Assembly: GCF_013315695.1 (NCBI RefSeq)
Contig: NZ_CP054353.1
DNA: 64,000 bases
Strand: one strand, 5' to 3'
Source of the DNA: Escherichia coli
GTDB lineage: Bacteria; Pseudomonadota; Gammaproteobacteria; Enterobacterales; Enterobacteriaceae
Part shown: piece after piece, positions 1-64,000 of the stretch
Numbering within the stretch: the stretch's first letter is position 1
How the letters are laid out: every line of letters begins with the position of its first letter
Notes under the pieces: generated by a model
What the model was told of the DNA's origin: nothing
Databases searched by the model: none
What the model saw: the letters and a program-made list of their open reading frames with translations, nothing else
Program-made: the position numbers and the translations under genes

Positions 1-783
1 GGCGGCGTGGAAATCGAAAAAGTGGCGGAAGAAACTCCGCACCTGATCCACAAAATTGCGCTTGATCCGCTGACTGGCCCGATGCCGTATCAGGGACGCG
101 AGCTGGCGTTCAAACTGGGTCTGGAAGGTAAACTGGTTCAGCAGTTCACCAAAATCTTCATGGGCCTGGCGACCATTTTCCTGGAGCGCGACCTGGCGCT
201 GATCGAAATCAACCCGCTGGTCATCACCAAACAGGGCGATCTGATTTGCCTCGACGGCAAACTGGGCGCTGATGGCAACGCACTGTTCCGCCAGCCTGAT
301 CTGCGCGAAATGCGTGACCAGTCGCAGGAAGATCCGCGTGAAGCACAGGCTGCACAGTGGGAACTGAACTACGTTGCGCTGGACGGTAACATCGGTTGTA
401 TGGTTAACGGCGCAGGCCTGGCGATGGGCACCATGGACATCGTTAAACTGCACGGCGGCGAACCAGCTAACTTCCTGGACGTTGGCGGCGGCGCAACCAA
501 AGAGCGCGTAACCGAAGCGTTCAAAATCATCCTCTCTGACGACAAAGTGAAAGCCGTTCTGGTTAACATCTTCGGCGGTATCGTTCGTTGCGACCTGATC
601 GCTGACGGTATCATCGGCGCGGTAGCGGAAGTGGGTGTTAACGTACCGGTCGTGGTACGTCTGGAAGGTAACAACGCCGAACTCGGCGCGAAGAAACTGG
701 CTGACAGCGGCCTGAATATTATTGCAGCAAAAGGTCTGACGGATGCAGCTCAGCAGGTTGTTGCCGCAGTGGAGGGGAAATAA
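1..783 (+). CDS. sucC: succinyl-CoA synthetase beta subunit, C-terminal part (5' end outside window)
   Basis: ORF open to window edge; translation matches the CoA-ligase C-terminal region of SucC; stop overlaps the sucD start (TAATG). Confidence 0.95.
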
Positions 784-1652
784 TGTCCATTTTAATTGAT
801 AAAAACACCAAGGTTATCTGCCAGGGCTTTACCGGTAGCCAGGGGACTTTCCACTCAGAACAGGCTATTGCATACGGCACTAAAATGGTTGGCGGCGTAA
901 CCCCAGGTAAAGGCGGCACCACCCACCTCGGCCTGCCGGTGTTCAACACCGTGCGTGAAGCTGTTGCTGCTACTGGCGCTACCGCTTCTGTTATCTACGT
1001 ACCAGCACCGTTCTGCAAAGACTCCATTCTGGAAGCTATTGATGCAGGCATCAAACTGATTATCACCATCACTGAAGGCATCCCGACGCTGGATATGCTG
1101 ACCGTGAAGGTGAAACTGGATGAAGCGGGCGTTCGCATGATCGGCCCGAACTGCCCGGGCGTTATCACTCCGGGTGAATGCAAAATCGGTATCCAGCCTG
1201 GTCACATTCACAAACCGGGTAAAGTGGGTATCGTTTCCCGTTCCGGTACACTGACCTATGAAGCGGTTAAACAGACCACGGATTACGGTTTCGGTCAGTC
1301 GACCTGTGTTGGTATCGGCGGCGACCCGATCCCTGGCTCTAACTTTATCGACATCCTCGAAATGTTCGAAAAAGATCCGCAGACCGAAGCGATCGTGATG
1401 ATCGGTGAGATCGGCGGTAGCGCTGAAGAAGAAGCGGCTGCGTACATCAAAGAGCACGTTACCAAGCCTGTTGTGGGTTACATCGCTGGTGTGACTGCGC
1501 CGAAAGGCAAACGTATGGGCCACGCGGGTGCCATCATTGCCGGTGGGAAAGGGACTGCGGATGAGAAATTTGCTGCTCTGGAAGCCGCAGGCGTGAAAAC
1601 CGTTCGCAGCCTGGCTGATATCGGTGAAGCACTGAAAACTGTTCTGAAATAA
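783..1652 (+). CDS. sucD: succinyl-CoA synthetase alpha subunit
   Basis: 289 aa; CoA-binding N-terminus [28 protein letters not shown] and phospho-His loop region; translationally coupled to sucC. Confidence 0.97.
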
Positions 1653-1752
1653 ATATCTGTAATAAGAAATAGCCCTCGCCGCTTCCCTCTACAGGAATGG
1701 CGAAGGGCTGTCGGTTTCGACATGGTTGGCCATCATATGATGGCCTTTTTTA
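1653..1752 (+). ncRNA. sdhX: 3'UTR-derived sRNA of the sdh-suc transcript (SdhX/RybD-like), ending at the sucD terminator
   Basis: Position immediately downstream of the sucD stop, two consecutive hairpins, the second followed by a T-run; assignment rests on recalled K-12 biology, exact 5' end not determinable from sequence. Confidence 0.5.
1728..1751 (+). terminator. rho-independent terminator of the sdh-suc operon
   Basis: Perfect palindrome ggccatcatatgatggcc followed by tttttt. Confidence 0.75.
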
Positions 1753-1857
1753 TTCGGGCACTAATCTGAAAAGTTTGCCCACTGCTTTTTTTCCCCATCC
1801 TCTGCGCAATAATGCCCGGCGAAATATCTCCTCTCCGTTCTGTAAAAGGATTTATAC

Positions 1858-3051
1858 ATGAAGAAAATTGTTCTGCCGGTTGCTCTGGCCCTGATGGGTA
1901 TAAATGCGGACGTTTATGCGGCCGATGTAAAGATCGATATTTTAAGTGCAACAGTGAAAGATAAACGCATTGAGGGGGCATCGGTGACGCTGCAACGCAA
2001 TGGCGCACAATCTGTTTCTGGCACCACAAATGCCTCGGGCAGCATTAATCTGGGCTCTTCCTTTGCCGATGATCAAGATGCTTTGTTAATCGTCAAAAAA
2101 GAGGGCTATTCTAATCTGGTGGTCAAATGCCCGTGTGCGGGCATGACTTATGCGATTAGTCCGGTAATGACTAGTCTGGATGGCATGCGTGTCGTATTGA
2201 GCTGGGGCGAAAAGCCTTTTGATCTTGATTCGCATTTGATCTTCCCTGGCGGACATATTTATTTTGATAGTAAAGAGGGGACTGATGCCAATCTGGATGT
2301 TGATGATACGGATAGCTATGGACCAGAAACTGTCACTATCAGCAAAAAGCATTTTGGCGAAAGTTACATCTATGCCGTGCAGGACTATAGCAATAAAGGG
2401 TTGCCCAACAGTAATTATCTCTCTGCCAGTAAGGCAAAAGTGTTTGTTTATGTAGGGGGCTCCCTGGTGCGTAGTTATAGTGTCCCTGCTGGAAAACGAG
2501 GGAACATCTGGACCGTGTTTAAACTCAATCCAAACGGCGAGTTTGAAGATATCAACTCTGTTACCACCGCCAATTTTAACGACACCACATTAGGCGTCAG
2601 GGATTTAGCCACTGTGATAATGCCTGCGACGGGTTCTTCAACTCCGGCTTCACCTGCGATGCAAAACAGTGGATATACTCAACTGGCAAGAAAATATAAT
2701 CGTGAAGGCGAAGCTGTTTACAAAACCGGTCAACTTGAGCAAGCCATTCAACTCTTCCAACAGGCAACAGAATTAGACGGCAATTACGGTCAGGCATTTA
2801 GTAACCTGGGTCTGGCTTATCAGAAAAATGGCAACATCGCGGAAGCGATTTGGGCAAATCGTAAAGCGATCTCGTTAGCCAGTGGAGCAAATGCGGCGAC
2901 AACGCGCGCTAACTCCTATTATAACATTGCCAAAATTTATGAAACTGCAGGACAGAACGCTGATGCATTGCAGCATTATCAACTCGCTTATGCGGAAAAA
3001 AATAAGCCCTCTTATGAAGAGGCCATCGCACGGGTAAAAGCGAAAATGTAG
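1858..3051 (+). CDS. exported protein of unknown function with C-terminal TPR repeats (middle region resembles a YfaP/DUF2135-like domain)
   Basis: 397 aa; N-terminal signal peptide MKKIVLPVALALMGINADVYAA; AAGGA RBS upstream; C-terminal TPR-like repeats; absent from the K-12 sucD-cydA interval as I recall it. Confidence 0.7.
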   Translation: MKKIVLPVALALMGINADVYAADVKIDILSATVKDKRIEGASVTLQRNGAQSVSGTTNASGSINLGSSFADDQDALLIVKKEGYSNLVVKCPCAGMTYAISPVMTSLDGMRVVLSWGEKPFDLDSHLIFPGGHIYFDSKEGTDANLDVDDTDSYGPETVTISKKHFGESYIYAVQDYSNKGLPNSNYLSASKAKVFVYVGGSLVRSYSVPAGKRGNIWTVFKLNPNGEFEDINSVTTANFNDTTLGVRDLATVIMPATGSSTPASPAMQNSGYTQLARKYNREGEAVYKTGQLEQAIQLFQQATELDGNYGQAFSNLGLAYQKNGNIAEAIWANRKAISLASGANAATTRANSYYNIAKIYETAGQNADALQHYQLAYAEKNKPSYEEAIARVKAKM

Positions 3052-3428
3052 CGGTTAGCAAACAGGAGGCTATGTGGTGTTAGCCTCCTTACCCCCAGGC
3101 CAGTGGGAATATAGTAATCATCGTTTTTAACATTCAACGTCCAGATTCTGCTTGAGCGTAAAAACAAGTCTTTAGATATTTTATAAATGATGAAGGGCTG
3201 GAAAGTGGTTGATGTCACCGACTCACGATCGTTATCGCCAGCAAAGCTTTTTTGCCATTGCACCAGACGCACCTTCAACCATTTTGGCGACGAATCAACT
3301 GCTACCGCCACCAGGCTTGTTTGCCATTTTCCCGTACCTAATTCGTCGCTTGCCGCACTGTTGGCTGTAATCAATGGCCCAATGCCCAACCAGATACTTC
3401 TATATCCGATTGGGTTTTGTTAATTGCG

Positions 3429-4025
3429 TTACCCCTTAAACGTTAACCTCGGTCGAAATCTGACCGCTGGCTGAATTAATCCGGCTTCTTGTTGGGCTTC
3501 GATAACCGGACCAATATCTTTATAAGCAGCTGGCGCTTCTTCAATACGCCGTTCTTCGCGCAATGTGACGCATTGCCACGGCAACGTTGACTCTGCAGTC
3601 GCGCGTGAGCGCATGGCCTGCCGACGCTGGCTGCGTCCTGCTCCGTGACTGCAAGACCACAGCCACTCCGGGTTGCCGCAACCAACCGCAAGCCAGGAAT
3701 AATCACCCATGGAACCGGGGATTAACGCCAGATCGCCCGCGCGTGCCGGTGTTGTGGCCACCACAGCGCCAACGGGGACGCCATTGCCGGGATGAAAATC
3801 TGGCGTCGCGCACGTCTGGCGCACATAACCTGGGTGGTCTGGTAGCTTCACTTCTGCAAAATCAAGCAGTTGTGTTACTGCTTTTTCTTCCAGCGGCAGT
3901 TCGTCCGGCAGCAGTACGCGGGCACTGGCACCTGATGGACGAGATAATGAAACAATATTGTTGGCGCGGGAAAGTTGGATCCCTTTGCGCAGAAAGGCTT
4001 TATCAAGCCTTGAAAGATGATGCAT
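3429..4025 (-). CDS. RtcB-family (RNA 3'-phosphate ligase) C-terminal domain protein; probably a truncated remnant
   Basis: 198 aa containing the RtcB C-terminal hallmarks PGSMG, SHGAGR and EAPAAYKDI...RP...KG; the N-terminal metal-binding half of the family is missing. Confidence 0.55.
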   Translation of the reverse strand: MHHLSRLDKAFLRKGIQLSRANNIVSLSRPSGASARVLLPDELPLEEKAVTQLLDFAEVKLPDHPGYVRQTCATPDFHPGNGVPVGAVVATTPARAGDLALIPGSMGDYSWLAVGCGNPEWLWSCSHGAGRSQRRQAMRSRATAESTLPWQCVTLREERRIEEAPAAYKDIGPVIEAQQEAGLIQPAVRFRPRLTFKG

Positions 4026-4276
4026 AACGCTGTCCTGAAATATAGACGTTAAACAACCCCCTGTATTGCGAGGGTAATTTTGTCTTTCCGGTCAGCAGCC
4101 AGCAAAAGGGAAAGAAAACGCGCGTAGTGTATGTGGCGATAGCAAGTTTTACAAGTGGTAAATCTGGCTTATTGTTAAAGAGGAATTATCTTTTGTGAAG
4201 TCTTTTAAGGCCATGACTCATTCAATTTAACCGGACATAGATAATATATAACATAGGGTATATAAATTTATCATTG

Positions 4277-4405
4277 TATACTTGTCATAATTCAAGTTGC
4301 ATGTGCTGCATCGATGTTCGCTCACCCAGGTCACTTACTTATGTAAGTTTCTGGAAATTCATTATTTGTTCCCTTCCTGCAACTTGACTTATTTAGAGTA
4401 TATTC
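4277..4405. repeat. ERIC/IRU intergenic repeat, degenerate copy
   Basis: Contains ttcaagttgcatgtgctgc and cgctcacccaggtcacttacttatgtaag; about 80% identical to the copy at 49934-50062, which matches the ERIC1R/ERIC2 primer sequences. Confidence 0.8.
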
Positions 4406-4614
4406 ATGTATATGAATAATATTCTTGCAATAATAGCTTTAAAGTATTGCATGCGGATAACTGAGGTGAAATTCCTGTTTTAGGATTATTGTCACTTTAT
4501 TTTCCTGGTTAGACATATAGCTGACTGGTTTGTTTATTTGAATTATGATATTCATTAGTGCTACTGTTTTTTATAAAATAATTTTTGAATTGTTATTTTT
4601 TCACGGACGGCATT

Positions 4615-5520
4615 ATGCGAGGAAAAATACCTAAAACGGAACTGCTGGTGACTTTTGAGGTCGTCGCACGTCATGAAAGTTATACCAGAGCGGCAGAGGA
4701 GTTAGCGTTAACCCAAAGTGCAGTATTCAGACAAGTAAGTGCGCTGGAGGAATTTTTACATACTCCGTTATTTTCACACTCTAAAAAACGCATTTTTCTT
4801 AATGATGCAGGGAAGTATTACCTGGGGATAGTAAAAGAAACATTAAATAAGCTGGAACGCGATACCAATACCATTATGACCTGGCAGCCTACGGTTCAGG
4901 TTATTGAACTTGCCGTTAATCCTACTTTTAGTACCCACTGGTTAATCCCAAATTTACATGAATTCACAAAGTTACATCCCGATATTATTGTTAATATTCA
5001 TTCTTTAGCTAATAACGGCGACTTTCTTAATCGGGAGTACGATGCTGTCATTATGCGCGAAAATTTTTGCGCGCCCTGGGCGGAAGTAGAGTATCTCTTT
5101 GAAGAGGAGATTTTGCCGGTATGCAGCGGCAGTTTGCTTGCAATGTCCGATCAAAAACTGTCAGTGGCAGAACTGCTTACTGAGTTACCACTTCTGCATC
5201 AAAGCACCCGTATTACTGGCTGGGAAGAGTGGTTTGCTTTATCTGGCGTTAGCAGTCCGCTGGTCAATAACGGACCACGTTTCGATTTGCTTTCAATGCT
5301 GATTGCCGCCGTGCGCTCTAATCTCGGCGTGGCGCTGTTACCACGGTTCGCTATTCAACATGATTTGGATAGTGGCGATATGGTGATTCCCTGTGATGTG
5401 CCTATTCGTACCGGTAATCGTTTTATTATGACGTGGCAGGAAGAGAAGTCTGACTCACCGCACTTGCAGCAATTTCGTGAATGGTTGCTGGCGAAATCGG
5501 TCGTACCGCAGGAGATGTAA
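4615..5520 (+). CDS. LysR-family transcriptional regulator
   Basis: N-terminal HTH (ESYTRAAEELALTQSAVFRQVSALE) plus substrate-binding domain; ATG at 4615 preferred over the TTG-extended ORF at 4585. Confidence 0.85.
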   Translation: MRGKIPKTELLVTFEVVARHESYTRAAEELALTQSAVFRQVSALEEFLHTPLFSHSKKRIFLNDAGKYYLGIVKETLNKLERDTNTIMTWQPTVQVIELAVNPTFSTHWLIPNLHEFTKLHPDIIVNIHSLANNGDFLNREYDAVIMRENFCAPWAEVEYLFEEEILPVCSGSLLAMSDQKLSVAELLTELPLLHQSTRITGWEEWFALSGVSSPLVNNGPRFDLLSMLIAAVRSNLGVALLPRFAIQHDLDSGDMVIPCDVPIRTGNRFIMTWQEEKSDSPHLQQFREWLLAKSVVPQEM

Positions 5521-5523
5521 AAC

Positions 5524-5550
5524 CTGCGCCTGGCGGGATGCCAGGCGCAG
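5524..5550. terminator. bidirectional hairpin between the convergent LysR and adenosyltransferase genes
   Basis: 10-bp perfect stem ctgcgcctgg / ccaggcgcag with 7-nt loop. Confidence 0.6.
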
Positions 5551-5553
5551 TTA

Positions 5554-6156
5554 TTACCAGTCGATACCCGGCTGGGCCTGAATGCCGTTATCAAAAGCAT
5601 GTTTGACGGGGCGGATTTCGCTTACCGTATCCGCCATTTTTAATATCTGACTGTGGCAACCGCGTCCGGTGACAATGACACTTTGTTGTGCCGGGCGGTT
5701 TTGCAGAGAAGCGATCACTTCTTCGGTGTCCAGATAATGGTAAGCCAGCATATAGGTCAGCTCATCAAGCACCACTAAGTCGTAACGCTTGTCAGCCAGC
5801 ATCCGTTTGCTTTCCGACCAGACCTCTTTCGCCGCGTCGATATCCGCTTGCCGGTTCTGTGTCTCCCAGGTAAAACCGGTTCCCATAATATGAAACTCAA
5901 CCCCCAGCGGCTGGAGAAGGTTGTATTCGCCGTTGTCCCATTGCCCCTTGATGTACTGCGCAACCCCCACCGTTTTGCCATGACCCACCGCGCGCGTCAC
6001 AGTACCAAACGCGGCAGTGGATTTCCCTTTGCCGTTGCCGGTGAAAACAATCAAGATCCCTTTTTTCTCTATCGCCGCCGCGACGCGCGTATCGACCTGT
6101 TCCTTCAATTTCTGCTGGCGCTGCACATGCCGTTCAGTTGAAATTCGCGCTTCCAT
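5554..6156 (-). CDS. ATP:cob(I)alamin adenosyltransferase (CobA/BtuR family), second copy
   Basis: 200 aa; P-loop VFTGNGKGKSTAAFG; near-colinear with E. coli BtuR as recalled. Confidence 0.85.
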   Translation of the reverse strand: MEARISTERHVQRQQKLKEQVDTRVAAAIEKKGILIVFTGNGKGKSTAAFGTVTRAVGHGKTVGVAQYIKGQWDNGEYNLLQPLGVEFHIMGTGFTWETQNRQADIDAAKEVWSESKRMLADKRYDLVVLDELTYMLAYHYLDTEEVIASLQNRPAQQSVIVTGRGCHSQILKMADTVSEIRPVKHAFDNGIQAQPGIDW

Positions 6157-6165
6157 TCATTTTCC

Positions 6166-7818
6166 TTAATGTCCCGCAGGGCAACTGGCGCAGCGGTGTT
6201 TCTGCTCAAACTGACTAAAGAAATTATTGCCTTTATCATCTACCAGGATGAATGCGGGTAAATTTTCCACTTCCATCATCCACACCGCTTCCATACCCAG
6301 CTCCGGGTATTCCAGGCAACGCAGACTTTTGACATATTCTTGCGCCAGTAACGCAGCTGCACCGCCAATACTTCCCAGATTGAAGCCGCCATGTTTGTGA
6401 CAGGCATCGGTGACCTGCTGGCTGCGGTTACCTTTCGATAACATCACCAGACTGCCGCCAGCCGCCTGGAAGGTATCGACATAACCGTCCATTCGACCGC
6501 CCGTGGTTGGACCCAGTGAACCGCAGGCCATGTTCTCCGGTGTTTTCGCCGGGCCAGCGTAATAGACAATATGATGCTTCAGGTAATCCGGCATCGGTTC
6601 GCCGCTATCCAGCCGCGCTTTTATTTTGGCGTGGGCGATATCGCGCGCCACTACGATGGGACCACTTAACGACACGCGGGTGCCTACCGGTAATCTGGCG
6701 AGATCCTGCATCACGTCACGCAACGGACGATTTAGATCCAGCTGTACATGTTGCGCGTGATTTTCTTCCCGCAGTGAGGCTGGAATATATTGCCCCGGAT
6801 TGTGTTCGAGTTTTTCCAGCCAGATACCGTGCTTGTTAATTTTTGCTTTGATATTGCGATCCGCAGAACAGGAGAGCGTCATAGCTATCGGGCAAGAGCC
6901 ACCGTGACGCGGCAGACGAATGACGCGAATATCATGAGCGAAATATTTACCCCCAAATTGCGCACCAATACCAAATTGCTGACTGGCCTCGAGCAATACT
7001 TTTTCCAGCTCAATATCACGGAATGCTTGTCCTTGCTCGTTTCCGCTGGTGGGCAAATTGTCGTAATATTTCGTTGAGGCCAGCTTGGCAACTTTTAAGG
7101 TTTGATCGGCTGAAAGCCCTCCGACGACAAAGGCGATGTGGTAAGGCGGGCAGGCAGCGGTGCCCAGCGATTTCATTTTTTCGATTAAAAATGCGGTCAG
7201 TTTTTCTGGTTGCAATAGGGATTGGGTTTCCTGATAAAGCGCGGCTTTATTGGCAGAGCCGCCCCCTTTATTAATACAGAGAAAATGGTACTCATCACCA
7301 GCGACGGCGCTGATATCAATCTGCGCCGGGAGATTGGTTTGCGTATTGACTTCGGTAAACATATCCAGTGGCGCATTTTGTGAAAAGCGCAGATTATTTT
7401 CCTGAAAAGTGGTGTAAATGCCTTTGCTTAAGGCTTCAGCGTCGTTACCTCCGGTCCATATCTGTTGCCCTTTACTGGCAACAATAGTTGCGGTGCCGGT
7501 ATCCTGACAGTTGGGTAATACCCCTTTTGCTGAGACTTCAGCATTACGTAATAACTGCAACGCAACGTATTTATCATTACTACTGGCGTGCGGATCGTTA
7601 AGAATGCTGGCGACCTGTTGCAAATGAGCGGAACGTAAGAAAAAAGAGGCTTCATAAAATGCCTGCCGGGCAAGCAGCGTTAATGCTTCAGGAGCGATTT
7701 TTATCACTTCTTCGCCGTCTAATTCCGTTACTGTAATATGTTGATCGCTAATTAATGTATATTCTGTACCGTCTTTATTTTGTAGAAACGGTTCTTGCCA
7801 GATAAATGGTTTGGACAT
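6166..7818 (-). CDS. fumD: class I (Fe-S) fumarate hydratase family; probable mesaconase/fumarase FumD
   Basis: 550 aa, FumA/FumB-like length and N-terminus ([11 protein letters not shown]...); lies in the methylaspartate operon. Confidence 0.8.
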
Positions 7819-7925
7819 ATTTCACTTTTCACCTTAAACGTTAGTTTTACTTAATTGCCGTCTAACTTCATGATCCGGCTTATAAAAATGCGTAGTCATT
7901 GGCTTCTGATTGCTTAAGATCCCCC

Positions 7926-9206
7926 TCAGGGCAGAGCAACGTTCGATTCATTGGGTTTTAATGCTTTACCCCGACAGCCCTCGCCGAAATGTTCGCCTTC
8001 CCACCGACTCACCATCGCAGCGCCCATTGCGTTGCTCATGACGTTTGTCGCGGAACGCCCCATATCAAGGAACGGATCAACGCCCATCAGCAAGATCAGC
8101 CCCGCTTCCGGAATATTGAACTGGTTGAGCGTGGCGGCGATAACCACCATTGAGGCGCGTGGTACGCCAGCCATTCCTTTCGAGGTCAACATCAGGATCA
8201 ACAGCATGGTGATTTGCTCACCGATGGATAAATGGATATTGCAGGCCTGGGCGATGAAAACTGTGGCGAAGGAGCAGTAGGCCATTGATCCAACGAGATT
8301 AAATGAGTAGCCAATGGGTAAGACAAAGCTGGCAATTTTGGGGGAAACGCCAAATTGCTCCAGTTTTTCAAGCGTTCCCGGAAAAGCCGCTTCAGAACTG
8401 GATGTGGTAAATGCCAGCAGGGCGGGTTCCGAAAGGGCACGGGTCAGGCGTCTGATGCAGGGGCCGACATAAACGATGGCCAGACCGATAAGCAGCACCC
8501 AAAGTAACAACATGGTGAAATAAAATTCACCCATAAAGATCCCGGCGCTCACCATAACTGCCAGTCCTCGTTCAGCAATCAATGCTGAAATAGCGGCGAA
8601 TACGGTCAGGGGAGCGAAGAGCATGACGTAGCCAGTGAGCTTTAACATGGCATGTGCCAGCGAATCTAAGGCGTGAACGATGGCGCTGCCTTTCTCACCA
8701 ATCGCCGTCAGGCTACAGCCGAGGAAAATTGAGAACACCACGATTTGCAAAATTTCATTGTGCGCCATGGCATCGACAATGCTGGTGGGGAAAGCATGCG
8801 AAATAAATACTTTTAGTGTAAAGGGTTCTGACGCGACCACTCCGGTGGTTTCGGCACCGTGTGCAACAAAATTAATTCCTGTGCCTGGCATGAAGAAATT
8901 TACCGTTATCAAGCCTAAGGCAATTGACAGCAATGAGGCGCAAATAAATAAAAAGAGTGTTTTAGAAAAAATACGACCAAGGGCTTTGGCATCTCCCATT
9001 TTAGCTATACCTACCACCAGGGTAGAGACCACTAACGGAGCGATAATCATTTTTATCAGTCGTAAGAAAATCGTCGTGAATATCGATATTTCTTGCGCAT
9101 AGAGTTTTGCGGTTTCCGGTGAAGCAGTGTTATTGAGCACTACGCCGATAATCATTCCAAGTACCAGCGCCAAAAGAATCATCGTGGTTAAACTTATTTT
9201 CTTCAT
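7926..9206 (-). CDS. DctA-like dicarboxylate/amino acid:cation symporter (DAACS family)
   Basis: Polytopic membrane protein of DctA-like length; start moved to the ATG at 9206, which is preceded by GGAGGA. Confidence 0.8.
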   Translation of the reverse strand: MKKISLTTMILLALVLGMIIGVVLNNTASPETAKLYAQEISIFTTIFLRLIKMIIAPLVVSTLVVGIAKMGDAKALGRIFSKTLFLFICASLLSIALGLITVNFFMPGTGINFVAHGAETTGVVASEPFTLKVFISHAFPTSIVDAMAHNEILQIVVFSIFLGCSLTAIGEKGSAIVHALDSLAHAMLKLTGYVMLFAPLTVFAAISALIAERGLAVMVSAGIFMGEFYFTMLLLWVLLIGLAIVYVGPCIRRLTRALSEPALLAFTTSSSEAAFPGTLEKLEQFGVSPKIASFVLPIGYSFNLVGSMAYCSFATVFIAQACNIHLSIGEQITMLLILMLTSKGMAGVPRASMVVIAATLNQFNIPEAGLILLMGVDPFLDMGRSATNVMSNAMGAAMVSRWEGEHFGEGCRGKALKPNESNVALP

Positions 9207-9251
9207 TTTTTCCTCCATCAGGTGCACGGCGATAAATCAGAATCAGGAGAA

Positions 9252-9283
9252 GTAGATGCCTGAATAGAGATTCAGGCATCTAC
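9252..9283 (-). other. intercistronic stem-loop (14-bp perfect stem, 4-nt loop) inside the operon
   Basis: gtagatgcctgaat agag attcaggcatctac; no U-run follows on the transcribed strand. Confidence 0.5.
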
Positions 9284-9366
9284 CTGCTATTACAACCTTA
9301 CAAATAGCTGAAGTGTTGAACTGCAATAAGTGACGGGATGTCAGTTGGCTAAAAGTATTCGGATTT

Positions 9367-9684
9367 TTACAAATCGAAACTCATATTTAATAAAGGTGCA
9401 TGTTGCTGTGCACCATAGACATCATTGTCACCTACATTCCCGGAGATAATATCTCGTGGCATGACGATTTTTACTGCGTTAGAAGGATCAAACCAGACAA
9501 TACGGTGAATAAAGTCAGGTTCAACATGATATAAGCGCGCAATCAGTTCTGGGGTTAATTGCCCTGATGATTTAACTCGCTCATAGTTTTCTTTCGTTTT
9601 AAATAAAATATCTAAAACCAGTTCGTAAGGTCCGGCATTTTTCGAACGAATGACTTGCGCCAGTGAGACAATTGACTGTTTCAT
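9367..9684 (-). CDS. small protein of unknown function (DUF4387/AtuB-like by recollection)
   Basis: 105 aa ORF whose start overlaps the stop of the upstream gene by 4 nt (translational coupling). Confidence 0.6.
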   Translation of the reverse strand: MKQSIVSLAQVIRSKNAGPYELVLDILFKTKENYERVKSSGQLTPELIARLYHVEPDFIHRIVWFDPSNAVKIVMPRDIISGNVGDNDVYGAQQHAPLLNMSFDL

Positions 9685-11051
9685 GCCTGAACTCCTTCTG
9701 GCGTCACCTGTTCAATATGGAAATCAAAACGCAGAGCGTCGTTGGCTTCAATCAGGTGATATATGGAAAATTCGTATACCGGCCCGCCCTGGATATCAGA
9801 AGGGGAGAACGGGAACGCCAGATTGCCTGCGGTAGCGATGCGGTTTTCATAGCCGTAGTGCAGCATGGTAGAGCGCACCAGCGAGCAAACGCTATTGGCA
9901 ATTTCCTGGGTCGGTGCAACTACATCAAGGACAATCCCCAGCTCATGCCCGGCAGTTTGCATCGGTTCATGGTCGCCCATCACCCCGTTTTTGCCGTACA
10001 GGTGGAAATTGATGCGAATGCTGTCATCGTCGAGCGACAGGTTACGCCAAACGCTGGTTTTGACTTCATCGATGATTTTATCGATCCCGGCGATCATGAT
10101 CGGGTCGCGCGTTCCTGCGATGGTCAGACAGCGGAAGCCCACCCGTCGCGCACCTTCCAGTTTCAGGGCATACGGCGTTTCTTCATGCTTAGAACCGCTG
10201 ACGTACACTTCGCCGTCATTGACCGCTTTAAATGTGCAGCCTTTCAGGTTCAACACGCCGCCAGGTCCAGGCAGGAAGTAGGGATCGGATTTCTCATACA
10301 GTGTGTGTGCAGCCGCTGACGTTTCGGTAAATTTACGCTTCGGATTAAATGTCTTCAGCGTAAAGCCGTTGTCATCAATGATGCCCATCGCACAGTCAGA
10401 GCCTGAGCCGGGCGTTGCGGCGATTGCCGCGCATTCAAGGATTTTCCCACAATGCAGCGCCAGACCTTCATCAAAGCCTTGCATGATCGGGAGCGCAGCA
10501 AAGCAGGCCGGGTCGTAAGCGCGCCCGCCCAGCACCACTTGCGCGCCTTCTTTCAGCGCCCGCTGGAAGGGTTCGATGCCCATTTGCGCGACGATATACG
10601 TACTTTCGTCAATCGCGTCGTGGGTTAACGGCGGGACAAAATCCAGCGCCGTGATTTTGCCGTTATCCAGCGCCTGGTGGACGATGGCTTTGTCAACGTC
10701 TGCCGGGATCAACGCCATCGAGAACGAGAGGTGCTCTTCCTGGGCAATCTCATGAATTATTTCTCGGCACCACTCCAGGTGTGGTGCGGCACCAGAACCG
10801 CCAGCTGTTCCGATCACCACCGGTATATTATTTTGCACGCCTGCGGTGATCATATAGCGCAGATCGCGCTTGACCCCTGCGCGATCGGTAAACGGTTTGC
10901 CTGCCCCGAGGTAGTGGGGGCCTGGATCGGAAGAGCCTGCATCAACGGCGATCAGATCGGGCGATTCTGCCATCGCTTTGCGGAAGCTCTCTTCCGGGAA
11001 TCCATACCCGAGGATTGCCGTTGGCGATAAGACTTTAAAAGAACGAGCCAT
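9681..11051 (-). CDS. DUF1446 (AtuA-like) family protein, function unknown
   Basis: 456 aa; family assignment is from memory of the N-terminal region and is unverified. Confidence 0.6.
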   Translation of the reverse strand: MARSFKVLSPTAILGYGFPEESFRKAMAESPDLIAVDAGSSDPGPHYLGAGKPFTDRAGVKRDLRYMITAGVQNNIPVVIGTAGGSGAAPHLEWCREIIHEIAQEEHLSFSMALIPADVDKAIVHQALDNGKITALDFVPPLTHDAIDESTYIVAQMGIEPFQRALKEGAQVVLGGRAYDPACFAALPIMQGFDEGLALHCGKILECAAIAATPGSGSDCAMGIIDDNGFTLKTFNPKRKFTETSAAAHTLYEKSDPYFLPGPGGVLNLKGCTFKAVNDGEVYVSGSKHEETPYALKLEGARRVGFRCLTIAGTRDPIMIAGIDKIIDEVKTSVWRNLSLDDDSIRINFHLYGKNGVMGDHEPMQTAGHELGIVLDVVAPTQEIANSVCSLVRSTMLHYGYENRIATAGNLAFPFSPSDIQGGPVYEFSIYHLIEANDALRFDFHIEQVTPEGVQA

Positions 11052-11054
11052 TTG

Positions 11055-12296
11055 TTAATCCTTAGCCTGCAACAGCGCGATAGTACGATTCATTTCGTTG
11101 AAGACGATATCGAGGCCTTCGTCAAAGCCCATCCCTGGCTTTACCAGCATACGCATAGGGCGAGCGGCAAGGGCGACGTGGACACAGGTGCGGGCACTGA
11201 CATCAGTTTCATTGCAGGTGCCGCCCTGGTACGCTTCCATGCTGTGGCTGTTGCAGTAAAGAACCGCATCGACGATGTTGTGAATACTGCCCAGATCCGG
11301 GGTTTTGATTTGCACCATGTGACAACTGGCGGCATCAGTGAAATCAACAATATCCTGGTAGGTGTTACACCATTCATCGGCCACAATTTTCACGCCGGAA
11401 CCGAGGCGCGTCAGCTCTTTGGTAATCGCGGTCAGCAGGCGAATTTGATCGGGCTTGTTACCGGCATCGACCGGCCCTTCAATGTAGAGCGGCAGGCCTT
11501 GCGCTTCTTTTTCCAGGCTGGCGATGTATTGCGCACAGCGAAGCGGATCCATATCGAAGATCAGGCCGATAGTGCCGTATACATCGATGTGCAGGGTTGG
11601 GTGGTAGCGTGCGCTGGTGCGCTTGCTCAGAATACGATCCGACAGCCAGCGGACATATTCGCGCAGTTTTTCACCTTTAAAGCCCAGTTTCTCTTCGACG
11701 TTATTAATCAGTGCATGGGGCAGCACGTCGATGCCCTTAAGGATCATCTTATCGACGGCGATATATCGATCGTCCCCGCTCTGACCAAATAATGGAATGG
11801 ATTCCGCCACGCGTGGCAACTGCCATTCATCACAGACCACTTCAGTTTTCAGACGGCCGGTTGCCAGCGCGGTAGCATCAAGCAGCGCCTGTGATAATCC
11901 GTAGCGCACGGCGGTATGCAGCAAGTTGCCGTCAATACGCAATTTGTCGAAGAAACGGGCATTCGGCAGGAAAGCATCCACATCGCGGCCTATCAGTAAT
12001 GGCTTGATATGGTCGTTGAGGAACGGAATAAAGTGCTCAGCGAGGAACAGTGGATCGCGACCACCTGCCCCGGAATACTGTACGGCAGCACAGTCACCTA
12101 CGGCGACCGCGCCGTTTTCCAGAATCAACTGTACCGATACGCACTCCCCGGCCTGACGAACGGCGTTAAACCCCTGTGTTACCGGCTCCCCGGTATAAAA
12201 AAAGCCGTCATGACCCGCTCCGTTTTTTATCGCCTGCTGGTCATCGAAATAGAATGAGGAGTAGCCAGCAGTGAACAGAGCCTGTTTTATTTTCAT
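11055..12296 (-). CDS. mal: methylaspartate ammonia-lyase (beta-methylaspartase)
   Basis: 413 aa; N-terminus MKIKQALFTAGYSSFYFDDQQAIKNGAGHDGF matches clostridial MAL. Confidence 0.9.
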   Translation of the reverse strand: MKIKQALFTAGYSSFYFDDQQAIKNGAGHDGFFYTGEPVTQGFNAVRQAGECVSVQLILENGAVAVGDCAAVQYSGAGGRDPLFLAEHFIPFLNDHIKPLLIGRDVDAFLPNARFFDKLRIDGNLLHTAVRYGLSQALLDATALATGRLKTEVVCDEWQLPRVAESIPLFGQSGDDRYIAVDKMILKGIDVLPHALINNVEEKLGFKGEKLREYVRWLSDRILSKRTSARYHPTLHIDVYGTIGLIFDMDPLRCAQYIASLEKEAQGLPLYIEGPVDAGNKPDQIRLLTAITKELTRLGSGVKIVADEWCNTYQDIVDFTDAASCHMVQIKTPDLGSIHNIVDAVLYCNSHSMEAYQGGTCNETDVSARTCVHVALAARPMRMLVKPGMGFDEGLDIVFNEMNRTIALLQAKD

Positions 12297-13741
12297 TATG
12301 GTCTTCCTATTAATTTACTGTGGGATACAGCATTGATGTCATCTACAACCATCTGGAATGTCGGTTGGCGTCCTTCAAAGCGTGCGCGTTCCGCAACGTA
12401 ATCGTGGTGGAGGTCGAGAATATCTTTTGGCAATGGAACGGCTCCGGCTTCCAGTACGCGTATCGCGCCGGTGTTGTCACGGACCGGAAGAATTTTGCCC
12501 GCGTTGCAGGCGGCTGGCGCAAACGGCACATCCAGTACGCCCGCTTCAAATGCCAGCACCGTACCGCGCGCAATATCACCATTACCCAGTTCGAACACTT
12601 TATTCAGTACCGCGTGAACCTCGCTCTTAATCAGTTCAATTTCCAGTTCAACCGCAGGGCACGGCGGGAATTTCTGCTCGTTGACCATGTTGAGCATCTG
12701 GCGGGAGGCTTTCAGCCCCTGAATGTTGGCAGCGGCAGTCGGGATGCCCCAGGCTTCGTGCGGACTTTTGGTGATGACTTTGGTGGCACCAGACATCCCC
12801 GCGACGGCTGCGCCCCAGGAGATAATAGCGAACGCTTTCGATTCGTCTTCCGGAAAGCCGCCCATCCACTGGTGAAACACGGTACTTAATTCATAGTCGG
12901 TATAGCCATAGCTCTGAAAATATTCGTGTGCAAGTTCACGCAGAGACTGGATCGCCGCAACATCCTGCGTCAGGCTGCCGACCTGTCCATAACCAACGGT
13001 GATAGATTTCACACCCTGTTCCAGCGCCAGTAATCCTTCGATTATCGCGATAGAGTGCGAGATAAACGGCGGGATCAGGGTACCCGTTAGTGGGCCAAAC
13101 GGTTCGCGGTTGATGCGGATCCCGTGTTCTTCATACATCCCCATTAAACGGTCGCAGTACTGCCAGTCGCGGATCGATTTTTCCAGCGTTACGCGCTTGG
13201 CATACGGAATGTTGTAGGAAATGCCGCCGCCTTCATAACTGGTAAAGCCGCTGGCCATCGAGATTTCAGCCAGCAGACGCGCATCTGGCGTGCCGTGGCG
13301 GATCTGTAGCGGTTTTTGCAAAGTTTCGGTGAGGCGACGGCAAGCTGCGACGCCGTGGTTAACGACCGGTAAACCGTTCAGTTTAGAGGTTCCGGCTTCG
13401 ATGGATTTTTTAATCCCTACAGCCGCTTCTTCGTACCGATTCAGACGGGTATATGCGTCGATGGTGCTCGGCAGCAGATCGCATTCTTCTTGTAGTGTTT
13501 TCAGTAGTTCGATGTGTTCGTCCATCAGCGCCACGCCTGCGCGCGGTTGGCTAAGAGTTTTACCTTCCTTGTCTGCTTTCAGCAGGGCAAGAGAGAAGCG
13601 TTTATGCTCAGGAATGGTTTGTTGGTATTTAACGCCATCTTCAAAGTTTTCAACATCCTTGCCGGTTTCCCAGGTTTTCAGTACCTGTTGCCGCTCGGTC
13701 ATGAATTCGTCATGGGTTAATTTCTTATTTCGAAGTTCCAT
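12296..13741 (-). CDS. glmE: glutamate mutase epsilon (E) subunit
   Basis: 481 aa; N-terminus MELRNKKLTHDEFMTERQQVLKTW resembles clostridial GlmE/MutE. Confidence 0.88.
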   Translation of the reverse strand: MELRNKKLTHDEFMTERQQVLKTWETGKDVENFEDGVKYQQTIPEHKRFSLALLKADKEGKTLSQPRAGVALMDEHIELLKTLQEECDLLPSTIDAYTRLNRYEEAAVGIKKSIEAGTSKLNGLPVVNHGVAACRRLTETLQKPLQIRHGTPDARLLAEISMASGFTSYEGGGISYNIPYAKRVTLEKSIRDWQYCDRLMGMYEEHGIRINREPFGPLTGTLIPPFISHSIAIIEGLLALEQGVKSITVGYGQVGSLTQDVAAIQSLRELAHEYFQSYGYTDYELSTVFHQWMGGFPEDESKAFAIISWGAAVAGMSGATKVITKSPHEAWGIPTAAANIQGLKASRQMLNMVNEQKFPPCPAVELEIELIKSEVHAVLNKVFELGNGDIARGTVLAFEAGVLDVPFAPAACNAGKILPVRDNTGAIRVLEAGAVPLPKDILDLHHDYVAERARFEGRQPTFQMVVDDINAVSHSKLIGRP

Positions 13742-13759
13742 TGATTGCAGCCTTAATTG

Positions 13760-15148
13760 TTATAGGGTTAAGCATTGAATACTGGTGCGCGCGGCGGCCA
13801 GCGGATCGACTCTGGCGACGTTTGCCAGCAGTGGTAATAGCCCCCGGGAATCGCGGTAATATTCAAATTCGGTCGGTAAGAGAATGCGTTTACCGTCGTC
13901 GTTTAACTCGCGGTATTTCAACCAGTGATGCATATCGAACTGACTGGCACGCGAGAGCCATCCGCCGGATCCGACGACTTTACGCACGGTTGTCAGGTCA
14001 CGTCCCATCTGTAAATCGACATTGCCGACGCAGGTGCAGACCTCTTTTTTGGTGCCCGCATGTCTTTCGGTGGCATAACCCACACACAGTCCGGCCAGGA
14101 CTGTATCGAAATATTTTTCTTCTGCATTCGCGGGTAAGTAGTCGGGATGAGCGACTAGATGACGGAGGTAATGATAAAAAGCGTCCAGCTGTGCGGGTTG
14201 CTGAGCAAAATTCACATTGACTAACTCTTTCGCACTTTCACCAACCACCATTGCCGAGACGCGCATTCCCAGATCGCCTTCCACCGTCCGTTTCACGAAG
14301 GGTTCCGGTACGCCGTGTAAAACGGTGTCGGGCGAGAGCGTGTTGGCACAGGCGGAATAGACATCGGTGGTTGCGCCACCCATGTCGATCAGTATGAACT
14401 CTTTCCAGCTGTGATCGACATTACTGATTGCCTTAACCAGTTCAAAGACTGTCCACGGTGTCGGCATTGGTTCTTCGCCTGTTTTATCAACAACGACATC
14501 CAGCCCTTTCCCTTTAACGATGCGTTTAAGGAATATGTCGCAGATAGCCTGGCGTGCAGCTAAAGGGTTCGGATGGTCAAGATCGGGCAGAACGTTGTCG
14601 ACGATGGTCAGGTCTTTATGCCCTAGGATCTCCTGCACCTCGTCCTGAATATCCCGGTTTCCGGCATAAATAATGGCGCAGTCGAGTTTGGATTCTGCCA
14701 GCACACGGGCGTTATTCAGGCCGTAGCTTTCTTCTCCGCCGTCGGTGCCGCCGGTGAACAAGAGAATATCGGGCTGCGTTTCTTCCAGTGCCTGGATATC
14801 ACGGCGGTTCAGCTTGTAGGAGTAATATTGCGCAATTTTAGCCCCCGCAGAGTGAGCGGTTACTTTCGCGGTTTCCAGGGTGATAGAAGGCACCAATCCC
14901 ATTGCGGCAACCGCCAGCCCACCTTTGGCAGAGGAGGAATACTTCAATGCAACCTCACCGTTGTTAAACAGGGGGAGGGTATTATCTACGTTTAACACCA
15001 GGTTCAGGCTGGAGAAAAACCCCTTCGCCAGATGATGGGTGGTGGTTGGGGTCAGTACGTGGTTAACCAACGTTAACGCGTCCCCCTCCCGGGCGAAGAG
15101 GGCTGCTTTGGTCCACGTCGATCCAATATCGACAGAGACGATTTGCAT
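13760..15148 (-). CDS. glmL: glutamate mutase L component (MutL/GlmL)
   Basis: 462 aa, the size of clostridial GlmL; sits between the S and E subunit genes. Confidence 0.8.
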   Translation of the reverse strand: MQIVSVDIGSTWTKAALFAREGDALTLVNHVLTPTTTHHLAKGFFSSLNLVLNVDNTLPLFNNGEVALKYSSSAKGGLAVAAMGLVPSITLETAKVTAHSAGAKIAQYYSYKLNRRDIQALEETQPDILLFTGGTDGGEESYGLNNARVLAESKLDCAIIYAGNRDIQDEVQEILGHKDLTIVDNVLPDLDHPNPLAARQAICDIFLKRIVKGKGLDVVVDKTGEEPMPTPWTVFELVKAISNVDHSWKEFILIDMGGATTDVYSACANTLSPDTVLHGVPEPFVKRTVEGDLGMRVSAMVVGESAKELVNVNFAQQPAQLDAFYHYLRHLVAHPDYLPANAEEKYFDTVLAGLCVGYATERHAGTKKEVCTCVGNVDLQMGRDLTTVRKVVGSGGWLSRASQFDMHHWLKYRELNDDGKRILLPTEFEYYRDSRGLLPLLANVARVDPLAAARTSIQCLTL

Positions 15149-15597
15149 CAGATTGCCTCTTCAAGAATACGAGTATCAACGTCATGACGTTGGTTGATAT
15201 CGTGTGCCATCAGCTGACAAACATCTTCTAAGTCATGACTTGGGGCAAAGACGCGATCAAATCCCATCTCTTTGAATTTGGTTTCCACGTCAGCGAAGTC
15301 ATGTTTTCCGACCACCAGGTTACCGCCCACATAGAGCAGGATGTCCCCCAGTCCACGCTCGATGCAGCGTTCGCGCATGCCCAGACAGTCGATATCGCCA
15401 TGCCCATAGATAGAGGAGACGACAATCGCGTCAGCGCCAGTTTCAATGGCCGCATCAATATATTCGTCCTGGCTGACCATTACGCCCAGATTAATGACTC
15501 TGAAGCCATGGTTGCTAAAAACGCGGTCCAGAACTTTATTGCCTACTGCATGGCAGTCCGCGCCAATAACGCCAATCACAAGTGTTGCTTTCTTCAT
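15148..15597 (-). CDS. glmS: glutamate mutase sigma (S) subunit, cobalamin-binding
   Basis: B12-binding domain; start taken at MKKATLV (15597), preceded by AAGGA, rather than the longer ORF from 15660. Confidence 0.85.
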
Positions 15598-16143
15598 GGG
15601 TAATCCTTTGTAAGACAGAGAGTAAAATAAGTTACACACGTCGTATTTATGGCCGTTCATAACGGCACAGGTTTAATATCACAGGAGTGTCTTTATCTGA
15701 CCGTAATGTTGCAATTGATCTATTTTCAAAATGTCTTTCGGGAAATGATTGTTTAAAGTATGTTGTTAAATTCTCATGTTAATTCAGTGTGTTATGTCAA
15801 CTAATGTCATGAATGTTAAATTTTTAAAATTAACTTGATTTGGTGTATTGAGGTATTTGTGATCTACTTCTAATTTGCATTTTAGTGATATGGGTTTAGC
15901 CATGAGTAAATGCATTTCATAAAATTTAAGTCGAATTTCACTGCAATTCATCTCTGCTTAATGTAAAAATAATGTTGAAAATAACAAATGGTTAATGATT
16001 CATGCGAATTATGACCTTAGTTAGCTCTTTTGATTTTTCGTAAAAAAGAGAGGTACATGAAGGTGCTACCAGTATGAGTAACGTTAATCAAAGGTTTTAT
16101 TACGTCTGGCAATAACGCAGGCCATTTTCGCGACTGGGTGGAT

Positions 16144-16566
16144 TTAATCAGTATAATCCTCATACAATAGTTCACGATTAACTGAACCGTTAACGGGGAT
16201 TTGGTGTTGAAATTTAGAAATGGCGGAGTCAATTAATGAAGACAATATCGAAAAAATGACAGTGTCAGAATTAATTTCAATTAATCCTTCTCGTTGTTGA
16301 CCAAAAAAGATATTTATCTTGATTTCATTTGTACTACGGCAATCAATATGTAGTAATTTTTGATCGCTGAGATTTTCTGTTTCATAAATGTTTTTGGCGA
16401 TAGTCGGATGTATTGATGCCAGACATCTGCTCAGATAAGCCAGATCCTTTAGGGAACACCCCGCTGAGTAGAGGATGTCAGAGAATTTTTGTGTGTTAAC
16501 TGTTGTCTCTGAAGCGTATGTTGCATTGACAGGAAGGGTGTTGAAAGAGATTTGAGATGGGAGCAT
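16144..16566 (-). CDS. hypothetical protein, no recognisable domain (AT-rich)
   Basis: 140 aa ORF, Ser/Thr/Asn-rich N-terminus; same strand and 80 bp downstream of the 314-aa ORF. Confidence 0.55.
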   Translation of the reverse strand: MLPSQISFNTLPVNATYASETTVNTQKFSDILYSAGCSLKDLAYLSRCLASIHPTIAKNIYETENLSDQKLLHIDCRSTNEIKINIFFGQQREGLIEINSDTVIFSILSSLIDSAISKFQHQIPVNGSVNRELLYEDYTD

Positions 16567-16646
16567 TATTTAAATCTTTCCGTGAGTAATAAAAATTAAT
16601 CCCCGGGCATTGTTTAGCAATATTTGCCACAGGTAATATATAAAAA

Positions 16647-17591
16647 TTAAAGTATTTGATTGGCATCGGTTAACTGATCAATAACCAGTGCCAGATTGGT
16701 AAACATTTTGAAAAAGCGATACTGGCTCGGAATATCTCTTTCAAAGACGAAACATTCAATGTCATTGTTTGAAAAATAAAGGACTAGTGTTGCTGATTCG
16801 TCAGGAAAAATATGGAAATATATCTGGTTACCAGAAGGAGGATAGTCCAGAAGAAGGGTATCTTTGCCCGTCACATACCTGTTGTGGTCGTGGATGCTGC
16901 GCTCACACTTCATCAGAGGTGTCATGATACTCATGTATTCATCTGATGTTAATATATTAAAATCACCATCCATTTTAAAGAAACGATAAAGTAACAGTAC
17001 ATCCTCTTGCGTAACCGGTTCGTTTGTTTTTAGAGGGAAATAAGTGGGAACCAGAAGATGAGGTTCTAATCTATTTTGTTGAGCGCTATAACTAAATTTG
17101 AACATAAATTCCGGATCGCTCATCAATTGAGCGACATAATTATGCCTGGCTTCAAAAATTTTAACTTTTATCAGGTTAAATAAGTCTGTTTCGTCATCCT
17201 GTATTAAAAGACATTGGCCATAGCAGCCAGGCTTTTTTTCATTATAAGCAGAAACGGTTATTCTGTCAGGAGTGTCAACGTTATATCCAAAAGCCAGATA
17301 GTGACCGTCCTCATCGAGATTTGTTTCCAGGTTATTTAAATTTATCACATGAAGTGTTTGCAATGCTGATTCAATGAGCTGTTGACTCTCTGAGGTAAAT
17401 GTTTCGCGCTGCGTTGTATAAAGTGTATCGATTCCAACGACTATCCGATATGGGTCAAGGATGGCGGCAATCATCTTTATTACCTGCACAGCCACGGGTG
17501 ATGTCATTGATTCGTTATCTGTTTTTAGAGGATCATTAGATGGCCAACCTGAGAAGCGATTGACAGCCGAACCGATATTATCAGGACTCAT
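16647..17591 (-). CDS. hypothetical protein, no recognisable domain (AT-rich)
   Basis: 314 aa ORF, acidic and Phe/Tyr-rich; GAGG RBS about 9 nt upstream of the ATG. Confidence 0.6.
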   Translation of the reverse strand: MSPDNIGSAVNRFSGWPSNDPLKTDNESMTSPVAVQVIKMIAAILDPYRIVVGIDTLYTTQRETFTSESQQLIESALQTLHVINLNNLETNLDEDGHYLAFGYNVDTPDRITVSAYNEKKPGCYGQCLLIQDDETDLFNLIKVKIFEARHNYVAQLMSDPEFMFKFSYSAQQNRLEPHLLVPTYFPLKTNEPVTQEDVLLLYRFFKMDGDFNILTSDEYMSIMTPLMKCERSIHDHNRYVTGKDTLLLDYPPSGNQIYFHIFPDESATLVLYFSNNDIECFVFERDIPSQYRFFKMFTNLALVIDQLTDANQIL

Positions 17592-17949
17592 AGCAGCAAC
17601 CTCATTGTAATCAAGCGAGGCGCTGAGCGTACTCGGCTATAGAAAAACTAACTTGCAAAAATCGCTCATTTTTCATTTATCAGGCGAAAGTGGTCTCTGT
17701 TCACTCAGAAACAATCACTCCCGCTAAGTCATACCTGTTTCATCGATACACTTAAGTGATTATTACTAATGAAACAATAACATAACGGGCTTACGGCCGG
17801 TGCTCATAAAGGCAACAATCAATTAACTTTGATAAAAATATGTTATGTAAAATAGCAACAAATTGGCTAATCTAATCAATTGGTATTATAAAAAGTGGAT
17901 AAGGCGGTTCTGTTAAATAAAACACTGGTTTTTTATCTATACCTTTTCA

Positions 17950-18396
17950 TTGTAATAATTGTGTTGCATAAATATTTCACAATAAATTAACAATAAAATC
18001 ACCAATGATCTATGGTTTATACATAATTAACATATTTGGTTGGTTTTGATATAAATCAATTTTTAATTCTTGAAAAAAATCTGCAAAACACGATAAATTG
18101 TCGTAGATCAAATTGGTGAGATCGTGACAATTTCGCTATAAATTGATCACTGTCGAAAAATGCAAATTTGCTCAATAAAAACCTGTTTATTGTAAGGATT
18201 TTGCGGCGTAATATAATTACGGGATCAATTTGGTTTATTCATTAACATATTTGTAACTTTTTTATCATTGTCTTTTCCTCTTTTGATGAAATGGCAACGA
18301 TAGAGGCGAGCAAATAATTTTGTATTGGGGCATGCGTGTGACCCTTTCTAACGGGGTTCACTCTCGGAGTCTTCATGCGATGAGCAAGGAGTCATG
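17950..18396 (+). promoter_or_regulatory. cydAB promoter/regulatory region
   Basis: Long AT-rich leader upstream of cydA with a repeated ggtttat-N-attaacatatttg motif (18014-18047 and 18229-18258) and TTGAT-like half sites; exact sites not resolved. Confidence 0.45.
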
Positions 18397-19965
18397 ATGT
18401 TAGATATAGTCGAACTGTCGCGCTTACAGTTTGCCTTGACCGCGATGTACCACTTCCTTTTTGTGCCACTGACGCTCGGTATGGCGTTCCTGCTGGCCAT
18501 TATGGAAACGGTCTACGTCCTTTCCGGCAAACAGATTTATAAAGATATGACCAAGTTCTGGGGCAAGTTGTTTGGTATCAACTTCGCTCTGGGTGTGGCT
18601 ACCGGTCTGACCATGGAGTTCCAGTTCGGGACTAACTGGTCTTACTATTCCCACTATGTAGGGGATATCTTCGGTGCGCCGCTGGCAATCGAAGGTCTAA
18701 TGGCCTTCTTCCTCGAATCCACCTTTGTAGGTCTGTTCTTCTTCGGTTGGGATCGTCTGGGTAAAGTTCAGCATATGTGTGTCACCTGGCTGGTGGCGCT
18801 CGGTTCAAACCTGTCCGCACTGTGGATTCTGGTTGCGAACGGCTGGATGCAAAACCCAATCGCGTCCGATTTCAACTTTGAAACTATGCGTATGGAGATG
18901 GTGAGCTTCTCCGAGCTGGTGCTTAACCCGGTTGCTCAGGTGAAATTCGTTCACACTGTAGCGTCTGGTTATGTGACTGGCGCGATGTTCATCCTCGGTA
19001 TCAGCGCATGGTATATGCTGAAAGGTCGTGACTTCGCCTTCGCTAAACGCTCCTTTGCTATCGCTGCCAGCTTCGGTATGGCTGCCGTTCTGTCTGTTAT
19101 TGTTCTGGGTGATGAATCTGGTTACGAAATGGGCGACGTGCAGAAAACCAAACTGGCTGCTATTGAAGCCGAGTGGGAAACGCAACCTGCGCCTGCTGCC
19201 TTTACTCTGTTCGGCATTCCTGATCAGGAAGAGGAGACGAACAAATTTGCGATCCAGATCCCTTACGCGCTGGGCATCATTGCAACGCGTTCCGTGGATA
19301 CTCCAGTTATCGGCCTGAAAGAACTGATGGTGCAGCATGAAGAACGCATTCGTAACGGGATGAAGGCGTACTCTCTGCTCGAGCAACTGCGTTCTGGTTC
19401 TACCGACCAGGCGGTTCGTGACCAGTTCAATAGCATGAAGAAAGACCTCGGTTACGGTCTGCTGCTGAAACGCTATACGCCAAACGTGGCTGATGCGACT
19501 GAAGCGCAGATTCAACAGGCAACCAAAGACTCCATTCCGCGTGTAGCGCCGCTGTACTTCGCGTTCCGTATTATGGTGGCGTGTGGCTTCCTGCTGCTGG
19601 CAATCATCGCGCTCTCTTTCTGGAGTGTCATCCGCAACCGCATTGGCGAGAAAAAATGGCTGCTGCGCGCCGCGCTGTACGGTATTCCGCTGCCGTGGAT
19701 TGCTGTAGAAGCGGGCTGGTTCGTGGCTGAATATGGCCGCCAACCGTGGGCTATCGGTGAAGTGCTGCCGACAGCTGTGGCGAACTCGTCACTGACCGCA
19801 GGCGATCTCATCTTCTCAATGGTGCTGATTTGCGGCCTGTATACCCTGTTCCTGGTGGCAGAATTGTTCTTAATGTTCAAGTTTGCACGCCTCGGCCCAA
19901 GCAGCCTGAAAACCGGTCGCTATCACTTTGAGCAGTCTTCCACGACTACTCAGCCGGCACGCTAA
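18397..19965 (+). CDS. cydA: cytochrome bd-I ubiquinol oxidase subunit I
   Basis: 522 aa from [28 protein letters not shown]. Confidence 0.97.
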
Positions 19966-19980
19966 GACAGGAGTCGTCAA

Positions 19981-21120
19981 ATGATCGATTATGAAGTATT
20001 GCGTTTTATCTGGTGGCTGCTGGTTGGCGTTCTGCTGATTGGTTTTGCAGTCACTGACGGTTTCGACATGGGGGTGGGCATGCTCACCCGTTTCCTCGGT
20101 CGTAACGACACCGAGCGTCGAATTATGATTAACTCCATTGCACCACACTGGGACGGTAACCAGGTTTGGCTGATCACCGCGGGCGGCGCACTCTTTGCTG
20201 CCTGGCCGATGGTCTATGCCGCTGCGTTCTCCGGCTTCTATGTGGCGATGATCCTCGTGCTGGCGTCTTTGTTCTTCCGTCCGGTCGGTTTTGACTACCG
20301 CTCCAAGATTGAAGAAACCCGCTGGCGTAACATGTGGGACTGGGGCATCTTCATTGGTAGCTTCGTTCCGCCGCTGGTGATTGGTGTGGCGTTCGGTAAC
20401 CTGTTGCAGGGCGTACCGTTCAACGTTGATGAATATCTGCGTCTGTACTACACCGGTAACTTCTTCCAGCTGCTTAACCCGTTCGGCCTGCTGGCAGGCG
20501 TGGTGAGCGTTGGGATGATCATTACTCAGGGCGCGACTTACCTGCAAATGCGTACCGTGGGCGAACTGCACCTGCGTACCCGTGCAACGGCTCAGCTGGC
20601 GGCACTGGTGACACTGGTCTGCTTCGCACTGGCTGGCGTATGGGTGATGTACGGTATCGATGGTTATGTCGTGAAATCGACAATGGACCATTACGCAGCC
20701 TCTAACCCGCTGAATAAAGAAGTGGTTCGTGAAGCTGGCGCATGGCTGGTTAACTTCAACAACACGCCGATTCTGTGGGCTATTCCTGCACTGGGTGTGG
20801 TTCTGCCGCTGCTGACCATCCTGACTGCACGTATGGATAAAGCCGCGTGGGCGTTTGTGTTCTCCTCCCTGACGCTGGCCTGCATCATCCTGACTGCCGG
20901 TATTGCAATGTTCCCGTTTGTGATGCCGTCCAGCACCATGATGAACGCAAGTCTGACAATGTGGGATGCAACTTCCAGCCAGCTGACGCTTAACGTCATG
21001 ACCTGGGTTGCGGTGGTTCTGGTACCGATCATTCTGCTCTACACCGCCTGGTGTTACTGGAAAATGTTCGGTCGTATCACCAAAGAAGATATTGAACGTA
21101 ACACCCACTCTCTGTACTAA
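19981..21120 (+). CDS. cydB: cytochrome bd-I ubiquinol oxidase subunit II
   Basis: 379 aa polytopic membrane protein directly after cydA. Confidence 0.97.
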   Translation: MIDYEVLRFIWWLLVGVLLIGFAVTDGFDMGVGMLTRFLGRNDTERRIMINSIAPHWDGNQVWLITAGGALFAAWPMVYAAAFSGFYVAMILVLASLFFRPVGFDYRSKIEETRWRNMWDWGIFIGSFVPPLVIGVAFGNLLQGVPFNVDEYLRLYYTGNFFQLLNPFGLLAGVVSVGMIITQGATYLQMRTVGELHLRTRATAQLAALVTLVCFALAGVWVMYGIDGYVVKSTMDHYAASNPLNKEVVREAGAWLVNFNNTPILWAIPALGVVLPLLTILTARMDKAAWAFVFSSLTLACIILTAGIAMFPFVMPSSTMMNASLTMWDATSSQLTLNVMTWVAVVLVPIILLYTAWCYWKMFGRITKEDIERNTHSLY

Positions 21121-21134
21121 GTAAGGAGCTAAAA

Positions 21135-21248
21135 ATGTGGTATTTCGCATGGATTCTGGGAACGCTTCTTGCCTGTTCGTTTGGGGTAATCACCGCGCTG
21201 GCGCTTGAGCACGTCGAATCAGGCAAAGCCGGTCAAGAAGACATCTGA
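21135..21248 (+). CDS. cydX: cytochrome bd-I small subunit CydX
   Basis: 37-aa ORF MWYFAWILGTLLACSFGVITALALEHVESGKAGQEDI with AGGAG RBS; missed by the ORF track. Confidence 0.9.
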   Translation: MWYFAWILGTLLACSFGVITALALEHVESGKAGQEDI

Positions 21249-21541
21249 TGAGTAAGATTATCGCAACCTTGTATGCGGTAATGGACAAGCGCCCCCTGCG
21301 GGCGCTTTCCTTCGTGATGGCGCTTCTGTTAGCAGGATGTATGTTTTGGGACCCATCACGTTTCGCCGCGAAGACCAGTGAACTGGAAATCTGGCATGGT
21401 TTATTGCTGATGTGGGCCGTCTGTGCTGGTGTGATTCACGGCGTGGGCTTTCGTCCGCAGAAGGTTCTTTGGCAAGGGATTTTTTGCCCATTGCTTGCCG
21501 ATATTGTTCTCATTGTCGGGCTGATTTTCTTCTTCTTTTAA
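21248..21541 (+). CDS. ybgE: small inner membrane protein YbgE
   Basis: 97 aa; start overlaps the cydX stop (TGATG). Confidence 0.9.
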   Translation: MSKIIATLYAVMDKRPLRALSFVMALLLAGCMFWDPSRFAAKTSELEIWHGLLLMWAVCAGVIHGVGFRPQKVLWQGIFCPLLADIVLIVGLIFFFF

Positions 21542-21564
21542 ATCAGAATTCTCTTTAAAAAATT

Positions 21565-21593
21565 ATGGGCCGCTCCAGGCCCATAAATTTTTA
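21565..21593 (+). terminator. terminator after cydABX-ybgE
   Basis: atgggcc gctcca ggcccat hairpin followed by aaattttta. Confidence 0.6.
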
Positions 21594-21690
21594 CGCTCCC
21601 TTAACTTGCCCTCATTCCCAAACCTCAATCGCGCGCGTATAGTAGCAGCGTTTAAAAGCTCTAACTTTTGTTGCATTACCGGGATGTAAA

Positions 21691-22784
<1,094 letters not shown>

Positions 22785-22787
22785 GCC

Positions 22788-23216
22788 ATGGCCAGAGCGC
22801 GTGGACGAGGTCGTCGCGATCTCAAGTCCGAAATCAACATTGTACCGTTGCTGGACGTACTGCTGGTGCTGTTGCTGATCTTTATGGCGACAGCGCCCAT
22901 CATCACCCAGAGCGTGGAGGTCGATCTGCCAGACGCTACTGAATCACAGGCGGTGAGCAGTAACGATAATCCGCCAGTGATTGTTGAAGTGTCTGGTATT
23001 GGTCAGTACACCGTGGTGGTTGAGAAAGATCGCCTGGAGCGTTTACCACCAGAGCAGGTGGTGGCGGAAGTGTCCAGCCGTTTCAAGGCCAACCCGAAAA
23101 CGGTCTTTCTGATCGGTGGCGCAAAAGATGTGCCTTACGATGAAATAATTAAAGCACTGAACTTGTTACATAGTGCGGGTGTGAAATCGGTTGGTTTAAT
23201 GACGCAGCCTATCTAA
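22788..23216 (+). CDS. tolR: Tol-Pal system protein TolR
   Basis: 142 aa with single TM segment. Confidence 0.97.
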   Translation: MARARGRGRRDLKSEINIVPLLDVLLVLLLIFMATAPIITQSVEVDLPDATESQAVSSNDNPPVIVEVSGIGQYTVVVEKDRLERLPPEQVVAEVSSRFKANPKTVFLIGGAKDVPYDEIIKALNLLHSAGVKSVGLMTQPI

Positions 23217-23280
23217 ACATCTGCGTTTCCCTTGCTTGAAAGAGAGCGGGTAACAGGCGAACAGTTTTTGGAAACCGAGA

Positions 23281-24531
23281 GTGTCAAAGGCAACCGAACA
23301 AAACGACAAGCTCAAGCGGGCGATAATTATTTCAGCAGTGCTGCATGTCATCTTATTTGCGGCGCTGATCTGGAGTTCGTTCGATGAGAATATAGAAGCT
23401 TCAGCCGGAGGCGGCGGTGGTTCGTCCATCGACGCTGTCATGGTTGATTCAGGTGCGGTAGTTGAGCAGTACAAACGCATGCAAAGCCAGGAATCAAGCG
23501 CGAAGCGTTCTGATGAGCAGCGCAAGATGAAGGAACAGCAGGCTGCTGAAGAGCTGCGTGAGAAACAAGCGGCTGAACAGGAACGCCTGAAGCAACTTGA
23601 GAAAGAGCGGTTAGCGGCTCAGGAGCAGAAAAAGCAGGCTGAAGAAGCCGCAAAACAGGCCGAGTTAAAGCAGAAGCAAGCGGAAGAGGCGGCAGCGAAA
23701 GCGGCGGCAGATGCTAAAGCGAAGGCTGAAGCGGATGCAAAAGCTGCGGAAGAAGCAGCGAAGAAAGCGGCTGCAGACGCGAAGAAAAAAGCAGAAGCAG
23801 AAGCCGCCAAAGCCGCAGCCGAAGCGCAGAAAAAAGCCGAGGCAGCCGCGGCGGCACTGAAGAAGAAAGCGGAAGCGGCAGAAGCAGCTGCAGCTGAAGC
23901 AAGAAAGAAAGCGGCAACTGAAGCTGCTGAAAAAGCCAAAGCAGAAGCTGAGAAGAAAGCGGCTGCTGAAAAGGCTGCAGCTGATAAGAAAGCGGCAGCC
24001 GACAAAAAAGCAGCAGAAAAAGCGGCTGCTGAAAAGGCAGCAGCTGATAAGAAAGCAGCGGCAGAAAAAGCCGCCGCAGACAAAAAAGCGGCAGCGGCAA
24101 AAGCAGCAGCTGAAAAAGCCGCTGCAGCAAAAGCTGCCGCAGAGGCAGATGATATTTTCGGTGAGCTAAGCTCTGGTAAGAATGCACCGAAAACGGGGGG
24201 AGGGGCGAAAGGGAACAATGCTTCGCCAGCCGGGAGTGGTAATACTAAAAACAATGGCGCATCAGGGGCCGATATCAATAACTATGCCGGGCAGATTAAA
24301 TCTGCTATCGAAAGTAAGTTCTATGACGCATCGTCCTATGCAGGCAAAACCTGTACGCTGCGCATAAAACTGGCACCCGATGGTATGTTACTGGATATCA
24401 AACCTGAAGGTGGCGATCCCGCACTTTGTCAGGCTGCGTTGGCAGCAGCTAAACTTGCGAAGATCCCGAAACCACCAAGCCAGGCAGTATATGAAGTGTT
24501 CAAAAACGCGCCATTGGACTTCAAACCGTAA
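23281..24531 (+). CDS. tolA: Tol-Pal system protein TolA
   Basis: 416 aa, GTG start, long Ala/Lys/Glu-rich helical domain II. Confidence 0.95.
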   Translation: MSKATEQNDKLKRAIIISAVLHVILFAALIWSSFDENIEASAGGGGGSSIDAVMVDSGAVVEQYKRMQSQESSAKRSDEQRKMKEQQAAEELREKQAAEQERLKQLEKERLAAQEQKKQAEEAAKQAELKQKQAEEAAAKAAADAKAKAEADAKAAEEAAKKAAADAKKKAEAEAAKAAAEAQKKAEAAAAALKKKAEAAEAAAAEARKKAATEAAEKAKAEAEKKAAAEKAAADKKAAADKKAAEKAAAEKAAADKKAAAEKAAADKKAAAAKAAAEKAAAAKAAAEADDIFGELSSGKNAPKTGGGAKGNNASPAGSGNTKNNGASGADINNYAGQIKSAIESKFYDASSYAGKTCTLRIKLAPDGMLLDIKPEGGDPALCQAALAAAKLAKIPKPPSQAVYEVFKNAPLDFKP

Positions 24532-24663
24532 TCGCGATGTTGACTGTTCCGACGGTCAACATCAGGCACCGGTTGCCACGGGGTTCTGGTAGTTTTGTGT
24601 ATTTTAGTTTGTTAACATTCTGCTAAATTATCGTGGGCCATCGGTCCAGATAAGGGAGATATG

Positions 24664-25956
24664 ATGAAGCAGGCATTACGAGTAGCATTTGGTTTTCTCA
24701 TACTGTGGGCATCAGTTCTGCATGCTGAAGTCCGCATTGTGATCGACAGCGGTGTAGATTCCGGTCGTCCTATTGGAGTTGTTCCTTTCCAGTGGGCGGG
24801 CCCTGGTGCGGCACCTGAAGATATTGGCGGCATCGTTGCTGCCGACTTGCGTAACAGCGGTAAATTTAATCCGTTAGATCGCGCTCGTCTGCCACAGCAG
24901 CCGGGTAGTGCGCAGGAAGTACAACCAGCTGCATGGTCCGCGCTGGGTATTGACGCTGTAGTTGTCGGTCAGGTCACTCCGAATCCGGATGGTTCTTACA
25001 ATGTTGCTTATCAACTTGTTGACACTGGCGGCGCACCGGGTACTGTACTTGCTCAGAACTCGTACAAAGTGAACAAGCAGTGGCTGCGTTATGCTGGTCA
25101 TACCGCCAGTGATGAAGTGTTTGAAAAACTGACCGGCATTAAAGGTGCGTTCCGTACCCGTATTGCCTACGTTGTTCAGACCAACGGCGGTCAGTTCCCG
25201 TATGAACTGCGCGTATCTGACTATGACGGTTACAACCAGTTTGTCGTTCACCGTTCACCGCAGCCGCTGATGTCTCCGGCGTGGTCACCAGACGGTTCTA
25301 AACTGGCTTATGTGACCTTCGAAAGCGGTCGTTCCGCGCTGGTCATCCAAACGCTGGCAAATGGCGCTGTACGTCAGGTGGCTTCATTCCCGCGTCACAA
25401 CGGTGCACCTGCATTCTCGCCAGACGGCAGCAAACTGGCATTCGCCTTGTCGAAAACCGGTAGTCTGAACCTGTACGTAATGGATTTGGCTTCTGGTCAG
25501 ATCCGCCAGGTGACTGATGGTCGCAGTAACAATACCGAACCGACCTGGTTCCCGGATAGCCAGAACCTGGCATTTACTTCTGACCAGGCCGGTCGTCCAC
25601 AGGTTTATAAAGTGAATATCAACGGCGGTGCGCCACAACGTATTACCTGGGAAGGTTCGCAGAACCAGGATGCGGATGTCAGCAGCGACGGTAAATTTAT
25701 GGTAATGGTCAGCTCCAATGGTGGGCAGCAGCACATTGCCAAACAAGATCTGGCAACGGGAGGCGTACAAGTTCTGTCGTCCACGTTCCTGGATGAAACG
25801 CCAAGTCTGGCACCTAACGGCACTATGGTAATCTACAGCTCTTCTCAGGGGATGGGATCCGTGCTGAATTTGGTTTCTACAGATGGGCGTTTCAAAGCGC
25901 GTCTTCCGGCAACTGATGGACAGGTCAAATTCCCTGCCTGGTCGCCGTATCTGTGA
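24664..25956 (+). CDS. tolB: Tol-Pal system periplasmic protein TolB
   Basis: 430 aa from [21 protein letters not shown], beta-propeller. Confidence 0.97.
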
Positions 25957-25966
25957 TAATAATTAA

Positions 25967-26512
<546 letters not shown>

Positions 26513-26521
26513 GAGAATTGC

Positions 26522-27313
26522 ATGAGCAGTAACTTCAGACATCAACTATTGAGTCTGTCGTTACTGGTTGGTATAGCGGCCCCCTGGGCCGCTTTTGCTC
26601 AGGCACCAATCAGTAGTGTCGGCTCAGGCTCGGTCGAAGACCGCGTCACTCAACTTGAGCGTATTTCTAATGCTCACAGCCAGCTTTTAACCCAACTCCA
26701 GCAACAACTCTCTGATAATCAATCCGATATTGATTCCCTGCGTGGTCAGATTCAGGAAAATCAGTATCAACTGAATCAGGTCGTGGAGCGGCAAAAGCAG
26801 ATCCTGTTGCAGATCGACAGCCTCAGCAGCGGTGGTGCAGCGGCGCAATCAACCAGCGGTGATCAAAGCGGTGCGGCGGCATCAACGACGCCGACAGCTG
26901 ATGCTGGTACTGCGAATGCTGGCGCGCCGGTGAAAAGCGGTGATGCAAACACGGATTACAATGCAGCTATTGCGCTGGTGCAGGATAAATCCCGCCAGGA
27001 TGACGCAATGGTGGCATTTCAGAATTTCATCAAAAATTACCCTGATTCAACTTTCCTGCCAAACGCCAATTATTGGCTGGGTCAGTTAAACTACAACAAG
27101 GGTAAAAAAGATGATGCGGCGTACTATTTTGCTTCGGTAGTGAAAAACTATCCGAAGTCACCAAAGGCTGCAGATGCGATGTTTAAAGTCGGCGTCATCA
27201 TGCAGGACAAAGGTGACACCGCAAAAGCGAAAGCCGTATACCAGCAGGTTATCAGTAAATACCCTGGTACTGATGGTGCTAAACAGGCGCAAAAACGTCT
27301 GAACGCGATGTAA
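26522..27313 (+). CDS. cpoB: cell division coordinator CpoB (YbgF)
   Basis: 263 aa with signal peptide, coiled coil and C-terminal TPR. Confidence 0.95.
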   Translation: MSSNFRHQLLSLSLLVGIAAPWAAFAQAPISSVGSGSVEDRVTQLERISNAHSQLLTQLQQQLSDNQSDIDSLRGQIQENQYQLNQVVERQKQILLQIDSLSSGGAAAQSTSGDQSGAAASTTPTADAGTANAGAPVKSGDANTDYNAAIALVQDKSRQDDAMVAFQNFIKNYPDSTFLPNANYWLGQLNYNKGKKDDAAYYFASVVKNYPKSPKAADAMFKVGVIMQDKGDTAKAKAVYQQVISKYPGTDGAKQAQKRLNAM

Positions 27314-27477
27314 TGCATAACACACGACCAGAAGTCGCATTATTTCTGGTCGTGTCGTGCGAATCATAAGCAGTTGAGTGATCTACATCGAAATTTTTGT
27401 TGCGCTCAAGTCTGAAATCAGTAATATATGCCGCCGTTGCCACGGGATATCAAACAAACCGAAAGCAACGAAAAAGT

Positions 27478-27553
27478 GGGTCGTTAGCTCAGTTGGTAGA
27501 GCAGTTGACTTTTAATCAATTGGTCGCAGGTTCGAATCCTGCACGACCCACCA
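27478..27553 (+). tRNA. lysT: tRNA-Lys (UUU)
   Basis: 76 nt gggtcgttagctcagttggtagagcagttgacttttaatcaattggtcgcaggttcgaatcctgcacgacccacca. Confidence 0.97.
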
Positions 27554-27688
27554 ATCGCTAAGGTGGAAGCGGTAGTAAAACGTGAAGGATAACGTTGCGT
27601 CAGCAACGGCCCGAAGGGCGAGACGAAGTCGAGTCATCCTGCACGACCCACCACTAACATAGTTAGTTGTAGTATCCAGCGTAGTATT

Positions 27689-27764
27689 GGGTGATTAGCT
27701 CAGCTGGGAGAGCACCTCCCTTACAAGGAGGGGGTCGGCGGTTCGATCCCGTCATCACCCACCA
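27689..27764 (+). tRNA. valT: tRNA-Val (UAC)
   Basis: 76 nt gggtgattagctcagctgggagagcacctcccttacaaggagggggtcggcggttcgatcccgtcatcacccacca. Confidence 0.97.
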
Positions 27765-27766
27765 CC

Positions 27767-27842
27767 GGGTCGTTAGCTCAGTTGGTAGAGCAGTTGACTT
27801 TTAATCAATTGGTCGCAGGTTCGAATCCTGCACGACCCACCA
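27767..27842 (+). tRNA. lysW: tRNA-Lys (UUU)
   Basis: Identical 76-nt Lys tRNA sequence. Confidence 0.97.
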
Positions 27843-27893
27843 CTAATGACGGTGGGTTCGGTGGAAGTAGTTTGTAGTATCCAGCGCAGTATC

Positions 27894-27969
27894 GGGTGAT
27901 TAGCTCAGCTGGGAGAGCACCTCCCTTACAAGGAGGGGGTCGGCGGTTCGATCCCGTCATCACCCACCA
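27894..27969 (+). tRNA. valZ: tRNA-Val (UAC)
   Basis: Identical 76-nt Val tRNA sequence. Confidence 0.97.
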
Positions 27970-27972
27970 CTC

Positions 27973-28048
27973 GGGTCGTTAGCTCAGTTGGTAGAGCAGT
28001 TGACTTTTAATCAATTGGTCGCAGGTTCGAATCCTGCACGACCCACCA
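27973..28048 (+). tRNA. lysY: tRNA-Lys (UUU)
   Basis: Identical 76-nt Lys tRNA sequence. Confidence 0.97.
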
Positions 28049-28096
28049 ATTTTAAAGATTGGTTCCGAGTAGAAATCTTTCAGGTAACACCCGTAT

Positions 28097-28172
28097 GGGT
28101 CGTTAGCTCAGTTGGTAGAGCAGTTGACTTTTAATCAATTGGTCGCAGGTTCGAATCCTGCACGACCCACCA
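28097..28172 (+). tRNA. lysZ: tRNA-Lys (UUU)
   Basis: Identical 76-nt Lys tRNA sequence. Confidence 0.97.
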
Positions 28173-28205
28173 TCCTGAATGATTAAAGCAGCATAATCCC
28201 GCAAG

Positions 28206-28281
28206 GGGTCGTTAGCTCAGTTGGTAGAGCAGTTGACTTTTAATCAATTGGTCGCAGGTTCGAATCCTGCACGACCCACCA
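28206..28281 (+). tRNA. lysQ: tRNA-Lys (UUU)
   Basis: Identical 76-nt Lys tRNA sequence. Confidence 0.97.
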
Positions 28282-28285
28282 ATGT

Positions 28286-28312
28286 AAAAAAGCGCCCTAA
28301 AGGCGCTTTTTT
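28286..28312 (+). terminator. rho-independent terminator after lysQ
   Basis: aaaaaagcgcc ctaa aggcgctttttt. Confidence 0.8.
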
Positions 28313-28416
28313 GCTATCTGCGATACTCAAAGATTCGAACCTGCTGCAGGTTCGAGTTGAGCGCAGCGAAACAACGGAGCCGCTCGCGGCGACGGCCCGT
28401 AGGGCGAGCGAAGCGT

Positions 28417-28471
28417 GTCATCCTGCACGACCCACCAATGTAAAAAAGCGCCCTAAAGGCGCTTTTTTGCT
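28417..28471 (+). repeat. direct repeat: tRNA 3'-end fragment plus second copy of the lysQ terminator
   Basis: gtcatcctgcacgacccaccaatgtaaaaaagcgccctaaaggcgcttttttgctat nearly duplicates 28262-28316. Confidence 0.8.
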
Positions 28472-28595
28472 ATTCAGGTATCCTCAATTTCACTTTGTAA
28501 ACCTGATGACATCGTCAGAGCTTACTGTGCAAGCAACTCTACGTCGGTGGAATTAGGCGTAATTCGAGTGACTTTTCCCCACCATTCGACTATCT

Positions 28596-28613
28596 TGTTT
28601 AGCATATAAAACA
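28596..28613 (+). promoter_or_regulatory. candidate NadR operator upstream of nadA
   Basis: tgtttagcatataaaaca, close to the TGTTTA-N6-TAAACA NAD box. Confidence 0.55.
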
Positions 28614-28685
28614 AATTTCACCGATAACAGCGAATATTACGCTCATGTCGGTTTTAACGTTAAGCCTGTAAAACGAGATGGTAAG

Positions 28686-29729
28686 ATGAGCGTGATGTTT
28701 GATCCAGACACGGCGATTTATCCTTTCCCCCCGAAGCCGACGCCGTTAAGCATTGATGAAAAAGCGTATTACCGCGAGAAGATAAAACGTCTGCTAAAAG
28801 AACGTAATGCGGTGATGGTTGCCCACTACTATACCGATCCCGAAATTCAACAACTGGCAGAAGAAACCGGTGGCTGTATTTCTGATTCTCTGGAAATGGC
28901 GCGCTTCGGTGCAAAGCATCCCGCTTCTACGTTATTAGTCGCTGGGGTGAGATTTATGGGAGAAACCGCCAAAATTCTCAGTCCGGAAAAAACAATTCTG
29001 ATGCCGACACTTCAGGCTGAATGTTCACTGGATCTCGGCTGCCCTGTTGAAGAATTTAACGCATTTTGCGATGCCCATCCCGATCGTACTGTCGTCGTCT
29101 ACGCCAACACTTCTGCTGCGGTAAAAGCGCGCGCAGATTGGGTGGTAACTTCAAGCATTGCCGTCGAACTTATTGATCATCTGGATAGTTTGGGTGAAAA
29201 AATCATCTGGGCACCCGACAAACATCTGGGGCGTTACGTGCAAAAACAGACGGGCGCAGACATTTTATGCTGGCAGGGTGCCTGCATTGTGCATGATGAA
29301 TTTAAGACTCAGGCGTTAACCCGCTTGCAAGAAGAATACCCGGATGCTGCCATACTGGTGCATCCAGAATCACCACAAGCTATTGTCGATATGGCGGATG
29401 CGGTCGGTTCCACCAGTCAACTGATCGCTGCTGCGAAAACATTGCCACATCAGCGGCTTATCGTGGCAACCGATCGGGGCATTTTCTACAAAATGCAGCA
29501 GGCGGTGCCATATAAAGAGTTACTGGAAGCACCAACCGCGGGTGAGGGCGCAACCTGCCGCAGCTGCGCGCATTGTCCGTGGATGGCCATGAATGGCCTT
29601 CAGGCTATCGCAGAGGCATTAGAACAGGAAGGAAGCAATCACGAGGTTCATGTTGATGAAAGGCTGCGAGAGAGGGCGCTGGTGCCGCTCAATCGTATGC
29701 TGGAATTTGCGGCTACACTACGTGGATAA
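28686..29729 (+). CDS. nadA: quinolinate synthase
   Basis: 347 aa, [22 protein letters not shown]. Confidence 0.97.
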
Positions 29730-29766
29730 CGAATAATAAGGCGTAACGTTACGCTTTGGGGGAAAG

Positions 29767-30486
29767 ATGGATTTTTTTAGTGTGCAGAATATCCTGGTAC
29801 ATATACCAATAGGGGCAGGCGGTTATGATCTCTCATGGATCGAAGCGGTAGGCACAATCGCCGGGTTGCTGTGTATTGGCCTTGCCAGTCTGGAGAAGAT
29901 CAGCAACTACTTTTTTGGCCTGATCAACGTCACCTTGTTTGGCATTATTTTCTTTCAGATTCAGCTGTATGCCAGCCTGCTATTACAGATGTTTTTCTTT
30001 GCCGCGAATATTTACGGCTGGTATGCGTGGTCGCGACAAACCAGTCAGAACGAGGCGGAGTTGAAAATTCGCTGGTTGCCATTGCCGAAGGCGCTAAGCT
30101 GGTTGGCGGTTTGCGTTGTTTCGATTGGTCTGATGACGGTATTTATCAATCCGGTGTTTGCATTTTTGACCCGCGTGGCAGTCATCATCATGCAAGCATT
30201 AGGATTACAGGTTGCGATGCCTGAACTGCAACCGGACGCTTTCCCGTTCTGGGATTCCTGCATGATGGTGTTATCTATCGTGGCAATGATTCTGATGACG
30301 CGTAAATATGTGGAAAACTGGCTGTTGTGGGTGATTATTAACGTGATTAGCGTCGTTATTTTTGCACTTCAGGGCGTTTACGCCATGTCTCTGGAGTACA
30401 TCATCCTGACCTTTATTGCGCTCAACGGCAGCCGGATGTGGATCAACAGCGCACGCGAAAGAGGCTCACGCGCGCTGTCCCATTAA
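29767..30486 (+). CDS. pnuC: nicotinamide riboside transporter
   Basis: 239 aa membrane protein downstream of nadA. Confidence 0.95.
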
Positions 30487-31424
30487 TGGTAATGATGTGA
30501 ATGGCCAGACACCCCTTCATTCAGGTGGCAGTCTGGCCCATGACAAGGTTGATATTCCATCTGAATGGTGGCGTGCTCAATCTGATAGTGATCCATCAGG
30601 TAGTGTTGGATCTGATCCAACAAGGCATCGTGATCGTGTGGCGGGATCACCTGCACATGCAGCGTCATCACCGGCTTCTCACCTACCATCCATACATGTA
30701 CATGGTGCACATTGCGGACTTCCGGGATTTCCCGGCACATACGACGCTTCAGTTCAGCGATATCCAGCGATACCGGTGCACCTTCAAGTAATTCATTCAC
30801 ACTATCTTTCAACAGTCGCCACGCGCTACGCAGAACCAGAAGCGACACCAGTATTGAGAGAATGGGGTCAGCAGGTGTCCAGCCGGTCCAGATAATAATC
30901 AACGCGGCAATAATAGCCCCAACCGAACCCAGCAGGTCCCCGAGCACATGCAGTGCCGCTGCTCGCACGTTGAGGTTTTTCTCTTCGCTGCCGTGATGAA
31001 GTAACCAGAAAGAAAGTATATTTGCCAGCAATCCAGCCACGGCAATTGCCATCATCATGCCGCCCTCGACCGGACGCGGCGTGCGGAAGCGTTCTATCGC
31101 CTCCCAGACAATCAAAATAGTAATCACCACCAGGGCGATGGCATTCACAAACGCCGCGAGCGTGGTCAATCTTAGCCAACCGAAAGTGTGGCGAATGGTG
31201 GGAGGTCGACGTGAAAATTGCACTGCGAGTAGGGCGAAAAGCAGGGCGGCAGTATCGGTCAACATATGACCCGCATCGGCCAGCAATGCCAGAGAACCGG
31301 AAAGAAAACCACCAATGACTTCTACGAGCATAAACCCGGCAGTCACGCCGAAAGCATACAACAAGCGACGAGCATTATTATCTTCTGGCAGGTGTGAGGA
31401 AGTGTGTGAGTGTGAGTGCGCCAT
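30483..31424 (-). CDS. zitB: zinc efflux transporter (cation diffusion facilitator)
   Basis: 313 aa, His-rich N-terminus [25 protein letters not shown] and CDF TM core; stop overlaps the pnuC stop. Confidence 0.95.
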
Positions 31425-31496
31425 GACGAGTCATCCCTTAATTATTCTCACTTAACTTTATGACATCATACTGCTTTTAGAAGGGAAAAATTAAAA

Positions 31497-31516
31497 GGGA
31501 GAGACTCCGCTCTCCC
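31497..31516 (-). terminator. ybgS terminator hairpin
   Basis: gggagag actccg ctctccc; on the minus strand it is followed by a U-rich run. Confidence 0.6.
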
Positions 31517-31537
31517 ATTATTGGCTATTTCGCAGGG

Positions 31538-31918
31538 TTACTGCGTGGTACCGTCGGTTTTGGTATCGACATCATTGTTGATGCCATCACCGGTTTGGAC
31601 TTTTTTATTGATATCCGGGCAGCGACCATCTTTGCACATGGTGTTCTTGTGCTCTTCATCTTTGGTCATGCCGTCATTGTTCATTGAAGAACCATCCGGA
31701 TGCAGCATTGTGCCGCCAGAACCGGTATTTACCCCGTTATTGTCGACGTTATTTGGCGCGACATTTTCACGGGCATCAGGGGCTACCTGGCCCGCATCAG
31801 CTGCGGCGTTTGCCTGGCCGTTATTGCTTTGCGCTCCGCTATCGGCAGCCAGTGCGGCACCGCTGGCAAGGCTTAGAGTGGCAGTCAAAAATAGTGTGGC
31901 CAGTTTTGTCATTTTCAT
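31538..31918 (-). CDS. ybgS: secreted protein YbgS
   Basis: 126 aa with signal peptide [24 protein letters not shown]. Confidence 0.9.
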
Positions 31919-32145
31919 AGGATGCTCCTGTTATGGTCGTTATGTCGGATAACCTCTTCCAACAGTGCATTTGCAGGTGAATATAAGGCAATGGTTTAAG
32001 ATTTCAGCCAGGCAAAGATACCCAGCAGAGAATCTTGAAATAATTAACAAACAAAGGAGTTACAGTTAGAAATTGTAGGAGAGATCTCGTTTTTCGCGAC
32101 AATCTGGCGTTTTTCTTGCTAATTCCAGGATTAATCCGTTCATAG

Positions 32146-32163
32146 TGTAAAACCCCGTTTACA
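32146..32163 (+). promoter_or_regulatory. TyrR box in the aroG promoter
   Basis: tgtaaa accccg tttaca, a perfect TGTAAA-N6-TTTACA. Confidence 0.7.
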
Positions 32164-32233
32164 CATTCTGACGGAAGATATAGATTGGAAGTATTGCATT
32201 CACTAAGATAAGTATGGCAACACTGGAACAGAC

Positions 32234-33286
32234 ATGAATTATCAGAACGACGATTTACGCATCAAAGAAATCAAAGAGTTACTTCCTCCTGTCGCATTGC
32301 TGGAAAAATTCCCCGCTACTGAAAATGCCGCGAATACGGTCGCCCATGCCCGAAAAGCGATCCATAAGATCCTGAAAGGTAATGATGATCGCCTGTTGGT
32401 GGTGATTGGCCCATGCTCAATCCATGATCCTGTCGCAGCAAAAGAGTATGCCACTCGCTTGCTGGCGCTGCGTGAAGAGCTGAAAGATGAGCTGGAAATC
32501 GTAATGCGCGTCTATTTTGAAAAGCCGCGTACAACGGTGGGCTGGAAAGGGCTGATTAACGATCCGCATATGGATAACAGCTTCCAGATCAACGACGGTC
32601 TGCGTATTGCCCGCAAATTGCTGCTCGATATTAACGACAGCGGTCTGCCAGCGGCGGGTGAATTCCTGGATATGATCACCCCACAATATCTCGCTGACCT
32701 GATGAGCTGGGGTGCAATTGGCGCACGTACTACGGAATCGCAGGTGCACCGCGAACTGGCGTCTGGTCTTTCTTGCCCGGTAGGCTTCAAAAATGGCACT
32801 GATGGTACGATTAAAGTGGCTATCGATGCTATTAATGCCGCCGGTGCGCCGCACTGCTTCCTGTCCGTAACGAAATGGGGGCATTCGGCGATTGTGAATA
32901 CCAGCGGTAACGGCGATTGCCATATCATTCTGCGCGGCGGTAAAGAGCCTAACTACAGCGCGAAGCACGTTGCTGAAGTGAAAGACGGGCTGAACAAAGC
33001 AGGTCTGCCAGCGCAGGTGATGATCGATTTCAGCCACGCCAACTCGTCCAAACAATTCAAAAAGCAGATGGATGTTTGTGCTGACGTTTGCCAGCAGATT
33101 GCCGGTGGCGAAAAGGCTATTATTGGCGTGATGGTGGAAAGCCATCTGGTGGAAGGCAATCAGAGCCTCGAGAGTGGGGAACCGCTGGCCTATGGCAAGA
33201 GCATCACCGATGCCTGCATTGGCTGGGATGATACCGATGCTCTGTTACGTCAACTGGCGAATGCAGTAAAAGCGCGTCGCGGGTAA
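32234..33286 (+). CDS. aroG: DAHP synthase, Phe-sensitive
   Basis: 350 aa, MNYQNDDLRIKEIKELLPPVALLEKFPATE. Confidence 0.97.
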   Translation: MNYQNDDLRIKEIKELLPPVALLEKFPATENAANTVAHARKAIHKILKGNDDRLLVVIGPCSIHDPVAAKEYATRLLALREELKDELEIVMRVYFEKPRTTVGWKGLINDPHMDNSFQINDGLRIARKLLLDINDSGLPAAGEFLDMITPQYLADLMSWGAIGARTTESQVHRELASGLSCPVGFKNGTDGTIKVAIDAINAAGAPHCFLSVTKWGHSAIVNTSGNGDCHIILRGGKEPNYSAKHVAEVKDGLNKAGLPAQVMIDFSHANSSKQFKKQMDVCADVCQQIAGGEKAIIGVMVESHLVEGNQSLESGEPLAYGKSITDACIGWDDTDALLRQLANAVKARRG

Positions 33287-33295
33287 AGTTTAATT

Positions 33296-33370
33296 GTCGG
33301 ATGCGCCGTCAGAGTGGCGTATCCGATTAATCACCGGAGGCCTGATAAGACGCGCAGCGTCGCATCAGGC
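33296..33370. repeat. REP/BIME element (two palindromic units)
   Basis: gtcggatgcgccgtc...ggcgtatccgat and aggcctgataagacgcgcagcgtcgcatcaggc. Confidence 0.8.
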
Positions 33371-33399
33371 AATGTGCTCCATTGTTAGCAACGACAAAC

Positions 33400-33440
33400 A
33401 AAAAAGCCGACTCACTTGCAGTCGGCTTTCTCATTTTTAA
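33400..33440. terminator. bidirectional terminator between aroG and gpmA
   Basis: aaaaaa gccgact cacttgc agtcggc tttctcattttt; A-run and T-run flank the stem. Confidence 0.75.
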
Positions 33441-33451
33441 ACGAATGACGT

Positions 33452-34204
33452 TTACTTCGCTTTACCCTGGTTCGCAACGGCTGCTGCTTTCGCCGCGATC
33501 TCATCAGCATTACCCAGATAATAGCGTTTCAGCGGTTTGAAGTTCTCGTCAAACTCATAAACCAGCGGCACGCCGGTCGGGATATTCAGCTCAAGAATCT
33601 CTTCTTCGCTCATGTTATCGAGATATTTCACCAGCGCACGTAACGAGTTACCGTGTGCAGCGATGATGACGCGCTCACCGCTCTTCATACGCGGCAGAAT
33701 GGTTTCATTCCAGTAAGGGATCACGCGGTCAATGGTCAGCGCCAGGCTTTCCGTCAGTGGCAGCTCTTTCTCGCTCAGTTTCGCGTAACGCGGATCGTGA
33801 CCCGGATAACGCTCATCATCTTTAGTCAGTTCCGGCGGAGTCACCGCAAAACCACGACGCCACTGTTTCACCTGCTCGTCGCCATACTTTTCAGCGGTTT
33901 CCGCTTTGTTCAGACCCTGCAATGCACCGTAGTGACGTTCGTTCAGTTTCCAGGATTTCTCAACGGGCAGCCATGCCTGATCCAGTTCGTCCAGCACATT
34001 CCATAGGGTATGAATAGCGCGTTTCAGCACAGAGGTGTAAGCAAAGTCAAAGCTGTAACCTTCCTCTTTCAGCAGCTTACCTGCTGCTTTTGCTTCGCTT
34101 ACGCCTTTCTCAGACAGATCCACGTCGTACCAACCGGTGAAACGGTTTTCTTTGTTCCACTGACTTTCGCCATGACGAACCAGAACCAGCTTAGTTACAG
34201 CCAT
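33452..34204 (-). CDS. gpmA: 2,3-bisphosphoglycerate-dependent phosphoglycerate mutase
   Basis: 250 aa from [25 protein letters not shown]. Confidence 0.97.
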
Positions 34205-34228
34205 ATACTTACTCCTCAAATCATCTTT

Positions 34229-34250
34229 TAATGATAATAATTCTCATTAT
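34229..34250. promoter_or_regulatory. candidate Fur box in the gpmA promoter
   Basis: aatgataataattctcattat resembles GATAATGATAATCATTATC. Confidence 0.55.
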
Positions 34251-34406
34251 ATTGCCGTGACGAAGCAACAGCAATGCTTACGCATAACCATAGCGAAAAT
34301 AGTGTCGCAGTGTAAGGTTGTTGTGAATATTGAGTTGCAAATATGTCGGTGTTTGCTGGTGATTTGAACAATATGAGGATAAAGCCCTCATGACGAGGGC
34401 TTAACA

Positions 34407-35447
34407 TTACTGAGCAATAAACTGATATTCCGTCAGGCTGGAATACTCTTCGCCAGGACGCAGGAAGCAGTCCGGTTGCGGCCATTCAGGGTGGTTCGGG
34501 CTGTCCGGCAGAAATTCGCTTTCCAGAGCCAGCCCTTGCCAGTCGGCGTAAGGTTCGGTTCCCCGCGACGGTGTGCCGCCGAGGAAGTTGCCGGAGTAGA
34601 ATTGCAGAGCCGGAGCGGTGGTGTAGACCTTCAGCTGCAATTTTTCATCTGCTGACCAGACATGCGCCGCCACTTTCTTGCCATCGCCTTTGGCCTGTAA
34701 CAAGAACGCGTGATCGTAACCTTTCACTTTGCGCTGATCGTCGTCGGCAAGAAACTCACTGGCGATGATTTTGGCGCTGCGGAAATCAAAAGAGGTTCCG
34801 GCGACAGATTTCAGACCGTCGTGCGGAATGCCGCCTTCATCAACCGGCAGATATTCGTCCGCCAGAATCTGCAACTTATGATTGCGCGCGTCAGACTGCT
34901 CGCCGTCAAGATTGAAATAGACGTGATTAGTCATATTCACCGGGCAAGGTTTATCAACTGTGGCGCGATAAGTAATGGAGATACGGTTATCGTCGGTCAG
35001 ACGATATTGCACCGTCGCGCCGAGATTACCCGGGAAGCCCTGATCGCCATCATCTGAACTCAGGGCAAATAGCACCTGACGATCATTCTGGTTCACAATC
35101 TGCCAGCGACGTTTGTCGAACCCTTCCGGGCCGCCGTGCAGCTGGTTAACGCCCTGACTTGGCGAAAGCGTCACGGTTTCACCGTCAAAGGTATAACGGC
35201 TATTGGCGATGCGGTTGGCATAACGACCAATAGAGGCCCCCAGAAATGCGGCCTGATCCTGATAGCATTCCGGGCTGGCGCAGCCAAGCAGCGCCTCGCG
35301 GACGCTGCCATCGGAAAGCGGAATACGGGCGGAAAGTAAAGTCGCACCCCAGTCCATCAGCGTGACTACCATCCCTGCGTTGTTACGCAAAGTTAACAGT
35401 CGGTACGGCTGACCATCGGGTGCCAGTGCGGGAGTTTCGTTCAGCAC
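34407..35447 (-). CDS. galM: aldose 1-epimerase (galactose mutarotase)
   Basis: 346 aa; 7-bp overlap with galK. Confidence 0.96.
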
Positions 35448-36589
35448 TGTCCTGCTCCTTGTGATGGTTTACAAACGTAAAAAGTCTCTTTAATACCTGT
35501 TTTTGCTTCATATTGTTCAGCGACAGCTTGCTGTACTGCAGGCACCAGCTCTTCCGGGATCAGCGCGACGATGCAGCCGCCAAATCCGCCGCCGGTCATG
35601 CGTACGCCACCTTTGTCGCCAATCACAGCTTTGACGATTTCTACCAGAGTGTCAATTTGCGGCACGGTGATTTCGAAATCATCGCGCATAGAGGCATGAG
35701 ACTCCGCCATCAACTCGCCCATACGTTTCAGGTCGCCTTGCTCCAGCGCGCTGGCAGCTTCAACGGTGCGGGCGTTTTCAGTCAGGATATGACGCACGCG
35801 TTTCGCCACGATTGGGTCCAGTTCATGCGCAACAGCGTTGAACTCTTCAATGGTGACATCGCGCAGCGCTGGCTGCTGGAAGAAACGCGCACCGGTTTCG
35901 CACTGTTCACGACGGGTGTTGTATTCGCTGCCAACCAGGGTACGTTTGAAGTTACTGTTGATGATGACGACAGCCACGCCTTTCGGCATGGAAACAGCTT
36001 TGGTCCCCAGTGAGCGGCAATCGATCAGCAAGGCATGATCTTTCTTGCCGAGCGCGGAAATCAGTTGATCCATGATTCCACAGTTACAGCCTACAAACTG
36101 GTTTTCTGCTTCCTGACCATTAAGCGCGATTTGTGCGCCGTCCAGCGGCAGATGATAAAGCTGCTGCAATACGGTTCCGACCGCGACTTCCAGTGAAGCG
36201 GAAGAACTTAACCCGGCTCCCTGCGGCACATTGCCGCTGATCACCATGTCCACACCGCCGAAGCTGTTGTTACGCAGTTGCAGATGTTTCACCACGCCAC
36301 GAACGTAGTTCGCCCATTGATAGTTTTCATGCGCGATAATGGGCGCATCAAGGGAAAACTCGTCGAGCTGATTTTCATAATCGGCTGCCATCACGCGAAC
36401 TTTACGGTCATCGCGTGGTGCACAACTGATCACGGTTTGATAATCAATCGCGCAGGGCAGAACGAAACCGTCGTTGTAGTCGGTGTGTTCACCAATCAAA
36501 TTCACGCGGCCAGGCGCCTGAATGGTGTGAGTGGCAGGGTAGCCAAATGCGTTGGCAAACAGAGATTGTGTTTTTTCTTTCAGACTCAT
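35441..36589 (-). CDS. galK: galactokinase
   Basis: 382 aa, GHMP kinase. Confidence 0.97.
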
Positions 36590-36592
36590 TTC

Positions 36593-37639
36593 TTACACTC
36601 CGGATTCGCGAAAATGGATATCGCTGACTGCGCGCAAACGCTCTGCTGCCTGTTCTGCGGTCAGGTCTCGCTGGGTTTCTGCCAGCATTTCATAACCAAC
36701 CATAAATTTACGTACGGTGGCGGAGCGCAACAGAGGCGGATAAAAGTGCGCGTGCAGCTGCCAGTGTTGATTCTCTTCGCCATTAAATGGCGCGCCGTGC
36801 CAGCCCATAGAGTAGGGGAAGGAGCACTGGAAGAGGTTGTCATAACGACTGGTCAGCTTTTTCAACGCCAGTGCCAAATCGCTGCGCTGGGCGTCGGTCA
36901 AATCGGTGATCCGCAAAACGTGGGCTTTGGGCAGCAGTAGCGTTTCGAACGGCCAGGCAGCCCAGTAAGGTACAACGGCTAACCAGTGTTCGGTTTCGAC
37001 AACGGTACGGCTACCGTCTGCCAGCTCGCGCTGAACATAATCCACCAGCATTGGCGATTTCTGCCCGGCAAAATATTCTTTTTGCAGGCGGTCTTCGCGC
37101 TCAGCTTCGTTAGGCAGGAAGCTATTTGCCCAAATCTGTCCGTGCGGATGCGGGTTAGAGCAGCCCATCGCCGCGCCTTTGTTTTCAAAGACCTGCACCC
37201 ATGGGTACGTTTTTCCCAGTTCTGCGGTTTGCTCCTGCCAGGTTTTGACGATTTCCGTCAATGCTGCAACGCTGAGCTCTGGCAGCGTTTTACTGTGATC
37301 CGGTGAAAAGCAGATCACCCGACTGGTGCCACGCGCGCTCTGGCAACGCATCAGCGGATCGTTGCTTTCTGGCGCATCTGGCGTGTCAGACATCAAGGCC
37401 GCAAAGTCATTAGTGAAAACGTAAGTCCCGGTGTAATCGGGGTTTTTATCGCCTGTCACCCGCACATTACCTGCGCAGAGGAAGCAATCTGGATCATGCG
37501 CAGGTAACACCTGTTTGGCTGGCGTTTCCTGCGCCCCCTGCCAGGGGCGCTTAGCGCGGTGCGGTGAAACCAGAATCCATTGCCCGGTGAGCGGGTTGTA
37601 GCGGCGATGTGGATGATCAACGGGATTAAATTGCGTCAT
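36593..37639 (-). CDS. galT: galactose-1-phosphate uridylyltransferase
   Basis: 348 aa, HIT-family. Confidence 0.97.
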
Positions 37640-37648
37640 GGTCGTTCC

Positions 37649-38665
37649 TTAATCGGGATATCCCTGTGGATGGCGTGACTGCCAGTGCCAGGTGTCCTGC
37701 GCCATTTCATCGAGTGTGCGCGTTACGCGCCAGTTCAGTTCACGGTCGGCTTTGCTGGCGTCCGCCCAGTAGGCCGGAAGGTCGCCCTCGCGACGCGGTG
37801 CAAAATGATAGTTAACTGGTTTGCCGCAGGCTTTGCTGAAGGCATTAACCACGTCCAGCACGCTGCTGCCTACGCCAGCGCCGAGGTTGTAGATGTGTAC
37901 GCCTGGCTTGTTCGCCAGTTTCTCCATCGCCACGACGTGACCGTCCGCCAGATCCATTACGTGGATGTAATCGCGCACGCCAGTACCGTCTTCGGTCGGA
38001 TAATCGTTACCAAAAATCGCCAGCGAGTCGCGACGGCCTACAGCAACCTGGGCGATGTATGGCATCAGGTTATTCGGAATGCCTTGCGGATCTTCGCCCA
38101 TATCGCCCGACGGATGCGCGCCAACTGGGTTGAAGTAGCGCAGCAGGGCAATGCTCCAGTCCGGCTGGGCTTTTTGCAGATCGGTGAGGATCTGTTCCAC
38201 CATCAGCTTGCTTTTGCCGTAAGGGCTTTGCGGTGTGCCGGTCGGGAAGCTTTCAACATATGGAATTTTGGGCTGATCGCCATAAACGGTGGCGGAGGAG
38301 CTAAAGATAAAGTTTTTGACGTTAGCGGCGCGCATGGCGCTAATCAGGCGCAGAGTACCGTTGACATTGTTGTCGTAATATTCCAGCGGTTTTTGTACCG
38401 ATTCGCCAACGGCTTTCAGCCCGGCGAAGTGGATCACGGTGTCGATAGCGTGATCGTGCAGGATCTCGGTCATCAACGCTTCGTTACGGATATCGCCTTC
38501 AACAAACGTTGGATGTTTGCCGCCTAAACGCTCGATAACAGGCAGTACGCTGCGCTTACTGTTACAGAGGTTATCAAGAATGATGACATCATGACCGTTT
38601 TGCAGTAATTGCACACAGGTATGACTTCCAATGTAACCGCTACCACCGGTAACCAGAACTCTCAT
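37649..38665 (-). CDS. galE: UDP-glucose 4-epimerase
   Basis: 338 aa from MRVLVTGGSGYIGSHT. Confidence 0.97.
   Translation of the reverse strand: MRVLVTGGSGYIGSHTCVQLLQNGHDVIILDNLCNSKRSVLPVIERLGGKHPTFVEGDIRNEALMTEILHDHAIDTVIHFAGLKAVGESVQKPLEYYDNNVNGTLRLISAMRAANVKNFIFSSSATVYGDQPKIPYVESFPTGTPQSPYGKSKLMVEQILTDLQKAQPDWSIALLRYFNPVGAHPSGDMGEDPQGIPNNLMPYIAQVAVGRRDSLAIFGNDYPTEDGTGVRDYIHVMDLADGHVVAMEKLANKPGVHIYNLGAGVGSSVLDVVNAFSKACGKPVNYHFAPRREGDLPAYWADASKADRELNWRVTRTLDEMAQDTWHWQSRHPQGYPD
38631..38646. promoter_or_regulatory. gal internal operator OI (GalR/GalS site) inside galE
   Basis: atgtaaccgctaccac, reverse complement of gtggtagcggttacat. Confidence 0.8.
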
Positions 38666-38689
38666 AATTCGCTCCATTAGGCTTTTGGT

Positions 38690-38712
38690 ATGAAATAACC
38701 ATAGCATAACAA
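38690..38712 (-). promoter_or_regulatory. gal P1/P2 overlapping promoters (-10 region)
   Basis: Minus strand reads ttgttatgctatggttatttcatacc, the recalled gal promoter sequence. Confidence 0.75.
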
Positions 38713-38744
38713 AGATGCGAAAAGTGTGACATGGAATAAATTAG

Positions 38745-38760
38745 TGGAATCGTTTACACA
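38745..38760. promoter_or_regulatory. gal external operator OE (GalR/GalS site)
   Basis: gtggaatcgtttacac, reverse complement of gtgtaaacgattccac. Confidence 0.8.
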
Positions 38761-38926
38761 AGAATTTAGCCGTTTTTTATGCGCGATTAAGTGATTATAA
38801 AACAGAGGGTTTATGAATGATTGCGCTTTTTATCTGAAAAAAAGACGCGGTTTCATGCCTGCATGCGTCAAACCGTTGGCCGGATAACACGTTTACGCCG
38901 CCTCCGGCACGGTCAGCACTACCGAC

Positions 38927-40399
38927 TCAGTTTATTTTTGTCAGCGCATAGCGATAAAAGTCACCGTCCGGCACGAACTCCAGACGATGGGTAATACAGG
39001 CAGGCGCATCTTCAGCGTGGTGCGAAACAAACAACAATTGCGTTTCACCTTCGCTAATCAGCACATCAACAAAACGGCGGATAAGCTGGCGATTGAGCGG
39101 ATCAAGCCCCTGTAGTGGTTCATCGAGAATAAGCAATGTCGGATGTTTCACTAGCGCACGGACGATCAGCGCCAGACGCTGCTGTCCCCAGGAAAGACTA
39201 TGGAAAGGAGCGTCAGCCGTGCGTTTATCAATGCCGAGAATATCCAGCCACTGCTGCACCAGTTTTTGCTGGCGATCCGATACGGCCTGATAAATGCCAA
39301 TCGAATCAAAATAGCCAGAAAGGATCACATTACGCACAGTAGTGCTGACCCGGTAATCCAGATGCAAACTACTGCTGACGTAACCGATATGCTTTTTGAT
39401 ATCCCAGATGGTTTCGCCGCTGCCGCGACGTCGTCCGAAAAGCGTCAAATCGTTGCTGTAACCTTGCGGATGATCGCCAGTAATCAGGCTTAATAACGTC
39501 GATTTTCCCGCGCCATTTGGCCCGACAATTTGCCAGTGTTCGCCTGGATTCACCTGCCAGCTAAGGTTATTAAGAATGGGGCGTTCGTTATAAGAAACCA
39601 CGCCATTGTTCAGCACAATGCGCGGTTCGTTGGCGGGTAAGGCGTGACGTGCTGAAGGTTCATCCGGCTCCGGCAGTTGCACACCTTCAAGCTGTTCGCT
39701 ATGCGCCAGTTGCGCGACGAGTGCTTGTTGGAGCAGTTCCTCTTTAGCGCCCGTTTCCGCTAACGTACAATCCGCCAGCACGCCAGCAAACTGGACAAAT
39801 TCCGGGATCTCATCGAAGCGATTGAGCACCAGTACCAGAGTAATACCGGACTGATGTAACGAGGCGAGTAGCTCAGCCAGTTGCTGACGTGAGGCAACAT
39901 CCAGGCCATCGAACGGCTCATCAAGAATCAACAAGTCAGGCTCCGACATCAGCGCCTGACACAGCAGGGTTTTTCGCGTCTCGCCAGTGGAAAGGTATTT
40001 AAAGCGTCGGTCGAGGAGGGCGGTAATACCGAACTGCTGTGCCAGTTGCATGCAGCGCGGTGCATCCTTTACTTCATCCTGAATAATCTCAGCCGTAGTG
40101 CGTCCGGTGTCATCTTCGCCAGGGTCGAGCATATCGGTGTTATTCCGCTGCCATTCGTCGCTGACGAGCTTTTGCAATTGCTCGAAGGAGAGACGAGTGA
40201 TGTGGGAAAACTGGCTTTGCCGTTCACCTTTCAAAAGCGGAAGTTCACCTGCCAGCGCGCGGGCCAGCGCCGATTTCCCGCTTCCATTCGAACCGACAAA
40301 CGCCCAACTATCACCCGCGTTTAACGTTAGCTGAGGCAATTGCAGCGTTTTTGTGTCGCTAAGACGAAACGTGCCTTGCAAAATTTGCAACGATGACAT
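38927..40399 (-). CDS. modF: ABC-type ATPase ModF (two ATP-binding cassettes)
   Basis: 490 aa from MSSLQILQGTFRLSD, two Walker A motifs GSNGSGKS and GPNGAGKS. Confidence 0.93.
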   Translation of the reverse strand: MSSLQILQGTFRLSDTKTLQLPQLTLNAGDSWAFVGSNGSGKSALARALAGELPLLKGERQSQFSHITRLSFEQLQKLVSDEWQRNNTDMLDPGEDDTGRTTAEIIQDEVKDAPRCMQLAQQFGITALLDRRFKYLSTGETRKTLLCQALMSEPDLLILDEPFDGLDVASRQQLAELLASLHQSGITLVLVLNRFDEIPEFVQFAGVLADCTLAETGAKEELLQQALVAQLAHSEQLEGVQLPEPDEPSARHALPANEPRIVLNNGVVSYNERPILNNLSWQVNPGEHWQIVGPNGAGKSTLLSLITGDHPQGYSNDLTLFGRRRGSGETIWDIKKHIGYVSSSLHLDYRVSTTVRNVILSGYFDSIGIYQAVSDRQQKLVQQWLDILGIDKRTADAPFHSLSWGQQRLALIVRALVKHPTLLILDEPLQGLDPLNRQLIRRFVDVLISEGETQLLFVSHHAEDAPACITHRLEFVPDGDFYRYALTKIN

Positions 40400-40466
40400 T
40401 TTATATCCCATTTTGTGCAGCGATTACTGACAGGGATACGTGTTTCATAACAAATTGTCAACACGC

Positions 40467-41255
40467 TTAGCACAGCGTGGCGATAATCACGCTGTCGGCA
40501 TTAAAGTAGGCCGTGACATTCTGTCCTTGCTGAAGAGAAGTCGCTTCATTTACCGGCACTGTGGCGCACAGTGTTTGCCCGTCGGGTAGCGCCATTAATA
40601 CTTCGCACTGCTCTGCGCCGCGCTCAATATGACTAATAATACCCGGTAATTGGTTGTCAGCGTTTTGCGCGACCGCCTCGTCCTGAGTAATCCCTACCCA
40701 CGGCGCTTTTAGCAATATCAACACTTCTTTGCCTTCATCCAGCCCCAGACGTGCGCCGCTTTGTGCGGTAATTGCGACTTTCAGGCGTGTTTTTCCATCA
40801 GCCAGTAAGACATCAACATGCTGTTGAACGTCATCATGATCGCGGGCGGTGATGGTACCGAACCACTGGTTACGGGCGCTGGTTTGCAGTGAAAAACGTG
40901 AGATCGCGGCCAGCAGGCTGTTCAGCGGCAGGGCGTCATCGTCACTTAACACATCAAAGGCTTTTTGCTGGATTTGCGCCAGTAAGTCATAGAGCTGAAT
41001 CAGTCGCTGACCATAGCGGGTCAGTACTGCGCCGCCGCCACCTTTACCGCCTGTTGCGCGCTCAACCAGAATATGCTCACTTAACTGATTCATCTCGTTA
41101 ATGGCATCCCAGGCGCTTTTATAGCTGATACCGGCATCTTTCGCTCCCTGGCTAATGGAACCGGAAAGCGCAATGTGTTTTAGTAGCGAAATGCGGCGCG
41201 GGTCGGCGAATAATTTTTGTTGGAGCTTAAGGGTGAGAAGGATTTCGGCCTGCAT
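40467..41255 (-). CDS. modE: molybdate-responsive transcriptional regulator ModE
   Basis: 262 aa, N-terminal HTH plus tandem Mop domains. Confidence 0.95.
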   Translation of the reverse strand: MQAEILLTLKLQQKLFADPRRISLLKHIALSGSISQGAKDAGISYKSAWDAINEMNQLSEHILVERATGGKGGGGAVLTRYGQRLIQLYDLLAQIQQKAFDVLSDDDALPLNSLLAAISRFSLQTSARNQWFGTITARDHDDVQQHVDVLLADGKTRLKVAITAQSGARLGLDEGKEVLILLKAPWVGITQDEAVAQNADNQLPGIISHIERGAEQCEVLMALPDGQTLCATVPVNEATSLQQGQNVTAYFNADSVIIATLC

Positions 41256-41365
41256 AACAATGTCCTGGCAAAAGTCTTATTGTGACGGAAAACGAACGCC
41301 ACGCAAAGCTGACCGCACAAAAGGGGAGTGCTTTTCTGTGCTTAGCGGTTAGAATAGTCTCATGA

Positions 41366-41533
<168 letters not shown>

Positions 41534-41540
41534 TTCCCTG

Positions 41541-41570
41541 AATGCCCGCTTAGTCGGGCATTTTCTTTTT
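41541..41570 (+). terminator. acrZ rho-independent terminator
   Basis: aatgcccgc ttag tcgggcatt ttcttttt. Confidence 0.8.
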
Positions 41571-41656
41571 CTCAACTTCCTGCTTTTCCTGCCGATATTT
41601 TTTCTCATCTACCTCACAAAGGTTAGCAATAACTGCTGGGAAAATTCCGAACTTGC

Positions 41657-41680
41657 CGTTATATTGACGCCTACATAACG
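41657..41680. promoter_or_regulatory. ModE operator in the modABC promoter
   Basis: cgttatattgacgcctacataacg, near-palindrome with TATAT-type half sites. Confidence 0.6.
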
Positions 41681-41699
41681 TTAGGTTAAGGGGTTACCA

Positions 41700-42473
41700 A
41701 TGGCTCGTAAATGGTTGAACTTGTTTACCGGGGCGGCACTCTCTTTCGCTGTTGCTGGCAATGCACTGGCAGATGAAGGGAAAATCACGGTGTTCGCCGC
41801 CGCATCACTGACTAACGCAATGCAGGACATTGCTACGCAGTATAAAAAAGAGAAAGGCGTGGATGTGGTTTCTTCTTTCGCTTCGTCATCTACTTTGGCC
41901 CGTCAGATTGAAGCGGGTGCGCCTGCGGATCTGTTTATTTCTGCCGATCAGAAATGGATGGATTATGCGGTTGATAAAAAAGCGATCGATACGGCTTCGC
42001 GCCAGACACTGCTCGGCAATAGCCTGGTCGTTGTAGCACCGAAAGCCAGCGAGCAGAAAGATTTCACCATCGACAGCAAAACCAACTGGACTTCGCTGCT
42101 GAATGGCGGTCGCCTCGCGGTTGGTGATCCGGAACATGTCCCTGCTGGCATTTATGCGAAAGAAGCACTGCAAAAACTGGGCGCATGGGATACGCTCTCC
42201 CCGAAACTGGCTCCGGCGGAAGATGTTCGTGGCGCGCTGGCGTTGGTCGAACGCAATGAAGCACCGCTGGGTATTGTTTACGGTTCTGACGCAGTTGCCA
42301 GCAAAGGGGTAAAAGTGGTTGCCACCTTCCCGGAAGATTCACATAAAAAAGTGGAATATCCGGTTGCTGTTGTGGAAGGGCATAACAATGCGACAGTGAA
42401 AGCATTTTATGATTATCTGAAGGGGCCGCAGGCTGCGGAAATCTTTAAACGTTACGGATTTACAACCAAGTAA
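41700..42473 (+). CDS. modA: molybdate ABC transporter periplasmic binding protein
   Basis: 257 aa with signal peptide. Confidence 0.97.
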   Translation: MARKWLNLFTGAALSFAVAGNALADEGKITVFAAASLTNAMQDIATQYKKEKGVDVVSSFASSSTLARQIEAGAPADLFISADQKWMDYAVDKKAIDTASRQTLLGNSLVVVAPKASEQKDFTIDSKTNWTSLLNGGRLAVGDPEHVPAGIYAKEALQKLGAWDTLSPKLAPAEDVRGALALVERNEAPLGIVYGSDAVASKGVKVVATFPEDSHKKVEYPVAVVEGHNNATVKAFYDYLKGPQAAEIFKRYGFTTK

Positions 42474-43162
42474 TGATACTGACCGATCCAGAATGGCAGG
42501 CGGTTTTACTAAGCCTGAAAGTTTCTTCCCTGGCTGTGCTGTTTAGCCTGCCGTTTGGGATCTTTTTTGCCTGGTTACTGGTGCGTTGCACGTTTCCGGG
42601 CAAAGCTCTGCTCGACAGCGTACTGCATCTACCGCTGGTGTTACCGCCCGTGGTCGTCGGTTACCTATTATTAGTTTCGATGGGACGGCGCGGATTTATC
42701 GGTGAACGTCTGTATGACTGGTTTGGTCTTTCTTTCGCGTTTAGCTGGCGTGGTGCGGTTCTCGCTGCCGCTGTCATGTCTTTTCCGCTGATGGTGCGGG
42801 CGATTCGTCTGGCGCTGGAAGGTGTTGATATCAAACTGGAGCAGGCCGCAAGAACGTTGGGTGCCGGGCGCTGGCGTGTCTTCTTCACTATTACCTTACC
42901 GCTGACGTTGCCGGGAATTATTGTTGGTACGGTACTGGCATTCGCTCGTTCGCTCGGTGAATTTGGCGCAACCATCACCTTTGTGTCGAACATTCCTGGT
43001 GAAACGCGAACCATTCCTTCTGCCATGTATACCCTGATCCAGACTCCCGGCGGGGAAAGTGGCGCGGCGAGACTGTGTATTATTTCTATTGCGCTGGCGA
43101 TGATCTCCCTGTTGATTTCAGAATGGCTGGCCAGAATCAGCCGTGAACGGGCGGGGCGCTAA
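42473..43162 (+). CDS. modB: molybdate ABC transporter permease
   Basis: 229 aa; start overlaps the modA stop. Confidence 0.97.
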
Positions 43163-43164
43163 TC

Positions 43165-44223
43165 ATGCTGGAACTGAATTTTTCCCAGACGTTGGGCAAC
43201 CATTGCCTGACCATTAATGAAACGCTGCCCGCCAATGGCATCACCGCTATTTTTGGTGTCTCTGGTGCCGGAAAAACCTCGCTGATTAACGCCATCAGTG
43301 GGCTGACACGTCCGCAAAAAGGGCGGATTGTCCTCAATGGTCGGGTACTAAATGACGCCGATAAAGGTATCTGCCTGACGCCGGAAAAGCGTCGCGTTGG
43401 CTATGTGTTTCAGGATGCACGGCTGTTTCCGCATTATAAAGTGCGTGGCAATTTGCGCTACGGCATGGCGAAAAGCATGGTCGATCAGTTCGATAAGCTG
43501 GTGACGCTTTTAGGCATTGAACCGTTGCTTGAGCGTTTACCGGGCAGCCTTTCCGGAGGCGAAAAACAGCGCGTGGCGATTGGTCGGGCTTTGCTGACAG
43601 CACCGGAATTGCTGTTGCTGGATGAACCGCTGGCGTCACTGGATATTCCGCGTAAACGCGAACTGTTGCCTTATCTGCAACGGCTGACACGGGAAATCAA
43701 CATTCCGATGTTGTATGTCAGCCATTCGCTGGATGAGATCCTCCATCTGGCAGACAGAGTGATGGTACTGGAAAACGGTCAGGTGAAAGCCTTTGGCGCG
43801 CTGGAGGAAGTGTGGGGCAGTAGCGTGATGAATCCGTGGCTGCCGAAAGAGCAACAAAGTAGCATTCTGAAAGTGACGGTGCTTGAGCATCATCCGCATT
43901 ACGCGATGACCGCGCTGGCGCTGGGCGATCAGCATTTGTGGGTCAATAAGCTGGACGAACCGCTGCAAGCTGCGCTACGTATCCGCATTCAGGCTTCCGA
44001 TGTTTCTCTGGTTTTACAACCGCCGCAGCAAACCAGCATTCGTAACGTATTGCGGGCAAAAGTTGTTAATAGTTATGACGACAACGGCCAGGTGGAAGTG
44101 GAGCTGGAAGTCGGCGGTAAAACGCTGTGGGCGCGTATCAGCCCGTGGGCCAGGGATGAACTGGCGATCAAACCAGGCCTGTGGCTGTACGCGCAAATTA
44201 AAAGTGTGTCGATAACCGCCTGA
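43165..44223 (+). CDS. modC: molybdate ABC transporter ATPase
   Basis: 352 aa, Walker [10 protein letters not shown]-terminal Mop domain. Confidence 0.97.
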
Positions 44224-45042
44224 TTAAATCAGGTGGCTATAAATGAACTGGGCAATGCTGTCGGTGGTGTTATCACCAATCACAATGTTGGCGCGCGCTT
44301 TTACCGCGTCATCGGCGTTGCCCATCGCCACGCCTGTACCAGCGGCTTCCAGCATACTGATATCATTAAAGTTATCGCCGAATGCCACGACGTTTTCCAT
44401 CGACCAACCTTGTGCCTCAACCCATTTCGTCAAACGTTTACCTTTGCTGTTGCCGCCGCGTGCAATATCAACCTGATCGTGCCAGGACCATTCACACTCC
44501 AGTCCCAGTTCATGTTCGACATGCTTACCAAAATGCTGCAATTGCGGCAGGTCATCGTGCGTCAGGGCGAACTTCCATACGGCGTTAACTTGTTGCGCCG
44601 TTTCAGCCAGAGAAGCGACTTGTGTGAAAGTCGGACGCTGTTCCGGCGGCAGGGTTTGCGCCCAGTTAGACGTGCGAATGACATGCCCGGTCGGGTGCTC
44701 ATAGACCATTGCATCATCGACATACATCAGACCGTGAATGTGGTGTTCATTCAGCATCTCAATGAGTTGCAGGGCTTTATTAACGGGCATTGGGTCCGCT
44801 TCCAGCACGGTTTTTGCATGATAATCATACAAATAGGTGCCATTACAGCAAATAGCAGGTGTATCCAGCGCCAGCGCCTGATAAAAAGGATGAATAGCGA
44901 CGTGATGGCGACCTGTGACGATGATTAATTGATAGCCTGCTTCGCGAGCGCGGGCCAGGGCTTCTATCGATGATGGAAGCAAGGTCTTTTTCGGGGTCAA
45001 TAAGGTGCCGTCTAAGTCGAGAGCAATCACGCGTGTGGTCAT
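44224..45042 (-). CDS. ybhA: HAD-family sugar/pyridoxal phosphatase YbhA
   Basis: 272 aa from MTTRVIALDLDGTLL. Confidence 0.93.
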   Translation of the reverse strand: MTTRVIALDLDGTLLTPKKTLLPSSIEALARAREAGYQLIIVTGRHHVAIHPFYQALALDTPAICCNGTYLYDYHAKTVLEADPMPVNKALQLIEMLNEHHIHGLMYVDDAMVYEHPTGHVIRTSNWAQTLPPEQRPTFTQVASLAETAQQVNAVWKFALTHDDLPQLQHFGKHVEHELGLECEWSWHDQVDIARGGNSKGKRLTKWVEAQGWSMENVVAFGDNFNDISMLEAAGTGVAMGNADDAVKARANIVIGDNTTDSIAQFIYSHLI

Positions 45043-45160
45043 GGCGTATTCCAGATTAAGGTTAAGAATTTTCGTCTGCGCGAATGGTACAACGATACCA
45101 CTATCGGACAAAATTCTGCGTTTTAATTCAGCATTCACCGCCAAAAGCGACTAATTTTAG

Positions 45161-46192
<1,032 letters not shown>

Positions 46193-46232
46193 CCGCTGAT
46201 TTACCCGGCGCAGTCTCTCCTGCGCCGGTGTA

Positions 46233-47187
46233 TTAACCTATCTCCTGTAACGCATGTCTCTGGCGTTCGACGATATTGGTCCACAAATTGTCTTTATCGT
46301 CAGTCCACAAATTAATCAGCAAGGCAAAAAAGCGTTCAGCTGCCGGAGAAAGCACGGCATCTTTGCGGCGAATAATCCCCAATGTCCGACGTATAACGGG
46401 TTCCACCAGTGGGATACCAATAATCGAAGAATAGGGCGCATGGGGCATTGCCAGGCCTGGAAGCGCCGAAATCCCCAGTCCTGCCTCCACCAGTCCTAAT
46501 GACGTCGAAAGATGACGCACTTCGTAAAACCAGTCCAGCTTCCAGGGCTTGTCGGCTAGCTGTTGTTCTATCAACAGTCGGTTGCCGCTGGAGGAGCGTA
46601 CGCCAATCATTTTGTAACCCACTAACTCCTGCCATTCTACAAGCTGCTTTTTGGCCAATGGATGGTCACGCCGACAGGCCAGCACGAACGGCTCGTTGAC
46701 CAGTGGGGTAAAATCGATGGATGAATTTGTGACGTTGTTCATGTTTATGCCAAAGTCTGATTCGTTACACAGCACCGATTCCATGCAATTATTCGTGCCT
46801 TGTTCCAGAATCCGCACTTTAATATTGGGATACAGCTCATTAAATTTACCGATTGCCAGCGGTAAAAAATAAAATACTGCGGTCGGAATACACGCTAACG
46901 TCACCATACCACGATGATAAGCATTCATATCACGAATATTAAAAAGTGTTTCATCGAATTTTTTTTATTAATTCCCGCGCCTCCGGGAGCAACCTTTTTC
47001 CTGCTTTTGTTAACGTAACCTTGCGAGTTGTACGCTCAAATAGTTGGATATGTAAATCTTCCTCCATCTTTTTTATTCTTCGCGTTAATGCAGGTTGCGT
47101 AATATTGAGTAATTTAGCGGCATTGTTAAATGAACTGGACTCTGCCAGTATGACAAATGCCTTCATACTTGATAATTCATGCTTCAT
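46233..47187 (-). pseudogene. ybhD: LysR-family regulator YbhD interrupted by a +1 frameshift in a homopolymer
   Basis: HTH-bearing N-terminal ORF ends ...ELIKKIR* at 46951; the other frame reads KKFDETLFNIRD straight into the 231-aa ORF from 46928; A8/T8 run at 46959-46966; removing one base gives a 317-aa ORF. Confidence 0.75.
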
Positions 47188-47370
47188 TATTACTCCGGAA
47201 AATGGAAGCGTCGATTTTGGGTGGCTGACCGTTAAAAATTTTAATTGCATTTAGCCAACTTAAATTAATGAAAAAATGTTATTAATCGTTGAGCTAAAGT
47301 CATTAGAGATGCTTTGCCCTTAATGTAACCATATCGCAATAAGTTATGTTTTTAAATTGAGGGCATTATT

Positions 47371-48423
47371 ATGAAAAAAATACCCTGCGTGATGATGCGA
47401 GGTGGAACCTCGAGGGGCGCGTTCCTGTTAGCGGAACATCTACCCGAAGATCAAACGCAGCGCGATAAAATATTGATGGCAATTATGGGTTCCGGTAACG
47501 ATCTGGAAATTGACGGTATTGGCGGCGGTAATCCGCTGACCAGTAAAGTCGCCATTATTAGCCGCTCCAGCGATCCGCGTGCAGATGTCGATTATCTGTT
47601 TGCTCAAGTTATCGTCCATGAGCAACGTGTCGATACCACGCCTAACTGCGGCAATATGCTGTCTGGCGTTGGGGCATTCGCCATTGAAAATGGTTTGATT
47701 GCAGCGACTTCGCCAGTTACCCGCGTACGTATCCGCAACGTCAATACGGGTACGTTCATCGAAGCTGATGTGCAAACGCCAAATGGTGTTGTCGAGTACG
47801 AGGGTAGCGCAAGAATTGACGGCGTACCGGGTACTGCCGCACCGGTTGCGCTCACTTTCCTGAATGCCGCCGGAACCAAAACCGGAAAAGTCTTCCCGAC
47901 AGATAATCAGATTGATTATTTTGACGATGTCCCGGTGACCTGTATCGATATGGCGATGCCAATTGTCATTATTCCTGCTGAATATCTGGGAAAAACAGGC
48001 TATGAATTACCGGCAGAGCTGGATGCCGACAAAGCATTATTAGCCCGCATTGAATCTATCCGTCTACAAGCGGGTAAAGCAATGGGCTTAGGCGATGTCA
48101 GTAATATGGTTATCCCTAAACCTGTACTTATTTCTCCAGCGCAGAAAGGCGGGGCAATTAATGTGCGTTATTTTATGCCGCATTCTTGCCATCGCGCTTT
48201 GGCGATAACCGGTGCTATTGCCATTTCCAGTAGTTGTGCATTGGAAGGCACCGTCACCCGACAAATCGTCCCTTCTGTAGGATACGGCAATATCAATATT
48301 GAACACCCCAGTGGTGCGCTCGACGTTCATTTAAGTAATGAAGGTCAGGATGCCACGACGTTACGCGCATCTGTTATTCGGACGACCAGAAAAATATTTT
48401 CCGGTGAAGTTTATCTTCCCTGA
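47371..48423 (+). CDS. ybhH: PrpF/AcnD-accessory family isomerase-like protein YbhH
   Basis: 350 aa, divergent from ybhD. Confidence 0.85.
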   Translation: MKKIPCVMMRGGTSRGAFLLAEHLPEDQTQRDKILMAIMGSGNDLEIDGIGGGNPLTSKVAIISRSSDPRADVDYLFAQVIVHEQRVDTTPNCGNMLSGVGAFAIENGLIAATSPVTRVRIRNVNTGTFIEADVQTPNGVVEYEGSARIDGVPGTAAPVALTFLNAAGTKTGKVFPTDNQIDYFDDVPVTCIDMAMPIVIIPAEYLGKTGYELPAELDADKALLARIESIRLQAGKAMGLGDVSNMVIPKPVLISPAQKGGAINVRYFMPHSCHRALAITGAIAISSSCALEGTVTRQIVPSVGYGNINIEHPSGALDVHLSNEGQDATTLRASVIRTTRKIFSGEVYLP

Positions 48424-48498
48424 AAAATTTTGTTGTCGTGATAATGACAATCAATAAAGGAATTCTGTATGAGTCATACAGAAAGAACAGGATATTAA

Positions 48499-49932
48499 AT
48501 GAATAAGAAATCGTTATGGAAGCTAATTCTGATATTAGCAATCCCATGTATTATTGGCTTTATGCCAGCTCCAGCAGGATTAAGCGAACTGGCGTGGGTG
48601 CTTTTTGGTATTTACCTGGCGGCCATTGTGGGGCTGGTTATCAAGCCTTTCCCGGAACCTGTCGTACTGTTAATTGCCGTTGCTGCCTCTATGGTGGTGG
48701 TCGGTAACTTATCCGACGGTGCGTTTAAGACCACCGCCGTATTAAGCGGTTACTCTTCCGGTACCACCTGGCTGGTGTTTTCTGCGTTTACTTTAAGCGC
48801 CGCGTTTGTAACCACAGGCTTAGGTAAACGTATTGCCTATCTGCTGATTGGTAAAATTGGTAGCACTACCCTGGGTCTGGGTTACGTTACGGTATTTCTC
48901 GATCTGGTACTGGCTCCGGCAACACCGTCTAACACCGCGCGTGCGGGCGGCATTGTGTTACCGATCATCAACAGCGTGGCGGTGGCTTTGGGGTCAGAAC
49001 CGGAAAAAAGTCCGCGTCGTGTCGGACATTACCTGATGATGTCCATTTACATGGTCACCAAAACCACCAGCTATATGTTCTTTACCGCAATGGCGGGGAA
49101 CATTCTGGCGCTGAAAATGATCAACGACATTCTGCACCTGCAAATTAGCTGGGGTGGATGGGCGCTAGCCGCCGGATTGCCTGGCATCATTATGCTGCTG
49201 GTCACCCCGCTGGTGATTTACACCATGTATCCACCAGAAATTAAGAAGGTGGATAACAAAACCATCGCTAAAGCGGGCCTTGCCGAACTGGGACCGATGA
49301 AAATCCGCGAAAAAATGCTGCTCGGTGTCTTTGTGCTGGCGCTGCTGGGCTGGATTTTCAGTAAGTCTCTGGGGGTTGATGAATCCACCGTGGCAATCGT
49401 TGTTATGGCAACTATGCTGCTGCTGGGTATCGTTACCTGGGAAGACGTGGTTAAAAATAAAGGCGGCTGGAATACCTTAATCTGGTACGGCGGTATTATC
49501 GGCTTAAGCTCCTTATTATCGAAAGTTAAATTCTTCGAATGGTTAGCTGAAGTCTTTAAAAATAACCTGGCATTTGATGGTCACGGTAACGTTGCTTTCT
49601 TCGTTATTATTTTCCTCAGCATCATCGTGCGTTATTTCTTCGCTTCTGGTAGTGCCTATATCGTTGCCATGTTACCGGTATTTGCCATGCTGGCGAACGT
49701 CTCCGGCGCACCGTTAATGTTAACCGCGCTGGCACTGTTGTTCTCTAACTCCTATGGCGGCATGGTTACTCACTATGGCGGCGCGGCAGGTCCGGTCATC
49801 TTTGGCGTGGGTTACAACGATATTAAATCCTGGTGGTTGGTCGGTGCGGTACTGACGATATTAACCTTCCTGGTGCATATCACCCTCGGCGTGTGGTGGT
49901 GGAATATGCTGATCGGCTGGAACATGCTGTAA
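48499..49932 (+). CDS. ybhI: DASS-family anion permease YbhI
   Basis: 477 aa polytopic membrane protein. Confidence 0.9.
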   Translation: MNKKSLWKLILILAIPCIIGFMPAPAGLSELAWVLFGIYLAAIVGLVIKPFPEPVVLLIAVAASMVVVGNLSDGAFKTTAVLSGYSSGTTWLVFSAFTLSAAFVTTGLGKRIAYLLIGKIGSTTLGLGYVTVFLDLVLAPATPSNTARAGGIVLPIINSVAVALGSEPEKSPRRVGHYLMMSIYMVTKTTSYMFFTAMAGNILALKMINDILHLQISWGGWALAAGLPGIIMLLVTPLVIYTMYPPEIKKVDNKTIAKAGLAELGPMKIREKMLLGVFVLALLGWIFSKSLGVDESTVAIVVMATMLLLGIVTWEDVVKNKGGWNTLIWYGGIIGLSSLLSKVKFFEWLAEVFKNNLAFDGHGNVAFFVIIFLSIIVRYFFASGSAYIVAMLPVFAMLANVSGAPLMLTALALLFSNSYGGMVTHYGGAAGPVIFGVGYNDIKSWWLVGAVLTILTFLVHITLGVWWWNMLIGWNML

Positions 49933-49933
49933 A

Positions 49934-50062
49934 TATACTCGTCATACTTCAAGTTGCATGTGCTGCGTCTGCGTTCGCTCACCCCAGTCACTTACTTATG
50001 TAAGCTCCTGGGGATTCACTCGCTTGTCGCCTTCCTGCAACTCGAATTATTTAGAGTATATC
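49934..50062. repeat. ERIC/IRU intergenic repeat
   Basis: Contains atgtaagctcctggggattcac (ERIC1R) and cgctcaccccagtcacttactt (reverse complement of ERIC2). Confidence 0.9.
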
Positions 50063-50111
50063 CATTTATTATCTTTCTGCGCACTTCACGGTTCGCAGAT
50101 ATCTGGAGCAT

Positions 50112-52376
50112 TTGATGATCAAGTTATCTGAAAAAGGCGTGTTTCTCGCCAGTAATAACGAAATAATTGCCGAAGAACATTTCACCGGCGAAATTAAAAA
50201 AGAAGAAGCCAAAAAAGGCACTATTGCCTGGTCTATTCTCTCTTCTCATAATACGTCCGGAAATATGGATAAACTTAAAATTAAGTTTGATTCATTAGCC
50301 TCTCACGATATTACCTTTGTTGGTATTGTACAGACCGCTAAAGCGTCCGGTATGGAACGTTTCCCGCTGCCGTATGTGCTGACCAACTGCCATAACTCAC
50401 TCTGCGCCGTCGGCGGCACTATTAACGGTGATGACCATGTTTTTGGTTTATCGGCGGCCCAGCGTTATGGTGGTATTTTTGTGCCTCCGCACATTGCGGT
50501 CATCCATCAATATATGCGTGAGATGATGGCAGGCGGCGGCAAAATGATCCTCGGGTCAGACAGCCATACCCGTTACGGTGCATTAGGGACAATGGCAGTC
50601 GGTGAGGGCGGCGGTGAGTTGGTAAAACAGCTGCTTAATGACACCTGGGATATCGACTATCCGGGCGTGGTTGCGGTGCATCTGACCGGAAAACCAGCGC
50701 CGTATGTGGGGCCACAGGATGTGGCGCTGGCTATCATCGGTGCCGTGTTCAAAAACGGCTACGTCAAAAACAAAGTGATGGAATTCGTAGGTCCCGGTGT
50801 TGCTGCGCTCTCTACCGATTTCCGTAACAGCGTTGACGTGATGACCACTGAAACGACCTGTTTAAGTTCTGTCTGGCAAACCGATGAAGAAGTCCATAAC
50901 TGGCTGGCGCTGCACGGTCGCGGCCAGGATTACTGCCAACTTAACCCTCAACCAATGGCGTACTACGATGGCTGCATCAGCGTTGATTTAAGCGCCATCA
51001 AACCAATGATTGCGCTGCCATTCCACCCGAGCAACGTGTATGAAATCGACACGCTGAACCAGAACCTGACCGACATTCTGCGTGAGATTGAAATTGAGTC
51101 CGAACGCGTGGCGCACGGTAAAGCCAAATTCTCGCTGCTGGATAAAGTGGAAAATGGTCGCCTGAAAGTGCAGCAGGGGATTATCGCGGGCTGTTCTGGC
51201 GGTAACTACGAAAACGTCATCGCGGCGGCGAATGTACTGCGCGGTCAATCCTGTGGCAATGACACCTTCTCGTTAGCGGTTTACCCGTCATCACAGCCCG
51301 TGTTTATGGATCTCGCCAAAAAAGGTGTGGTAGCAGATTTGATTGGCGCAGGCGCAATCATCAGAACCGCGTTCTGCGGCCCATGCTTTGGCGCGGGCGA
51401 TACGCCAATCAACAACGGTTTGAGTATTCGCCACACCACGCGAAACTTCCCGAATCGCGAAGGCTCTAAGCCAGCCAATGGGCAGATGTCAGCGGTGGCG
51501 TTGATGGACGCTCGTTCTATCGCTGCGACTGCGGCAAACGGTGGCTATTTAACCTCTGCCAGCGAGCTGGATTGCTGGGACAACGTGCCGGAGTACGCCT
51601 TCGATGTAACGCCGTATAAAAACCGTGTTTATCAGGGCTTTGTGAAAGGGGCGACCCAGCAACCGCTGATTTACGGACCGAACATTAAAGACTGGCCGGA
51701 ATTGGGTGCGCTGACTGACAATATCGTCCTCAAAGTGTGCTCGAAGATTCTCGACGAAGTGACCACCACCGACGAACTGATTCCTTCCGGTGAAACCTCT
51801 TCTTATCGTTCAAATCCGATTGGTCTGGCGGAGTTTACCCTGTCACGCCGCGATCCAGGTTATGTTGGCAGAAGTAAAGCGACTGCTGAGCTGGAAAATC
51901 AGCGTCTGGCGGGAAATGTCAGCGAGCTGACAGAGGTGTTTGCGCGCATTAAGCAGATTGCTGGTCAGGAGCATATTGATCCGCTGCAAACTGAAATTGG
52001 CAGCATGGTCTATGCGGTGAAACCAGGCGATGGTTCTGCGCGTGAGCAGGCGGCGAGCTGTCAGCGTGTGATTGGCGGTCTGGCGAATATTGCCGAGGAG
52101 TACGCGACTAAACGCTACCGTTCTAACGTCATCAACTGGGGGATGTTACCGCTGCAAATGGCGGAAGCACCGAACTTTGACGTAGGTGATTACATTTACA
52201 TCCCTGGCATTAAAGCAGCGCTGGATAATCCGGGTACGACGTTTAAAGGTTATGTGATCCATGAAGATGCGCCGGTAACAGAGATTACGCTCTATATGGA
52301 AAGTCTGACTGCTGAAGAGCGCGAGATTATCAAGGCGGGTAGTTTGATTAACTTCAATAAAAACCGTCAGATGTAA
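50112..52376 (+). CDS. ybhJ: aconitase-family protein YbhJ
   Basis: 754 aa (753 if the second ATG is used); aconitase-family call is from recalled K-12 synteny and length, not a motif I can point to. Confidence 0.9.
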
Positions 52377-52408
52377 AAAAAGGCGCTATGAAATATAGCG
52401 CCCTGTTT
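52375..52408. terminator. bidirectional terminator between ybhJ and ybhC
   Basis: aaaaaaa ggcgctat gaaa tatagcgcc ctgttt. Confidence 0.75.
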
Positions 52409-52445
52409 CATTAACCCGATGGTTCAGACTATCGGGTTTTCTTTT

Positions 52446-53729
52446 TTACTTCTTCGCCTCTGCAACCACTTTACTACCCACGCCGCGGTTATTGTATTCC
52501 CACATGCGGTTGTAGTTAGTGTCATTCAGATTGCGCTGTACTTCGTCGTTATCATCAACGCTGCCGGTGTTACCCGCAAACGGACGATTAGAGATCACCG
52601 CATCAGCCCACGGTTTGGCTGTGTTAAAACCTTCGTTGATGGCGCTATCACGGATCACTACCTGACCGTTGGTATTGGCATCAACATCCAGCGAGCGGCC
52701 CAGTTGCGCCACGCCATCACCGGAAGCATTGAAACGGCTGTTTACGGCGAGGAAACCGTAGTAAATGTTGGACAGCGTAGCCGGTGCAAACACATACGCT
52801 TCTTGCTGGGTACGGGAGTTCACCACGCGGAATTCGGTGTTATCGAACACCACTGCGCCGCGACCAGAAACGATATCCACATCCCCTTCAATGTAACTGT
52901 TGGTCACCAGAGTACGCGGCTGACGGTTGGTTTCCAGACGGTTTTGCACACCACTGTTGGTGACAAAGAAGGTATTCTGACGACCGAGAATGTTGACGTT
53001 ATTGATCTGCACTTTGTCGCCATCAGTACGCAGTGCCACCGCCGGATGGTTACCCGCATCTACGCTATCGCCCAGCGTGTTTTCGATGGTCAGGTTTTGC
53101 AGTTGCAGGCCATTGTTTTGTGACCAGAAGACCGCAGAGCAGAGAACACCGATACTATCGCTGCGTTTACTCTGGCAGCTATCGTACATATACCACGCCG
53201 GTTTACCTGGCATATATTTGCCGCGCGGGTTGACGTCGTGACGCCAGTCGGCAGGGCTCATGCCACCATCAAGGGAAAGCCCAATCTTCACATCAATCGG
53301 TTTTTCACCTGTACCGTACAGAGTAATTCCACCCGGAGCGGCAGGGACATACACCGTTCCCTGATACTCACCAGGCATCACGGCAATATACTGGCGCTTG
53401 TTGGTACGCTTGATAATTGCCGCATCTACCGCCGCCTGAATCGTGGTATGCGTTACACCTTGAGTACCCGCCGGGCCGACAACAAAGTCAGGTTGTGCAG
53501 GCAGGGTAATCGGGGAAGGATTCCACGCTGCAGCACCTGGTGTCAGGGATGCAAAATAGTGTTGAGCATCGAAATTCTGCGCTTCTTTTGCCGACAGAAT
53601 CGGGCGAGAAGAGGTACCAGGCGCGGTTTGATCAGAAGGACGTTGATCGGGCGGTGTTGAGCTACAGGCGGTCAGCGTCACGCCAAAAGCCAATGCCAGC
53701 GCCAGACGGGAAACTGAAAATGTGTTCAC
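52446..53729 (-). CDS. ybhC: pectinesterase-family outer membrane lipoprotein YbhC
   Basis: 427 aa with lipobox LTACSS. Confidence 0.9.
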   Translation of the reverse strand: MNTFSVSRLALALAFGVTLTACSSTPPDQRPSDQTAPGTSSRPILSAKEAQNFDAQHYFASLTPGAAAWNPSPITLPAQPDFVVGPAGTQGVTHTTIQAAVDAAIIKRTNKRQYIAVMPGEYQGTVYVPAAPGGITLYGTGEKPIDVKIGLSLDGGMSPADWRHDVNPRGKYMPGKPAWYMYDSCQSKRSDSIGVLCSAVFWSQNNGLQLQNLTIENTLGDSVDAGNHPAVALRTDGDKVQINNVNILGRQNTFFVTNSGVQNRLETNRQPRTLVTNSYIEGDVDIVSGRGAVVFDNTEFRVVNSRTQQEAYVFAPATLSNIYYGFLAVNSRFNASGDGVAQLGRSLDVDANTNGQVVIRDSAINEGFNTAKPWADAVISNRPFAGNTGSVDDNDEVQRNLNDTNYNRMWEYNNRGVGSKVVAEAKK

Positions 53730-53880
53730 AGGTTGCTCCGGGCTATGAAATAGAAAAATGAATCCGTTGAAGCCTGCTTTTTTATACTAACTTTAGCGAA
53801 ACGGGAAGGTAAAAAGACAAAAAGTTGTTTTTAATACCTTTAAGTGATACCAGATGGCATTGCGCCATCTGGCAGAGTGA

Positions 53881-54357
53881 TTAACTAAACATCGCAGTAA
53901 TCGAGGCTCTCGCCAGAGAGTGAAAATGAACGTTAAACCCGACCATCGCGCCGCTGGCACCTTCATCGACATCAATACGTTCTACATCCAGCGCGTGAAC
54001 GGTAAAAATGTAGCGATGGGTTTCGCCTTTCGGCGGCGCTGCACCATCGTACCCGGTTTTACCAAAGTCGGTACGCGTCTGCAAAACGCCGTCTGGCATT
54101 GCTACCAGACCAGAGCCAAACCCTTGCGGTAATACGCGGGTATCCGCGGGTAAATTAACAACTACCCAGTGCCACCAGCCGGAGCCAGTTGGCGCATCCG
54201 GGTCGTAGCAGGTGACAACAAAACTTTTCGTTCCCACAGGAACATCATCCCACGCCAGATGCGGTGAAATATTATCGCCATCGTAACCCATGCCGTTAAA
54301 GACATGACGATGCGGCAGCTTATCGCCATCGCGTAAATCATTACTGATGAGTTTCAT
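53881..54357 (-). CDS. ybhB: PEBP-family protein YbhB
   Basis: 158 aa with conserved DPDAP...G..H motif. Confidence 0.9.
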   Translation of the reverse strand: MKLISNDLRDGDKLPHRHVFNGMGYDGDNISPHLAWDDVPVGTKSFVVTCYDPDAPTGSGWWHWVVVNLPADTRVLPQGFGSGLVAMPDGVLQTRTDFGKTGYDGAAPPKGETHRYIFTVHALDVERIDVDEGASGAMVGFNVHFHSLARASITAMFS

Positions 54358-54415
54358 GAGCCCTCCTTTCTTGTTTGCAGAAAGTGTAGCCAGAAACCCT
54401 CACTCTGACTTCCCG

Positions 54416-55705
54416 TTATTGGCAAAAAAATGTTTCATCCTGCACCGCACGATTAACCGCTGCGGTCAGACGCTGCAACTGTTGCGGGAGAATAATATAG
54501 GGCGGCATCAGGTAAATCAGTTTGCCAAAAGGCCGGATCCAGACACCCTGTTCGACAAAGAATTTTTGCAGCGCTGCCATATTCACCGGACGAGTGGTTT
54601 CGACCACGCCGATTGCCCCCAGTACGCGCACATCGGCAACCATTTCGGCGTCACAGGCGGGGGCAAGTTGCTCGCGTAGCTGCCCTTCAATAGCCGCCAC
54701 CTGATGCTGCCAGTCGCCAGATTCGAGAATCGCCAGGCTGGCGTTTGCTGCTGCGCAGGCCAGCGGATTGCCCATAAAAGTTGGCCCATGCATAAAGCAG
54801 CCGGCTTCGCCGTTACTGATGGTTTCCGCAACCTCGCGCGTGGTGAGCGTGGCGGAAAGGGTCATTGTGCCGCCGGTTAAGGCTTTACCGAGACACAAAA
54901 TATCCGGCGCGATTTCTGCATGTTCACAGGCAAACAGTTTGCCGGTACGACCAAATCCGGTGGCGATCTCGTCGGCAATCAGCAAGATACCTTCGCGATC
55001 GCACATTTTGCGGATTCGTTTTAACCATTCCGGATGGTACATGCGCATCCCGCCTGCGCCCTGGACAATCGGTTCAATGATCACTGCGGCGATTTCATGA
55101 CGATGCGCCGCCATCAGGCGGGCAAAGCCCACCATATCGCGTTCATCCCATTCACCATCCAGGCGGCTTTGCGGGGCGGGAGCAAACAAGTTTTCTGGCA
55201 GATAGCCTTTCCACAGGCTGTGCATTGAGTTGTCCGGATCGCACACCGACATCGCGCCAAAGGTATCGCCATGATAACCATTGCGGAAGGTCAGAAAACG
55301 CTGGCGCGCTTCGCCTTTGGCCTGCCAGTACTGCAACGCCATTTTCATCGCCACTTCTACCGCTACGGAGCCGGAGTCCGCGAGAAAAACGCACTCCAGC
55401 GGTTGCGGCGTCATTGCCACCAATTTGCGGCACAGCTCAATGGCGGGCGCATGGGTGATACCGCCAAACATCACATGCGACATAGCATCAATTTGCGATT
55501 TCATCGCCGCATTAAGCTGCGGGTGATTGTAACCGTGGATCGCCGCCCACCAGGACGACATACCGTCAACAAGGCGTCTGCCGTCAGACAAAATTAGCTC
55601 GCAACCTTCGGCGCTCGCCACCGGATAAACCGGTAGCGGGGAGGTCATGGATGTGTATGGGTGCCAGATATGGCGTTGGTCAAAGGCAAGATCGTCCGTT
55701 GTCAT
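54416..55705 (-). CDS. bioA: adenosylmethionine-8-amino-7-oxononanoate aminotransferase
   Basis: 429 aa from [19 protein letters not shown]. Confidence 0.97.
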
Positions 55706-55713
55706 AATCGACT

Positions 55714-55747
55714 TGTAAACCAAATTGAAAAGATTTAGGTTTACGAG
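55714..55747. promoter_or_regulatory. bio operator (BirA site) between divergent bioA and bioBFCD
   Basis: ttgtaaaccaaattgaaaagatttaggtttacgag, imperfect palindrome. Confidence 0.8.
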
Positions 55748-55791
55748 TCTACACCGAATTAACAACAAAAAACACGTTTTGGAGAAGCCCC

Positions 55792-56832
55792 ATGGCTCAC
55801 CGCCCACGCTGGACATTGTCGCAAGTCACAGAATTATTTGAAAAACCGTTGCTGGATCTGCTGTTTGAAGCGCAGCAGGTGCATCGTCAGCATTTCGATC
55901 CTCGTCAGGTGCAGGTCAGCACTTTGCTGTCGATTAAGACCGGAGCTTGTCCGGAAGATTGCAAATATTGCCCGCAAAGCTCGCGCTACAAAACCGGGCT
56001 GGAAGCCGAGCGGTTGATGGAAGTTGAACAGGTGCTGGAGTCGGCGCGCAAAGCGAAAGCGGCAGGATCGACGCGCTTCTGCATGGGCGCGGCGTGGAAG
56101 AATCCCCACGAACGCGATATGCCCTACCTGGAACAAATGGTGCAGGGAGTAAAAGCGATGGGGCTGGAGGCGTGTATGACGCTGGGTACGTTGAGTGAAT
56201 CTCAGGCGCAGCGCCTTGCGAACGCCGGGCTGGATTACTACAACCACAACCTCGACACCTCGCCGGAGTTTTACGGCAATATCATCACCACACGCACTTA
56301 TCAGGAACGCCTCGATACGCTGGAAAAAGTGCGCGATGCCGGGATCAAAGTCTGCTCAGGTGGCATTGTGGGCTTAGGCGAAACGGTGAAAGATCGCGCC
56401 GGATTATTACTGCAACTGGCAAACCTGCCGACGCCGCCGGAAAGCGTGCCAATCAACATGCTGGTGAAGGTGAAAGGCACGCCGCTGGCGGATAACGATG
56501 ATGTCGATGCCTTTGATTTTATTCGCACCATTGCAGTTGCGCGGATCATGATGCCGACCTCTTACGTACGCCTTTCTGCCGGACGCGAGCAGATGAACGA
56601 ACAGACTCAGGCGATGTGCTTTATGGCTGGCGCAAACTCGATTTTCTACGGTTGCAAACTGCTGACCACGCCGAATCCGGAAGAAGATAAAGACCTGCAA
56701 CTGTTCCGCAAACTGGGGCTAAATCCGCAGCAAACTGCCGTGCTGGCGGGCGATAACGAACAACAGCAGCGTCTGGAGCAGGCGCTGATGACCCCGGACA
56801 CTGACGAATATTACAACGCGGCAGCACTATGA
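55792..56832 (+). CDS. bioB: biotin synthase
   Basis: 346 aa radical-SAM enzyme with CxxxCxxC (CPEDCKYC). Confidence 0.97.
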
Positions 56833-57983
56833 GCTGGCAGGAGAAAATCAACGCGGCGCTCGATGCGCGGCGTGCTGCCGATGCCCTGCGTCGCCGTTAT
56901 CCAGTGGCGCAAGGAGCCGGACGCTGGCTGGTGGCGGACGATCGCCAGTATCTGAACTTTTCCAGTAACGATTATTTAGGTTTAAGCCATCATCCGCAAA
57001 TTATCCGTGCCTGGAAGCAGAGTGCGGAGCAATTTGGCGTCGGTAGCGGCGGCTCCGGTCACGTCAGCGGTTATAGCGTGGCGCATCAGGCGCTGGAAGA
57101 AGAACTGGCCGAGTGGCTGGGCTATTCGCGGGCACTGCTGTTTATCTCTGGTTTTGCCGCTAATCAGGCCGTCATTGCCGCGATGATGGCAAAAGAGGAC
57201 CGCATTGTTGCTGACCGGCTTAGCCATGCCTCATTGCTGGAAGCTGCCAGTTTAAGCCCGTCGCAGCTTCGCCGTTTTGCTCATAACGATGTCACTCATC
57301 TGGCGCGACTGCTTGCTTCCCCCTGTCCGGGGCAGCAACTGGTGGTGACAGAAGGCGTGTTCAGCATGGACGGCGATAGTGCGCCACTGGCGGAAATCCA
57401 GCAGGTAACGCAACAGCACGATGGCTGGTTGATGGTCGATGACGCCCACGGCACGGGCGTTATCGGGGAGCAGGGGCGTGGCAGCTGCTGGCTGCAAAAG
57501 GTAAAACCAGAATTGCTGGTGGTGACTTTTGGCAAAGGATTTGGCGTCAGCGGGGCAGCGGTGCTTTGCTCCAATACGGTGGCGGATTATCTGCTGCAAT
57601 TCGCCCGCCATCTTATCTACAGCACCAGTATGCCGCCCGCTCAGGCGCAGGCATTACGTGCGTCGCTGGCGGTCATTCGCAGTGATGAGGGTGATGCACG
57701 GCGCGAAAAACTGGCGGCACTCATTACGCGTTTTCGTGCCGGAGTGCAGGATTTGCCGTTTACGCTTGCTGATTCATGGAGCGCCATCCAGCCATTGATC
57801 GTCGGTGATAACAGCCGTGCGTTACAACTGGCAGAAAAACTGCGCCAGCAAGGTTGCTGGGTCACGGCGATTCGCCCGCCAACCGTACCCGCTGGTACTG
57901 CGCGACTGCGCTTAACGCTAACCGCAGCGCATGAAATGCAGGATATCGATAGTCTGCTGGAGGTGCTGCATGACAACGGTTAA
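56829..57983 (+). CDS. bioF: 8-amino-7-oxononanoate synthase
   Basis: 384 aa; overlaps bioB by 4 nt. Confidence 0.97.
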
Positions 57984-58725
57984 TAAACAAGCCATTGCAG
58001 CGGCATTTGGTCGGGCAGCCGCGCACTATGAGCAACATGCGGATCTACAGCGCCAGAGTGCTGACGTCTTACTGGCAATGCTCCCACAGCGTAAATACAC
58101 CCACGTACTGGATGCGGGTTGTGGACCTGGCTGGATGAGCCGTCATTGGCGGGAACGTCACGCGCAGGTGACGGCGTTAGATCTCTCGCCGCCAATGCTT
58201 ATTCAGGCACGCCAGAAGGATGCAGCAGACCATTATCTGGCGGGAGATATCGAATCCCTGCCGTTAGCGACTGCGACGTTCGATCTTGCATGGAGCAATC
58301 TCGCGGTGCAGTGGTGCGGTAATTTATCCACGGCACTTCGCGAGCTGTATCGCGTGGTGCGCCCCGGAGGCGTGGTCGCGTTTACCACGCTGGTGCAGGG
58401 ATCGCTCCCTGAATTACATCAGGCGTGGCAGGCGGTGGACGAGCGCCCGCATGCTAATCGCTTTTTACCGCCAGATGAAATCGAACAGTCGCTGAACGGC
58501 CTGCATTATCAACATCATATTCAGCCCATCACGCTGTGGTTTGATGATGCGCTCAGTGCCATGCGTTCGCTGAAAGGCATCGGTGCCACGCATCTTCATG
58601 AAGGGCGCGACCCGCGGATATTAACGCGTTCGCAGTTGCAGCGATTGCAACTGGCCTGGCCACAAAAACAGGGGCGATATCCTCTGACGTATCATCTTTT
58701 TTTGGGAGTGATTGCTCGTGAGTAA
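57970..58725 (+). CDS. bioC: malonyl-ACP O-methyltransferase
   Basis: 251 aa from [27 protein letters not shown] motif LDAGCGPG. Confidence 0.95.
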
Positions 58726-59395
58726 ACGTTATTTTGTCACCGGAACGGATACCGAAGTGGGGAAAACCGTCGCCAGTTGTGCACTTTTACAAGCCGCAAA
58801 GGCAGCAGGCTACCGGACGGCAGGTTACAAACCGGTGGCCTCTGGCAGCGAAAAGACCCCGAAAGGCTTACGTAATAGTGACGCGCTGGCGTTACAGCGC
58901 AACAGTAGCCTGCAGCTGGATTACGCAACGGTAAATCCTTACACCTTCGCAGAACCCACCTCGCCGCACATCATCAGCGCACAAGAGGGCAGGCCGATAG
59001 AATCATTGGTAATGAGCGCCGGATTACGCGCGCTTGAACAACAGGCTGACTGGGTGTTAGTGGAAGGTGCTGGCGGCTGGTTTACGCCGCTTTCTGACAC
59101 TTTCACTTTTGCGGATTGGGTAACACAGGAACAACTGCCGGTGATACTGGTAGTTGGTGTGAAACTCGGCTGTATTAATCACGCGATGTTGACTGCACAG
59201 GCTGTGCAGCAAGCCGGACTCACTCTGGTGGGTTGGGTAGCGAACGATGTCACTCCACCGGGCAAGCGTCACGCTGAATATATGACCACGCTCACCCGCA
59301 TGATTCCCGCGCCGTTGCTGGGCGAAATTCCCTGGCTTGCAGAAAATCCAGAAAATGCGGCAACCGGAAAGTACATAAACCTTGCCTTGTTGTAG
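58718..59395 (+). CDS. bioD: dethiobiotin synthetase
   Basis: 225 aa, GTG start, P-loop GTDTEVGKT. Confidence 0.95.
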
Positions 59396-59554
59396 CCATC
59401 CTGTATTTGGTTAAATTGCGAGCGAGATCGCGTCTTCGGTTGACTGCAATTTAACCAATTAAATTCTAAAATAATCACGAAAAAAATTTTACTTCCGCAT
59501 CATGCGGTGGATGTGGGAATTGCCCAGGCGGCGGGGGATAGGGGCTGCAGACAG

Positions 59555-59577
59555 TTATCCACTATTCCTGTGGATAA
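59555..59577. promoter_or_regulatory. pair of inverted DnaA boxes upstream of uvrB
   Basis: ttatccact ... tgtggataa. Confidence 0.6.
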
Positions 59578-59881
59578 CCATGTGTATTAGAGTTAGAAAA
59601 CACGAGGCAAGCGAGAGAATACGCGGCTTGCACGCGAATTGGCGTTAAAGACGGCTCAAAGAAATATCTTTTATTTTTTAACTGGTTAGATAATTGCAAT
59701 GGCAGTCACTGAAGAGGCATCTCTTGCCATAAAACTGTCATCACTCATCTTGACAAATGTTAAAAAAGCCGTTGCTTTGGGGATAACCCGGTAAGGCCGG
59801 AGTTTTATCTCGCCACAGAGTAAATTTTGCTCATGATTGACAGCTGAGTTTACGCTGTAACAGAAATATTATGGTGAGAAA

Positions 59882-59897
59882 CTGTTTTTTTATCCAG
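59882..59897. promoter_or_regulatory. LexA (SOS) box in the uvrB promoter
   Basis: ctgtttttttatccag (CTGT-N8-CCAG) immediately followed by -10 tataat. Confidence 0.8.
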
Positions 59898-59973
59898 TAT
59901 AATTTGTTGGCATAATTAAGTACGACGAGTAAAATTACATACCTGCCCGCCCAACTCCTTCAGGTAGCGACTC

Positions 59974-61995
59974 ATGAGTAAACCGTTCAAACTGAATTCC
60001 GCTTTTAAACCTTCTGGCGATCAGCCAGAGGCGATTCGACGTCTCGAAGAGGGGCTGGAAGATGGCCTGGCGCACCAGACGTTACTTGGCGTGACTGGCT
60101 CCGGGAAAACCTTCACCATTGCCAATGTCATTGCTGACCTTCAGCGCCCTACCATGGTACTTGCGCCCAACAAAACGCTGGCGGCCCAGTTGTATGGCGA
60201 AATGAAAGAATTCTTCCCGGAAAACGCGGTGGAATATTTCGTCTCCTACTACGACTACTATCAGCCGGAAGCCTATGTACCGAGTTCCGACACCTTCATT
60301 GAGAAAGATGCCTCGGTAAACGAACATATCGAGCAGATGCGTTTGTCCGCCACCAAAGCGATGCTGGAGCGGCGTGATGTGGTTGTGGTGGCATCGGTTT
60401 CCGCGATTTATGGTCTGGGCGATCCTGATTTATATCTCAAGATGATGCTCCATCTCACGGTCGGTATGATTATCGATCAGCGCGCGATTCTGCGCCGACT
60501 GGCGGAGCTGCAATACGCTCGTAATGATCAGGCATTCCAGCGCGGTACTTTCCGCGTTCGTGGTGAGGTGATAGATATCTTCCCGGCAGAATCGGATGAC
60601 ATTGCACTTCGCGTGGAACTGTTTGACGAGGAAGTGGAACGATTGTCGTTATTTGACCCGCTGACCGGGCAGATTGTTTCCACTATTCCACGTTTTACCA
60701 TCTACCCGAAAACGCACTACGTCACGCCGCGCGAGCGCATCGTACAGGCGATGGAAGAGATCAACGAAGAACTGGCCGCCAGACGCAAAGTGCTGTTGGA
60801 GAACAACAAGTTGCTTGAAGAGCAGCGGCTGACCCAGCGTACCCAGTTTGATCTGGAGATGATGAACGAGCTGGGCTACTGTTCCGGGATTGAGAACTAC
60901 TCGCGCTTCCTCTCCGGTCGTGGACCGGGTGAGCCACCGCCGACGCTGTTTGATTACCTGCCTGCCGATGGGCTGCTGGTCGTCGACGAATCTCACGTCA
61001 CCATTCCACAAATTGGTGGCATGTATCGCGGTGACCGGGCGCGTAAAGAGACACTGGTGGAGTATGGCTTCCGCCTGCCATCAGCGCTGGATAACCGTCC
61101 GCTTAAGTTTGAAGAGTTCGAAGCATTAGCGCCGCAAACCATCTATGTTTCGGCGACGCCGGGTAATTACGAGCTGGAAAAATCCGGCGGCGATGTGGTG
61201 GATCAGGTGGTGCGTCCAACAGGCTTACTTGACCCGATTATTGAAGTGCGTCCGGTAGCGACACAGGTGGATGATCTTCTATCGGAGATTCGTCAGCGAG
61301 CGGCAATTAACGAACGCGTACTGGTTACAACTCTGACCAAGCGGATGGCGGAAGATCTCACTGAATATCTCGAAGAACACGGTGAGCGCGTGCGTTATCT
61401 TCACTCAGATATCGACACCGTCGAACGTATGGAGATTATCCGCGACTTGCGTCTGGGTGAGTTCGACGTATTGGTAGGGATCAACTTACTGCGCGAAGGT
61501 CTGGATATGCCGGAAGTGTCGCTGGTGGCGATCCTCGACGCTGACAAAGAAGGCTTCCTGCGTTCCGAACGTTCGTTGATCCAGACCATTGGTCGTGCGG
61601 CACGTAACGTTAACGGTAAAGCGATTCTCTACGGCGATAAGATCACCCCATCAATGGCGAAAGCGATTGGCGAAACCGAACGTCGCCGCGAGAAACAGCA
61701 GAAGTACAACGAGGAACACGGCATTACGCCGCAAGGCTTGAACAAGAAAGTGGTCGATATCCTGGCGCTGGGGCAGAACATTGCCAAAACCAAAGCGAAG
61801 GGCAGAGGAAAATCGCGCCCGATTGTTGAGCCGGATAATGTGCCGATGGATATGTCGCCTAAAGCGTTGCAGCAGAAAATCCATGAGCTGGAAGGGTTGA
61901 TGATGCAACACGCGCAGAATCTGGAGTTCGAAGAAGCGGCGCAAATTCGTGACCAGTTGCATCAGTTGCGTGATTTGTTTATTGCCGCGTCGTGA
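59974..61995 (+). CDS. uvrB: excinuclease ABC subunit B
   Basis: 673 aa, Walker A GVTGSGKT, helicase motifs. Confidence 0.98.
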
Positions 61996-62002
61996 CAAGA
62001 TG

Positions 62003-62031
62003 ACGAAGCCGGAATATTCTTCCGGCTTCGT
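62003..62031. terminator. hairpin between convergent uvrB and ybhK
   Basis: 11-bp stem acgaagccgga / tccggcttcgt; no clear U-run on either side. Confidence 0.5.
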
Positions 62032-62032
62032 G

Positions 62033-63001
<969 letters not shown>

Positions 63002-63138
63002 TTAACCTGCCAATATTGAGGATACAAACTATTTTCTTCTACCTCTAAAGGACGATGTACGCTATGCCTTCCTGATGATGTATATCAAAGTAAAACCGCC
63101 ATTTTCCCTTATTCTGTAGCGAAATAGCACGATCATGA

Positions 63139-63162
63139 CGCTATATACATGATTGCATAGCG
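63139..63162. promoter_or_regulatory. candidate ModE site in the moaA promoter
   Basis: cgctatatacatgattgcatagcg, near-palindrome similar to the modA operator. Confidence 0.5.
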
Positions 63163-63169
63163 AAAGTGT

Positions 63170-63330
63170 GGATGGTAAAAATCTCATTTACACGCTAGTA
63201 TCGGCTTAACCACTAAACACTCTAGCCTCTGCACCTGGGTCAACTGATACGGTGCTTTGGCCGTGACAATGCTCGTAAAGATTGCCACCAGGGCGAAGGA
63301 AGAAATGACTTCGCCTCCCGTATCTGGAAA
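63170..63330 (+). promoter_or_regulatory. moaA 5' leader; candidate molybdenum-cofactor (Moco) riboswitch
   Basis: Long structured leader ending in gcctccc ... ggaaagg before the ATG; position matches the recalled Moco RNA motif; boundaries approximate. Confidence 0.5.
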
Positions 63331-63337
63331 GGTGTAC

Positions 63338-64000
63338 ATGGCTTCACAACTGACTGATGCATTTGCGCGTAAGTTTTACTACTTGCGCCTGTCGATTACC
63401 GATGTGTGTAACTTTCGTTGCACCTACTGCCTGCCGGATGGCTACAAACCGAGCGGCGTCACCAATAAAGGCTTTCTTACCGTCGATGAAATTCGCCGGG
63501 TTACGCGCGCCTTCGCCAGTCTGGGCACCGAAAAAGTCCGTCTGACGGGCGGTGAGCCGTCTTTACGCCGCGACTTTACCGATATCATCGCCGCTGTGCG
63601 AGAAAACGACGCTATCCGCCAGATTGCGGTCACCACCAATGGTTACCGTCTGGAACGCGATGTGGCGAACTGGCGCGATGCTGGACTTACTGGCATCAAC
63701 GTCAGCGTTGATAGCCTTGACGCTCGCCAGTTTCATGCCATTACCGGGCAGGATAAATTCAACCAGGTCATGGCAGGAATCGATGCTGCATTTGAGGCCG
63801 GTTTTGAGAAGGTCAAAGTCAATACCGTGCTGATGCGTGATGTTAATCATCATCAGCTCGACACCTTTCTGAACTGGATCCAGCATCGTCCCATCCAGCT
63901 GCGTTTCATCGAACTGATGGAGACGGGCGAGGGCAGCGAGCTCTTCCGTAAGCATCACATCTCTGGTCAGGTTCTGCGTGACGAGTTACTGCGTCGCGGC
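63338..64000 (+). CDS. moaA: GTP 3',8-cyclase MoaA, N-terminal part (3' end outside window)
   Basis: [31 protein letters not shown] radical-SAM motif; open to window end, so absent from the ORF track. Confidence 0.95.

Follow-up and report, generated by a model that had tools for sequence, protein, structure and literature searches.

We have found that positions 1653–1753 of a 64-kb stretch of Escherichia coli DNA (contig NZ_CP054353.1; hereafter the window) are best explained, on the evidence as a whole, as the small RNA gene sdhX, that is, the 3′ untranslated region (3′UTR) of sucD. We hold it very probable that this element is functionally intact and that the DNA downstream of it is a mosaic, variable slot. 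The K-12 annotation of sdhX can safely be transferred to 1653–1753. SdhX links expression of a TCA-cycle operon to acetate metabolism, and this link would be unchanged here despite heavy turnover of the genes downstream. The slot is a clean example of the 3′ end of a functional RNA setting the edge of a variable region.

Background

Both the SdhX sRNA and the methylaspartate/FumD gene cluster treated here have already been described. SdhX (RybD) is an sRNA that depends on Hfq and that RNase E liberates from the 3′ end of the ~10-kb sdhCDAB-sucABCD mRNA (PMC6393394). Its seed lies just 5′ of the terminator, and the core of the seed, CGACAU, complements ackA codons 1 and 2; repression of AckA by SdhX has been found in work on K-12 and Salmonella (PMC6393394). 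E. coli SdhX has an additional target, katG, with which it pairs through its non-conserved 5′ part, and removing the entire 3′UTR lowers SucD (PMC6393394). In Salmonella, SdhX occurs as an 87-nt SdhX1 and a 38-nt SdhX2 (PMC6393394). The FumD “glutamate fermentation” cluster was described for O157:H7 and is reported in 26.5% of E. coli (PMC4682846).

Methods

Megablast was used with window positions 1400–2400 as the query against a database of 5,426 complete E. coli genomes, 5,425 of which were matched. Classes of junction downstream of sdhX were counted in the same 5,426 genomes at a coverage threshold of 80%. The interval folded was 1652–1752, an offset of one base that leaves the structure unaffected. 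In the duplex calculation for the seed and ackA, SdhX was restricted to its linker and seed. Functional statements are based on the K-12 and Salmonella work, the window sequence being 98% identical.

Results and discussion

An intact sdhX follows sucD

The window enters the operon in the middle of sucC. The elements needed for the following paragraphs are these:

783–1652, + strand: sucD coding sequence (succinyl-CoA synthetase alpha subunit), from the open reading frame list and the RefSeq annotation of MS 21-1 and K-12
1653–1753, + strand: sdhX (SdhX/RybD), a 3′UTR-derived sRNA of 101 nt, from equivalence to K-12 b4764
1671–1709, + strand: 5′ hairpin (15 base pairs and a single bulge), within the portion of the sRNA that is specific to E. 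coli, from the fold
1716–1726, + strand: seed UUCGACAUGGU with core CGACAU at 1718–1723, in the single-stranded linker, as defined in PMC6393394 and invariant in 12 sequences
1728–1745, + strand: Rho-independent terminator stem-loop GGCCAUC-AUAU-GAUGGCC with 7 pairs and a 4-nt loop, from the fold and a terminator scan
1746–1751, + strand: U6 tract, the expected Hfq-binding 3′ tail, from alignment (the K-12 blastn match ends at 1751)
1752–1755, + strand: 4-nt flank ATTC, degenerate as [A/G]T[G/T]C, from the junction table and alignment

The TAA stop codon of sucD occupies 1650–1652, and 1653 is the first base of the 3′UTR. In K-12 MG1655 the ncRNA sdhX (b4764) is annotated at 765050–765150, adjoining the 3′ end of sucD, and the layout in which the sucD stop codon is followed on the same strand by sdhX at the end of the sdh-suc operon is common to K-12 and the window. 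When aligned, the two sdhX sequences are identical at 99 of 101 positions. The mismatches are at 1735 (A in the window vs G in K-12), which is in the terminator tetraloop, and at 1752 (again A vs G), which is the first base past the T6 run. An earlier reading of the window, made from its sequence only, had taken the sucD 3′UTR with its two hairpins and T-run terminator to be intact and to be the element that yields SdhX in K-12. Both statements are borne out by the alignment, in which every one of these features is present, and by the annotation of b4764 at the equivalent position. The interval then proposed, 1653–1752, starts at exactly the right base and stops one base short of the end of sdhX at 1753.

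Across 1653–1753, Rfam 15 gave zero family matches at the gathering score. Hits overlapping this interval in a permissive scan were a RyhB-like terminator, weak at 15 bits (E = 6.4), and a fungal snoRNA that was just as weak; no SdhX family was reported. The identity of SdhX is therefore based on the K-12 annotation and on published sequence features.

The predicted fold consists, in order, of the 5′ hairpin, the single-stranded linker with the seed, the G+C-rich terminator hairpin and the U6 tract. Its energy is −40.8 kcal/mol (z = −5.3 against 200 shuffles), and the terminator scan picks the same hairpin as the fold, at 1728–1745. Across 11 Escherichia sequences, 98.8% of the cells of the 5′ hairpin are paired, standard pairs occupy 99.2% of pair cells, and all seven pairs of the terminator stem are invariant. 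There is a single compensatory change, from C-G to U-A at 1680/1699 in E. albertii; since nearly all pairs are invariant, support from covariation is thin. The loop base at 1735 is polymorphic, being A in the window, G in K-12 and U in Nissle 1917, AR_0055 and E. albertii.

The sRNA would be altered or hybrid if the junction with foreign DNA lay inside the 3′UTR, which was the outcome that the sequence-only reading had named as its own refutation. This is excluded by the 99/101 identity to K-12 and by the fact that the 5′ part, the seed, the stems of both hairpins and the U6 tract are the same in both; the variable loop base also differs among genomes of the K-12 type.

The gene is present in 5,425 of the 5,426 complete E. 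coli genomes. Among the matches listed, apart from those that were full-length or TPR-only, the alignments end at query bases 352–354, corresponding to window positions 1751–1753, the sole exception being a match that ends at 1725 owing to an IS1 element. This insertion is in FDAARGOS_944 (NZ_CP065613.1), where IS1 occupies positions 6327–7094 of the extracted locus, inside sdhX at the equivalent of window positions 1717–1725. Its 9-bp target duplication, TCGACATGG, is exactly the seed stretch that pairs with ackA. FDAARGOS_944 is likely to be a natural sdhX mutant, because IS1 parts the sucD 3′UTR from its terminator.

The seed is invariant in the 11 Escherichia sequences and in Citrobacter amalonaticus. 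In C. amalonaticus S646 the seed and the terminator equal those of E. coli, while the 5′ part forms a different hairpin (CCCCTTCAT...ATGAAGGGG) and the downstream flank is different as well. This fits the literature, according to which conservation of SdhX between genera is confined to the seed and the U-tail.

With respect to known forms of the sRNA, the window resembles K-12 SdhX (b4764) in its position after the sucD stop codon, length, 5′ hairpin, seed, terminator stem, U6 tract and complementarity to ackA. It differs from K-12 in having A rather than G at 1735 and 1752, and in that the next gene is a co-directional gene for a tetratricopeptide repeat (TPR) protein rather than the convergent mngR. 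Salmonella SdhX shares with the window the core seed CGACAU before the terminator, the same model of biogenesis and ackA as the primary target; its 5′ part differs and lacks the region that pairs with katG (PMC6393394), whereas the window has the 5′ part of the E. coli type.

Predicted pairing with ackA

In the computed duplex, SdhX positions 1716–1725 pair with positions −2 to +8 of the K-12 ackA leader. The energy of this duplex is −16.7 kcal/mol; shuffled targets gave −9.9 ± 2.3 kcal/mol, 7 in 1000 of them being as good. The unconstrained duplex between full-length SdhX and ackA was no better than those with shuffles. With the K-12 ackA leader as the query, identity reached 99% or more in 5,405 of 5,424 complete genomes.

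The published model, carried over to the window, would run as follows. The sdhCDAB-sucABCD transcript would terminate at the hairpin and U-tract of 1728–1751, RNase E cleavage would free its 3′ end as SdhX, and the sRNA would be bound by Hfq. The single-stranded seed at 1716–1726 would then pair with the start-codon region of ackA and acetate kinase would be repressed, and the E. coli-specific 5′ part of SdhX would also target katG. From these parallels we infer that termination at 1746–1751, RNase E processing, Hfq binding and AckA repression take place in strains of the window type. The sdhX allele of the window is expected to function normally, because the two bases at which it departs from K-12 are in the tetraloop and just past the U-tract.

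Identity to K-12 ends just past the terminator

Identity to K-12 is last unbroken at T1751, where the blastn alignment ends; the last base of the shared flank is C1755, and from 1756 the two sequences are unrelated. The expectation that non-K-12 sequence would begin right after the terminator was thus confirmed, and the alignment to K-12 sdhX that had been proposed as a check, once run, put the loss of identity at 1751/1755. The flank at 1752–1755 reads ATTC in the window vs GTGC in K-12, and its degenerate form is common to nearly all of the Escherichia arrangements compared. The junction sequences all read ...GATGGCC-T(6-8)-[A/G]T[G/T]C and diverge past it. In K-12 the stop codon of the convergent mngR is found 2 nt past sdhX, at the equivalent of window positions 1756–1758. 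Homology to K-12 is resumed at 18021, upstream of cydA (start at 18397), and the interval between amounts to 5.9 kb in K-12 (mngR, mngA, mngB and a spacer) vs 16.3 kb in the window. In every arrangement examined, sdhX is untouched and divergence sets in at most 4 nt past the U-tract.

Downstream of this point the window contains the following:

1756–1857, + strand: spacer upstream of the TPR gene, which accompanies that gene in all genome types, from alignments
1858–3051, + strand: TPR gene, encoding a secreted-looking protein of 397 aa with C-terminal TPR repeats at residues ~278–390, from the open reading frame and Pfam TPR
3012–3389, − strand: open reading frame (ORF) of 125 aa with no family match, from the ORF and the lack of a Pfam/NCBIfam match
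3429–15660, no strand assigned: methylaspartate/FumD cluster, from the MS 21-1 annotation and PMC4682846, found in 1,122 of 5,426 genomes
3429–4025, − strand: rtcB, shortened to 198 aa (vs 465 aa) by an in-frame internal deletion, from comparison with 2017-02-2CC
16144–17591, − strand: two low-GC hypothetical genes of 140 aa and 314 aa with no family match, between the cluster and cydA, from annotation
17756 and 18021, no strand assigned: resumption of homology on the right-hand side with Nissle 1917, AR_0055 and E69 (17756) and with K-12 (18021), from alignments

A mosaic slot between sdhX and cydA

The junctions found downstream of sdhX in the survey were:

sdhX–mngR (K-12 type): 3,867 of 5,426 genomes
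sdhX, a ~40-bp rtcB remnant, a LysR-type gene and the methylaspartate cluster (O157:H7 type): 833 genomes
sdhX, full-length convergent rtcB and the methylaspartate cluster: 157 genomes
sdhX–TPR: 545 genomes

Continuation as in the window, through 3435, was found in only 5 of the 545 sdhX–TPR genomes, so that the window-type arrangement accounts for 5 of the 5,426 complete genomes. The gene for methylaspartate ammonia-lyase is present in 1,122 of 5,426 genomes. At 80% coverage, these 1,122 cluster carriers compare with 995 genomes in the three junction classes that bear the cluster (157 + 833 + 5), and hence ~127 genomes must have further junction variants. In MMC-J-0078 the match to the O157-type junction ends at 263 of 400 bases.

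The arrangements seen between sdhX and cydA are therefore mngRAB; mngRAB and the TPR gene; the TPR gene only; the TPR gene with the 125-aa ORF and the cluster, as in the window; and the cluster flush against sdhX with full or remnant rtcB. Judging from these distributions, mngRAB of K-12 is itself accessory, and the difference between the window and K-12 is thus a replacement and not an insertion into a K-12-like backbone. The K-12 genes mngR-mngA-mngB (mannosylglycerate utilisation) occupy the same slot as the modules of the window and start at the same nucleotide past the sdhX flank; they are absent from the window, are unrelated to its genes in sequence and function, and mngR is convergent with sucD. 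Taken together, the comparisons characterise the sdhX-to-cydA interval as a mosaic, strain-variable region, polymorphic for presence and absence between strains at a fixed chromosomal site.

Other Escherichia species show part of the same variation. The rtcB-remnant junction is found in E. whittamii and in Escherichia sp. E1V33. In E. albertii, sdhX is followed by a homologue of the 125-aa ORF, then by a region 80.6% identical to window positions 16541–18434, and then by cydA; this species carries the 125-aa and 314-aa ORFs and has neither the TPR gene nor the cluster. The window type holds the fullest set of backbone pieces (the TPR gene and the 125-aa, 140-aa and 314-aa ORFs) in addition to the cluster. 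The 9,051 bases compared between the window and GCA_900448625.1 are identical; against MS 21-1 there are 14 differences in the first 18,400 bases.

The sequence-only reading had seen, immediately past the terminator, the left junction of an island that preserved SdhX. SdhX is indeed preserved and collinearity with K-12 does end there, but the position is not the edge of the metabolic island: the TPR DNA found there also borders SdhX in genomes that lack the cluster, and the cluster starts at ~3429. A single contiguous block with one left junction at 1752–1756 was not found, since the TPR module (1756–3051) and the cluster (3429–15660) occur independently in other genomes.

That one contiguous island (~1753–18020), with the TPR gene first, was inserted in a K-12-like backbone at the end of the sdhX terminator we consider quite unlikely. 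Such an event would suit the lack of any homology to K-12 throughout 1756–18020, and also the finding that, among the 24 contigs read, the exact TPR allele of the window was only ever found in the window context. The genome survey contradicts it: ~540 genomes join sdhX to the TPR gene without the continuation seen in the window; in Nissle 1917 and E. coli E69, sdhX, a TPR pseudogene and cydA follow one another without the cluster or any other part of the island; and in 990 genomes sdhX is linked to the cluster and no TPR gene is involved. Moreover, AR_0055 has its TPR gene downstream of mngB, preceded by a separate terminator copy, and in K-12 the slot is filled by mngRAB, itself variable, which leaves no empty K-12 site.

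The TPR gene as a probable older neighbour of SdhX

The TPR gene is co-directional with sucD, starts 105 nt past sdhX and lies outside the methylaspartate cluster. The survey found it in 1,112 of 5,426 genomes, at two different positions, and ~574 genomes have a more diverged copy (90–95% identity). AR_0055, a genome with the sdhX–mngR junction of K-12, has such a diverged copy between mngB and cydA.

The spacer between mngB and the TPR gene of AR_0055 holds a second, diverged copy of the sdhX terminator, GGTCATC-TCCG-GATGGCC-TTTTT, without the seed, at positions 8872–8894 of the extracted locus. It is followed by TAATCTGAAAAGT...TTTTTTT, which is homologous to the 1756–1857 spacer of the window. 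Comparison of the AR_0055 copy with the E69 junction gave a Smith-Waterman score of 50 vs 16.4 ± 2.3 for shuffles, and the alignment begins at the hairpin. A duplication of the whole of sdhX after mngB in AR_0055 was considered and rejected (score 16 vs 14.3 ± 2.3 for shuffles), as only the terminator and spacer are significant. A remnant of the TPR spacer was also sought after mngB in K-12, where no significant match was found (the scores were reached by 15 and by 133 of 300 shuffles).

The second terminator of AR_0055 is probably a relic of the recombination that placed mngRAB beside the TPR gene. Because a terminator copy and the spacer precede the TPR gene there, the terminator and the TPR gene would have been neighbours before mngRAB; on the simplest reading of these sequences, their adjacency is older than the arrival of mngRAB between them. 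The spacer and TPR gene of the window would accordingly be the older neighbour of SdhX. The junction at which rtcB is flush with sdhX could be as old as the one with the TPR gene, because it is found in two other Escherichia species.

A scan of the + strand of the 1756–1857 spacer gave no sigma-70 consensus promoter. The sdh-suc operon is highly expressed. Read-through from it could matter for expression of the TPR gene, because this gene is co-directional and has no obvious promoter of its own, whereas the neighbour in K-12 is convergent. A possible second terminator at 1757–1795 (GGGCA...UGCCC followed by U7) was rejected, its hairpin not being conserved in E69 or AR_0055.

In the RefSeq annotation of MS 21-1 the TPR gene starts at ATG 1894 (385 aa), while the ORF from ATG 1858 encodes 397 aa. 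A good Shine-Dalgarno sequence (AAGGA) goes with the start at ATG 1858, as does an N-terminus resembling a signal peptide, MKKIVLPVALALMGINADVYAA; proteins of both lengths exist in public protein sets. A search with the TPR protein gave only near-identical E. coli proteins among the best 120 matches listed, which consequently say little about its origin.

The cluster and its edges

The 125-aa ORF shares 40 bp with the 3′ end of the TPR gene, and just 5 of 5,426 E. coli genomes have the segment in which it lies, 3051–3435. E. albertii NBRC 107761 has a homologue, at 59% amino-acid identity, ~80 bp past sdhX. Its place next to sdhX in that species suggests that the 125-aa ORF is probably a real and old gene of the slot.

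The stop codon of the window rtcB (3429–3431) is the left end of the block that is flush against sdhX in other genomes. This rtcB has kept its start and stop codons and has lost ~267 codons relative to the 465-aa gene of 2017-02-2CC, with a 9-bp overlap at 3746–3754. When the window is compared with 2017-02-2CC, which is of the full-rtcB type, the match extends up to 1753 and returns at 3436, at the 3′ end of rtcB, so that 1756–3433 (the spacer, the TPR gene and the 125-aa ORF) lies between sdhX and the cluster. On the right side of the cluster, the 140-aa and 314-aa genes and cydA are the same in both. These comparisons place the left edge of the cluster in the window at ~3429, about 1.7 kb past SdhX. 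Elsewhere the cluster is joined directly to the SdhX flank (157 full-rtcB and 833 O157-type genomes), which is not the case in the window. The window type could have arisen from a full-rtcB genome by insertion of 1756–3433, or the full-rtcB type from the window type by deletion; either direction would fit.

Like the FumD cluster of O157:H7, the cluster of the window comprises FumD (a class I fumarase), methylaspartate ammonia-lyase, glutamate mutase (subunit E, GlmL and GlmS), a dicarboxylate symporter and cobO, and it occupies the same sucD–cydA slot. The O157:H7 cluster is joined to the sdhX flank through the 40-bp rtcB remnant, whereas the window interposes the TPR gene, the 125-aa ORF and the deleted rtcB. 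The region of the two hypothetical genes is common to E. albertii (the 80.6% match over 16541–18434) and the full-rtcB type. The G+C content is 36–37% at 4001–5000 (the rtcB–LysR intergenic region) and at 16001–18000, and 50–56% in the core of the cluster.

Why the boundary is sharp

The stop codons of mngR and rtcB abut or overlap the flank of the terminator; in the full-rtcB type, the stop codon of rtcB consists of the last two Ts of the U-tract and the A that follows. We favour a selective explanation of the sharp boundary. The sequence up to the terminator would be under selection for the sRNA and for SucD expression, and the DNA past the U-tract would be free to be exchanged and trimmed, the convergent mngR and rtcB having been trimmed down to their stop codons. 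On this view the sRNA and SucD between them would need all of the sequence as far as the U-tract, hence the sharp boundary.

Alternatively, the 3′ edge of the sdhX terminator could be an active site of recombination or integration, with the hairpin itself promoting illegitimate or homology-facilitated recombination; unrelated modules would then have joined repeatedly at one nucleotide on mechanistic grounds and not by selection alone. Four unrelated downstream sequences (mngR, rtcB, the TPR spacer and the E. albertii flank) do start within 0–1 nt of one another, AR_0055 has its second, diverged hairpin copy beyond mngRAB, and one genome has IS1 in the seed just upstream. We nevertheless judge such activity unlikely. 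The near-identical MS 21-1 annotation of the region contains no integrase or transposase genes, no tRNA target was found at the boundaries (the nearest tRNAs in the Rfam scan being at 27478 and beyond), and a search for att-like sequences or direct repeats pairing the boundaries found none. If the TPR spacer is the ancestral flank, two or three independent events suffice; stop codons of mngR and rtcB that abut the terminator are the product expected of deletional trimming; and one recombination event, anchored in the suc or cyd genes, could account for the duplicated hairpin.

The same edge could be a recurrent breakpoint of module exchange in Escherichia, as at least three to four unrelated modules are joined to the chromosome at one and the same nucleotide, 4 nt past the U-tract. 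To this, too, we assign a low probability. As part of it, one exchange, with mngRAB arriving beside the TPR gene or the reverse, may have left the decaying hairpin copy. If it were true, a functional sRNA terminator would limit the turnover of cassettes beside a core operon and would perhaps also be a substrate for that turnover. The selective explanation remains the one that we favour.

Minor observations

An inverted match of 18 nt (16/18) to the seed end and terminator arm of sdhX, ATCATTAGATGGCCAACC, is found at 17532–17549 inside the 314-aa gene, ~200 bp from the point at which homology of the Nissle type resumes. It was rejected as a meaningful repeat and is probably due to chance, as it falls within the range of chance matches in the repeat list.

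The LysR-type regulator gene at 4615–5520 is intact in the window (301 aa). In MS 21-1, a change from G to A at 4883 accompanies its annotation as a pseudogene with an internal stop codon.

Further along the window, Rfam matched a CpoB/ybgF thermometer at 26413–26551, seven tRNAs and an RtT element at 27478–28278, and a Moco riboswitch at 63206–63350. These matches fit the expected E. coli order downstream of the slot, sucD ... cyd-tol-pal-cpoB-tRNA ... moaA.

Follow-up and report, generated by a model that had tools for sequence, protein, structure and literature searches.

The question raised by this locus is what fills the interval between sucD and cydA in an Escherichia coli strain that carries no mngR-mngA-mngB there, and whether this material took the place of those genes or belongs to the interval in its own right. 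The window, meaning the whole 64-kb stretch of DNA that was analysed, was aligned with other E. coli loci. The K-12 interval (sucD-mngR-mngA-mngB-cydA) has the same flanks and the same left junction at the sucD terminator as the window, but holds only the mng module and a unique 473-bp filler 3′ of mngB. Positions 1754–18020 of the window are missing from K-12-type E. coli, whose homology ends at 1751–1753, in the T-tract of the sucD terminator (1728–1753, plus strand, from a terminator scan; the hairpin itself is 1728–1745), and restarts at 18021. The left break falls at 1751–1755 in alignments with all six of the other E. coli loci, and the T-tract is the left junction common to every variant of the interval. 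The right junction is at 18021 with K-12 types and at 17756 with B2 types (Nissle and Rb-23), where their homology restarts; the junction zone and the cydA regulatory region, delimited by alignment, span 17756–18314 (plus strand). The sequence-only reading had set the edges at 1753–17600: the left one is exact, whereas 17600 marks the end of the last gene and not the homology junction. The observation itself is confirmed as real, correctly located and already known, with side observations that are modest. Measured against K-12 the segment is accessory, as it is absent from K-12-type E. coli by alignment, and everything listed in it is present: a TPR gene, an rtcB fragment, an ERIC element, a LysR gene, nine operon genes and two AT-rich orphans. 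E. coli MSB1_4I is 100% identical to the window over 1–21000. The cydA upstream region (17980–18314) is a divergent haplotype, only 71% identical to K-12, with near-identity returning about 83 nt 5′ of the cydA ATG; the K-12 allele of this region diverges as much as the alleles of other genera do.

The core of the segment consists of nine co-oriented genes on the minus strand (5554–15597), all intact and full length relative to their family models, with no intergenic gap above 161 nt and with a terminator 3′ of cobO; seven of them exceed curated NCBIfam equivalog or subfamily cut-offs. From the promoter end, the operon begins with glmS (15148–15597; NF002612, 254 bits against a cut-off of 110), the B12-binding subunit S of the mutase, followed by glmL, its accessory protein or reactivase (13760–15148; NF040745, 509 against 475), glmE, subunit E of glutamate (methylaspartate) mutase (12296–13741; TIGR01503, 864 against 390), and methylaspartate ammonia-lyase (11055–12296; TIGR01502, 544 against 286). 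Next come cmlA, the large subunit of citramalate lyase (AtuA/DUF1446; 9681–11051; PDB 9ERQ_A, E = 9e-293, 456 aa full length, about 92% identity), and cmlB, the small subunit (DUF4387; 9367–9684; PDB 9ERQ_B/9EVF, E = 5e-57, 105 aa full length). A dicarboxylate/amino acid:cation symporter gene of GltP/DctA type (7926–9206), whose matches to the DctA and GltP models lie below the cut-offs, precedes fumD, a class I fumarase/mesaconase (6166–7818; NF011921, 1279 against 1060, full length 1–550), and cobO, an ATP:cob(I)alamin adenosyltransferase (5554–6156; NF004637, 295.6 against 185). The operon closes with a strong hairpin terminator between lysR and cobO (5524–5550, minus strand; 11-bp stem with 9 GC pairs, also scored as inverted repeat I6). 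Beyond it, facing the operon's 3′ end in convergent orientation, lies the gene of a LysR-family regulator (4615–5520, plus strand), which matches the NCBIfam GcvA-like subfamily below its cut-off; lysR adjoins cobO in all enterobacterial loci compared. About 115–135 nt upstream of the glmS ATG lies the motif ATTTTGAAAATAGATCAATTGC (15711–15732, minus strand), which includes a T-N11-A dyad. The upstream region differs among Escherichia, Citrobacter, Klebsiella, Salmonella, Pseudescherichia, Buttiauxella and Lelliottia, and this motif is its only block conserved in all of them. It is a candidate LysR box, through which the LysR-type regulator would act on the glmS promoter that it probably controls.

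The sucD side is a patchwork. The first gene (1858–3051, plus strand; NCBI start 1894) encodes an exported TPR-repeat protein, with Pfam TPR_11/TPR_12 matches at residues 278–379 and a signal-peptide-like N-terminus, MKKIVLPVALALMGINADVYA. This TPR module is present in 1112 of 5426 complete genomes, mostly without the cluster, and is a separate module; B2 strains also have it alone. The following ORF (3012–3389, minus strand) gave no matches in the family search. Comparison with an intact 258-aa ORF that adjoins sucD in another Escherichia (locus L070) identifies it as a remnant of the middle and C-terminal part, 63% identical to residues 117–231; with a dN/dS of 0.64–0.77, it is not a real gene in the window strain. 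When aligned with full-length rtcB from strain 7/2, the rtcB-family fragment (3429–4025, minus strand) proves to lack 801 internal bp, which removes 267 of 465 codons and keeps the reading frame; a 9-bp microhomology lies at the junction (3746–3754). Its NCBIfam match is limited to the C-terminal part of RtcB (model positions ~260–372 of 379), and a complete RtcB RNA ligase was rejected, given the codons lost and a score of 85 bits against a cut-off of 407. Full-length rtcB occurs in 290 of the 5426 genomes, and a left end of the window type in only 5. An ERIC unit (4277–4402, minus strand) was located by its ERIC2 primer motif, with 2 mismatches where 0 hits are expected by chance. It has the conserved central core, a length of ~126 bp, an intergenic position and terminal inverted repeats, namely 25-nt arms (4277–4301 and 4378–4402) that are 80% complementary. 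The 463-bp AT-rich spacer around it (4134–4596) is common to strains 7/2 and wlxctx60, and stands where other strains have the hut operon (for example 3255–11911 of locus L006).

On the cydA side are two orphan ORFs, both on the minus strand. The shorter (16144–16566; 140 aa, 36% GC) has no match in NCBIfam, Pfam, PHROGs or PADLOC, a dN/dS of 0.27 and an AF2 model with a pLDDT of 46. The longer (16647–17591; 314 aa, 39% GC) has homologues in Escherichia only, in a search of 5.8 billion clusters and 1.84 billion representatives, and a dN/dS of 0.44 against an intact 314-aa ORF at 64% identity. The orphan module goes with the cluster, being found in 1134 genomes against 1117–1135 for the latter.

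Orphan genes, an ERIC element and AT-rich ends (33–39% GC at 4026–4614 and 15598–18396) are what might be expected of a degenerate mobile island, brought in recently by an integrase or transposon and later stripped of its mobility genes. The segment, however, contains no tRNA and no annotated integrase or transposase ORF and has no meaningful flanking repeats, and integrase, transposase, tRNA and direct repeats are absent from all E. coli variants examined. The annotation, tRNA and repeat scans thereby bear out the earlier statement that this is not a classic mobile element. Identity to O157:H7 is equal in the island (98.47%) and its flanks (98.40%), and the position is syntenic across genera, all of which makes such an origin very improbable. 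The operon has a GC content of 51.2%, against 50.5% for the window, AT-richness being confined to the spacers and the two orphans.

The sequence-only reading had regarded the segment as a replacement-type island standing in place of mngR-mngA-mngB. Its premise holds for this strain, as tblastn with MngR, MngA and MngB, and with the Hut proteins, found no match in the whole 64-kb window. A horizontal cassette would have displaced mngRAB by recombination in sucD and cydA, leaving two alternative alleles. Consistent with this, most genomes hold one or the other (mngB in ~3880, the cluster in 1135 of 5426, or 20.9%, and both in 138–196), and all variants share the left junction at 1753. There are also deep haplotypes at the cydA promoter (71%), in the mng genes (90.8–95.8%) and in the cluster within Escherichia, which indicate that recombinational allele exchange does occur at the interval. 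Against displacement, strains 7/2 and wlxctx60 carry an intact tandem of sucD-mngRAB-rtcB (full length)-lysR-operon-cydA, so that the phrase "in place of" fails, and Rb-23 holds mngB and TPR together with cluster scars. In strains with both, the mng genes are 95.8% identical to the K-12 type. The tandem arrangement and the 138–196 genomes with both show that mngRAB and the cluster are independent modules, not alleles. With an operon GC content equal to that of the host, and the same site with core-like divergence in five other genera, displacement is an unlikely account, if less so than recent mobile entry.

Other strains fill in the missing combinations. The hut genes, present in 144 of 5426 complete genomes, occur together with the cluster in EC200461, and Escherichia sp. 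E4385 and E4694 combine TPR, remnant, truncated rtcB, hut and lysR. B2 strains without the cluster (Nissle, Rb-23) retain collinear scars of rtcB, hutU and glmS at 75–83% identity, and O157:H7 has scars of rtcB and hutH. Coexistence with mngRAB, the same slot in other genera and the B2 remnants together point to a stack of modules. We therefore consider it highly probable that the interval between sucD and cydA is an old, non-mobile stack of mngRAB, TPR with the 258-aa gene, rtcB, hutU-H, the lysR-glm operon and the two orphans. Loss of modules, together with homologous recombination between haplotypes, would produce the different E. coli states: mngRAB, hut and the central part of rtcB would be gone from the window strain, and all modules but mngRAB from K-12. 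The order of these deletions is one that we infer.

The age of this stack can be judged from other genera. In at least five of them the cluster again sits between sucD and cydA, and loci with it in that position are those of Citrobacter spp., K. michiganensis/grimontii/oxytoca, S. enterica arizonae/diarizonae, P. vulneris and E. whittamii; in Enterobacter, Lelliottia, Buttiauxella, Yersinia, Hafnia and Morganella it lies at other sites. Nucleotide divergence is 17–30% for the cluster genes against 12–17% for sucD and cydA, and the distances for the cluster and for cydA are correlated (r = 0.80; Mantel 0/2000). The ratio of cluster to cydA divergence is 3–5x within Escherichia against 1.4–1.8x between genera, an excess that implies some lateral exchange of alleles. 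Citrobacter amalonaticus has its mngRAB genes at the cydA side of the cluster and not at the sucD side, so mngRAB must have moved or entered at least twice. A shared slot in at least five genera and divergence that tracks cydA make the arrangement largely ancestral, contrary to a replacement-type island. By parsimony, the cluster would be an old chromosomal resident lost by strains such as K-12, whose interval would be the derived state.

The cluster is the already described glutamate-fermentation gene cluster, which roughly one E. coli strain in five carries. The O157:H7 cluster (PMC4682846) agrees in gene content and gene order, lysR, cobO/cobA, fumD, gltP, DUF4387, DUF1446/AtuA, mal, glmE, glmL/mutL and glmS, and the window is 98.5% identical to an O157:H7 genome over 16.4 kb, with the TPR gene, the remnant ORF and a longer piece of rtcB added on the sucD side. 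That study, which did not discuss the sucD-cydA context, put the frequency of the cluster in E. coli at 26.5%, against 20.9% in the 5426 complete genomes here. It also characterised the FumD mesaconase with kinetics (Kronen and Berg 2015, PLoS One), and found the O157:H7 cluster not to be inducible, with methylaspartase undetected under the conditions tried. That silence under every tested condition, and the decay of neighbours (801 bp lost from rtcB, the 258-aa gene reduced to a remnant, hut gone), could suggest a decaying relic without function in the window strain. This seems most improbable, as the nine ORFs are full length against family models, the operon has a dN/dS of 0.02–0.24 (nine ORFs compared with an 89–95% divergent allele), and 1117 of 1135 cluster genomes keep at least 80% of the 10-kb operon.

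The core (4615–15597) is predicted to encode a complete coenzyme-B12-dependent methylaspartate pathway from glutamate to pyruvate and acetate. All its parts were matched by sequence (GlmS and GlmE, methylaspartate ammonia-lyase, FumD, CmlAB, GlmL and CobO), and the family matches for GlmS, GlmE, GlmL, methylaspartase, FumD and CobO uphold the earlier description of a B12-dependent glutamate catabolism operon as the core of the segment. Glutamate would enter through the GltP-like symporter, the presumed importer (its gene is called GltP in Fig 5 of PMC4682846). GlmS/GlmE would rearrange it to (2S,3S)-3-methylaspartate, GlmL reactivating the mutase and CobO making adenosylcobalamin from salvaged corrinoid. 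Methylaspartate ammonia-lyase would then yield mesaconate and NH3, FumD would hydrate mesaconate to (S)-citramalate, and CmlAB, the AtuA-family/DUF4387 pair, would cleave this to pyruvate and acetate. E. coli is not known to synthesise B12 de novo, so that the pathway would depend on salvage. Its activity and expression in the window strain are predictions from the genes. The cluster of Clostridium tetanomorphum and C. tetani shares mutase S/E, MutL/GlmL, methylaspartase and a class I fumarase-type mesaconase, and the same chemistry as far as citramalate, but has a split mesaconase MesAB instead of the fused FumD, a citrate-lyase-type citramalate lyase (CitDEF with CitCXG) instead of CmlAB, and a GntR regulator instead of LysR.

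The 2015 study left the role of DUF1446 and the fate of citramalate open. Citramalate lyase activity of CmlAB is stated in a preprint (bioRxiv 10.64898/2026.01.16.699985) for the enzyme of Raoultella planticola, and the structures (PDB 9ERQ, 9EVF; I. Berg laboratory), whose enzyme the preprint ascribes to that species too, show the same two-subunit arrangement of an AtuA-family protein and DUF4387. The E. coli homologue is known here from its sequence match, so the putative assignment follows the PDB molecule names and the preprint on the Raoultella enzyme. On these matches, CmlAB would be the citramalate step missing from the 2015 scheme.

The sucD–cydA interval of the window carries accessory content and lacks mngR-mngA-mngB, as the sequence-only reading had described; the parts listed there are all present after the sucD terminator, and no homologue of MngR, MngA, MngB or the Hut proteins occurs across the whole 64-kb window. 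Downstream of sucD (annotated at 783–1652) and of its terminator hairpin, located by the terminator scan at 1728–1745, lies the gene of an exported TPR protein (1858/1894–3051), whose N-terminus resembles a signal peptide and which contains three TPR repeats. It is followed on the minus strand by a 125-codon ORF (3012–3389) and a 198-codon ORF of the rtcB family (3429–4025). An AT-rich spacer of 463 bp, which holds an ERIC element (4277–4402), separates rtcB from a LysR-family gene (4615–5520). Nine closely packed genes (5554–15597, minus strand) and two minus-strand genes without family match (16144–16566 and 16647–17591) complete the segment, and cydA starts at 18397. Elsewhere, at 49976–49997, a further ERIC core matches the ERIC2 primer sequence without mismatch. 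Positions 1–21000 are identical to chromosomal sequence of E. coli MSB1_4I, a rectal isolate from a human.

The proposed lack of an integrase, transposase or tRNA site was confirmed: no tRNA was found, neither enzyme is annotated, and the segment is not flanked by meaningful repeats, an inverted match between 1724–1741 and 17532–17549 being at about chance level for 16.8 kb. The segment had also been accurately located, with the exception of its right edge, since homology resumes at 18021 with the K-12 type and at 17756 with the B2 type. An Rfam search of positions 1–21000 (E ≤ 0.1) yielded zero matches; the cobalamin riboswitch is absent and the sucD 3' end matches no model. Promoter and terminator scans gave predictions not above those for shuffled sequence, the only convincing hairpins being those at 1728–1745 and 5524–5550. 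The segment is real, and at its core stands a metabolic cluster that had been described before.

Curated NCBIfam cut-offs are exceeded by seven of the nine operon genes, among them glmS, glmL, glmE, the methylaspartate ammonia-lyase gene, a class I fumarase gene (FumD equivalog) and cobO, and the operon also encodes a GltP/DctA-like symporter. The AtuA/DUF1446-family and DUF4387 proteins match, over their full length, both chains of PDB 9ERQ/9EVF (E-values of 9e-293 for cmlA and 5e-57 for cmlB, the large subunit being ~92% identical to the PDB chain), which the depositors named citramalate lyase subunits A (cmlA) and B (cmlB). The idea that these two proteins are a newly found missing citramalate lyase was dropped as a novelty, because the PDB search revealed that the assignment was already established; a 2026 preprint (bioRxiv 10.64898/2026.01.16.699985) works with 'Cml' (cmlAB) of Raoultella planticola, provided by I. 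Berg. Exactly this cluster was described in E. coli O157:H7 by Kronen and Berg in 2015, who showed that FumD is a mesaconase/fumarase and reported the cluster for 26.5% of E. coli genomes and for 90.6% of those of O157:H7 (PMC4682846). In that work the DUF1446 gene was noted as unknown, the fate of citramalate was unclear, and no expression conditions for the cluster were found (PMC4682846). On paper, CmlAB completes the pathway, which then has no missing step: glutamate would be converted to 3-methylaspartate, mesaconate and (S)-citramalate, which would be cleaved to pyruvate and acetate. The operon is intact, with a host-like GC content of 51.2% and dN/dS values of 0.02–0.24 against a diverged allele. 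The locus is not a new kind of system; the cluster was known and its last unknown step has since been assigned. A literature search for locus tags ECs0760-0766 and for O157 islands with glutamate fermentation returned no match; Perna et al. in 2001 are said to have counted glutamate fermentation among the O-islands.

The interval was found in at least seven states among the complete E. coli genomes compared. The K-12 type contains mngR-mngA-mngB, Nissle 1917 a TPR pseudogene only, and Rb-23 remnants of mngR and mngA followed by mngB and TPR. O157:H7 carries lysR, the operon and the two orphan genes, to which EC200461 adds a full-length rtcB and a six-gene hut operon placed before lysR. In strains 7/2 and wlxctx60, mngR-mngA-mngB and a full-length rtcB precede lysR, the operon and the orphans, all of them intact, and the window type consists of TPR, the 125-codon ORF, the truncated rtcB, lysR, the operon and the orphans. 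All states observed are subsets, with order kept, of a full order running from sucD through mngRAB, TPR plus a 258-aa gene, rtcB, hut, the lysR-operon cluster and the orphans to cydA. A chimeric mngB plus glmE query gave 138 records matching at two places, and a six-piece chimera query gave 196 records, the top matches of which are all of the 7/2 type. Since mngRAB and the cluster are found together, they are not alleles, and the proposal of a replacement-type island that displaced mngRAB is not supported, both being intact in tandem in 7/2 and wlxctx60. Among 5,426 complete genomes, the glm cluster is present in 1135 (20.9%), the orphan module in 1134, the TPR module in 1112, full-length rtcB in 290, the hut operon in 144 and the TPR-remnant-rtcB left end of the window in 5; about 549 have neither mngB nor glmE. 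The 473-bp filler of the K-12 type, which follows the mngB stop and precedes the cydA upstream region (L005 7215–7687), has no match in the other interval states, the sole exception being a 40-nt repeat-like match near sdhB/sucA in the Escherichia locus L074.

A CmlA scan with one genome per species yielded 61 loci. The cluster occupies the sucD–cydA position in Escherichia whittamii, two unnamed Escherichia, many Citrobacter species, Klebsiella michiganensis, K. grimontii, K. oxytoca, K. spallanzanii, Salmonella enterica subsp. arizonae and diarizonae, and Pseudescherichia vulneris. In the other genera it is accompanied there by a PocR-like regulator, a uroporphyrinogen methyltransferase and a glutaminase, without TPR, rtcB or the orphans. 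It lies elsewhere in the genome in Enterobacter, Lelliottia, Buttiauxella, Yersinia, Hafnia and Morganella. Cluster genes have 70–83% nucleotide identity to the window, compared with 85–88% for sucD and cydA, and across 18 taxa the pairwise distances computed for five cluster genes rise with the cydA distances (Pearson correlation 0.80, reached by 0 of 2000 permutations). This is the pattern expected of an old resident that has been repeatedly lost, not of a recent import; the reading is qualified by the other sites of the cluster in the six genera just named, and by the divergence ratio within Escherichia and the mngRAB position in Citrobacter amalonaticus given below. An arrangement ancestral across Escherichia, which would speak against an island, is largely what the synteny in other genera and the cydA-tracking divergence indicate, and the K-12 arrangement is, as judged by parsimony, derived, a reduced form of an interval that is old and modular. 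The ratio of cluster to cydA divergence is 3–5x within Escherichia (loci L009, L037 and L051 against the window) and 1.4–1.8x between genera; in Escherichia sp. MOD1-EC7003 the cluster is 14% diverged from the window and cydA 2.6%. The high ratio within Escherichia suggests either old cluster alleles or homogenised flanks. In Citrobacter amalonaticus, mngR-mngA-mngB is located between glmS and cydA (L050 1–5454), on the opposite side of the cluster to that in E. coli; a second strain has just remnants there (L043 4563–4953). The cluster proteins of MAG contigs labeled 'Collinsella sp.' (L008) and 'Citrobacter sp.' (L007) share 98–100% identity with the E. coli ones, and these contigs probably come from E. 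coli and were mis-binned.

Deletion scars confirm the proposed module losses. The B2-type spacer between TPR and cydA, a 'fossil' of ~0.7–0.9 kb in Nissle 1917 (L003 2989–3695) and Rb-23 (L004 7411–8312), contains collinear remnants of 36–92 nt (74–83% identical) of rtcB, the rtcB-hutU spacer, hutU and glmS, and O157:H7 retains remnants of rtcB and of the hutH 3' end. The 125-codon ORF of the window is 63% identical to residues 117–231 of the intact 258-aa gene adjoining sucD in another Escherichia, the product of which has no match in Pfam or NCBIfam. From the window rtcB, 801 bp (267 codons, in frame) are missing between 9-bp repeats. The resulting 198-codon ORF is common to MSB1_4I (3429–4025) and Escherichia sp. 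E4385 and E4694 (L074/L076 9365–9961), which also share the whole TPR-remnant-truncated-rtcB block, and its dN/dS against these cryptic-clade copies is 0.09–0.11. A selected 'mini-RtcB' is not claimed, as the window allele is, on one side of the deletion, nearer to E. coli alleles of full length (99.3%) than to the other truncated ones, and the pattern may also be explained by recombination or by a deletion that recurs at the 9-bp repeat. To the left of the deletion the window is ~95% identical to every comparator and to the right 99.3–100% identical to strain 7/2, the affinity switching exactly at the junction, and the left end of the window looks recombinant. Deep haplotypes exist for mngAB (90.8–95.8% identity) and upstream of cydA; besides deletion, homologous recombination of old alleles has therefore shaped the interval.

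The two AT-rich orphan genes, hyp140 (140 aa) and hyp314 (314 aa), have zero matches in NCBIfam, Pfam, PHROGs and PADLOC, and AlphaFold2 models from shallow alignments reached a pLDDT of 46 for both. Homologues of the 314-aa protein are confined to Escherichia, an exhaustive HMMER search returning fragments of hyp314 itself and nothing else. The dN/dS values of 0.42–0.44 (hyp314) and 0.27 (hyp140) indicate real but fast-evolving genes. The orphan module strictly co-occurs with the cluster in E. coli; an intact 314-aa homologue (64% identity) adjoins cydA in an Escherichia species without the cluster, where the order is sucD, intact 258-aa gene, hyp314 homologue, cydA (L070 8001–10683). A defence-system reading was dropped, PADLOC and PHROGs having given nothing useful for the orphans, the remnant, TPR or full-length RtcB. 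Upstream of glmS, the only stretch conserved across seven genera is a 22-nt block (15711–15732, minus strand), ATTTTGAAAATAGATCAATTGC, which includes a T-N11-A dyad. It is a candidate binding site of the LysR regulator, and possibly an FNR-like site with 5-nt spacing instead.

K-12 is classically hut-negative. A complete hut operon (hutU, permease, hutD, hutI, hutG, hutH) directly adjoins lysR and the glutamate cluster (L006 3917–11658; L074–L076 860–8602), and is intact in 144 of the complete E. coli genomes and also in cryptic-clade Escherichia; taken together, the hut and glm-cml operons would take histidine via glutamate to pyruvate and acetate. The cydA upstream region (17980–18314, -417 to -83) exists as two deeply divergent alleles within E. 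coli. The K-12 and window types are 71% identical, equal to the 68–74% between E. coli and Citrobacter, Salmonella or Klebsiella, and the Nissle type is 95.8% identical. Near-identity begins ~83 nt before the ATG, and FNR-like TTGAT...ATCAA blocks are kept in all alleles. An encompassing reading, to which we give a rather small chance of being right, is that the interval is what erosion has left of an ancestral supercluster leading from histidine via glutamate to pyruvate and acetate, with divergent haplotypes long maintained in the species, including the 71%-identical cydA promoter alleles (K-12-type versus cluster-bearing/B2), and with the orphans taking part in silencing or induction of the cluster.

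The genes and enzymes of the cluster were already described; added here are the derived state proposed for K-12, the completion of the pathway on paper by CmlAB and the two very different cydA regulatory alleles. The main interest lies in the history of the locus, in hut lying next to glm and in the divergence between cydA promoter alleles, and the results are useful for annotation and for the search for inducing conditions. The cluster gives about one-fifth of E. coli, including most O157:H7, the genetic means to convert glutamate to pyruvate, acetate and ammonia with cobalamin, a use of glutamate that may matter in the gut. If the supercluster reading were true, the regulation of cytochrome bd-I would differ among lineages together with their capacity for amino-acid fermentation.

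What the first reader, a model, noticed from the sequence alone, without database searches (positions are those of the whole stretch)
1858..3051. Exported TPR protein of unknown function at the island edge
The 397-aa protein has a clear Sec signal peptide, a central region with a W..DLD.HL...G...D..YGPE-type pattern that I associate with YfaP/DUF2135-like domains, and C-terminal TPR repeats. No function is evident. It is convergent with the RtcB-like fragment and is not part of the K-12 sucD-cydA interval as I recall it.
Basis: partly seen in the sequence, partly recalled or inferred. Interest (0 to 1): 0.4.

Follow-up and report, generated by a model that had tools for sequence, protein, structure and literature searches.

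The report
Exported TPR protein with TerD-like domain
This is a real, conserved gene for an exported three-domain protein that looks like a binding or scaffold protein of the cell envelope rather than an enzyme; its function is untested and about half of the E. coli genomes that carry it hold a damaged copy.

Summary
Window 1858-3051 (+) is an intact 397-codon gene with a Shine-Dalgarno site, under purifying selection (dN/dS 0.10 against the ST131 allele), and its structure is predicted with high confidence (pLDDT 92.7).

The protein has four parts:
- a Sec-type signal peptide without a lipobox;
- a CarboxypepD_reg-like beta-sandwich;
- a central beta-sandwich;
- three TPR repeats plus a capping helix.

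The gene is not island cargo. Pectobacterium, an Enterobacter and Pseudocitrobacter carry it at the same sucD-cydA position. It is present in 1112 of 5426 complete E. coli genomes. About half of these hold an allele that has lost the ribosome-binding site, the start codon and the 3' end.

In other proteobacteria the gene is often followed directly by an exported CE4 polysaccharide deacetylase gene. The studied YfaP relatives, MagA and MagF, are subunits of a periplasmic alpha-2-macroglobulin complex.

Most likely it is a periplasmic, probably calcium-binding adaptor for envelope enzymes. The function is inferred, not shown. Interest is modest.

The parts
1728..1755 (+). Intrinsic terminator after sucD (GGCCATCATATGATGGCC followed by a T run). 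It separates the gene from the sucABCD transcript.
1846..1850 (+). Shine-Dalgarno AAGGA, 7 nt upstream of the ATG. It is mutated to AAGCA in the degraded E. coli allele.
1858..3051 (+). Coding sequence, 397 aa plus stop. NCBI's PGAP annotation pipeline starts it at 1894 (385 aa) in the identical genome, which cuts off the signal peptide. The ATG at 1858 aligns with the start in EC958 and in Pseudocitrobacter.
1858..1920 (+). Signal peptide, residues 1-21 (MKKIVLPVALALMGINADVYA). Predicted SPase I cleavage after VYA. No lipobox.
   Evidence: In the model, helix 5-13 has pLDDT 69 and the first domain starts at residue 23.
1924..2157 (+). N-terminal beta-sandwich, residues 23-100, CarboxypepD_reg-like. 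It ends in a conserved C-P-C motif (residues 91-93, nt 2128-2136).
   Evidence: Pfam CarboxypepD_reg E 0.025 here. 8 of 12 orthologs hit it, best E 1.8e-5.
2170..2568 (+). Central beta-sandwich, residues about 105-237. It is homologous to the YfaP C-terminal domain, has the TerD fold, and carries a conserved acidic/His cluster (D122, D124, H126, H133, D147, D149, D150, E157).
   Evidence: YfaP; TerD fold; conservation; 5515 representative proteins at E <= 0.001
2569..2667 (+). Linker rich in Pro, Ser and Thr, residues 238-270, with one short predicted helix (247-257). Model confidence is lower here.
   Evidence: pLDDT 70-74
2668..3045 (+). TPR domain, residues 271-396. Seven helices form three TPR pairs plus a C-terminal capping helix (384-396).
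3064..3091 (.). 9-bp G+C-rich hairpin (GGAGGCTAT / TAGCCTCCT region) just after the stop codon, with no T run. It may act as a transcript end or stabiliser between the convergent genes.
   Evidence: MFE -18.6 kcal/mol for 3052-3105
3012..3389 (-). Context, not part of the gene. This is a remnant (125-aa ORF) of a 257-aa exported protein that lies intact and convergent next to the ortholog in Pseudocitrobacter. It overlaps the last 40 nt of the TPR gene.

Best explanation
The gene encodes a soluble protein exported by the Sec pathway to the periplasm. It is built only from binding or scaffold modules: a CarboxypepD_reg-like beta-sandwich, a TerD-fold beta-sandwich of the YfaP/MagA/MagF type with a conserved acidic cluster that probably holds calcium, and a three-repeat TPR domain of the kind that grips short peptide segments of partner proteins.

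The most likely role is a non-catalytic adaptor of the cell envelope. The TPR groove would dock a partner enzyme. The two beta-sandwiches would contact another envelope component, either a protein complex or a glycan.

In many other proteobacteria the partner is probably the exported CE4 polysaccharide deacetylase encoded directly downstream, often with overlapping stop and start codons. In E. coli no partner gene is adjacent.

What is shown: the gene is real and under selection, the domain architecture, the homology to YfaP, the TerD fold, the gene-neighbourhood pattern, and the distribution. What is inferred: export, calcium binding, the adaptor role and the identity of the partner.
For: The gene is real.
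- dN/dS is 0.10 (dS 0.27) between the window allele and the ST131 allele.
- 237 species genomes encode full-length relatives; the 80 loci kept match at 53-77% identity.
- AF2 gives pLDDT 92.7 and pTM 0.88.

Export: signal-peptide features without a lipobox, conserved in orthologs.

No catalytic domain was found in Pfam, NCBIfam or the PDB sequence search.

Central domain.
- Homologous to YfaP.
- TerD fold by Foldseek: 2qng E 1.2e-5 and 2qz7 E 7e-5, with everything else at E >= 0.01.
- The acidic cluster is at least 96% conserved for D122, D124, D147, D149 and E157.
- In a weak hhalign alignment the DLD motif aligns with TerD's DLD.

Partner gene.
- An approximately 385-aa exported CE4 deacetylase (PF01522; motifs TFDDGP, HGWEH, RPPYG, DSQDW, LFHD intact) is present in 16 of 80 genome loci from about nine genera. 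In the 13 of these where the family gene could be located among the called ORFs it lies directly downstream, and on the same strand wherever the gene itself was called.
- The same holds in 3 of 6 metagenomic lineages examined, two of them with 4-nt overlaps.

Studied relatives: P. aeruginosa MagA and MagF (COG4676, the YfaP family) are exported proteins that co-precipitate with, and are stabilised by, the periplasmic alpha-2-macroglobulin MagD (PMC3735191). This fits a protein-docking role for the domain.
Against: - No experiment bears on this protein, and no literature was found on it or on YfaP function.
- In the window, and in the other Enterobacterales loci and the Pseudomonas fluorescens-group loci examined, there is no adjacent CE4 gene. 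So the partner inference does not transfer directly to E. coli.
- The sequence-level link to TerD is not significant (hhalign probability 3.5%; no PDB profile hit). TerD's GDN(R/L)TGEGDGDDE motif is not present as such, so calcium binding is an analogy.
- Two conserved histidines (H126 92%, H133 76%), which the aligned TerD sequence lacks, could mean a different metal or even catalysis.
- About half of E. coli carriers have an allele without a ribosome-binding site, start codon or 3' end. The function is therefore dispensable in those lineages.
Confidence: 0.45

Rival explanations
1. It is an accessory subunit of a periplasmic alpha-2-macroglobulin defence complex (YfaS/Mag type or YfhM-PbpC type), acting as MagA and MagF do for MagD.
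For: - The central domain is homologous to YfaP.
- YfaP lies in the yfaA-T-S-Q-P operon with the macroglobulin gene yfaS.
- MagA and MagF (COG4676) co-precipitate with MagD.
- In Sideroxydans (L071) two tandem copies of this family plus the CE4 gene sit between a 1929-aa bacterial alpha-2-macroglobulin gene and a PbpC-type penicillin-binding protein gene.
Against: - Only 1 of 80 genome loci has a macroglobulin gene nearby. None is near the gene in the window.
- The homology covers only the C-terminal domain of YfaP (residues 141-253). The YfaP N-terminal half is absent, and the TPR and CarboxypepD_reg domains are absent from YfaP.
Confidence: 0.15
2. The beta-sandwich domains form a glycan- or surface-binding module, and the protein binds peptidoglycan or an exopolysaccharide directly as a lectin-like or structural envelope protein. 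TPR-mediated recruitment of an enzyme would not be the main point.
For: - The central domain recurs at the ends of large secreted proteins, next to PKD, CarboxypepD_reg, FG-GAP and M4 peptidase domains and type IX secretion tails. This is the typical setting of binding modules.
- The operon partner elsewhere acts on polysaccharide.
Against: - The only strong structural relatives are TerD proteins, which are not known glycan binders.
- No carbohydrate-binding family matched in Pfam.
- The TPR domain is as conserved as the rest of the protein, which argues that it is needed.
Confidence: 0.15
3. In E. coli the gene is a decaying relic with no current function.
For: - It is absent from 80% of complete genomes.
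- The 95-99% identity band holds 540 genomes. The four members checked have all lost the ribosome-binding site, the start codon and the last ~20 codons.
- One genome has an IS1 insertion in the gene.
- In the window, the DNA downstream consists of gene remnants.
Against: - The window allele and the ST131-type allele are intact, with SD and start codon, and dN/dS between them is 0.10.
- Even the truncated alleles keep an open frame, with pN/pS of 0.14-0.41.
Confidence: 0.1
4. The central domain is a metal-dependent enzyme or a metal sensor rather than a passive calcium-stabilised module.
For: D122, D124, H126, D147, D149 and E157 are conserved at 92-98%, and H133 and D150 less strongly (76% and 82%), across 168 sequences. 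The histidines are shared with YfaP but not with TerD.
Against: No similarity to any known enzyme fold or family. The coordinates of the model could not be inspected, so the geometry of the cluster is unknown.
Confidence: 0.1

Closest known systems
YfaP (E. coli b2225) and P. aeruginosa MagA/MagF (COG4676, 'DUF2135 family')
   Same: - The C-terminal beta-sandwich is homologous and carries the W..DLD.H ... LD.D..GYGPE motif (BLASTP E 4e-8; profile-profile probability 98.1%, E 8e-14).
- Both have a signal peptide and a periplasmic location (for MagA and MagF).
- JGI gives the identical E. coli protein the YfaP/DUF2135 name.
   Different: - YfaP, MagA and MagF are about 260-270 aa, with a different N-terminal half and no TPR domain.
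- They are encoded in alpha-2-macroglobulin operons. This gene is not.
- Pfam DUF2135 (48 positions) does not match this protein.
TerD family (Klebsiella TerD 2kxt; Streptomyces SCO6318 2qz7 and SAV2460 2qng)
   Different: - No significant sequence similarity.
- TerD proteins carry no signal peptide (none in the 2kxt sequence; from my own knowledge they are cytoplasmic and encoded in ter operons). This domain is exported and fused to other modules.
- TerD's calcium motif GDN(R/L)TGEGDGDDE is replaced by LDVDDTDSYGPE, and two histidines are added.
Periplasmic TPR adaptors of envelope enzymes (LpoP, and from my own knowledge NlpI and CpoB) and the TPR scaffolds of exopolysaccharide systems that work with CE4 deacetylases (PelB with PelA, PgaA with PgaB)
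   Different: - No lipobox and no outer-membrane porin domain.
- The two N-terminal beta-sandwiches have no counterpart in those proteins.
- No synthase or export genes are nearby, and no CE4 gene is adjacent in E. coli.
- The comparison with PelB and PgaA rests on my own knowledge of those systems and was not tested here.

Membership tests
TPR repeat proteins | Tandem 34-residue helix-turn-helix repeats recognised by TPR profiles | tested here: met
YfaP / COG4676 (DUF2135) family | Homology to the YfaP C-terminal domain with the DLD.H ... D.D..GYGPE motif | tested here: met
   BLASTP against K-12 YfaP E 4e-8. hhalign 96.7% probability against YfaP. hhalign 98.1%, E 8.2e-14 against a 16-member YfaP alignment.
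YfaP / COG4676 (DUF2135) family | Match to Pfam PF09906 (DUF2135) at its gathering score | tested here: not met
   No hit at E <= 1 for the protein or E <= 10 for the domain. None of the 10 sampled homologs hit it either. YfaP itself scores 66 bits over residues 199-244.
YfaP / COG4676 (DUF2135) family | Whole-protein architecture of about 260 aa, including the YfaP N-terminal half | tested here: not met
   The alignments cover only YfaP 141-253. This protein has CarboxypepD_reg-like and TPR domains instead.
YfaP / COG4676 (DUF2135) family | Encoded in an alpha-2-macroglobulin operon and physically bound to the macroglobulin | tested here: not met
   There is no macroglobulin gene near the gene in the window or in 79 of 80 ortholog loci. 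The one exception is Sideroxydans L071. Physical binding cannot be tested here.
TerD family (PF02342) | TerD beta-sandwich fold | tested here: met
TerD family (PF02342) | Sequence match to the TerD profile or sequences | tested here: not met
   No Pfam TerD hit. hhalign of the domain profile against the 2kxt sequence gives probability 3.5%. hmmsearch of the domain profile against PDB sequences finds no TerD.
TerD family (PF02342) | Calcium binding through the DLD motif and the acidic GDN(R/L)TGEGDGDDE loop | tested here: inconclusive
   DLD is present and 98% conserved. The second loop is LDVDDTDSYGPE, acidic but different.
Sec / signal peptidase I exported proteins | Basic n-region, 10-15 residue hydrophobic core, small residues at -3 and -1, no lipobox | tested here: met
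   MKK / IVLPVALALMGI / NADVYA|A. No [LVI][ASTVI][GAS]C motif. The feature is conserved in 11 orthologs. SignalP and LipoP were not available.
CarboxypepD_reg-like domain (PF13620) | Profile match for residues about 23-100 | tested here: inconclusive
   E 0.025 and 15.4 bits, below the 32.3-bit cut-off. 8 of 12 orthologs match at E <= 0.1, best 1.8e-5. The model shows a seven-strand sandwich.
TPR scaffold plus CE4 deacetylase pairs of envelope polysaccharide systems | A deacetylase gene adjacent to or co-transcribed with the TPR gene | tested here: not met
   Not present in the window (tblastn negative). YadE of K-12 is not the partner. The feature is met in 16 of 80 ortholog loci and 3 of 6 metagenome contexts.

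The most novel reading that the evidence does not exclude
The central domain represents a very large, extracytoplasmic branch of the TerD fold that Pfam does not model: 5515 representative proteins at E <= 0.001 in a 50%-identity library. This protein family and its operon-linked CE4 deacetylase would form a previously undescribed periplasmic module. The module would belong with the alpha-2-macroglobulin/PbpC type of envelope defence, for example by targeting a peptidoglycan deacetylase to protect the wall from lysozyme.
Probability: 0.15. Interest if true: 0.55.

Novelty: new variant of a known kind. Interest (0 to 1): 0.3.

Why it matters
- It gives structure and context to a gene annotated only as 'tetratricopeptide repeat protein' in more than a thousand E. 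coli genomes, including pandemic ST131.
- It ties the obscure YfaP/MagA/MagF domain to the calcium-binding TerD fold.
- It offers a testable partner (a CE4 deacetylase) and a testable setting (periplasmic macroglobulin or cell-wall systems) for a family found in at least 237 bacterial species.
- It shows that the sucD-cydA gap is an old variable site whose oldest resident is this gene.
- It exposes annotation problems. The start site is called inconsistently (385 aa in the genome identical to the window, 397 aa in EC958), and in the roughly 540 genomes of the 95-99% identity band (all four checked) a copy that has lost its start codon, ribosome-binding site and 3' end is annotated as an intact 371-aa protein.

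Tried and rejected
- Pfam and NCBIfam scans of the whole protein, of the isolated domain and of 10 diverse homologs gave nothing for the central domain.
- PDB sequence search with the full protein, and with a profile that still contained the TPR columns, returned only TPR proteins. The domain-only profile found nothing.
- The afdb50 fold library was not installed.
- A sequence-level link to TerD was sought and is not significant.
- The first alignment was too diverse for the genome scan. A 12-sequence alignment worked.
- YadE was tested as the E. coli counterpart of the CE4 partner and rejected (BLASTP E 0.37).
- A search for macroglobulin or PbpC genes in the other 79 loci found none.
- Rfam found no RNA family in window 1-6000, and the promoter scan found no sigma-70-like site on the + strand upstream.
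- Literature searches for DUF2135, YfaP and the locus gave nothing functional. Only the COG4676 search led to the Mag paper.
- The P2-like prophage annotated in the near-identical genome LR898874 is not in the window, which continues with nadA, pnuC and zitB.
- Testing whether the truncated allele is a neutral pseudogene gave an ambiguous answer.

Full report
**1. The observation**

Window 1858-3051 (+) is a 397-codon ORF. An AAGGA sits 7 nt upstream of the ATG. A strong intrinsic terminator at 1728-1755 closes the sucD transcript before it.

The identical sequence occurs in five complete E. coli genomes, annotated as 'tetratricopeptide repeat protein'. There NCBI's PGAP annotation pipeline starts the CDS 36 nt later (385 aa), which removes the signal peptide. 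In EC958 the full 397-aa form is annotated. The ATG at 1858 aligns with the start in EC958 and in Pseudocitrobacter.

The gene is under purifying selection. dN/dS is 0.10 with dS 0.27 between the window allele and the ST131 allele. AlphaFold2 models the protein with mean pLDDT 92.7 and pTM 0.88.

**2. Anatomy**

*Signal peptide.* Residues 1-21 (MKKIVLPVALALMGINADVYA) have the features of a Sec/SPase I signal and no lipobox. Eleven orthologs at 38-49% identity all carry an equivalent N-terminal hydrophobic segment. SignalP could not be run, so export is inferred from the sequence.

*N-terminal domain.* Residues 23-100 form a seven-strand sandwich. It is weakly similar to CarboxypepD_reg (E 0.025). 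Eight of 12 orthologs match that family, best E 1.8e-5. The domain ends in a conserved C-P-C motif.

*Central domain.* Residues about 105-237 form a second sandwich.

*Linker.* Residues 238-270, with lower model confidence.

**3. The central domain**

No Pfam or NCBIfam model matches it.
- BLASTP against K-12 YfaP gives E 4e-8 over 65 residues.
- The family profile against YfaP gives 96.7% probability over YfaP 141-253.
- Profile against a 16-member YfaP-family profile gives 98.1%, E 8.2e-14.

Pfam's DUF2135 model has only 48 positions and covers YfaP 199-244. JGI names the identical protein 'YfaP (DUF2135 family)'.

The motif residues R111, W116, D122, D124, H126, D147, D149, G155, P156, E157 and T158 are each conserved in at least 92% of 168 domain sequences.

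An exhaustive search of a 50%-identity library found 5515 proteins at E <= 0.001 and 3062 at E <= 1e-10. Many are large secreted proteins with PKD, CarboxypepD_reg, FG-GAP or M4 peptidase domains, or with type IX secretion tails.

**4. The fold**

A model of residues 101-245 alone (pLDDT 92.7) was searched against solved structures.
- Foldseek independently returns only TerD-family entries as significant: 2qng at E 1.2e-5 and 2qz7 at E 7.2e-5, TM 0.65-0.66.

At sequence level the link is not significant (hhalign probability 3.5%; no PDB profile hit). In that weak alignment, however, the DLD motif falls on TerD's DLD and the acidic LDVDDTDSYGPE loop falls on TerD's acidic loop.

Calcium binding is therefore an inference from fold and acidic-cluster conservation. 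Two conserved histidines absent from TerD leave room for another metal.

**5. Distribution and position**

The gene is in 1112 of 5426 complete E. coli genomes, always chromosomal. Three configurations exist.

(a) The window type, in five genomes. The order is sucD, the gene, two gene remnants, a LysR regulator and the methylaspartate-pathway genes, then cydA.

(b) An allele at 95-99% identity, a band of 540 genomes, lying alone between sucD and cydA.
- In all four strains checked it has lost the Shine-Dalgarno site (GGA to GCA), the start codon (ATG to AAG) and the last ~20 codons, including the capping helix.
- The frame is still open and pN/pS among the four is 0.14-0.41. Its status as a pseudogene is probable but not settled.

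(c) An intact allele at about 93% identity, a band of 567 genomes including ST131 strain EC958, lying between mngB and cydA.

One genome has an IS1 insertion in the gene.

Outside E. coli, full-length relatives were found in 237 species genomes; the 80 loci kept match at 53-77% identity. In Pectobacterium (three species), Enterobacter sp. BIGb0383 and Pseudocitrobacter the gene lies between sucD and cydA or the mng genes. The gene is therefore an old resident of this gap in Enterobacterales, lost from K-12 and most E. coli. It is not cargo of the neighbouring island.

**6. Gene neighbourhood elsewhere**

In 16 of the 80 fetched loci (Pseudomonas alcaligenes group, Dyella, Luteibacter, Methylovulum, Methylococcaceae, Nitrosomonadales, Oxalobacteraceae, Sideroxydans and others) the locus also holds a gene for an approximately 385-aa protein. 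In the 13 loci where the family gene could be located among the called ORFs, this gene lies directly downstream, within 0-91 nt or overlapping; in three of those only an antisense ORF over the family gene was called. It has these properties:
- a signal peptide;
- a C-terminal CE4 polysaccharide deacetylase domain (PF01522, E 1e-16);
- all five CE4 motifs visible in the sequence;
- 40-69% identity among the copies.

Three of six independent metagenomic representatives show the same pairing, two with 4-nt overlaps.

In Sideroxydans two tandem copies of the family plus the deacetylase sit between a 1929-aa bacterial alpha-2-macroglobulin and a PbpC-type penicillin-binding protein. This arrangement was not seen in the other 79 loci.

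No deacetylase gene is adjacent in the window, and YadE is unrelated to the partner.

**7. What is known about relatives**

No paper in the library mentions DUF2135, and YfaP is listed as lacking any functional assignment.

The one informative source is the study of the P. aeruginosa mag operon (PMC3735191). MagA and MagF, both COG4676 and carrying signal peptides, co-immunoprecipitate with the periplasmic alpha-2-macroglobulin MagD and with MagB. They disappear when MagD is absent. The only tested members of the domain family thus act as protein partners in a periplasmic complex.

**8. Interpretation**

All recognisable modules are binding or scaffold modules, and no enzyme similarity was found. 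I therefore propose a periplasmic, probably calcium-stabilised adaptor. The TPR groove would hold a partner, which in many lineages is the co-encoded CE4 deacetylase. The beta-sandwiches would contact another envelope component. Confidence is 0.45.

The architecture, homology, fold, distribution and synteny are shown. Export, metal binding and the adaptor role are inferred.

The rivals are:
- a macroglobulin-complex subunit (0.15);
- a direct glycan binder (0.15);
- a functionless relic in E. coli (0.1 for this intact allele);
- a metal-dependent enzyme or sensor (0.1).

**9. Verdict**

The finding is a new architectural variant built from known domain kinds, with unknown function. Interest is modest (0.3).

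Noticed in passing
window 3012-3389 (-): This 125-aa ORF, annotated 'hypothetical protein', is the middle part of a 257-aa exported protein. That protein lies intact and convergent next to the ortholog in Pseudocitrobacter (L009 5642-6415, no Pfam match). Here both ends are missing, and the ORF overlaps the last 40 nt of the TPR gene.
   Followed up: partly
window 3429-4025 (-): A 198-aa ORF with RtcB-like N- and C-terminal sequence (HGAGR motif) but about half the normal length. PGAP annotates only 336 nt of it as 'RtcB family protein'. Together with the previous item it makes the DNA right after the TPR gene a stretch of gene remnants.
   Followed up: no
window 1858 vs 1894; L002 12293; L004 4001: PGAP start sites for this gene are inconsistent: 385 aa in the genome identical to the window, 397 aa in EC958, and 371 aa in ATCC 11775-type strains. 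In the ATCC 11775-type strains the true start codon and Shine-Dalgarno site are mutated and the annotated protein lacks the signal peptide.
   Followed up: yes
L002 12257-13408; L096, L097, L098: The truncated allele (no SD, ATG to AAG, 3' deletion) keeps an open 371-codon frame in four divergent strains, with pN/pS of 0.14-0.41. That is lower than expected for a neutral pseudogene and is unexplained.
   Followed up: partly
window 1858-3051 vs L004 4001-5194: The synonymous divergence between the window allele and the ST131 allele is 0.27, to my knowledge high for a within-species comparison in E. coli. The two alleles also lie on opposite sides of the mngRAB genes. This suggests an old polymorphism or import from another species.
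   Followed up: no
window about 4585-17600: Between the remnants and cydA (18397-19965) lies a block of genes: a LysR regulator, cobO, a class I fumarate hydratase, a dicarboxylate symporter, DUF4387, AtuA-like, methylaspartate ammonia-lyase, glutamate mutase (glmE, glmL, glmS) and two hypothetical genes. This is a methylaspartate (mesaconate) pathway set. The junction with the TPR gene is shared by only 5 of 5426 complete genomes.
   Followed up: partly
L071 56-11808 (Sideroxydans MAG): The gene order is: bacterial alpha-2-macroglobulin (1929 aa), two tandem copies of the TPR/TerD-like family, a CE4 deacetylase, and a PbpC-type penicillin-binding protein. The usual macroglobulin-PbpC pair is split by the module studied here.
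   Followed up: partly
L005 4035-5036 (E. coli AHB10): An IS1B element has replaced all but the first ~250 nt of the gene in one bloodstream isolate.
   Followed up: no
window 1653-1760: Rfam at gathering thresholds reports no RNA family in the sucD 3' region, where from my own knowledge the SdhX small RNA is expected. Only the terminator hairpin at 1728-1745 was detected.
   Followed up: no

Follow-up and report, generated by a model that had tools for sequence, protein, structure and literature searches.

A probable pseudogene allele of an accessory rtcB gene in the sucD-cydA interval of Escherichia coli

The RtcB-family reading frame and its neighbours

The window, by which we mean the whole 64-kb stretch of E. 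coli DNA analysed here (64,000 nucleotides), shows in its first part the order sucD, a TPR gene, a hypothetical gene (ORF125), a short RtcB-family ORF, a LysR-family gene, cobO and a fumarase gene, followed by genes of the methylaspartate pathway. The RtcB-family ORF occupies positions 3429-4025 on the minus strand and comprises 198 codons plus the stop, as established from the ORF list, which confirms its ATG start, and from Pfam, DNA alignment and tblastn. Isolate AF3 (NZ_OZ547117.1), to which the window is 100% identical over the tested stretch, served as annotation reference.

The 198-residue product matches the Pfam RtcB profile PF01139 with an E-value of 1.8e-33 and 116.8 bits (cutoff 27), which places it in this family, in agreement with the preliminary description made from the sequence alone. 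The match consists of two stretches, the best of which covers positions 316-426 of the 426 positions of the profile. Four motifs are recognizable, PDFHPGNG (residues 75-82), IPGSMG (102-107), SHGAGR (126-131), and EAPAAYK (163-169), and the last three are the C-terminal hallmarks that this description had claimed. The histidine of the SHGAGR motif, His127 (codon at 3645-3647), aligns in sequence with His404 of Pyrococcus horikoshii RtcB, the nucleophile that carries GMP. In these features, i.e. the PF01139 match, the PDxHxG and PGSMG motifs, the HGAGR histidine, and the EAPxAYK tail, the ORF resembles canonical RtcB (P. horikoshii, PDB 1UC2/4DWQ; E. coli rtcBA). Unlike canonical RtcB, it retains only 198 of about 410-480 residues and has no adjacent rtcA or rtcR; a complete colinear catalytic domain (about 400+ residues) is missing, only the equivalents of residues 1-93 and 361-465 of a longer protein being present.

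An intact 465-residue gene at the same position

This longer protein is encoded at the same locus in E. coli strain 7/2, where a 1,398-bp gene annotated as "RtcB family protein" lies between mngB and the same LysR-cobO island. Aligned with P. horikoshii RtcB, its 465-residue translation (for example WP_001522602.1) matches from end to end (residues 40-464 to 30-480), and it covers positions 7-426 of PF01139 with 320 bits. The ORF of the window corresponds to codons 1-93 and 361-465 of this stand-alone RtcB gene, fused in frame. The preliminary description had proposed an alignment to full-length RtcB, and here both ends of the ORF align while the middle is absent. With a shared locus, start, and upstream region, and a DNA identity of 94-99% in the retained parts, the intact gene is the direct parent form of the window allele, which differs from it by the lack of codons 94-360, including all of the Mn ligands.

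The 465-residue protein does not fall into the RtcB subfamilies that we considered. It scores 203.6 bits against NCBIfam NF007153 (PRK09588; cutoff 407) and 167.9 bits against TIGR03073 (release_rtcB; cutoff 271.8), and the 198-residue ORF reaches 85.5 and 67.5 bits, respectively. Membership in PRK09588 or in the PrfH-associated RtcB2 subfamily, a relationship also raised in the earlier description, was therefore rejected for both forms, and the score of the intact parent puts it outside the release_rtcB subfamily. No prfH adjoins the deletion allele, whose neighbours are the TPR gene, LysR, and cobO. Neither the rtcA cyclase gene nor rtcR, encoding the sigma54 activator, was found in the annotated 16-kb neighbourhood or beside the intact alleles. 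Since it stays below the subfamily cutoffs and has no rtcA, rtcR or prfH alongside, we regard the intact gene as a third RtcB paralogue, present in some E. coli strains and standing alone. The RtcB2-PrfH operon, of which E. coli K-12/BW25113 has a truncated and ATCC 25922 an intact version (PMC9223846), is a precedent for the strain-specific truncation of an accessory RtcB paralogue in this species. It is nevertheless a distant sequence relative of the window gene, which differs from it in its subcutoff TIGR03073 score, the lack of an adjacent prfH, and its location in the sucD-cydA interval. Several paralogues with differing activities, RtcB1/2/3, are also described for Myxococcus xanthus, according to the part of the account of Maughan & Shuman (2015) that is cited in PMC10630183. 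They illustrate that one bacterium can have multiple RtcB paralogues, and the intact 465-residue gene belongs in such a setting; the Myxococcus proteins themselves are full-length active enzymes.

Homologues outside Escherichia occur in Pseudomonas, Burkholderia, Ralstonia, Variovorax, and other genera, with 60-67% identity and a length of 462-470 residues; none of them has the short 198-residue architecture. No RNA-repair neighbour of the family gene is conserved at the E. coli, Pseudomonas or Burkholderia loci, and our literature search found no characterization of the intact E. coli protein or of the 462-470-residue family. The intact alleles are unusually diverse for E. coli, with 93-98% pairwise nucleotide identity (loci L002, L005-L007, L021-L026, L030). 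Similarity among them varies by segment, suggesting frequent recombination at the locus.

The deletion junction

The pairwise DNA alignment of the window with strain 7/2 shows identical sequence upstream of the gene and at the start codon, a single gap of 801 bp, and colinear sequence on to the stop codon. The gap corresponds to residues 94-360, i.e. 267 central residues, and leaves the frame intact. The retained N-terminal segment, codons 1-93, lies at 3747-4025 (minus strand), with the native ATG closely preceded by a Shine-Dalgarno-like AGGA; it contains the PDFHPGNG motif and is colinear with the intact alleles, differing at 1-2 of 270 nucleotides from those of JNE23-011 and 7/2. The C-terminal part that remains comprises codons 94-198, equivalent to 361-465 of the intact protein; it lies at 3429-3746 on the same strand and carries IPGSMG, SHGAGR, and EAPAAYK. 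It differs from each sampled intact allele at 12 or more of 312 nucleotides. Among the 5,426 complete E. coli genomes, there is no immediate intact parent for this 3' segment, the best match being 95.8% identical. An intact gene in the same TPR block is present in Escherichia sp. E3659, 4-5% diverged from the 3' segment of the window.

The junction itself consists of a single copy of CAACACCGG at 3746-3754 (minus strand), as located by alignment with the intact gene; the longer junction pattern spans 3739-3764. Intact alleles have two repeat copies, CAACGCCGG and CAACACCGG, spaced 801 bp apart, the left one in the context ...GCC T CAACGCCGG AT... and the right one in ...GGT G CAACACCGG CACG..., and the window reads GTGGTGGCC-A-CAACACCGG-CACG. 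Comparison of these sequences places the breakpoint inside a 9-bp direct repeat, CAACRCCGG. The two copies match at 8 of 9 positions in the E. coli intact alleles; Escherichia sp. E3659 has an intact allele with CAACGCCGG twice, i.e. a perfect repeat. Two variants, TCAACGCCGG and ACAACACCGG, occur at the junctions of the deletion alleles, and that of Escherichia sp. E4694, TCAACGCCGG|CAC, is the exact product predicted from the E3659 intact allele. A junction of this kind is the signature of slippage or illegitimate recombination between short direct repeats, the presumed mechanism.

The central part of the gene has not moved elsewhere. With the intact protein as query against the whole window, tblastn returned only two significant HSPs (residues 1-102 and 359-465), both within the ORF, and residues from about 103 to 358 had no significant match anywhere in the 64 kb. 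The full intact gene, searched at megablast sensitivity, hits one place per genome, with 43% coverage in a genome that carries the deletion allele. From these two observations, we conclude that the segment is gone rather than relocated.

Loss of the metal ligands and predicted fold

In P. horikoshii RtcB, the two Mn sites are formed by Asp95/Cys98/His203 and Cys98/His234/His329 (PMC10630183). By alignment, the equivalent ligands of the intact 465-residue protein are D104, C107, H224, H255, and H342, and the equivalent of His404 is H394; together with N223, all of these residues are invariant in an 84-member family alignment. Since the five metal ligands all lie within the deleted residues 94-360, none of them is left in the remnant, which also lacks the GTP pocket of canonical RtcB. 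Accordingly, the motifs GTDISCG, GSGNHF, MIHSGSR, and DVPHN are absent from the 198-residue ORF, and what is kept is PDFHPG (75-80), IPGSMG, SHGAGR with His127, and the C-terminal tail. The preliminary description had placed the missing ligands in a lost N-terminal half; the loss of the ligands stands, but native residues 1-93 are kept and it is the centre of the protein that is missing.

Using the same 83 homologues as input alignment, AlphaFold2 gave a mean pLDDT of 92.4 and a pTM of 0.92 for the intact protein, compared to 65.4 and 0.49 for the remnant, in which the PDFHPG segment (residues 74-93) and the His loop (122-133) fall below a pLDDT of 50. When superposed on solved RtcB structures, the model of the remnant fits poorly, with TM-scores of 0.33-0.43 and rmsd values of 10-12 Å. 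These models suggest that the 198-residue product would have no defined fold. With the metal ligands gone, we expect the product to lack GTP- and Mn-dependent RNA 3'-P/5'-OH ligase activity, and we infer that it is incapable of GTP-dependent guanylylation or RNA ligation and unlikely to fold stably.

Distribution of the alleles and the sucD-cydA interval

We used the intact gene as query against 5,426 complete E. coli genomes. A full-length gene, for which the preliminary description had proposed to look at this locus, is found in about 290 of them, flanked, as in 7/2, by mngB or sucD on one side and by the same LysR-cobO island on the other. Five complete genomes have the deletion allele, which is also present in Escherichia sp. 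E4694 and in hundreds of draft assemblies; strains AF3, MSB1_4I, and MS 21-1 are examples of carriers. Only the last 39 bp of the gene are retained in about 395 complete genomes, and the remaining genomes, which are the majority, show no trace of it. A distant blastn search of the same collection maps window positions 3428-4600 onto 1,974 bases in about 280 genomes. The junction-specific pattern matches all of the local deletion loci, with 0 matches in the genome and metagenome contig collections.

The 39-bp 3' stub adjoins sucD in ST69, in the order sucD, stub, hypothetical gene, LysR (L020, 4001-4039). It marks an independent and larger deletion of the same rtcB gene. The stand-alone rtcB paralogue is dispensable and has been repeatedly lost.

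The sucD-cydA interval (window 1-16000; loci L002-L007 and L020) is a hotspot at which the gene content of E. coli strains varies. They carry here different combinations of mngRAB, a TPR lipoprotein-like gene, stand-alone rtcB, a hut island, and a LysR island, the latter composed of LysR, cobO, fumarase, symporter, DUF4387, AtuA, and methylaspartate ammonia-lyase genes. The order is sucD, mngRAB, rtcB, and the LysR island in 7/2; sucD, rtcB, and hutU in MRY15-117; mngB, rtcB, and a glmE pseudogene in A25; sucD, the TPR gene, and cydA in FDAARGOS_1295; and sucD followed by the LysR island in O157 (SRCC 1675). The block formed by ORF125 and the TPR gene follows the deletion allele in every examined locus. 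What lies upstream of the deletion allele varies: in E. coli it is the LysR island, in E4694 the hut island. Some deletion-allele genomes also have broken neighbouring genes (loci L013, L016 at 3506-4411, and L017 at 5975-8404), with the LysR regulator split into two ORFs and the TPR gene interrupted by IS-like transposase fragments.

Origin and meaning of the short allele

All of these observations are best explained if the ORF at 3429-4025 is a deletion allele of the accessory 465-residue RtcB gene, catalytically dead as judged by its sequence and pseudogene-like, rather than a new short RtcB; we hold this explanation to be very likely correct. It rests on an intact orthologue at the same locus with colinear flanks around one discrete gap, and on the removal of residues essential to the family, the five ligands, accompanied by the drop in predicted confidence. 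Of the two options left open by the preliminary description, that of a decayed remnant is borne out by the intact gene in about 290 genomes and the one clean, in-frame 801-bp difference. The other option, an unusual short RtcB-like protein, fares badly, as the 198-residue form is widespread only as one deletion allele within Escherichia, and no family of bona fide short proteins came to light among the uniformly long homologues of other genera.

The starting point is an intact accessory rtcB gene in the hypervariable sucD-cydA interval of Escherichia chromosomes. Codons 94-360 were excised precisely between the two CAACRCCGG copies, presumably by replication slippage or illegitimate recombination, as the repeat-flanked junction suggests. 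The excision took away every Mn2+-coordinating residue and most of the protein core, and left the native promoter region, the ribosome-binding site, the start, 93 + 105 codons, and the stop in a single frame. The remnant has presumably persisted and spread by descent and by homologous recombination with its flanking DNA.

The alternative that survives best is that the short ORF encodes a genuine "mini-RtcB", in which the N-terminal β-strands and the C-terminal His-loop module have been selected for a role other than ligation. Such a protein could bind or sense nucleotides, act in regulation, or interfere with or modulate the other RtcB enzymes of the cell. The ORF is indeed open in all five of the deletion-allele haplotypes examined and in hundreds of assemblies, from two Escherichia lineages about 3% apart in sucCD (sucC and sucD are about 97.1-97.4% identical between the window and E4694), and the deletion is in frame, with the native start, upstream region, and expression signals kept. 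Among the five DNA haplotypes, 36 sites vary, 25 of the differences being synonymous and 11 nonsynonymous. The most divergent pair, the window and E4694, differs by 20 synonymous and 6 nonsynonymous codons (omega about 0.1), and the adjacent non-genic DNA is 8.5% diverged. This 20:6 pattern would imply purifying selection on the short ORF if all of the divergence post-dated a single deletion.

The history of the alleles argues against such a reading of the 20:6 pattern, because the comparison of the window with E4694 is confounded by mosaic recombination with intact alleles or by a possible independent origin. In its 5' segment, the window differs at 1 of 270 nucleotides from the intact allele of JNE23-011, compared to 9 nucleotides from the E4694 deletion allele, and in one deletion haplotype, L010, the 3' segment is like that of strain 7/2. 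The 3' segments of the window, of E4694, and of the intact E3659 allele are 4.5-4.8% apart in each pairing, and the E4694 deletion allele is 96.4% identical to intact E. coli alleles, compared to 95.6% to the window deletion allele. By sequence, the deletion alleles are not monophyletic on their flanks, so the synonymous-rich divergence was most likely inherited from intact alleles, through gene conversion or recurrent deletion.

Of the changes private to the E. coli deletion clade, six are nonsynonymous (P40S, P65S, S91T, C116Y, E144A, and W193R) and 3-4 synonymous, compared to 22 nonsynonymous and 46 synonymous among intact alleles, and W193R alters a position where Trp is the consensus of the 84-member family. 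These changes are compatible with neutrality (p = 0.29) and also with the constraint on the intact gene (p = 0.15), and they lean towards relaxed constraint. Taken with the loss of all metal ligands, the low-confidence AlphaFold2 model, and the lack of short homologues outside Escherichia, these points make a selected short protein improbable. We consider it just as improbable that a single deletion preceded the split between E. coli and the cryptic Escherichia lineage and that the frame was then kept open by purifying selection. In a milder variant, the perfect 9-bp repeat could make the exact deletion recurrent, and the locus could thus be a hotspot resembling an on/off switch for an accessory ligase.

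A considerably less probable reading is that the ORF is a stand-alone C-terminal fragment, remaining after the gene had lost its 5' half. The preliminary description saw it this way, and the same view is implicit in the PGAP annotation of the identical AF3 genome, where only 3429-3764 (minus strand) is called, as a 111-residue "RtcB family protein" with a GTG start at the junction (NZ_OZ547117.1; L001, 7730-8065). The family models do score mainly the C-terminal 105 residues, the best-scoring parts of the ORF being residues 95-198 with Pfam and 92-197 with NCBIfam. Nevertheless, the DNA encoding residues 1-93 has 98.6% identity with codons 1-93 of the intact gene, and both the ATG and the sequence upstream of it are the same. 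In a phmmer search against solved structures, residues 40-107 fall on the N-terminus of the Thermus and Pyrococcus RtcB proteins, including the PDxHxGxGxPxG motif, and residues 94-198 on the RtcB C-terminus; the N-terminal part of the ORF covers RtcB residues from about 30 to 104 (30-93 in P. horikoshii). No RtcB-like sequence lies upstream of 4025, and the search of 4026-4600 for a decayed N-terminus came back empty because the internal deletion keeps both termini. The colinear alignment with the intact gene refutes the fragment reading and replaces it with an internal 801-bp deletion.

It is more improbable still, to the point of being negligible, that the central part lies elsewhere, as in a split or permuted gene, that it was removed by design, in an excision that is intein-like or programmed, or that a repeat collapsed during assembly: the flanking direct repeat and weak matches to NCBIfam models of intein-containing RtcB could point this way, but the matches involve only the shared RtcB C-terminus (43-49 bits against cutoffs of 1050-1150), the full gene as megablast query hits one place per genome, with 43% coverage in a deletion-allele genome, and the same junction recurs in five independent complete genomes and 12 independently assembled loci. 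Intein or programmed excision was also rejected because the missing part is the conserved catalytic core and not an insert.

The deletion allele of the accessory gene is probably best treated as a pseudogene, and it has little importance beyond annotation. Public databases already list its 198-residue product under the name "RNA-splicing ligase RtcB [Escherichia coli]", in several single-residue variants, one indexed in 378 blocks of the collection and others in 85 and 27; the sequence is thus already catalogued and the feature is of an ordinary kind. The remnant is annotated inconsistently and misleadingly, as the 111-residue CDS in PGAP and as the full ORF in other records. The 198-residue, 111-residue, and scattered partial-protein entries all represent one catalytically dead allele, to be flagged as a pseudogene and not as a ligase. 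For specialists, two points may be of use: the presence in some E. coli of the additional RtcB paralogue with its diverse mosaic alleles, and the behaviour of sucD-cydA as a recombination and deletion hotspot in which the gene may be whole, lack its middle, survive as a 39-bp stub, or be missing altogether.

Flanking sequences

The rtcB allele is separated from the divergent LysR gene by an AT-rich intergenic region at 4026-4614, which is 98% identical to the spacer upstream of intact alleles and therefore native to the locus. Its AT-richness had been noticed correctly from the sequence: over 4026-4584 the GC content is 33.8%, compared to 55.6% for the ORF. A scan of 3300-4650 for promoters and terminators gave 5 promoter-like sites, with 2.4 ± 1.6 expected, an uninformative difference. 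The LysR-family gene (4585-5520, plus strand) has a TTG start at 4585 in the mechanical ORF list and an ATG start at 4615 in PGAP. It is not a conserved partner of rtcB, as the intact alleles have other upstream neighbours.

On the downstream side, ORF125, a "hypothetical protein" of 125 residues at 3012-3389 (minus strand), lies in the spacer after the rtcB allele, where it overlaps the TPR gene at the 3' end of the latter. Pfam gave no match to ORF125 even at E ≤ 10, and a presumed resemblance to an outer-membrane family was dropped for that reason. A comparison of the window with E4694 gives a divergence of 8.5% for this region, in which 7 codon changes are synonymous and 21 nonsynonymous; the nonsynonymous-rich divergence indicates that ORF125 evolves as non-coding DNA does, and the gene call is probably spurious.

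The spacer upstream of rtcB also contains, as the preliminary description had recognized, a degenerate ERIC (enterobacterial repetitive intergenic consensus) element at about 4277-4411. An ERIC2 primer site occurs within it at 4319-4340 with two mismatches (0 expected by chance), and 5,425 of the 5,426 E. coli genomes contain dispersed copies of about 84% identity to the element, with a median of 6 places per genome. A canonical ERIC core lies at 49976-50019 of the window, where, unlike in the degenerate copy, the ERIC2 and ERIC1R primer sequences match perfectly and are adjacent.

Follow-up and report, generated by a model that had tools for sequence, protein, structure and literature searches.

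In the Escherichia coli chromosome analysed here, the gene of a LysR-type regulator (hereafter lysR) stands head-to-head with the remnant of an RtcB-like gene and tail-to-tail with an operon linked to glutamate fermentation, whose promoter lies at the operon's far end. LysR regulators are often transcribed divergently from their targets, an arrangement that is typical but not obligatory, and the layout of this locus raises the question of which genes the regulator controls. An earlier note on this DNA proposed that either the original target had been lost or the regulator acts at a distance.

Gene layout around lysR

The window, that is, the whole stretch of 64,000 nucleotides that was analysed, runs from sucD towards cydA and beyond. 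The features around lysR are the following.

3429-4025, minus strand: remnant of an RtcB-family paralog, 198 aa, matching Pfam RtcB (PF01139, 1.8e-33) in two stretches
3746-3754: deletion junction with 9-bp microhomology, where two BLAST segments against strain 7/2 overlap by 9 bp
4615-5520, plus strand: lysR, 301 aa, LysR-type regulator assigned to the GcvA subfamily (Pfam HTH_1 and LysR_substrate)
5524-5550: hairpin with a perfect 11-bp stem, between the convergent lysR and cobO (-25.9 kcal/mol, z -4.9)
5554-15597, minus strand: methylaspartate-pathway operon glmS-glmL-glmE-mal-atuA-DUF4387-gltP-fumD-cobO, identified from Pfam, the RefSeq annotation and PMC4682846

The earlier note had placed the regulator divergent from a truncated RtcB-like gene, convergent with the 3' end of a glutamate operon and about 10 kb from the promoter of that operon, and all three statements are borne out. 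Positions 4026-4614 are the exact ATG-to-ATG spacer between the RtcB-like ORF and lysR; it measures 589 bp and is AT-rich (34% G+C). At its other end, lysR meets cobO, the final gene of the methylaspartate operon, with stop codons at 5520 and 5554 and 33 bp between them, while glmS starts at 15597, approximately 11 kb from lysR. The hairpin in the convergent interval is probably a two-way terminator or insulator.

The operon has the expected membership, with Pfam matches to B12-binding, MutL, Met_asp_mut_E, MAAL_N/C, Fumerase/Fumerase_C and CobA_CobO_BtuR, and its set of glmS, glmL, glmE and mal together with fumD and a corrinoid adenosyltransferase agrees with a published cluster (Kronen and Berg, 2015, Figure 5; PMC4682846). 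In that figure, a putative LTTR is drawn as a member of the cluster glmS-glmL-glmE-mal-DUF1446/AtuA-gltP-fumD-cobA-LTTR of E. coli O157:H7, Citrobacter, Klebsiella, Salmonella and Yersinia, and the same study reported no detectable activities of the pathway for E. coli O157:H7 under laboratory conditions (PMC4682846). A search of the literature on the regulator found nothing beyond this drawing. In Salmonella, Citrobacter, Klebsiella, Lelliottia and Buttiauxella, the glutaminase gene glsA is found between gltP and fumD; E. coli is without it (window 7819-7925).

The product of lysR has both domains of a LysR-type regulator, an N-terminal winged helix-turn-helix (PF00126, 64.7 bits against a cutoff of 26.6, residues 9-67) and a C-terminal substrate-binding domain (PF03466, 98.7 bits against a cutoff of 28, residues 96-293) in its 301 residues. 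Its best NCBIfam match is the GcvA model NF008352 (1.2e-65), with a score of 221.5 bits that remains under the cutoff of 288, and the protein is therefore classed within the GcvA subfamily but not as GcvA itself; the best match in the PDB is also GcvA (8y6u, 7e-43). The gene is under purifying selection, with a dN/dS of 0.076 within E. coli and, in comparisons with other genera, a dN of about 0.09 with dS saturated.

The RtcB-like gene, by contrast with the full-length allele, is broken. It retains an RtcB domain, whose C-terminal stretch corresponds to profile positions 316-426, and differs from the 465-aa allele of strain 7/2 by an in-frame internal deletion of 801 bp that leaves 198 of the 465 codons; the copies of the 9-bp microhomology are 801 bp apart in the strain 7/2 locus. 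As judged by alignment to TTHA1785 of T. thermophilus, the deletion takes out approximately residues 92-358 and most catalytic motifs with them. DISCG, GSGNHF, HSGSR and HN, all seen in the full-length allele, are gone, Cys/His metal ligands are among the losses, and the remnant keeps only the HGAGR region of a catalytic core that, when complete, comprises the Cys/His metal ligands and the GMP-accepting His. The lesion is recent and rare, as the deleted allele occurs in five of the 296 complete E. coli genomes that carry the paralog. The 465-aa protein itself represents a distinct RtcB clade and scores under the cutoffs of NF007153 and TIGR03073.

Two further observations concern this flank. 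The 3' part of the remnant (3428-3754) is 94.5% identical to strain 7/2 and the remainder (3746-6200), which comprises the 5' part of rtcB, the spacer, lysR and cobO, is 99.0% identical, a difference that suggests recombination with a breakpoint at the deletion junction or close to it. At 1653-3428, where strain 7/2 has mngR-mngA-mngB behind sucD, the lineage of the window instead has a gene for a 397-aa TPR-repeat protein (1858-3051) and, on the minus strand, an ORF of 125 aa that matched no family (3012-3389); the complete genomes that agree with this flank over its whole length number five.

The 589-bp spacer and its variants in Escherichia

The spacer is a mosaic, made up of the following parts.

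4026-4133, minus strand: leader and promoter-proximal segment of rtcB, 108 bp, 95-99% identical in five contexts
4134-4596: variant-specific AT-rich segment, 463 bp, present as a whole in 144 of 5426 complete E. coli genomes
4258-4281: gtatat-N13-tatac inverted repeat with 5-bp arms (GTATA 4258-4262, TATAC 4277-4281)
4277-4402: ERIC (IRU) element, 84% identical over 136 bp to a second copy at 49934-50069
4597-4614, plus strand: ribosome-binding region of lysR, 18 bp, from whose first base homology to strains 142 and 042 begins

Homology of the window with strain 142, which contains a hut operon, and with strain 042 is limited to 4026-4133 and to the positions from 4597 onward, and the last 18 bp are the only sequence upstream of lysR that the window has in common with other E. 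coli variants. The rtcB leader, whose five contexts include the hut-operon variant and a variant from which lysR is deleted, was also considered as a structured RNA and rejected as such, its fold being non-significant (z -1.8). The 463-bp segment had no homolog among the other fetched loci; its global alignment with the spacer between hutH and lysR gave a z of about 4, mostly due to the common last 18 bp and to AT-richness. In the lineage of the window, this segment must carry the lysR promoter, and a weak sigma-70-like match, CTGACT-17-TATGAT, is found at 4521-4549. The notion that it has brought lysR and the rtcB paralog under the control of a common region in the approximately 144 genomes concerned finds no support.

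The ERIC element recognized in the earlier note is confirmed, and the segment is a dispersed repeat, found in 5425 of the 5426 genomes at a median of six places per genome. The inverted repeat described along with it exists at the place given; as an operator, however, it was rejected, since its frequency is that of chance and its right arm is nothing else than the first five bases of the ERIC. Five-bp inverted repeats with spacers of 10-16 nt number 10 in 4026-4614 against 6 +/- 3 expected, and 60% of shuffled sequences contain one or more whose spacing is exactly 14. Dyads of the 4-N7-4 type are not enriched in the spacer either (two observed, 3.4 expected). An Rfam scan of 3300-4800 returned a sole match, V_AS5, which falls on the ERIC and is sub-threshold (19.9 bits against 96, E 0.39).

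How the two neighbours of the spacer are inherited can be read from the 5426 complete E. coli genomes. The paralog of rtcB is carried by 296 of them, lysR by 1127, glmE by 1131 and the conserved box upstream of glmS that is described below by 1135; lysR is thus inherited with the glm operon and not with rtcB. The adjacency of lysR and rtcB is limited to about 144 of the approximately 1127 genomes that carry lysR. At least five arrangements occur in Escherichia.

mngRAB-rtcB-589 bp-lysR: strain 7/2, with a full-length 465-aa rtcB and an identical 589-bp spacer
TPR gene, hypothetical gene, deleted rtcB, 589 bp, lysR: the window and four other genomes
sucD-rtcB-hutU-permease-hutD-hutI-hutG-hutH-lysR: strain 142
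sucD, approximately 665 bp, lysR, without rtcB: 042 and O157:H7
mngRAB-rtcB (intact)-389 bp-truncated glmE, with lysR through mal deleted: E. coli DETEC-S792 (locus 6001-8273), a decayed island in which the N-terminal third of glmE remains

These arrangements bear on the reading in which the RtcB paralog is, or was, the true target of the regulator, controlled through the 589-bp region and later lost by deletion. The head-to-head layout, common among LysR regulators and their targets, is found with an identical spacer in strains whose rtcB is full length, such as 7/2, and would fit such a role. Nevertheless, most carriers of lysR lack the adjacency, in about half of the genomes with rtcB the two genes are separated by a hut operon of approximately 8.7 kb, O157:H7 and 042 have no rtcB at all, and the gene is intact where lysR is deleted. 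It is also near the ortholog of lysR in no other genus, and the only upstream DNA linked to rtcB is the 108-bp leader, in which the glmS box is missing. It is therefore very improbable that RtcB is the target, and a role for it as the lost target of the earlier proposal is not supported. We are highly confident that rtcB is not a conserved partner of lysR and that their adjacency is secondary.

The hut operon deserves separate consideration. In strain 142, the cluster (locus L003, 11163-18904; also found in locus L005) is Pseudomonas-like and consists of hutU, a permease gene, hutD, hutI, hutG and hutH; no gene for the HutC repressor was found in it, and hutH and lysR are 270 bp apart. Scraps of the 3' end of hutH and of the hutH-lysR spacer persist upstream of lysR in 042, O157:H7, E. 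whittamii and Escherichia sp. MOD1-EC7003, and these remains indicate that in the ancestral Escherichia arrangement the hut operon separated rtcB from lysR, and that it has been lost on several occasions. The breakdown of histidine produces glutamate, on which the glm pathway acts. In Escherichia, lysR might accordingly have controlled the adjacent, same-strand hut operon as well, or originally, its loss leaving glm as the only target; the missing hutC, the short distance to hutH and the hutH remnants that precede lysR in most Escherichia variants are in line with this. However, hut genes do not adjoin the orthologs of approximately 30 species from other genera, the rtcB-hutU spacer offers no box-like site (its best match has six mismatches, at the level of chance), and lysR is kept at full length in the approximately 85% of its carriers that are devoid of hut. 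Regulation of hut by lysR thus appears quite unlikely.

The region between rtcB and lysR is then probably a lineage-specific junction of two unrelated modules within the variable island between sucD and cydA, rather than a functionally shared regulatory region.

The glm cluster in other genera and a candidate operator

The comparison with related genomes that the earlier note had proposed was made by scanning one genome per species, which yielded approximately 34 loci with lysR orthologs at 80-93% identity, from Citrobacter, Salmonella enterica subsp. arizonae and diarizonae, Klebsiella oxytoca, grimontii and michiganensis, Enterobacter, Lelliottia, Pluralibacter, Buttiauxella and other Escherichia. 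In all of them lysR converges on cobO-fumD-...-glmS, and among those outside Escherichia none has rtcB beside lysR. The neighbour upstream of lysR varies, being a divergent sumT in Citrobacter, a PocR-like AraC regulator in Salmonella and Klebsiella, or else DltD, an L,D-transpeptidase or a RIO kinase, as does the neighbour upstream of glmS (cydA, sumT or mngR). On this linkage, it is likely that lysR regulates the glm cluster.

Among more distant relatives, the orthologs of Yersinia enterocolitica (63% identity) and Yokenella (57%) do lie divergent from glm genes, the former from sumT-pduX-glmS-...-gltP, with fumD-cobO following lysR, and the latter from an operon for B12 uptake combined with glm. 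Another ortholog (62%) is located at the far end of a cob operon of approximately 17 kb and converges on gltP-fumD-cobO, and a 68% homolog in Trabulsiella is an exception in having no glm genes nearby. The proposal of a lost target is upheld to the extent that the divergent partners of these relatives, including sumT of Citrobacter, are missing in Escherichia. Its alternative, action at a distance, fares similarly: no conserved divergent partner is present in the window, and lysR therefore most likely acts in trans, with the glm promoter approximately 11 kb away, its binding there being predicted.

Some observations on the flanks may be added. A PocR-domain AraC-type regulator gene is immediately upstream of lysR in Citrobacter, Salmonella and Klebsiella (loci L015, 7923-9595; L013, 8758-9645; and L025, 8913-9617), and the islands of these genera therefore hold a second regulator, which is missing from E. 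coli; Citrobacter also has sumT, for a tetrapyrrole methylase, immediately upstream of lysR. The sumT-lysR spacer of Yersinia enterocolitica (locus 9347-9600) contains an ERIC-like element interrupted by an insertion; the element seems to have inserted independently, in a different genus, ahead of the same regulator gene. Between glmS and cydA, at 16144-17591, the window has two AT-rich minus-strand ORFs of 140 and 314 aa, with no match in Pfam or NCBIfam; they are absent in Salmonella, Citrobacter and Klebsiella, in which glmS and cydA are immediate divergent neighbours.

Where the regulator might bind was approached by aligning the 400 bp upstream of glmS from eight genera. One conserved block, T(T/C)TGAAAATAGATCAATTGC, in which the T/C is the sole variable position, stands out amid poorly conserved AT-rich DNA. 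In the window it takes the following form.

15711-15730, minus strand: box TTTGAAAATAGATCAATTGC, with the dyad TTGA-N7-TCAA at 15715-15729, approximately 115 bp upstream of the glmS ATG

Except for that one T/C position, the 20-bp box is invariant in nine lineages whose flanking sequences have otherwise diverged; in the ninth of them, where the LysR protein is 72% identical, it is exact. The core ATCAATTG is invariant in 11 lineages, with Yersinia and Yokenella among those that keep it. The box is unique in the window and occurs once per genome in the 1135 E. coli genomes. The only other exact TTGA-N7-TCAA dyads of the window are in tRNA-Lys anticodon arms: five exact copies of TTGACTTTTAATCAA at 27505-28247 match the dyad pattern and are presumably anticodon arms of a tandem tRNA-Lys(UUU) array, unrelated to the box. 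The core ATCAATTG recurs in the AT-rich DNA that precedes cydA (17875-17882) and within the ORF of 314 aa (17122-17129).

A dyad of 4-N7-4 geometry (T-N11-A) is typical of LysR boxes, and the site at 15711-15730 is the best candidate in the window for the lysR operator, an assignment for which we would put the chances at close to even. The earlier note had held against its own reading a regulator that binds and controls only the promoter upstream of glmS, with a conserved site there. The conserved site is present, in nine lineages, and the regulator is its putative ligand. On the glmS strand, the interval from the box to glmS is devoid of a consensus sigma-70 promoter.

Counterparts of the box were sought elsewhere in the islands. 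The best matches in 4026-4614 and in the rtcB-hutU and hutH-lysR spacers have 6-7 mismatches, which is the level of chance. The spacer divergent from lysR in Yokenella contains the same TCAATTGC core, and a block conserved upstream of lysR in six other genera includes GGATCAATGAC; the GATCAAT that the box has in common with the lysR-upstream blocks would arise by chance with an estimated probability of about 0.05-0.1 and is only marginally above chance. Given that no box-like site is present upstream of lysR in the variant of the window, autoregulation, if ancestral, may have been lost there. Upstream of fumD, nothing convincing was found in Yersinia, locus L058 or E. coli. The hexamer CAATTG is not enriched as a marker of the regulon, with five observed against 5.2 expected in 20 kb.

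The box might also be bound by a different chromosomal factor, either IHF-like or an anaerobic or global regulator, with LysR acting elsewhere, for instance on fumD-cobO or on unlinked genes. Its core TATATCAATTGT also precedes glmS in the clusters of Morganella and Budvicia, which lack a lysR gene within 10 kb, and another factor could therefore bind it. In addition, the tightest linkage of lysR across all taxa is with fumD/cobO, and the box partly resembles an IHF core (ATCAA-N4-TT). On the other side, the IHF consensus is matched in part only, and 20 invariant bp exceed the usual extent of IHF sites. FNR and CRP sites need an N6 spacing, and a reading of the box as either was rejected on account of its TGA-N7-TCA spacing. 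The lack of a box-like element upstream of fumD also speaks against this alternative, and in genomes of the Morganella and Budvicia type lysR may simply be further away, since the 62% ortholog is at the far end of a cob operon, more than 10 kb off. Binding by another factor is thus rather improbable, and LysR is retained as the preferred candidate for the ligand of the box.

Implications and comparison with known systems

These features are best accommodated by a model with two modules. The first would be the RtcB-family paralog with its own 108-bp leader, inactivated by the 801-bp in-frame deletion, and the second lysR, as the dedicated regulator of the methylaspartate (glutamate mutase) cluster. 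The two would originally have been parted in Escherichia by the hut operon, in the order rtcB, hutU-permease-hutD-hutI-hutG-hutH and lysR; after one of the several losses of hut, the lineage of the window would have come to carry the 463-bp AT-rich segment instead, which then gained the ERIC. The regulator, a diffusible protein of the GcvA subfamily, would most likely operate in trans on the glmS promoter, which is 11 kb off, by binding to the TTGA-N7-TCAA dyad of the box. A dependence of glmS on activation would fit the missing consensus sigma-70 promoter, and the effector is probably a metabolite of the pathway.

The layout, which had been taken as anomalous, is an ordinary one: the regulator belongs to a metabolic island that is horizontally mobile, and its upstream flank has undergone repeated remodelling. 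The adjacency is rare and, among the genera sampled, restricted to Escherichia, and other strains have the hut operon or nothing in its place. The apparent anomaly is thereby removed, lysR being neither orphaned nor misplaced but a conserved regulatory module of a known metabolic island. At the sucD-cydA spot, rtcB, hut, mngRAB and the TPR gene vary while lysR and the glm operon stay together, and this mosaicism makes adjacency in a single genome a poor guide to the pairing of regulators and targets here. The box also provides a concrete operator candidate for the pathway in E. coli pathogens. It is conceivable, from conservation and linkage and with odds we would put a little below even, that the box and the GcvA-like regulator form a switch for glutamate fermentation by the methylaspartate pathway in pathogenic Enterobacteriaceae; if so, an effector found via the regulator would make the physiological role of that pathway testable.

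Several known systems offer points of comparison. The regulator of the window is the same gene, in the same cluster, as the putative LTTR of Kronen and Berg (2015; PMC4682846); that study lists it only as putative, without a site, an analysis of arrangements or a function, and its descriptions do not extend to the variants that contain rtcB, hut or the 463-bp spacer. The ERIC copy resembles the ERIC/IRU elements of Enterobacteriaceae in its length of approximately 126 bp, its intergenic position, its multiple copies and its TATAC...GTATA termini; it differs from them in nothing of substance and is a somewhat diverged copy. As in the rtcBA operon of E. coli K-12 with its divergent sigma-54 activator RtcR, an RtcB-family gene is head-to-head with a regulator gene, but the paralog of the window is accompanied by neither rtcA nor rtcR, and its neighbour is a LysR protein linked to another operon.

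With the GcvA/DsdC/AmpR branch of LysR regulators, the protein shares the architecture of HTH_1 and LysR_substrate domains, and the candidate site has the 4-N7-4 (T-N11-A) geometry that is typical of LysR boxes. It differs in its linkage to a glutamate-fermentation operon and, in the E. coli clade, in converging on the 3' end of that operon instead of diverging from its promoter. In the classical divergent pairs AmpR-ampC, DsdC-dsdXA and BenM-benA, the regulator faces its target, a layout that is shown by the Yersinia and Yokenella orthologs, divergent from glm-containing operons, and by that of Citrobacter, divergent from sumT. In the window, in contrast, lysR faces an unrelated and broken rtcB paralog, and the promoter that is its likely target is 11 kb off.

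Follow-up and report, generated by a model that had tools for sequence, protein, structure and literature searches.

A mutation-worn ERIC repeat upstream of a LysR-family regulator in a rare sucD–cydA allele of Escherichia coli

Introduction

Does the ERIC-like sequence found in the accessory DNA between sucD and cydA of one Escherichia coli genome belong to that repeat family, and if so, how did it come to lie there, what does its state of preservation say about the age of the accessory segment, does it act on its neighbors, and does it recombine with a second copy in the same window? By the window we mean the whole 64-kb stretch of DNA that was analyzed. A sequence-only reading of it had proposed that the sequence is a degenerate ERIC, long resident in the accessory segment, that forms a potential substrate pair for homologous recombination with a consensus copy between ybhI and ybhJ.

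ERIC elements, also named IRU or RU-1, were reportedly described by Sharples and Lloyd in 1990 and by Hulton and colleagues in 1991. They are MITE-like palindromic repeats of Enterobacterales, and reviews of the family describe elements of ~127 bp with terminal inverted repeats, target-site duplications, TA termini and a long hairpin that affect mRNA stability when co-transcribed (PMC2229807, PMC3184786, PMC10969869). The terminal inverted repeats measure ~7 bp, with 5'-TA-3' at both ends (PMC2229807 Table 1).

Family membership of the island copy

As an independent yardstick we used a covariance model, R1, built from 35 distinct canonical ERIC copies of 20+ species, none of them from the window. 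One genome per species was scanned for a 30-nt core, which gave 58 matches in Escherichia, Citrobacter, Enterobacter, Klebsiella, Dickeya, Pectobacterium, Buttiauxella, Leminorella and others; being picked by exact match to this core, the family sample is biased to well-preserved ERICs. The core pattern had 0 chance matches in 100 shuffles. In several Escherichia, Dickeya, Leminorella and Citrobacter cores a GC-rich segment (GCCGCTGCAAGCAGCGTTCAAATC... / ...CTCGGCCTGAGGCCTCGCCC) takes the place of one arm; such cores resemble the longer ERIC variants with internal insertions and were left out of R1. The structure of the R1 alignment, imposed on the 35 sequences, is the predicted hairpin of the canonical copy, and covariation supports it: it is paired in 89.9% of cells, compared with 20–41% when the partners are slid; 12 pairs are changed on both sides, and 0/500 shuffles reached these values.

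Run over the whole 64-kb window with filters off, R1 found exactly two elements, the next-best match having an E value of 0.79. The element in the accessory segment, which we call the island copy, is a full-length ERIC/IRU of 126 nt at 4277–4402 on the plus strand (101.9 bits, model positions 1–127), and its E value of 2e-23 is a score against a family model built only from ERICs of other genomes. The canonical element in the ybhI–ybhJ spacer spans 127 nt at 49934..50060, also on the plus strand, and matches model positions 1–127 with 157 bits and an E value of 1.8e-37. The alignment to the family that the sequence-only reading had suggested as a check thus gives a full-length match for both copies. 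An independent repeat search recovers both as well, and the sites named earlier are right, with ends that overshoot by 2–3 nt. A scan of the window at Rfam gathering thresholds gave no match at either ERIC, the canonical one included, and the silence at both copies therefore means merely that no library family reached threshold there.

The features of the family recur in the island copy one by one: besides its length and full-length similarity, it has TA at both termini (TATAC...GTATA ends), a 7-bp terminal inverted repeat (TATACTT...GAGTATA) in which 7/7 terminal pairs can form, one of them G-T, a hairpin, and an intergenic, multicopy distribution, the number of places that match the island-copy query being 2–13 per E. 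coli genome (median 7). It bears the diagnostic bases of the Escherichia subtype, and its closest relatives in the family sample are seven Escherichia ERICs at 82–84% identity, ERICs of other genera reaching at most 80%. Judged by its sequence, window 4277–4402 is a genuine ERIC (IRU / RU-1) member of the Escherichia subtype, and both the R1 match and annotation transfer bear out the proposal of a degenerate ERIC in the accessory sucD–cydA segment.

Erosion of the island copy

Aligned with the canonical copy, the island copy is identical at 107/127 positions; the resulting 84% is slightly higher than the ~80% estimated before. The differences comprise 19 substitutions and one deleted base, with 15/19 substitutions running from GC to AT, and GC content is 0.365 in the island copy, 0.465 in the canonical copy and 0.33 in the surrounding spacer. 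Mapped pair by pair on the 39-pair family structure, the island copy keeps 34/39 base pairs: in addition to the terminal 7/7, pairs can still form at 13/14 positions of the outer stem, 6/7 of the middle helix and 5/5 of the apical helix, the 5-bp hairpin CUUAC/GUAAG being unbroken. The damage is concentrated in an eroded core at 4325..4356 on the plus strand, delimited by the pair mapping and by the alignment marks of the covariance-model search, where the CCCCAG/CUGGGG helix has lost 3/6 pairs in register; the core is still recognizable though eroded. The loss of part of the central palindrome that had been read from the sequence is accordingly real in this helix, but the other helices are nearly intact.

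RNA fold prediction, which had also been proposed, places both copies well beyond shuffled sequence. The island copy folds at –35.6 kcal/mol on the plus strand (z –4.6) and –32.5 kcal/mol on the minus strand (z –4.0), and its hairpin is weaker than that of the canonical copy, for which the corresponding values are –43.2 and –52.9 kcal/mol (z –6.2 and –7.7). Three pairs of helix 3 (4310/4370, 4314/4365 and 4315/4364) are changed on both sides and still pair. We do not take these compensatory changes as evidence of selection: when substitutions of the observed spectrum were placed at random, at least three compensated pairs arose in 4.9% of placements (P ~0.05, borderline) and at least 34 retained pairs in 29% (P=0.29). 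As a borderline case, the helix-3 changes could also stem from a slight constraint on structure or from an ERIC subfamily missing from the sample. At the primer sites used for typing, the island copy has 5/22 mismatches to ERIC1R, the 3' base among them, and 2/22 to ERIC2; ERIC1R would therefore no longer prime on it, and the island copy would make no contribution to ERIC-PCR fingerprints.

The ybhI–ybhJ copy

The canonical ERIC begins 2 nt past the ybhI stop codon in a spacer whose flanking genes lie on the same strand. Its description as consensus-like is upheld: it contains the exact ERIC1R and ERIC2 primer sequences in addition to its score of 157 bits, and it is 100% identical in the E. 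albertii type strain, most of the flanks included, and an identical ERIC was also retrieved from E. coli E69. K-12 has an ERIC at the same ybhI–ybhJ site (153.8 bits) that RefSeq leaves unannotated. Conservation between E. coli and E. albertii at this site is unusually strong for a supposedly selfish repeat. The ybhI–ybhJ copy is a conserved canonical member of the family, unrelated to the island copy. The two are 45,657 bp apart in direct orientation, and the repeat search aligned them in two blocks, D5 (4277–4361 / 49934–50018, 86%) and D6 (4366–4411 / 50024–50069, 87%), that are offset by a 1-nt indel.

Genomic setting and distribution

The tested 3 kb of the window are 100% identical to E. 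coli isolate AF3 (NZ_OZ547117). According to annotation transfer and the ORF listing, the gene order at the left end is sucC, sucD, a TPR protein, a hypothetical gene, a truncated RtcB paralogue, a spacer and LysR. The truncated RtcB-family paralogue is a 198-codon N-terminal ORF on the minus strand (3429..4025) transcribed away from the ERIC, and the gene has 465 codons in strain 7/2; annotation transfer identifies the plus-strand gene at 4615..5520 as the LysR-family regulator of a methylaspartate/fumarase island. Beyond lysR the minus strand encodes cobO, a class I fumarase, a dicarboxylate symporter, DUF4387 and AtuA-like proteins, methylaspartate ammonia-lyase and glutamate mutase, and the core genes after the island are cydAB, tol-pal and the Lys/Val tRNA cluster. 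The ORF listing gives an RtcB–lysR spacer of 589 bp (4026..4614), in which the ERIC is separated by 252 bp from the truncated RtcB gene and by 212 bp from the lysR ATG, upstream of both. The RtcB-proximal 108 bp (4026..4133) are common to genomes in which the same RtcB paralogue precedes the hut operon, identity with these RtcB–hut loci stopping at 4133, and lysR alleles share sequence from 4597 on, 18 bp ahead of the ATG; genome comparison thus delimits an allele-specific, ERIC-bearing spacer of 463 bp at 4134..4596. This spacer has no significant blastn match among the other sequences compared, LysR-upstream regions included, save a 39-bp stretch in one hutH–lysR lineage.

The LysR–cobO module is present in 1,127/5,426 complete E. 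coli genomes, and the ERIC-bearing spacer in 144 of these 1,127 island-bearing genomes, ~2.7% of the 5,426. Other alleles have sucD–666 bp–lysR (O157:H7), hutH–270 bp–lysR (LWY24) or RtcB followed by the hut operon (CE10, RM14723), and R1 found no ERIC in these alternative loci of O157:H7, LWY24, CE10 and RM14723. LysR orthologues 85–89% identical occur in Salmonella enterica (there, too, beside sucD), Citrobacter, Enterobacter and two further lineages, with no ERIC upstream of the orthologues in any of these groups. In non-enterica subspecies of Salmonella enterica the LysR–cobO–fumarase module directly follows sucD.

The sucD–cydA interval (window 4026–22000) is a mosaic hot spot in which mngRAB, the RtcB paralogue, the hut (histidine utilization) operon and the LysR/methylaspartate cluster appear in varying combinations. 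At window 1760–4025 the TPR-repeat gene and a small hypothetical gene replace mngRAB and the 3' two-thirds of RtcB, an arrangement also seen in four near-identical genomes; other strains have instead mngB–RtcB (465 aa) or sucD–RtcB. Across 1,120 genomes lysR is 98–99% identical and its upstream spacer differs sharply, with breaks at 4133/4134 and 4596/4597; a near-identical lysR bordered by such breaks implies that the whole promoter region of the regulator has been swapped between lineages.

A deletion of ~8.8 kb, from 4412|4413 to ~13255, ends close to the ERIC in six complete E. coli genomes (e.g. A25, JNE112863) and in one metagenome contig. These six genomes, which add to the 144, keep just the left part of the spacer with the ERIC and have lost lysR, cobO, fumarase, the symporter, DUF4387, the AtuA-like gene, methylaspartate ammonia-lyase and part of mutase E. 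On the left the deletion begins 10 bp beyond the right end of the ERIC, within ATTCATGTATATGAAT; this short palindrome, at 4401..4418 (TATTCAT-GTAT-ATGAATA), includes the final TA of the ERIC. On the right it ends within methylaspartate mutase E, where there is no ERIC, and a 2-nt filler joins the two sides in the sequence TTCATGTATA-ca-CATCGAG.

Other features of the window

A perfect 54-nt direct repeat at 28264–28317 and 28420–28473, 156 bp apart, consists of the 3' end of the last tRNA-Lys and its terminator hairpin. Strain MSB1_4I has a P2-like prophage with an integrase at the same tRNA-Lys, and the repeat may accordingly be an att-type scar of an element that integrated or was excised. 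The Rfam gathering scan matched a CpoB/ybgF thermometer (26413–26551), an RtT RNA within the Lys/Val tRNA cluster (27485–27653) and a Moco riboswitch close to the window's right edge (63206–63350).

Origin and age of the island copy

Six alleles of the spacer allow the history of the element to be followed. Variable columns number 13/126 in the ERIC and 36/467 in the flanks (Fisher P=0.36), and the element thus varies neither more nor less than its surroundings. R1 scores differ by allele, strain 06-00048 being less derived (116.6 bits) than strain 7/2 (105.4) and the window (101.9). Most differences from the canonical ERIC are common to all six alleles and hence predate the diversification of the spacer, and the island ERIC shows ~15% AT-biased divergence compared with at most 5% between spacer alleles. 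Across 5,425 E. coli genomes the best non-orthologous ERIC match to the island copy is ~84–85% identical, a level that also holds for genomes lacking the locus, and the island copy thus has no close sister copy in this set.

We consider it very likely that the island copy is an old in-place insertion that then decayed neutrally and survives as a relic without function. On this reading the spacer ahead of lysR received an ERIC of the Escherichia type at a TA site a long time ago, and neutral, AT-biased decay of this noncoding DNA followed. In-place insertion with TA duplication implies an empty site with a single TA, of the form AAATTTATCATTG(TA)TTCATGTATATGAAT. A flank-only search for distant matches in complete E. 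coli genomes found no ERIC-less spacer, the element being present in all 144, and a candidate empty site, 'TTTATCATAA^TATCCACAGATATGAT', was rejected: MAFFT and global alignments to O157:H7, LWY24 and EC31 gave ~60–65% identity, and blastn gave no significant similarity. As for a target-site duplication, the LysR-upstream sequences of other alleles differ too much for alignment, and the ERIC is found in 144/144 spacers. Since no empty site was found, insertion within the lineage is something that we only infer.

That the segment has been resident for long, as the presence of a worn ERIC had been taken to suggest, is weakly supported for the spacer, which is old by the ~15% AT-biased divergence of its ERIC in all alleles examined; this tells nothing about the island as a whole. 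The ERIC is absent from most island-bearing genomes and from the islands of other genera, and it consequently dates one spacer allele, not the island.

Alternative explanations

To the idea that the similarity at 4277–4405 is due to chance or low complexity, with no real repeat present, the AT-rich spacer around it (GC 0.33) and the silence of the Rfam gathering scan at 4277–4405 lend some color, but the full-length E value of 2e-23 against an independent family model refutes it, the 0 core matches in 100 shuffles speak against it too, and we assign it a vanishingly small probability. The ERIC might instead have arrived from another lineage, by horizontal transfer or recombination, together with the 463-bp spacer or the RtcB module, in which case it would date the donor, not this genome. 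The spacer at 4134–4596 is sharply bounded by shared sequence, 108 bp on the RtcB side and 18 bp ahead of the lysR start codon, homologues of it are missing from the other E. coli alleles and the other species examined, and the contrast between an ERIC ~15% diverged and spacer alleles at most 5% apart fits such an import; nevertheless, the Escherichia-subtype signatures of the element and the fact that its closest relatives are Escherichia ERICs speak against it. No donor was found: the scan of species representatives contained no island-type core, and the metagenome scans, with 0 matches to the spacer and 1 to the left junction, gave one E. coli-like contig only, which is the deletion variant. 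We regard import as a possible but rather unlikely origin, and an old insertion in place remains our preferred account.

The two ERICs had also been put forward as substrates for homologous recombination, which as a working pair could yield deletions, duplications or inversions of the 45.7 kb between them. They do belong to the same repeat family on one replicon and are 84% identical over 127 nt, but their longest stretch without a mismatch measures 19 nt, less than the roughly 20–30 bp generally cited as the minimum for efficient RecA-dependent exchange in E. coli. Because the repeats are direct, the outcome of an exchange would be loss or duplication of 45.7 kb, and with a loss would go cydAB, tol-pal, the Lys/Val tRNA cluster and more. 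We built the three possible hybrid junctions from both flanks and searched for them in all complete E. coli genomes; the deletion, duplication and inversion junctions were each found in 0/5,426, and the inversions and deletions that were to be looked for in related genomes are therefore absent from this set. The sole rearrangement seen nearby is the illegitimate 8.8-kb deletion, with no ERIC at its far end. The two ERICs do not act as a recombining pair, and we hold a role in rearranging the intervening DNA to be highly improbable. A different case can be made for a working cis-acting RNA element that would modulate the stability of the lysR or RtcB-paralogue mRNA, for which the folds of the island copy (z –4.6 and –4.0 compared with shuffles), its 34/39 retained family pairs and a promoter-like site on the minus strand (4443–4416) that would read through the ERIC can be cited. 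Co-transcribed ERICs have orientation-dependent effects on mRNA stability, and in the described cases the copies are co-transcribed downstream of ORFs (PMC2229807, PMC10969869). By contrast, the island copy lies in a divergent spacer, a position that speaks against the classical 3'-UTR or intercistronic placement, and the best lysR-proximal promoter-like site (4521–4549) is downstream of it; the promoter-like count of 5, compared with 2.4 +/- 1.6 expected, is not clearly above chance, and the scan for promoters and terminators as a whole does not rise above chance. Moreover, the element evolves like its flanks (P=0.36), its pair retention is no better than chance (P=0.29), and most island-bearing genomes manage without it. 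By analogy with other ERICs such a cis-acting role would be conceivable, yet we judge it improbable, and the same improbability attaches to the more specific model of an mRNA effect like that of Yersinia ERICs, exerted via an exposed RNase E site.

Transcription and function

The consensus promoter scan returned matches on both strands, of which some would include the ERIC in a transcript and some would not. A stable transcript that includes the island ERIC is unlikely, given that the element sits between divergent genes, one of them a pseudogene, and we infer that it is now without function. At its right end a –35-like TTTAGA (4392–4397) is followed, after a 17-nt spacer, by AATAAT in the flank (4415–4420), and the two could conceivably form a hybrid sigma-70 promoter directed toward lysR, a long shot in our estimation. 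If true, the insertion would have rewired the LysR regulator, and hence the methylaspartate/glutamate-fermentation island, in the 144-genome lineage; the case would resemble the promoter-creating ends of Correia MITEs, for which no ERIC counterpart is known to have been described.

Comparison with other palindromic repeats

The island element is like an ERIC in its length (126 compared with 127 nt), TA termini, 7-bp terminal inverted repeat, long imperfect hairpin, intergenic location and multicopy nature. Unlike canonical Escherichia ERICs, it is ~16% diverged, half of its core helix is gone and its ERIC1R site is destroyed; its setting, between divergent genes instead of in a co-directional transcribed spacer, is atypical, as is its restriction to just ~2.7% of complete E. 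coli genomes. The Correia or NEMIS elements of Neisseria are MITEs that duplicate a TA and can supply promoters and RNase III sites from their ends. The island ERIC shares with them the character of a small, nonautonomous, palindromic intergenic repeat with TA termini and, with Correia elements, a promoter-like hexamer pair that straddles the element's end and its flank (4392–4420); however, the sequences are unrelated, the host clade is another, the island ERIC has no IHF site and its promoter is only predicted. Among the REP and BIME elements of E. coli, which are often cited alongside ERIC for typing, REPs are GC-rich stem-loops of ~35–40 bp, usually clustered at the 3' ends of genes and mobilized by RAYT/TnpA-REP. 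They too are intergenic, palindromic and multicopy, whereas the island element is a single 126-nt ERIC without a REP consensus.

Implications

The island element is a mutation-worn, ordinary copy of a repeat family already known for ~35 years, and as one more decayed copy of a long-described repeat it matters little in itself. The pair of copies provides a worked example of dispersed ERICs that, at 84% identity, are not rearrangement substrates, with each of three junction types found in 0/5,426 genomes. The island ERIC is also a handy marker of one rare RtcB–LysR junction allele in the sucD–cydA region.
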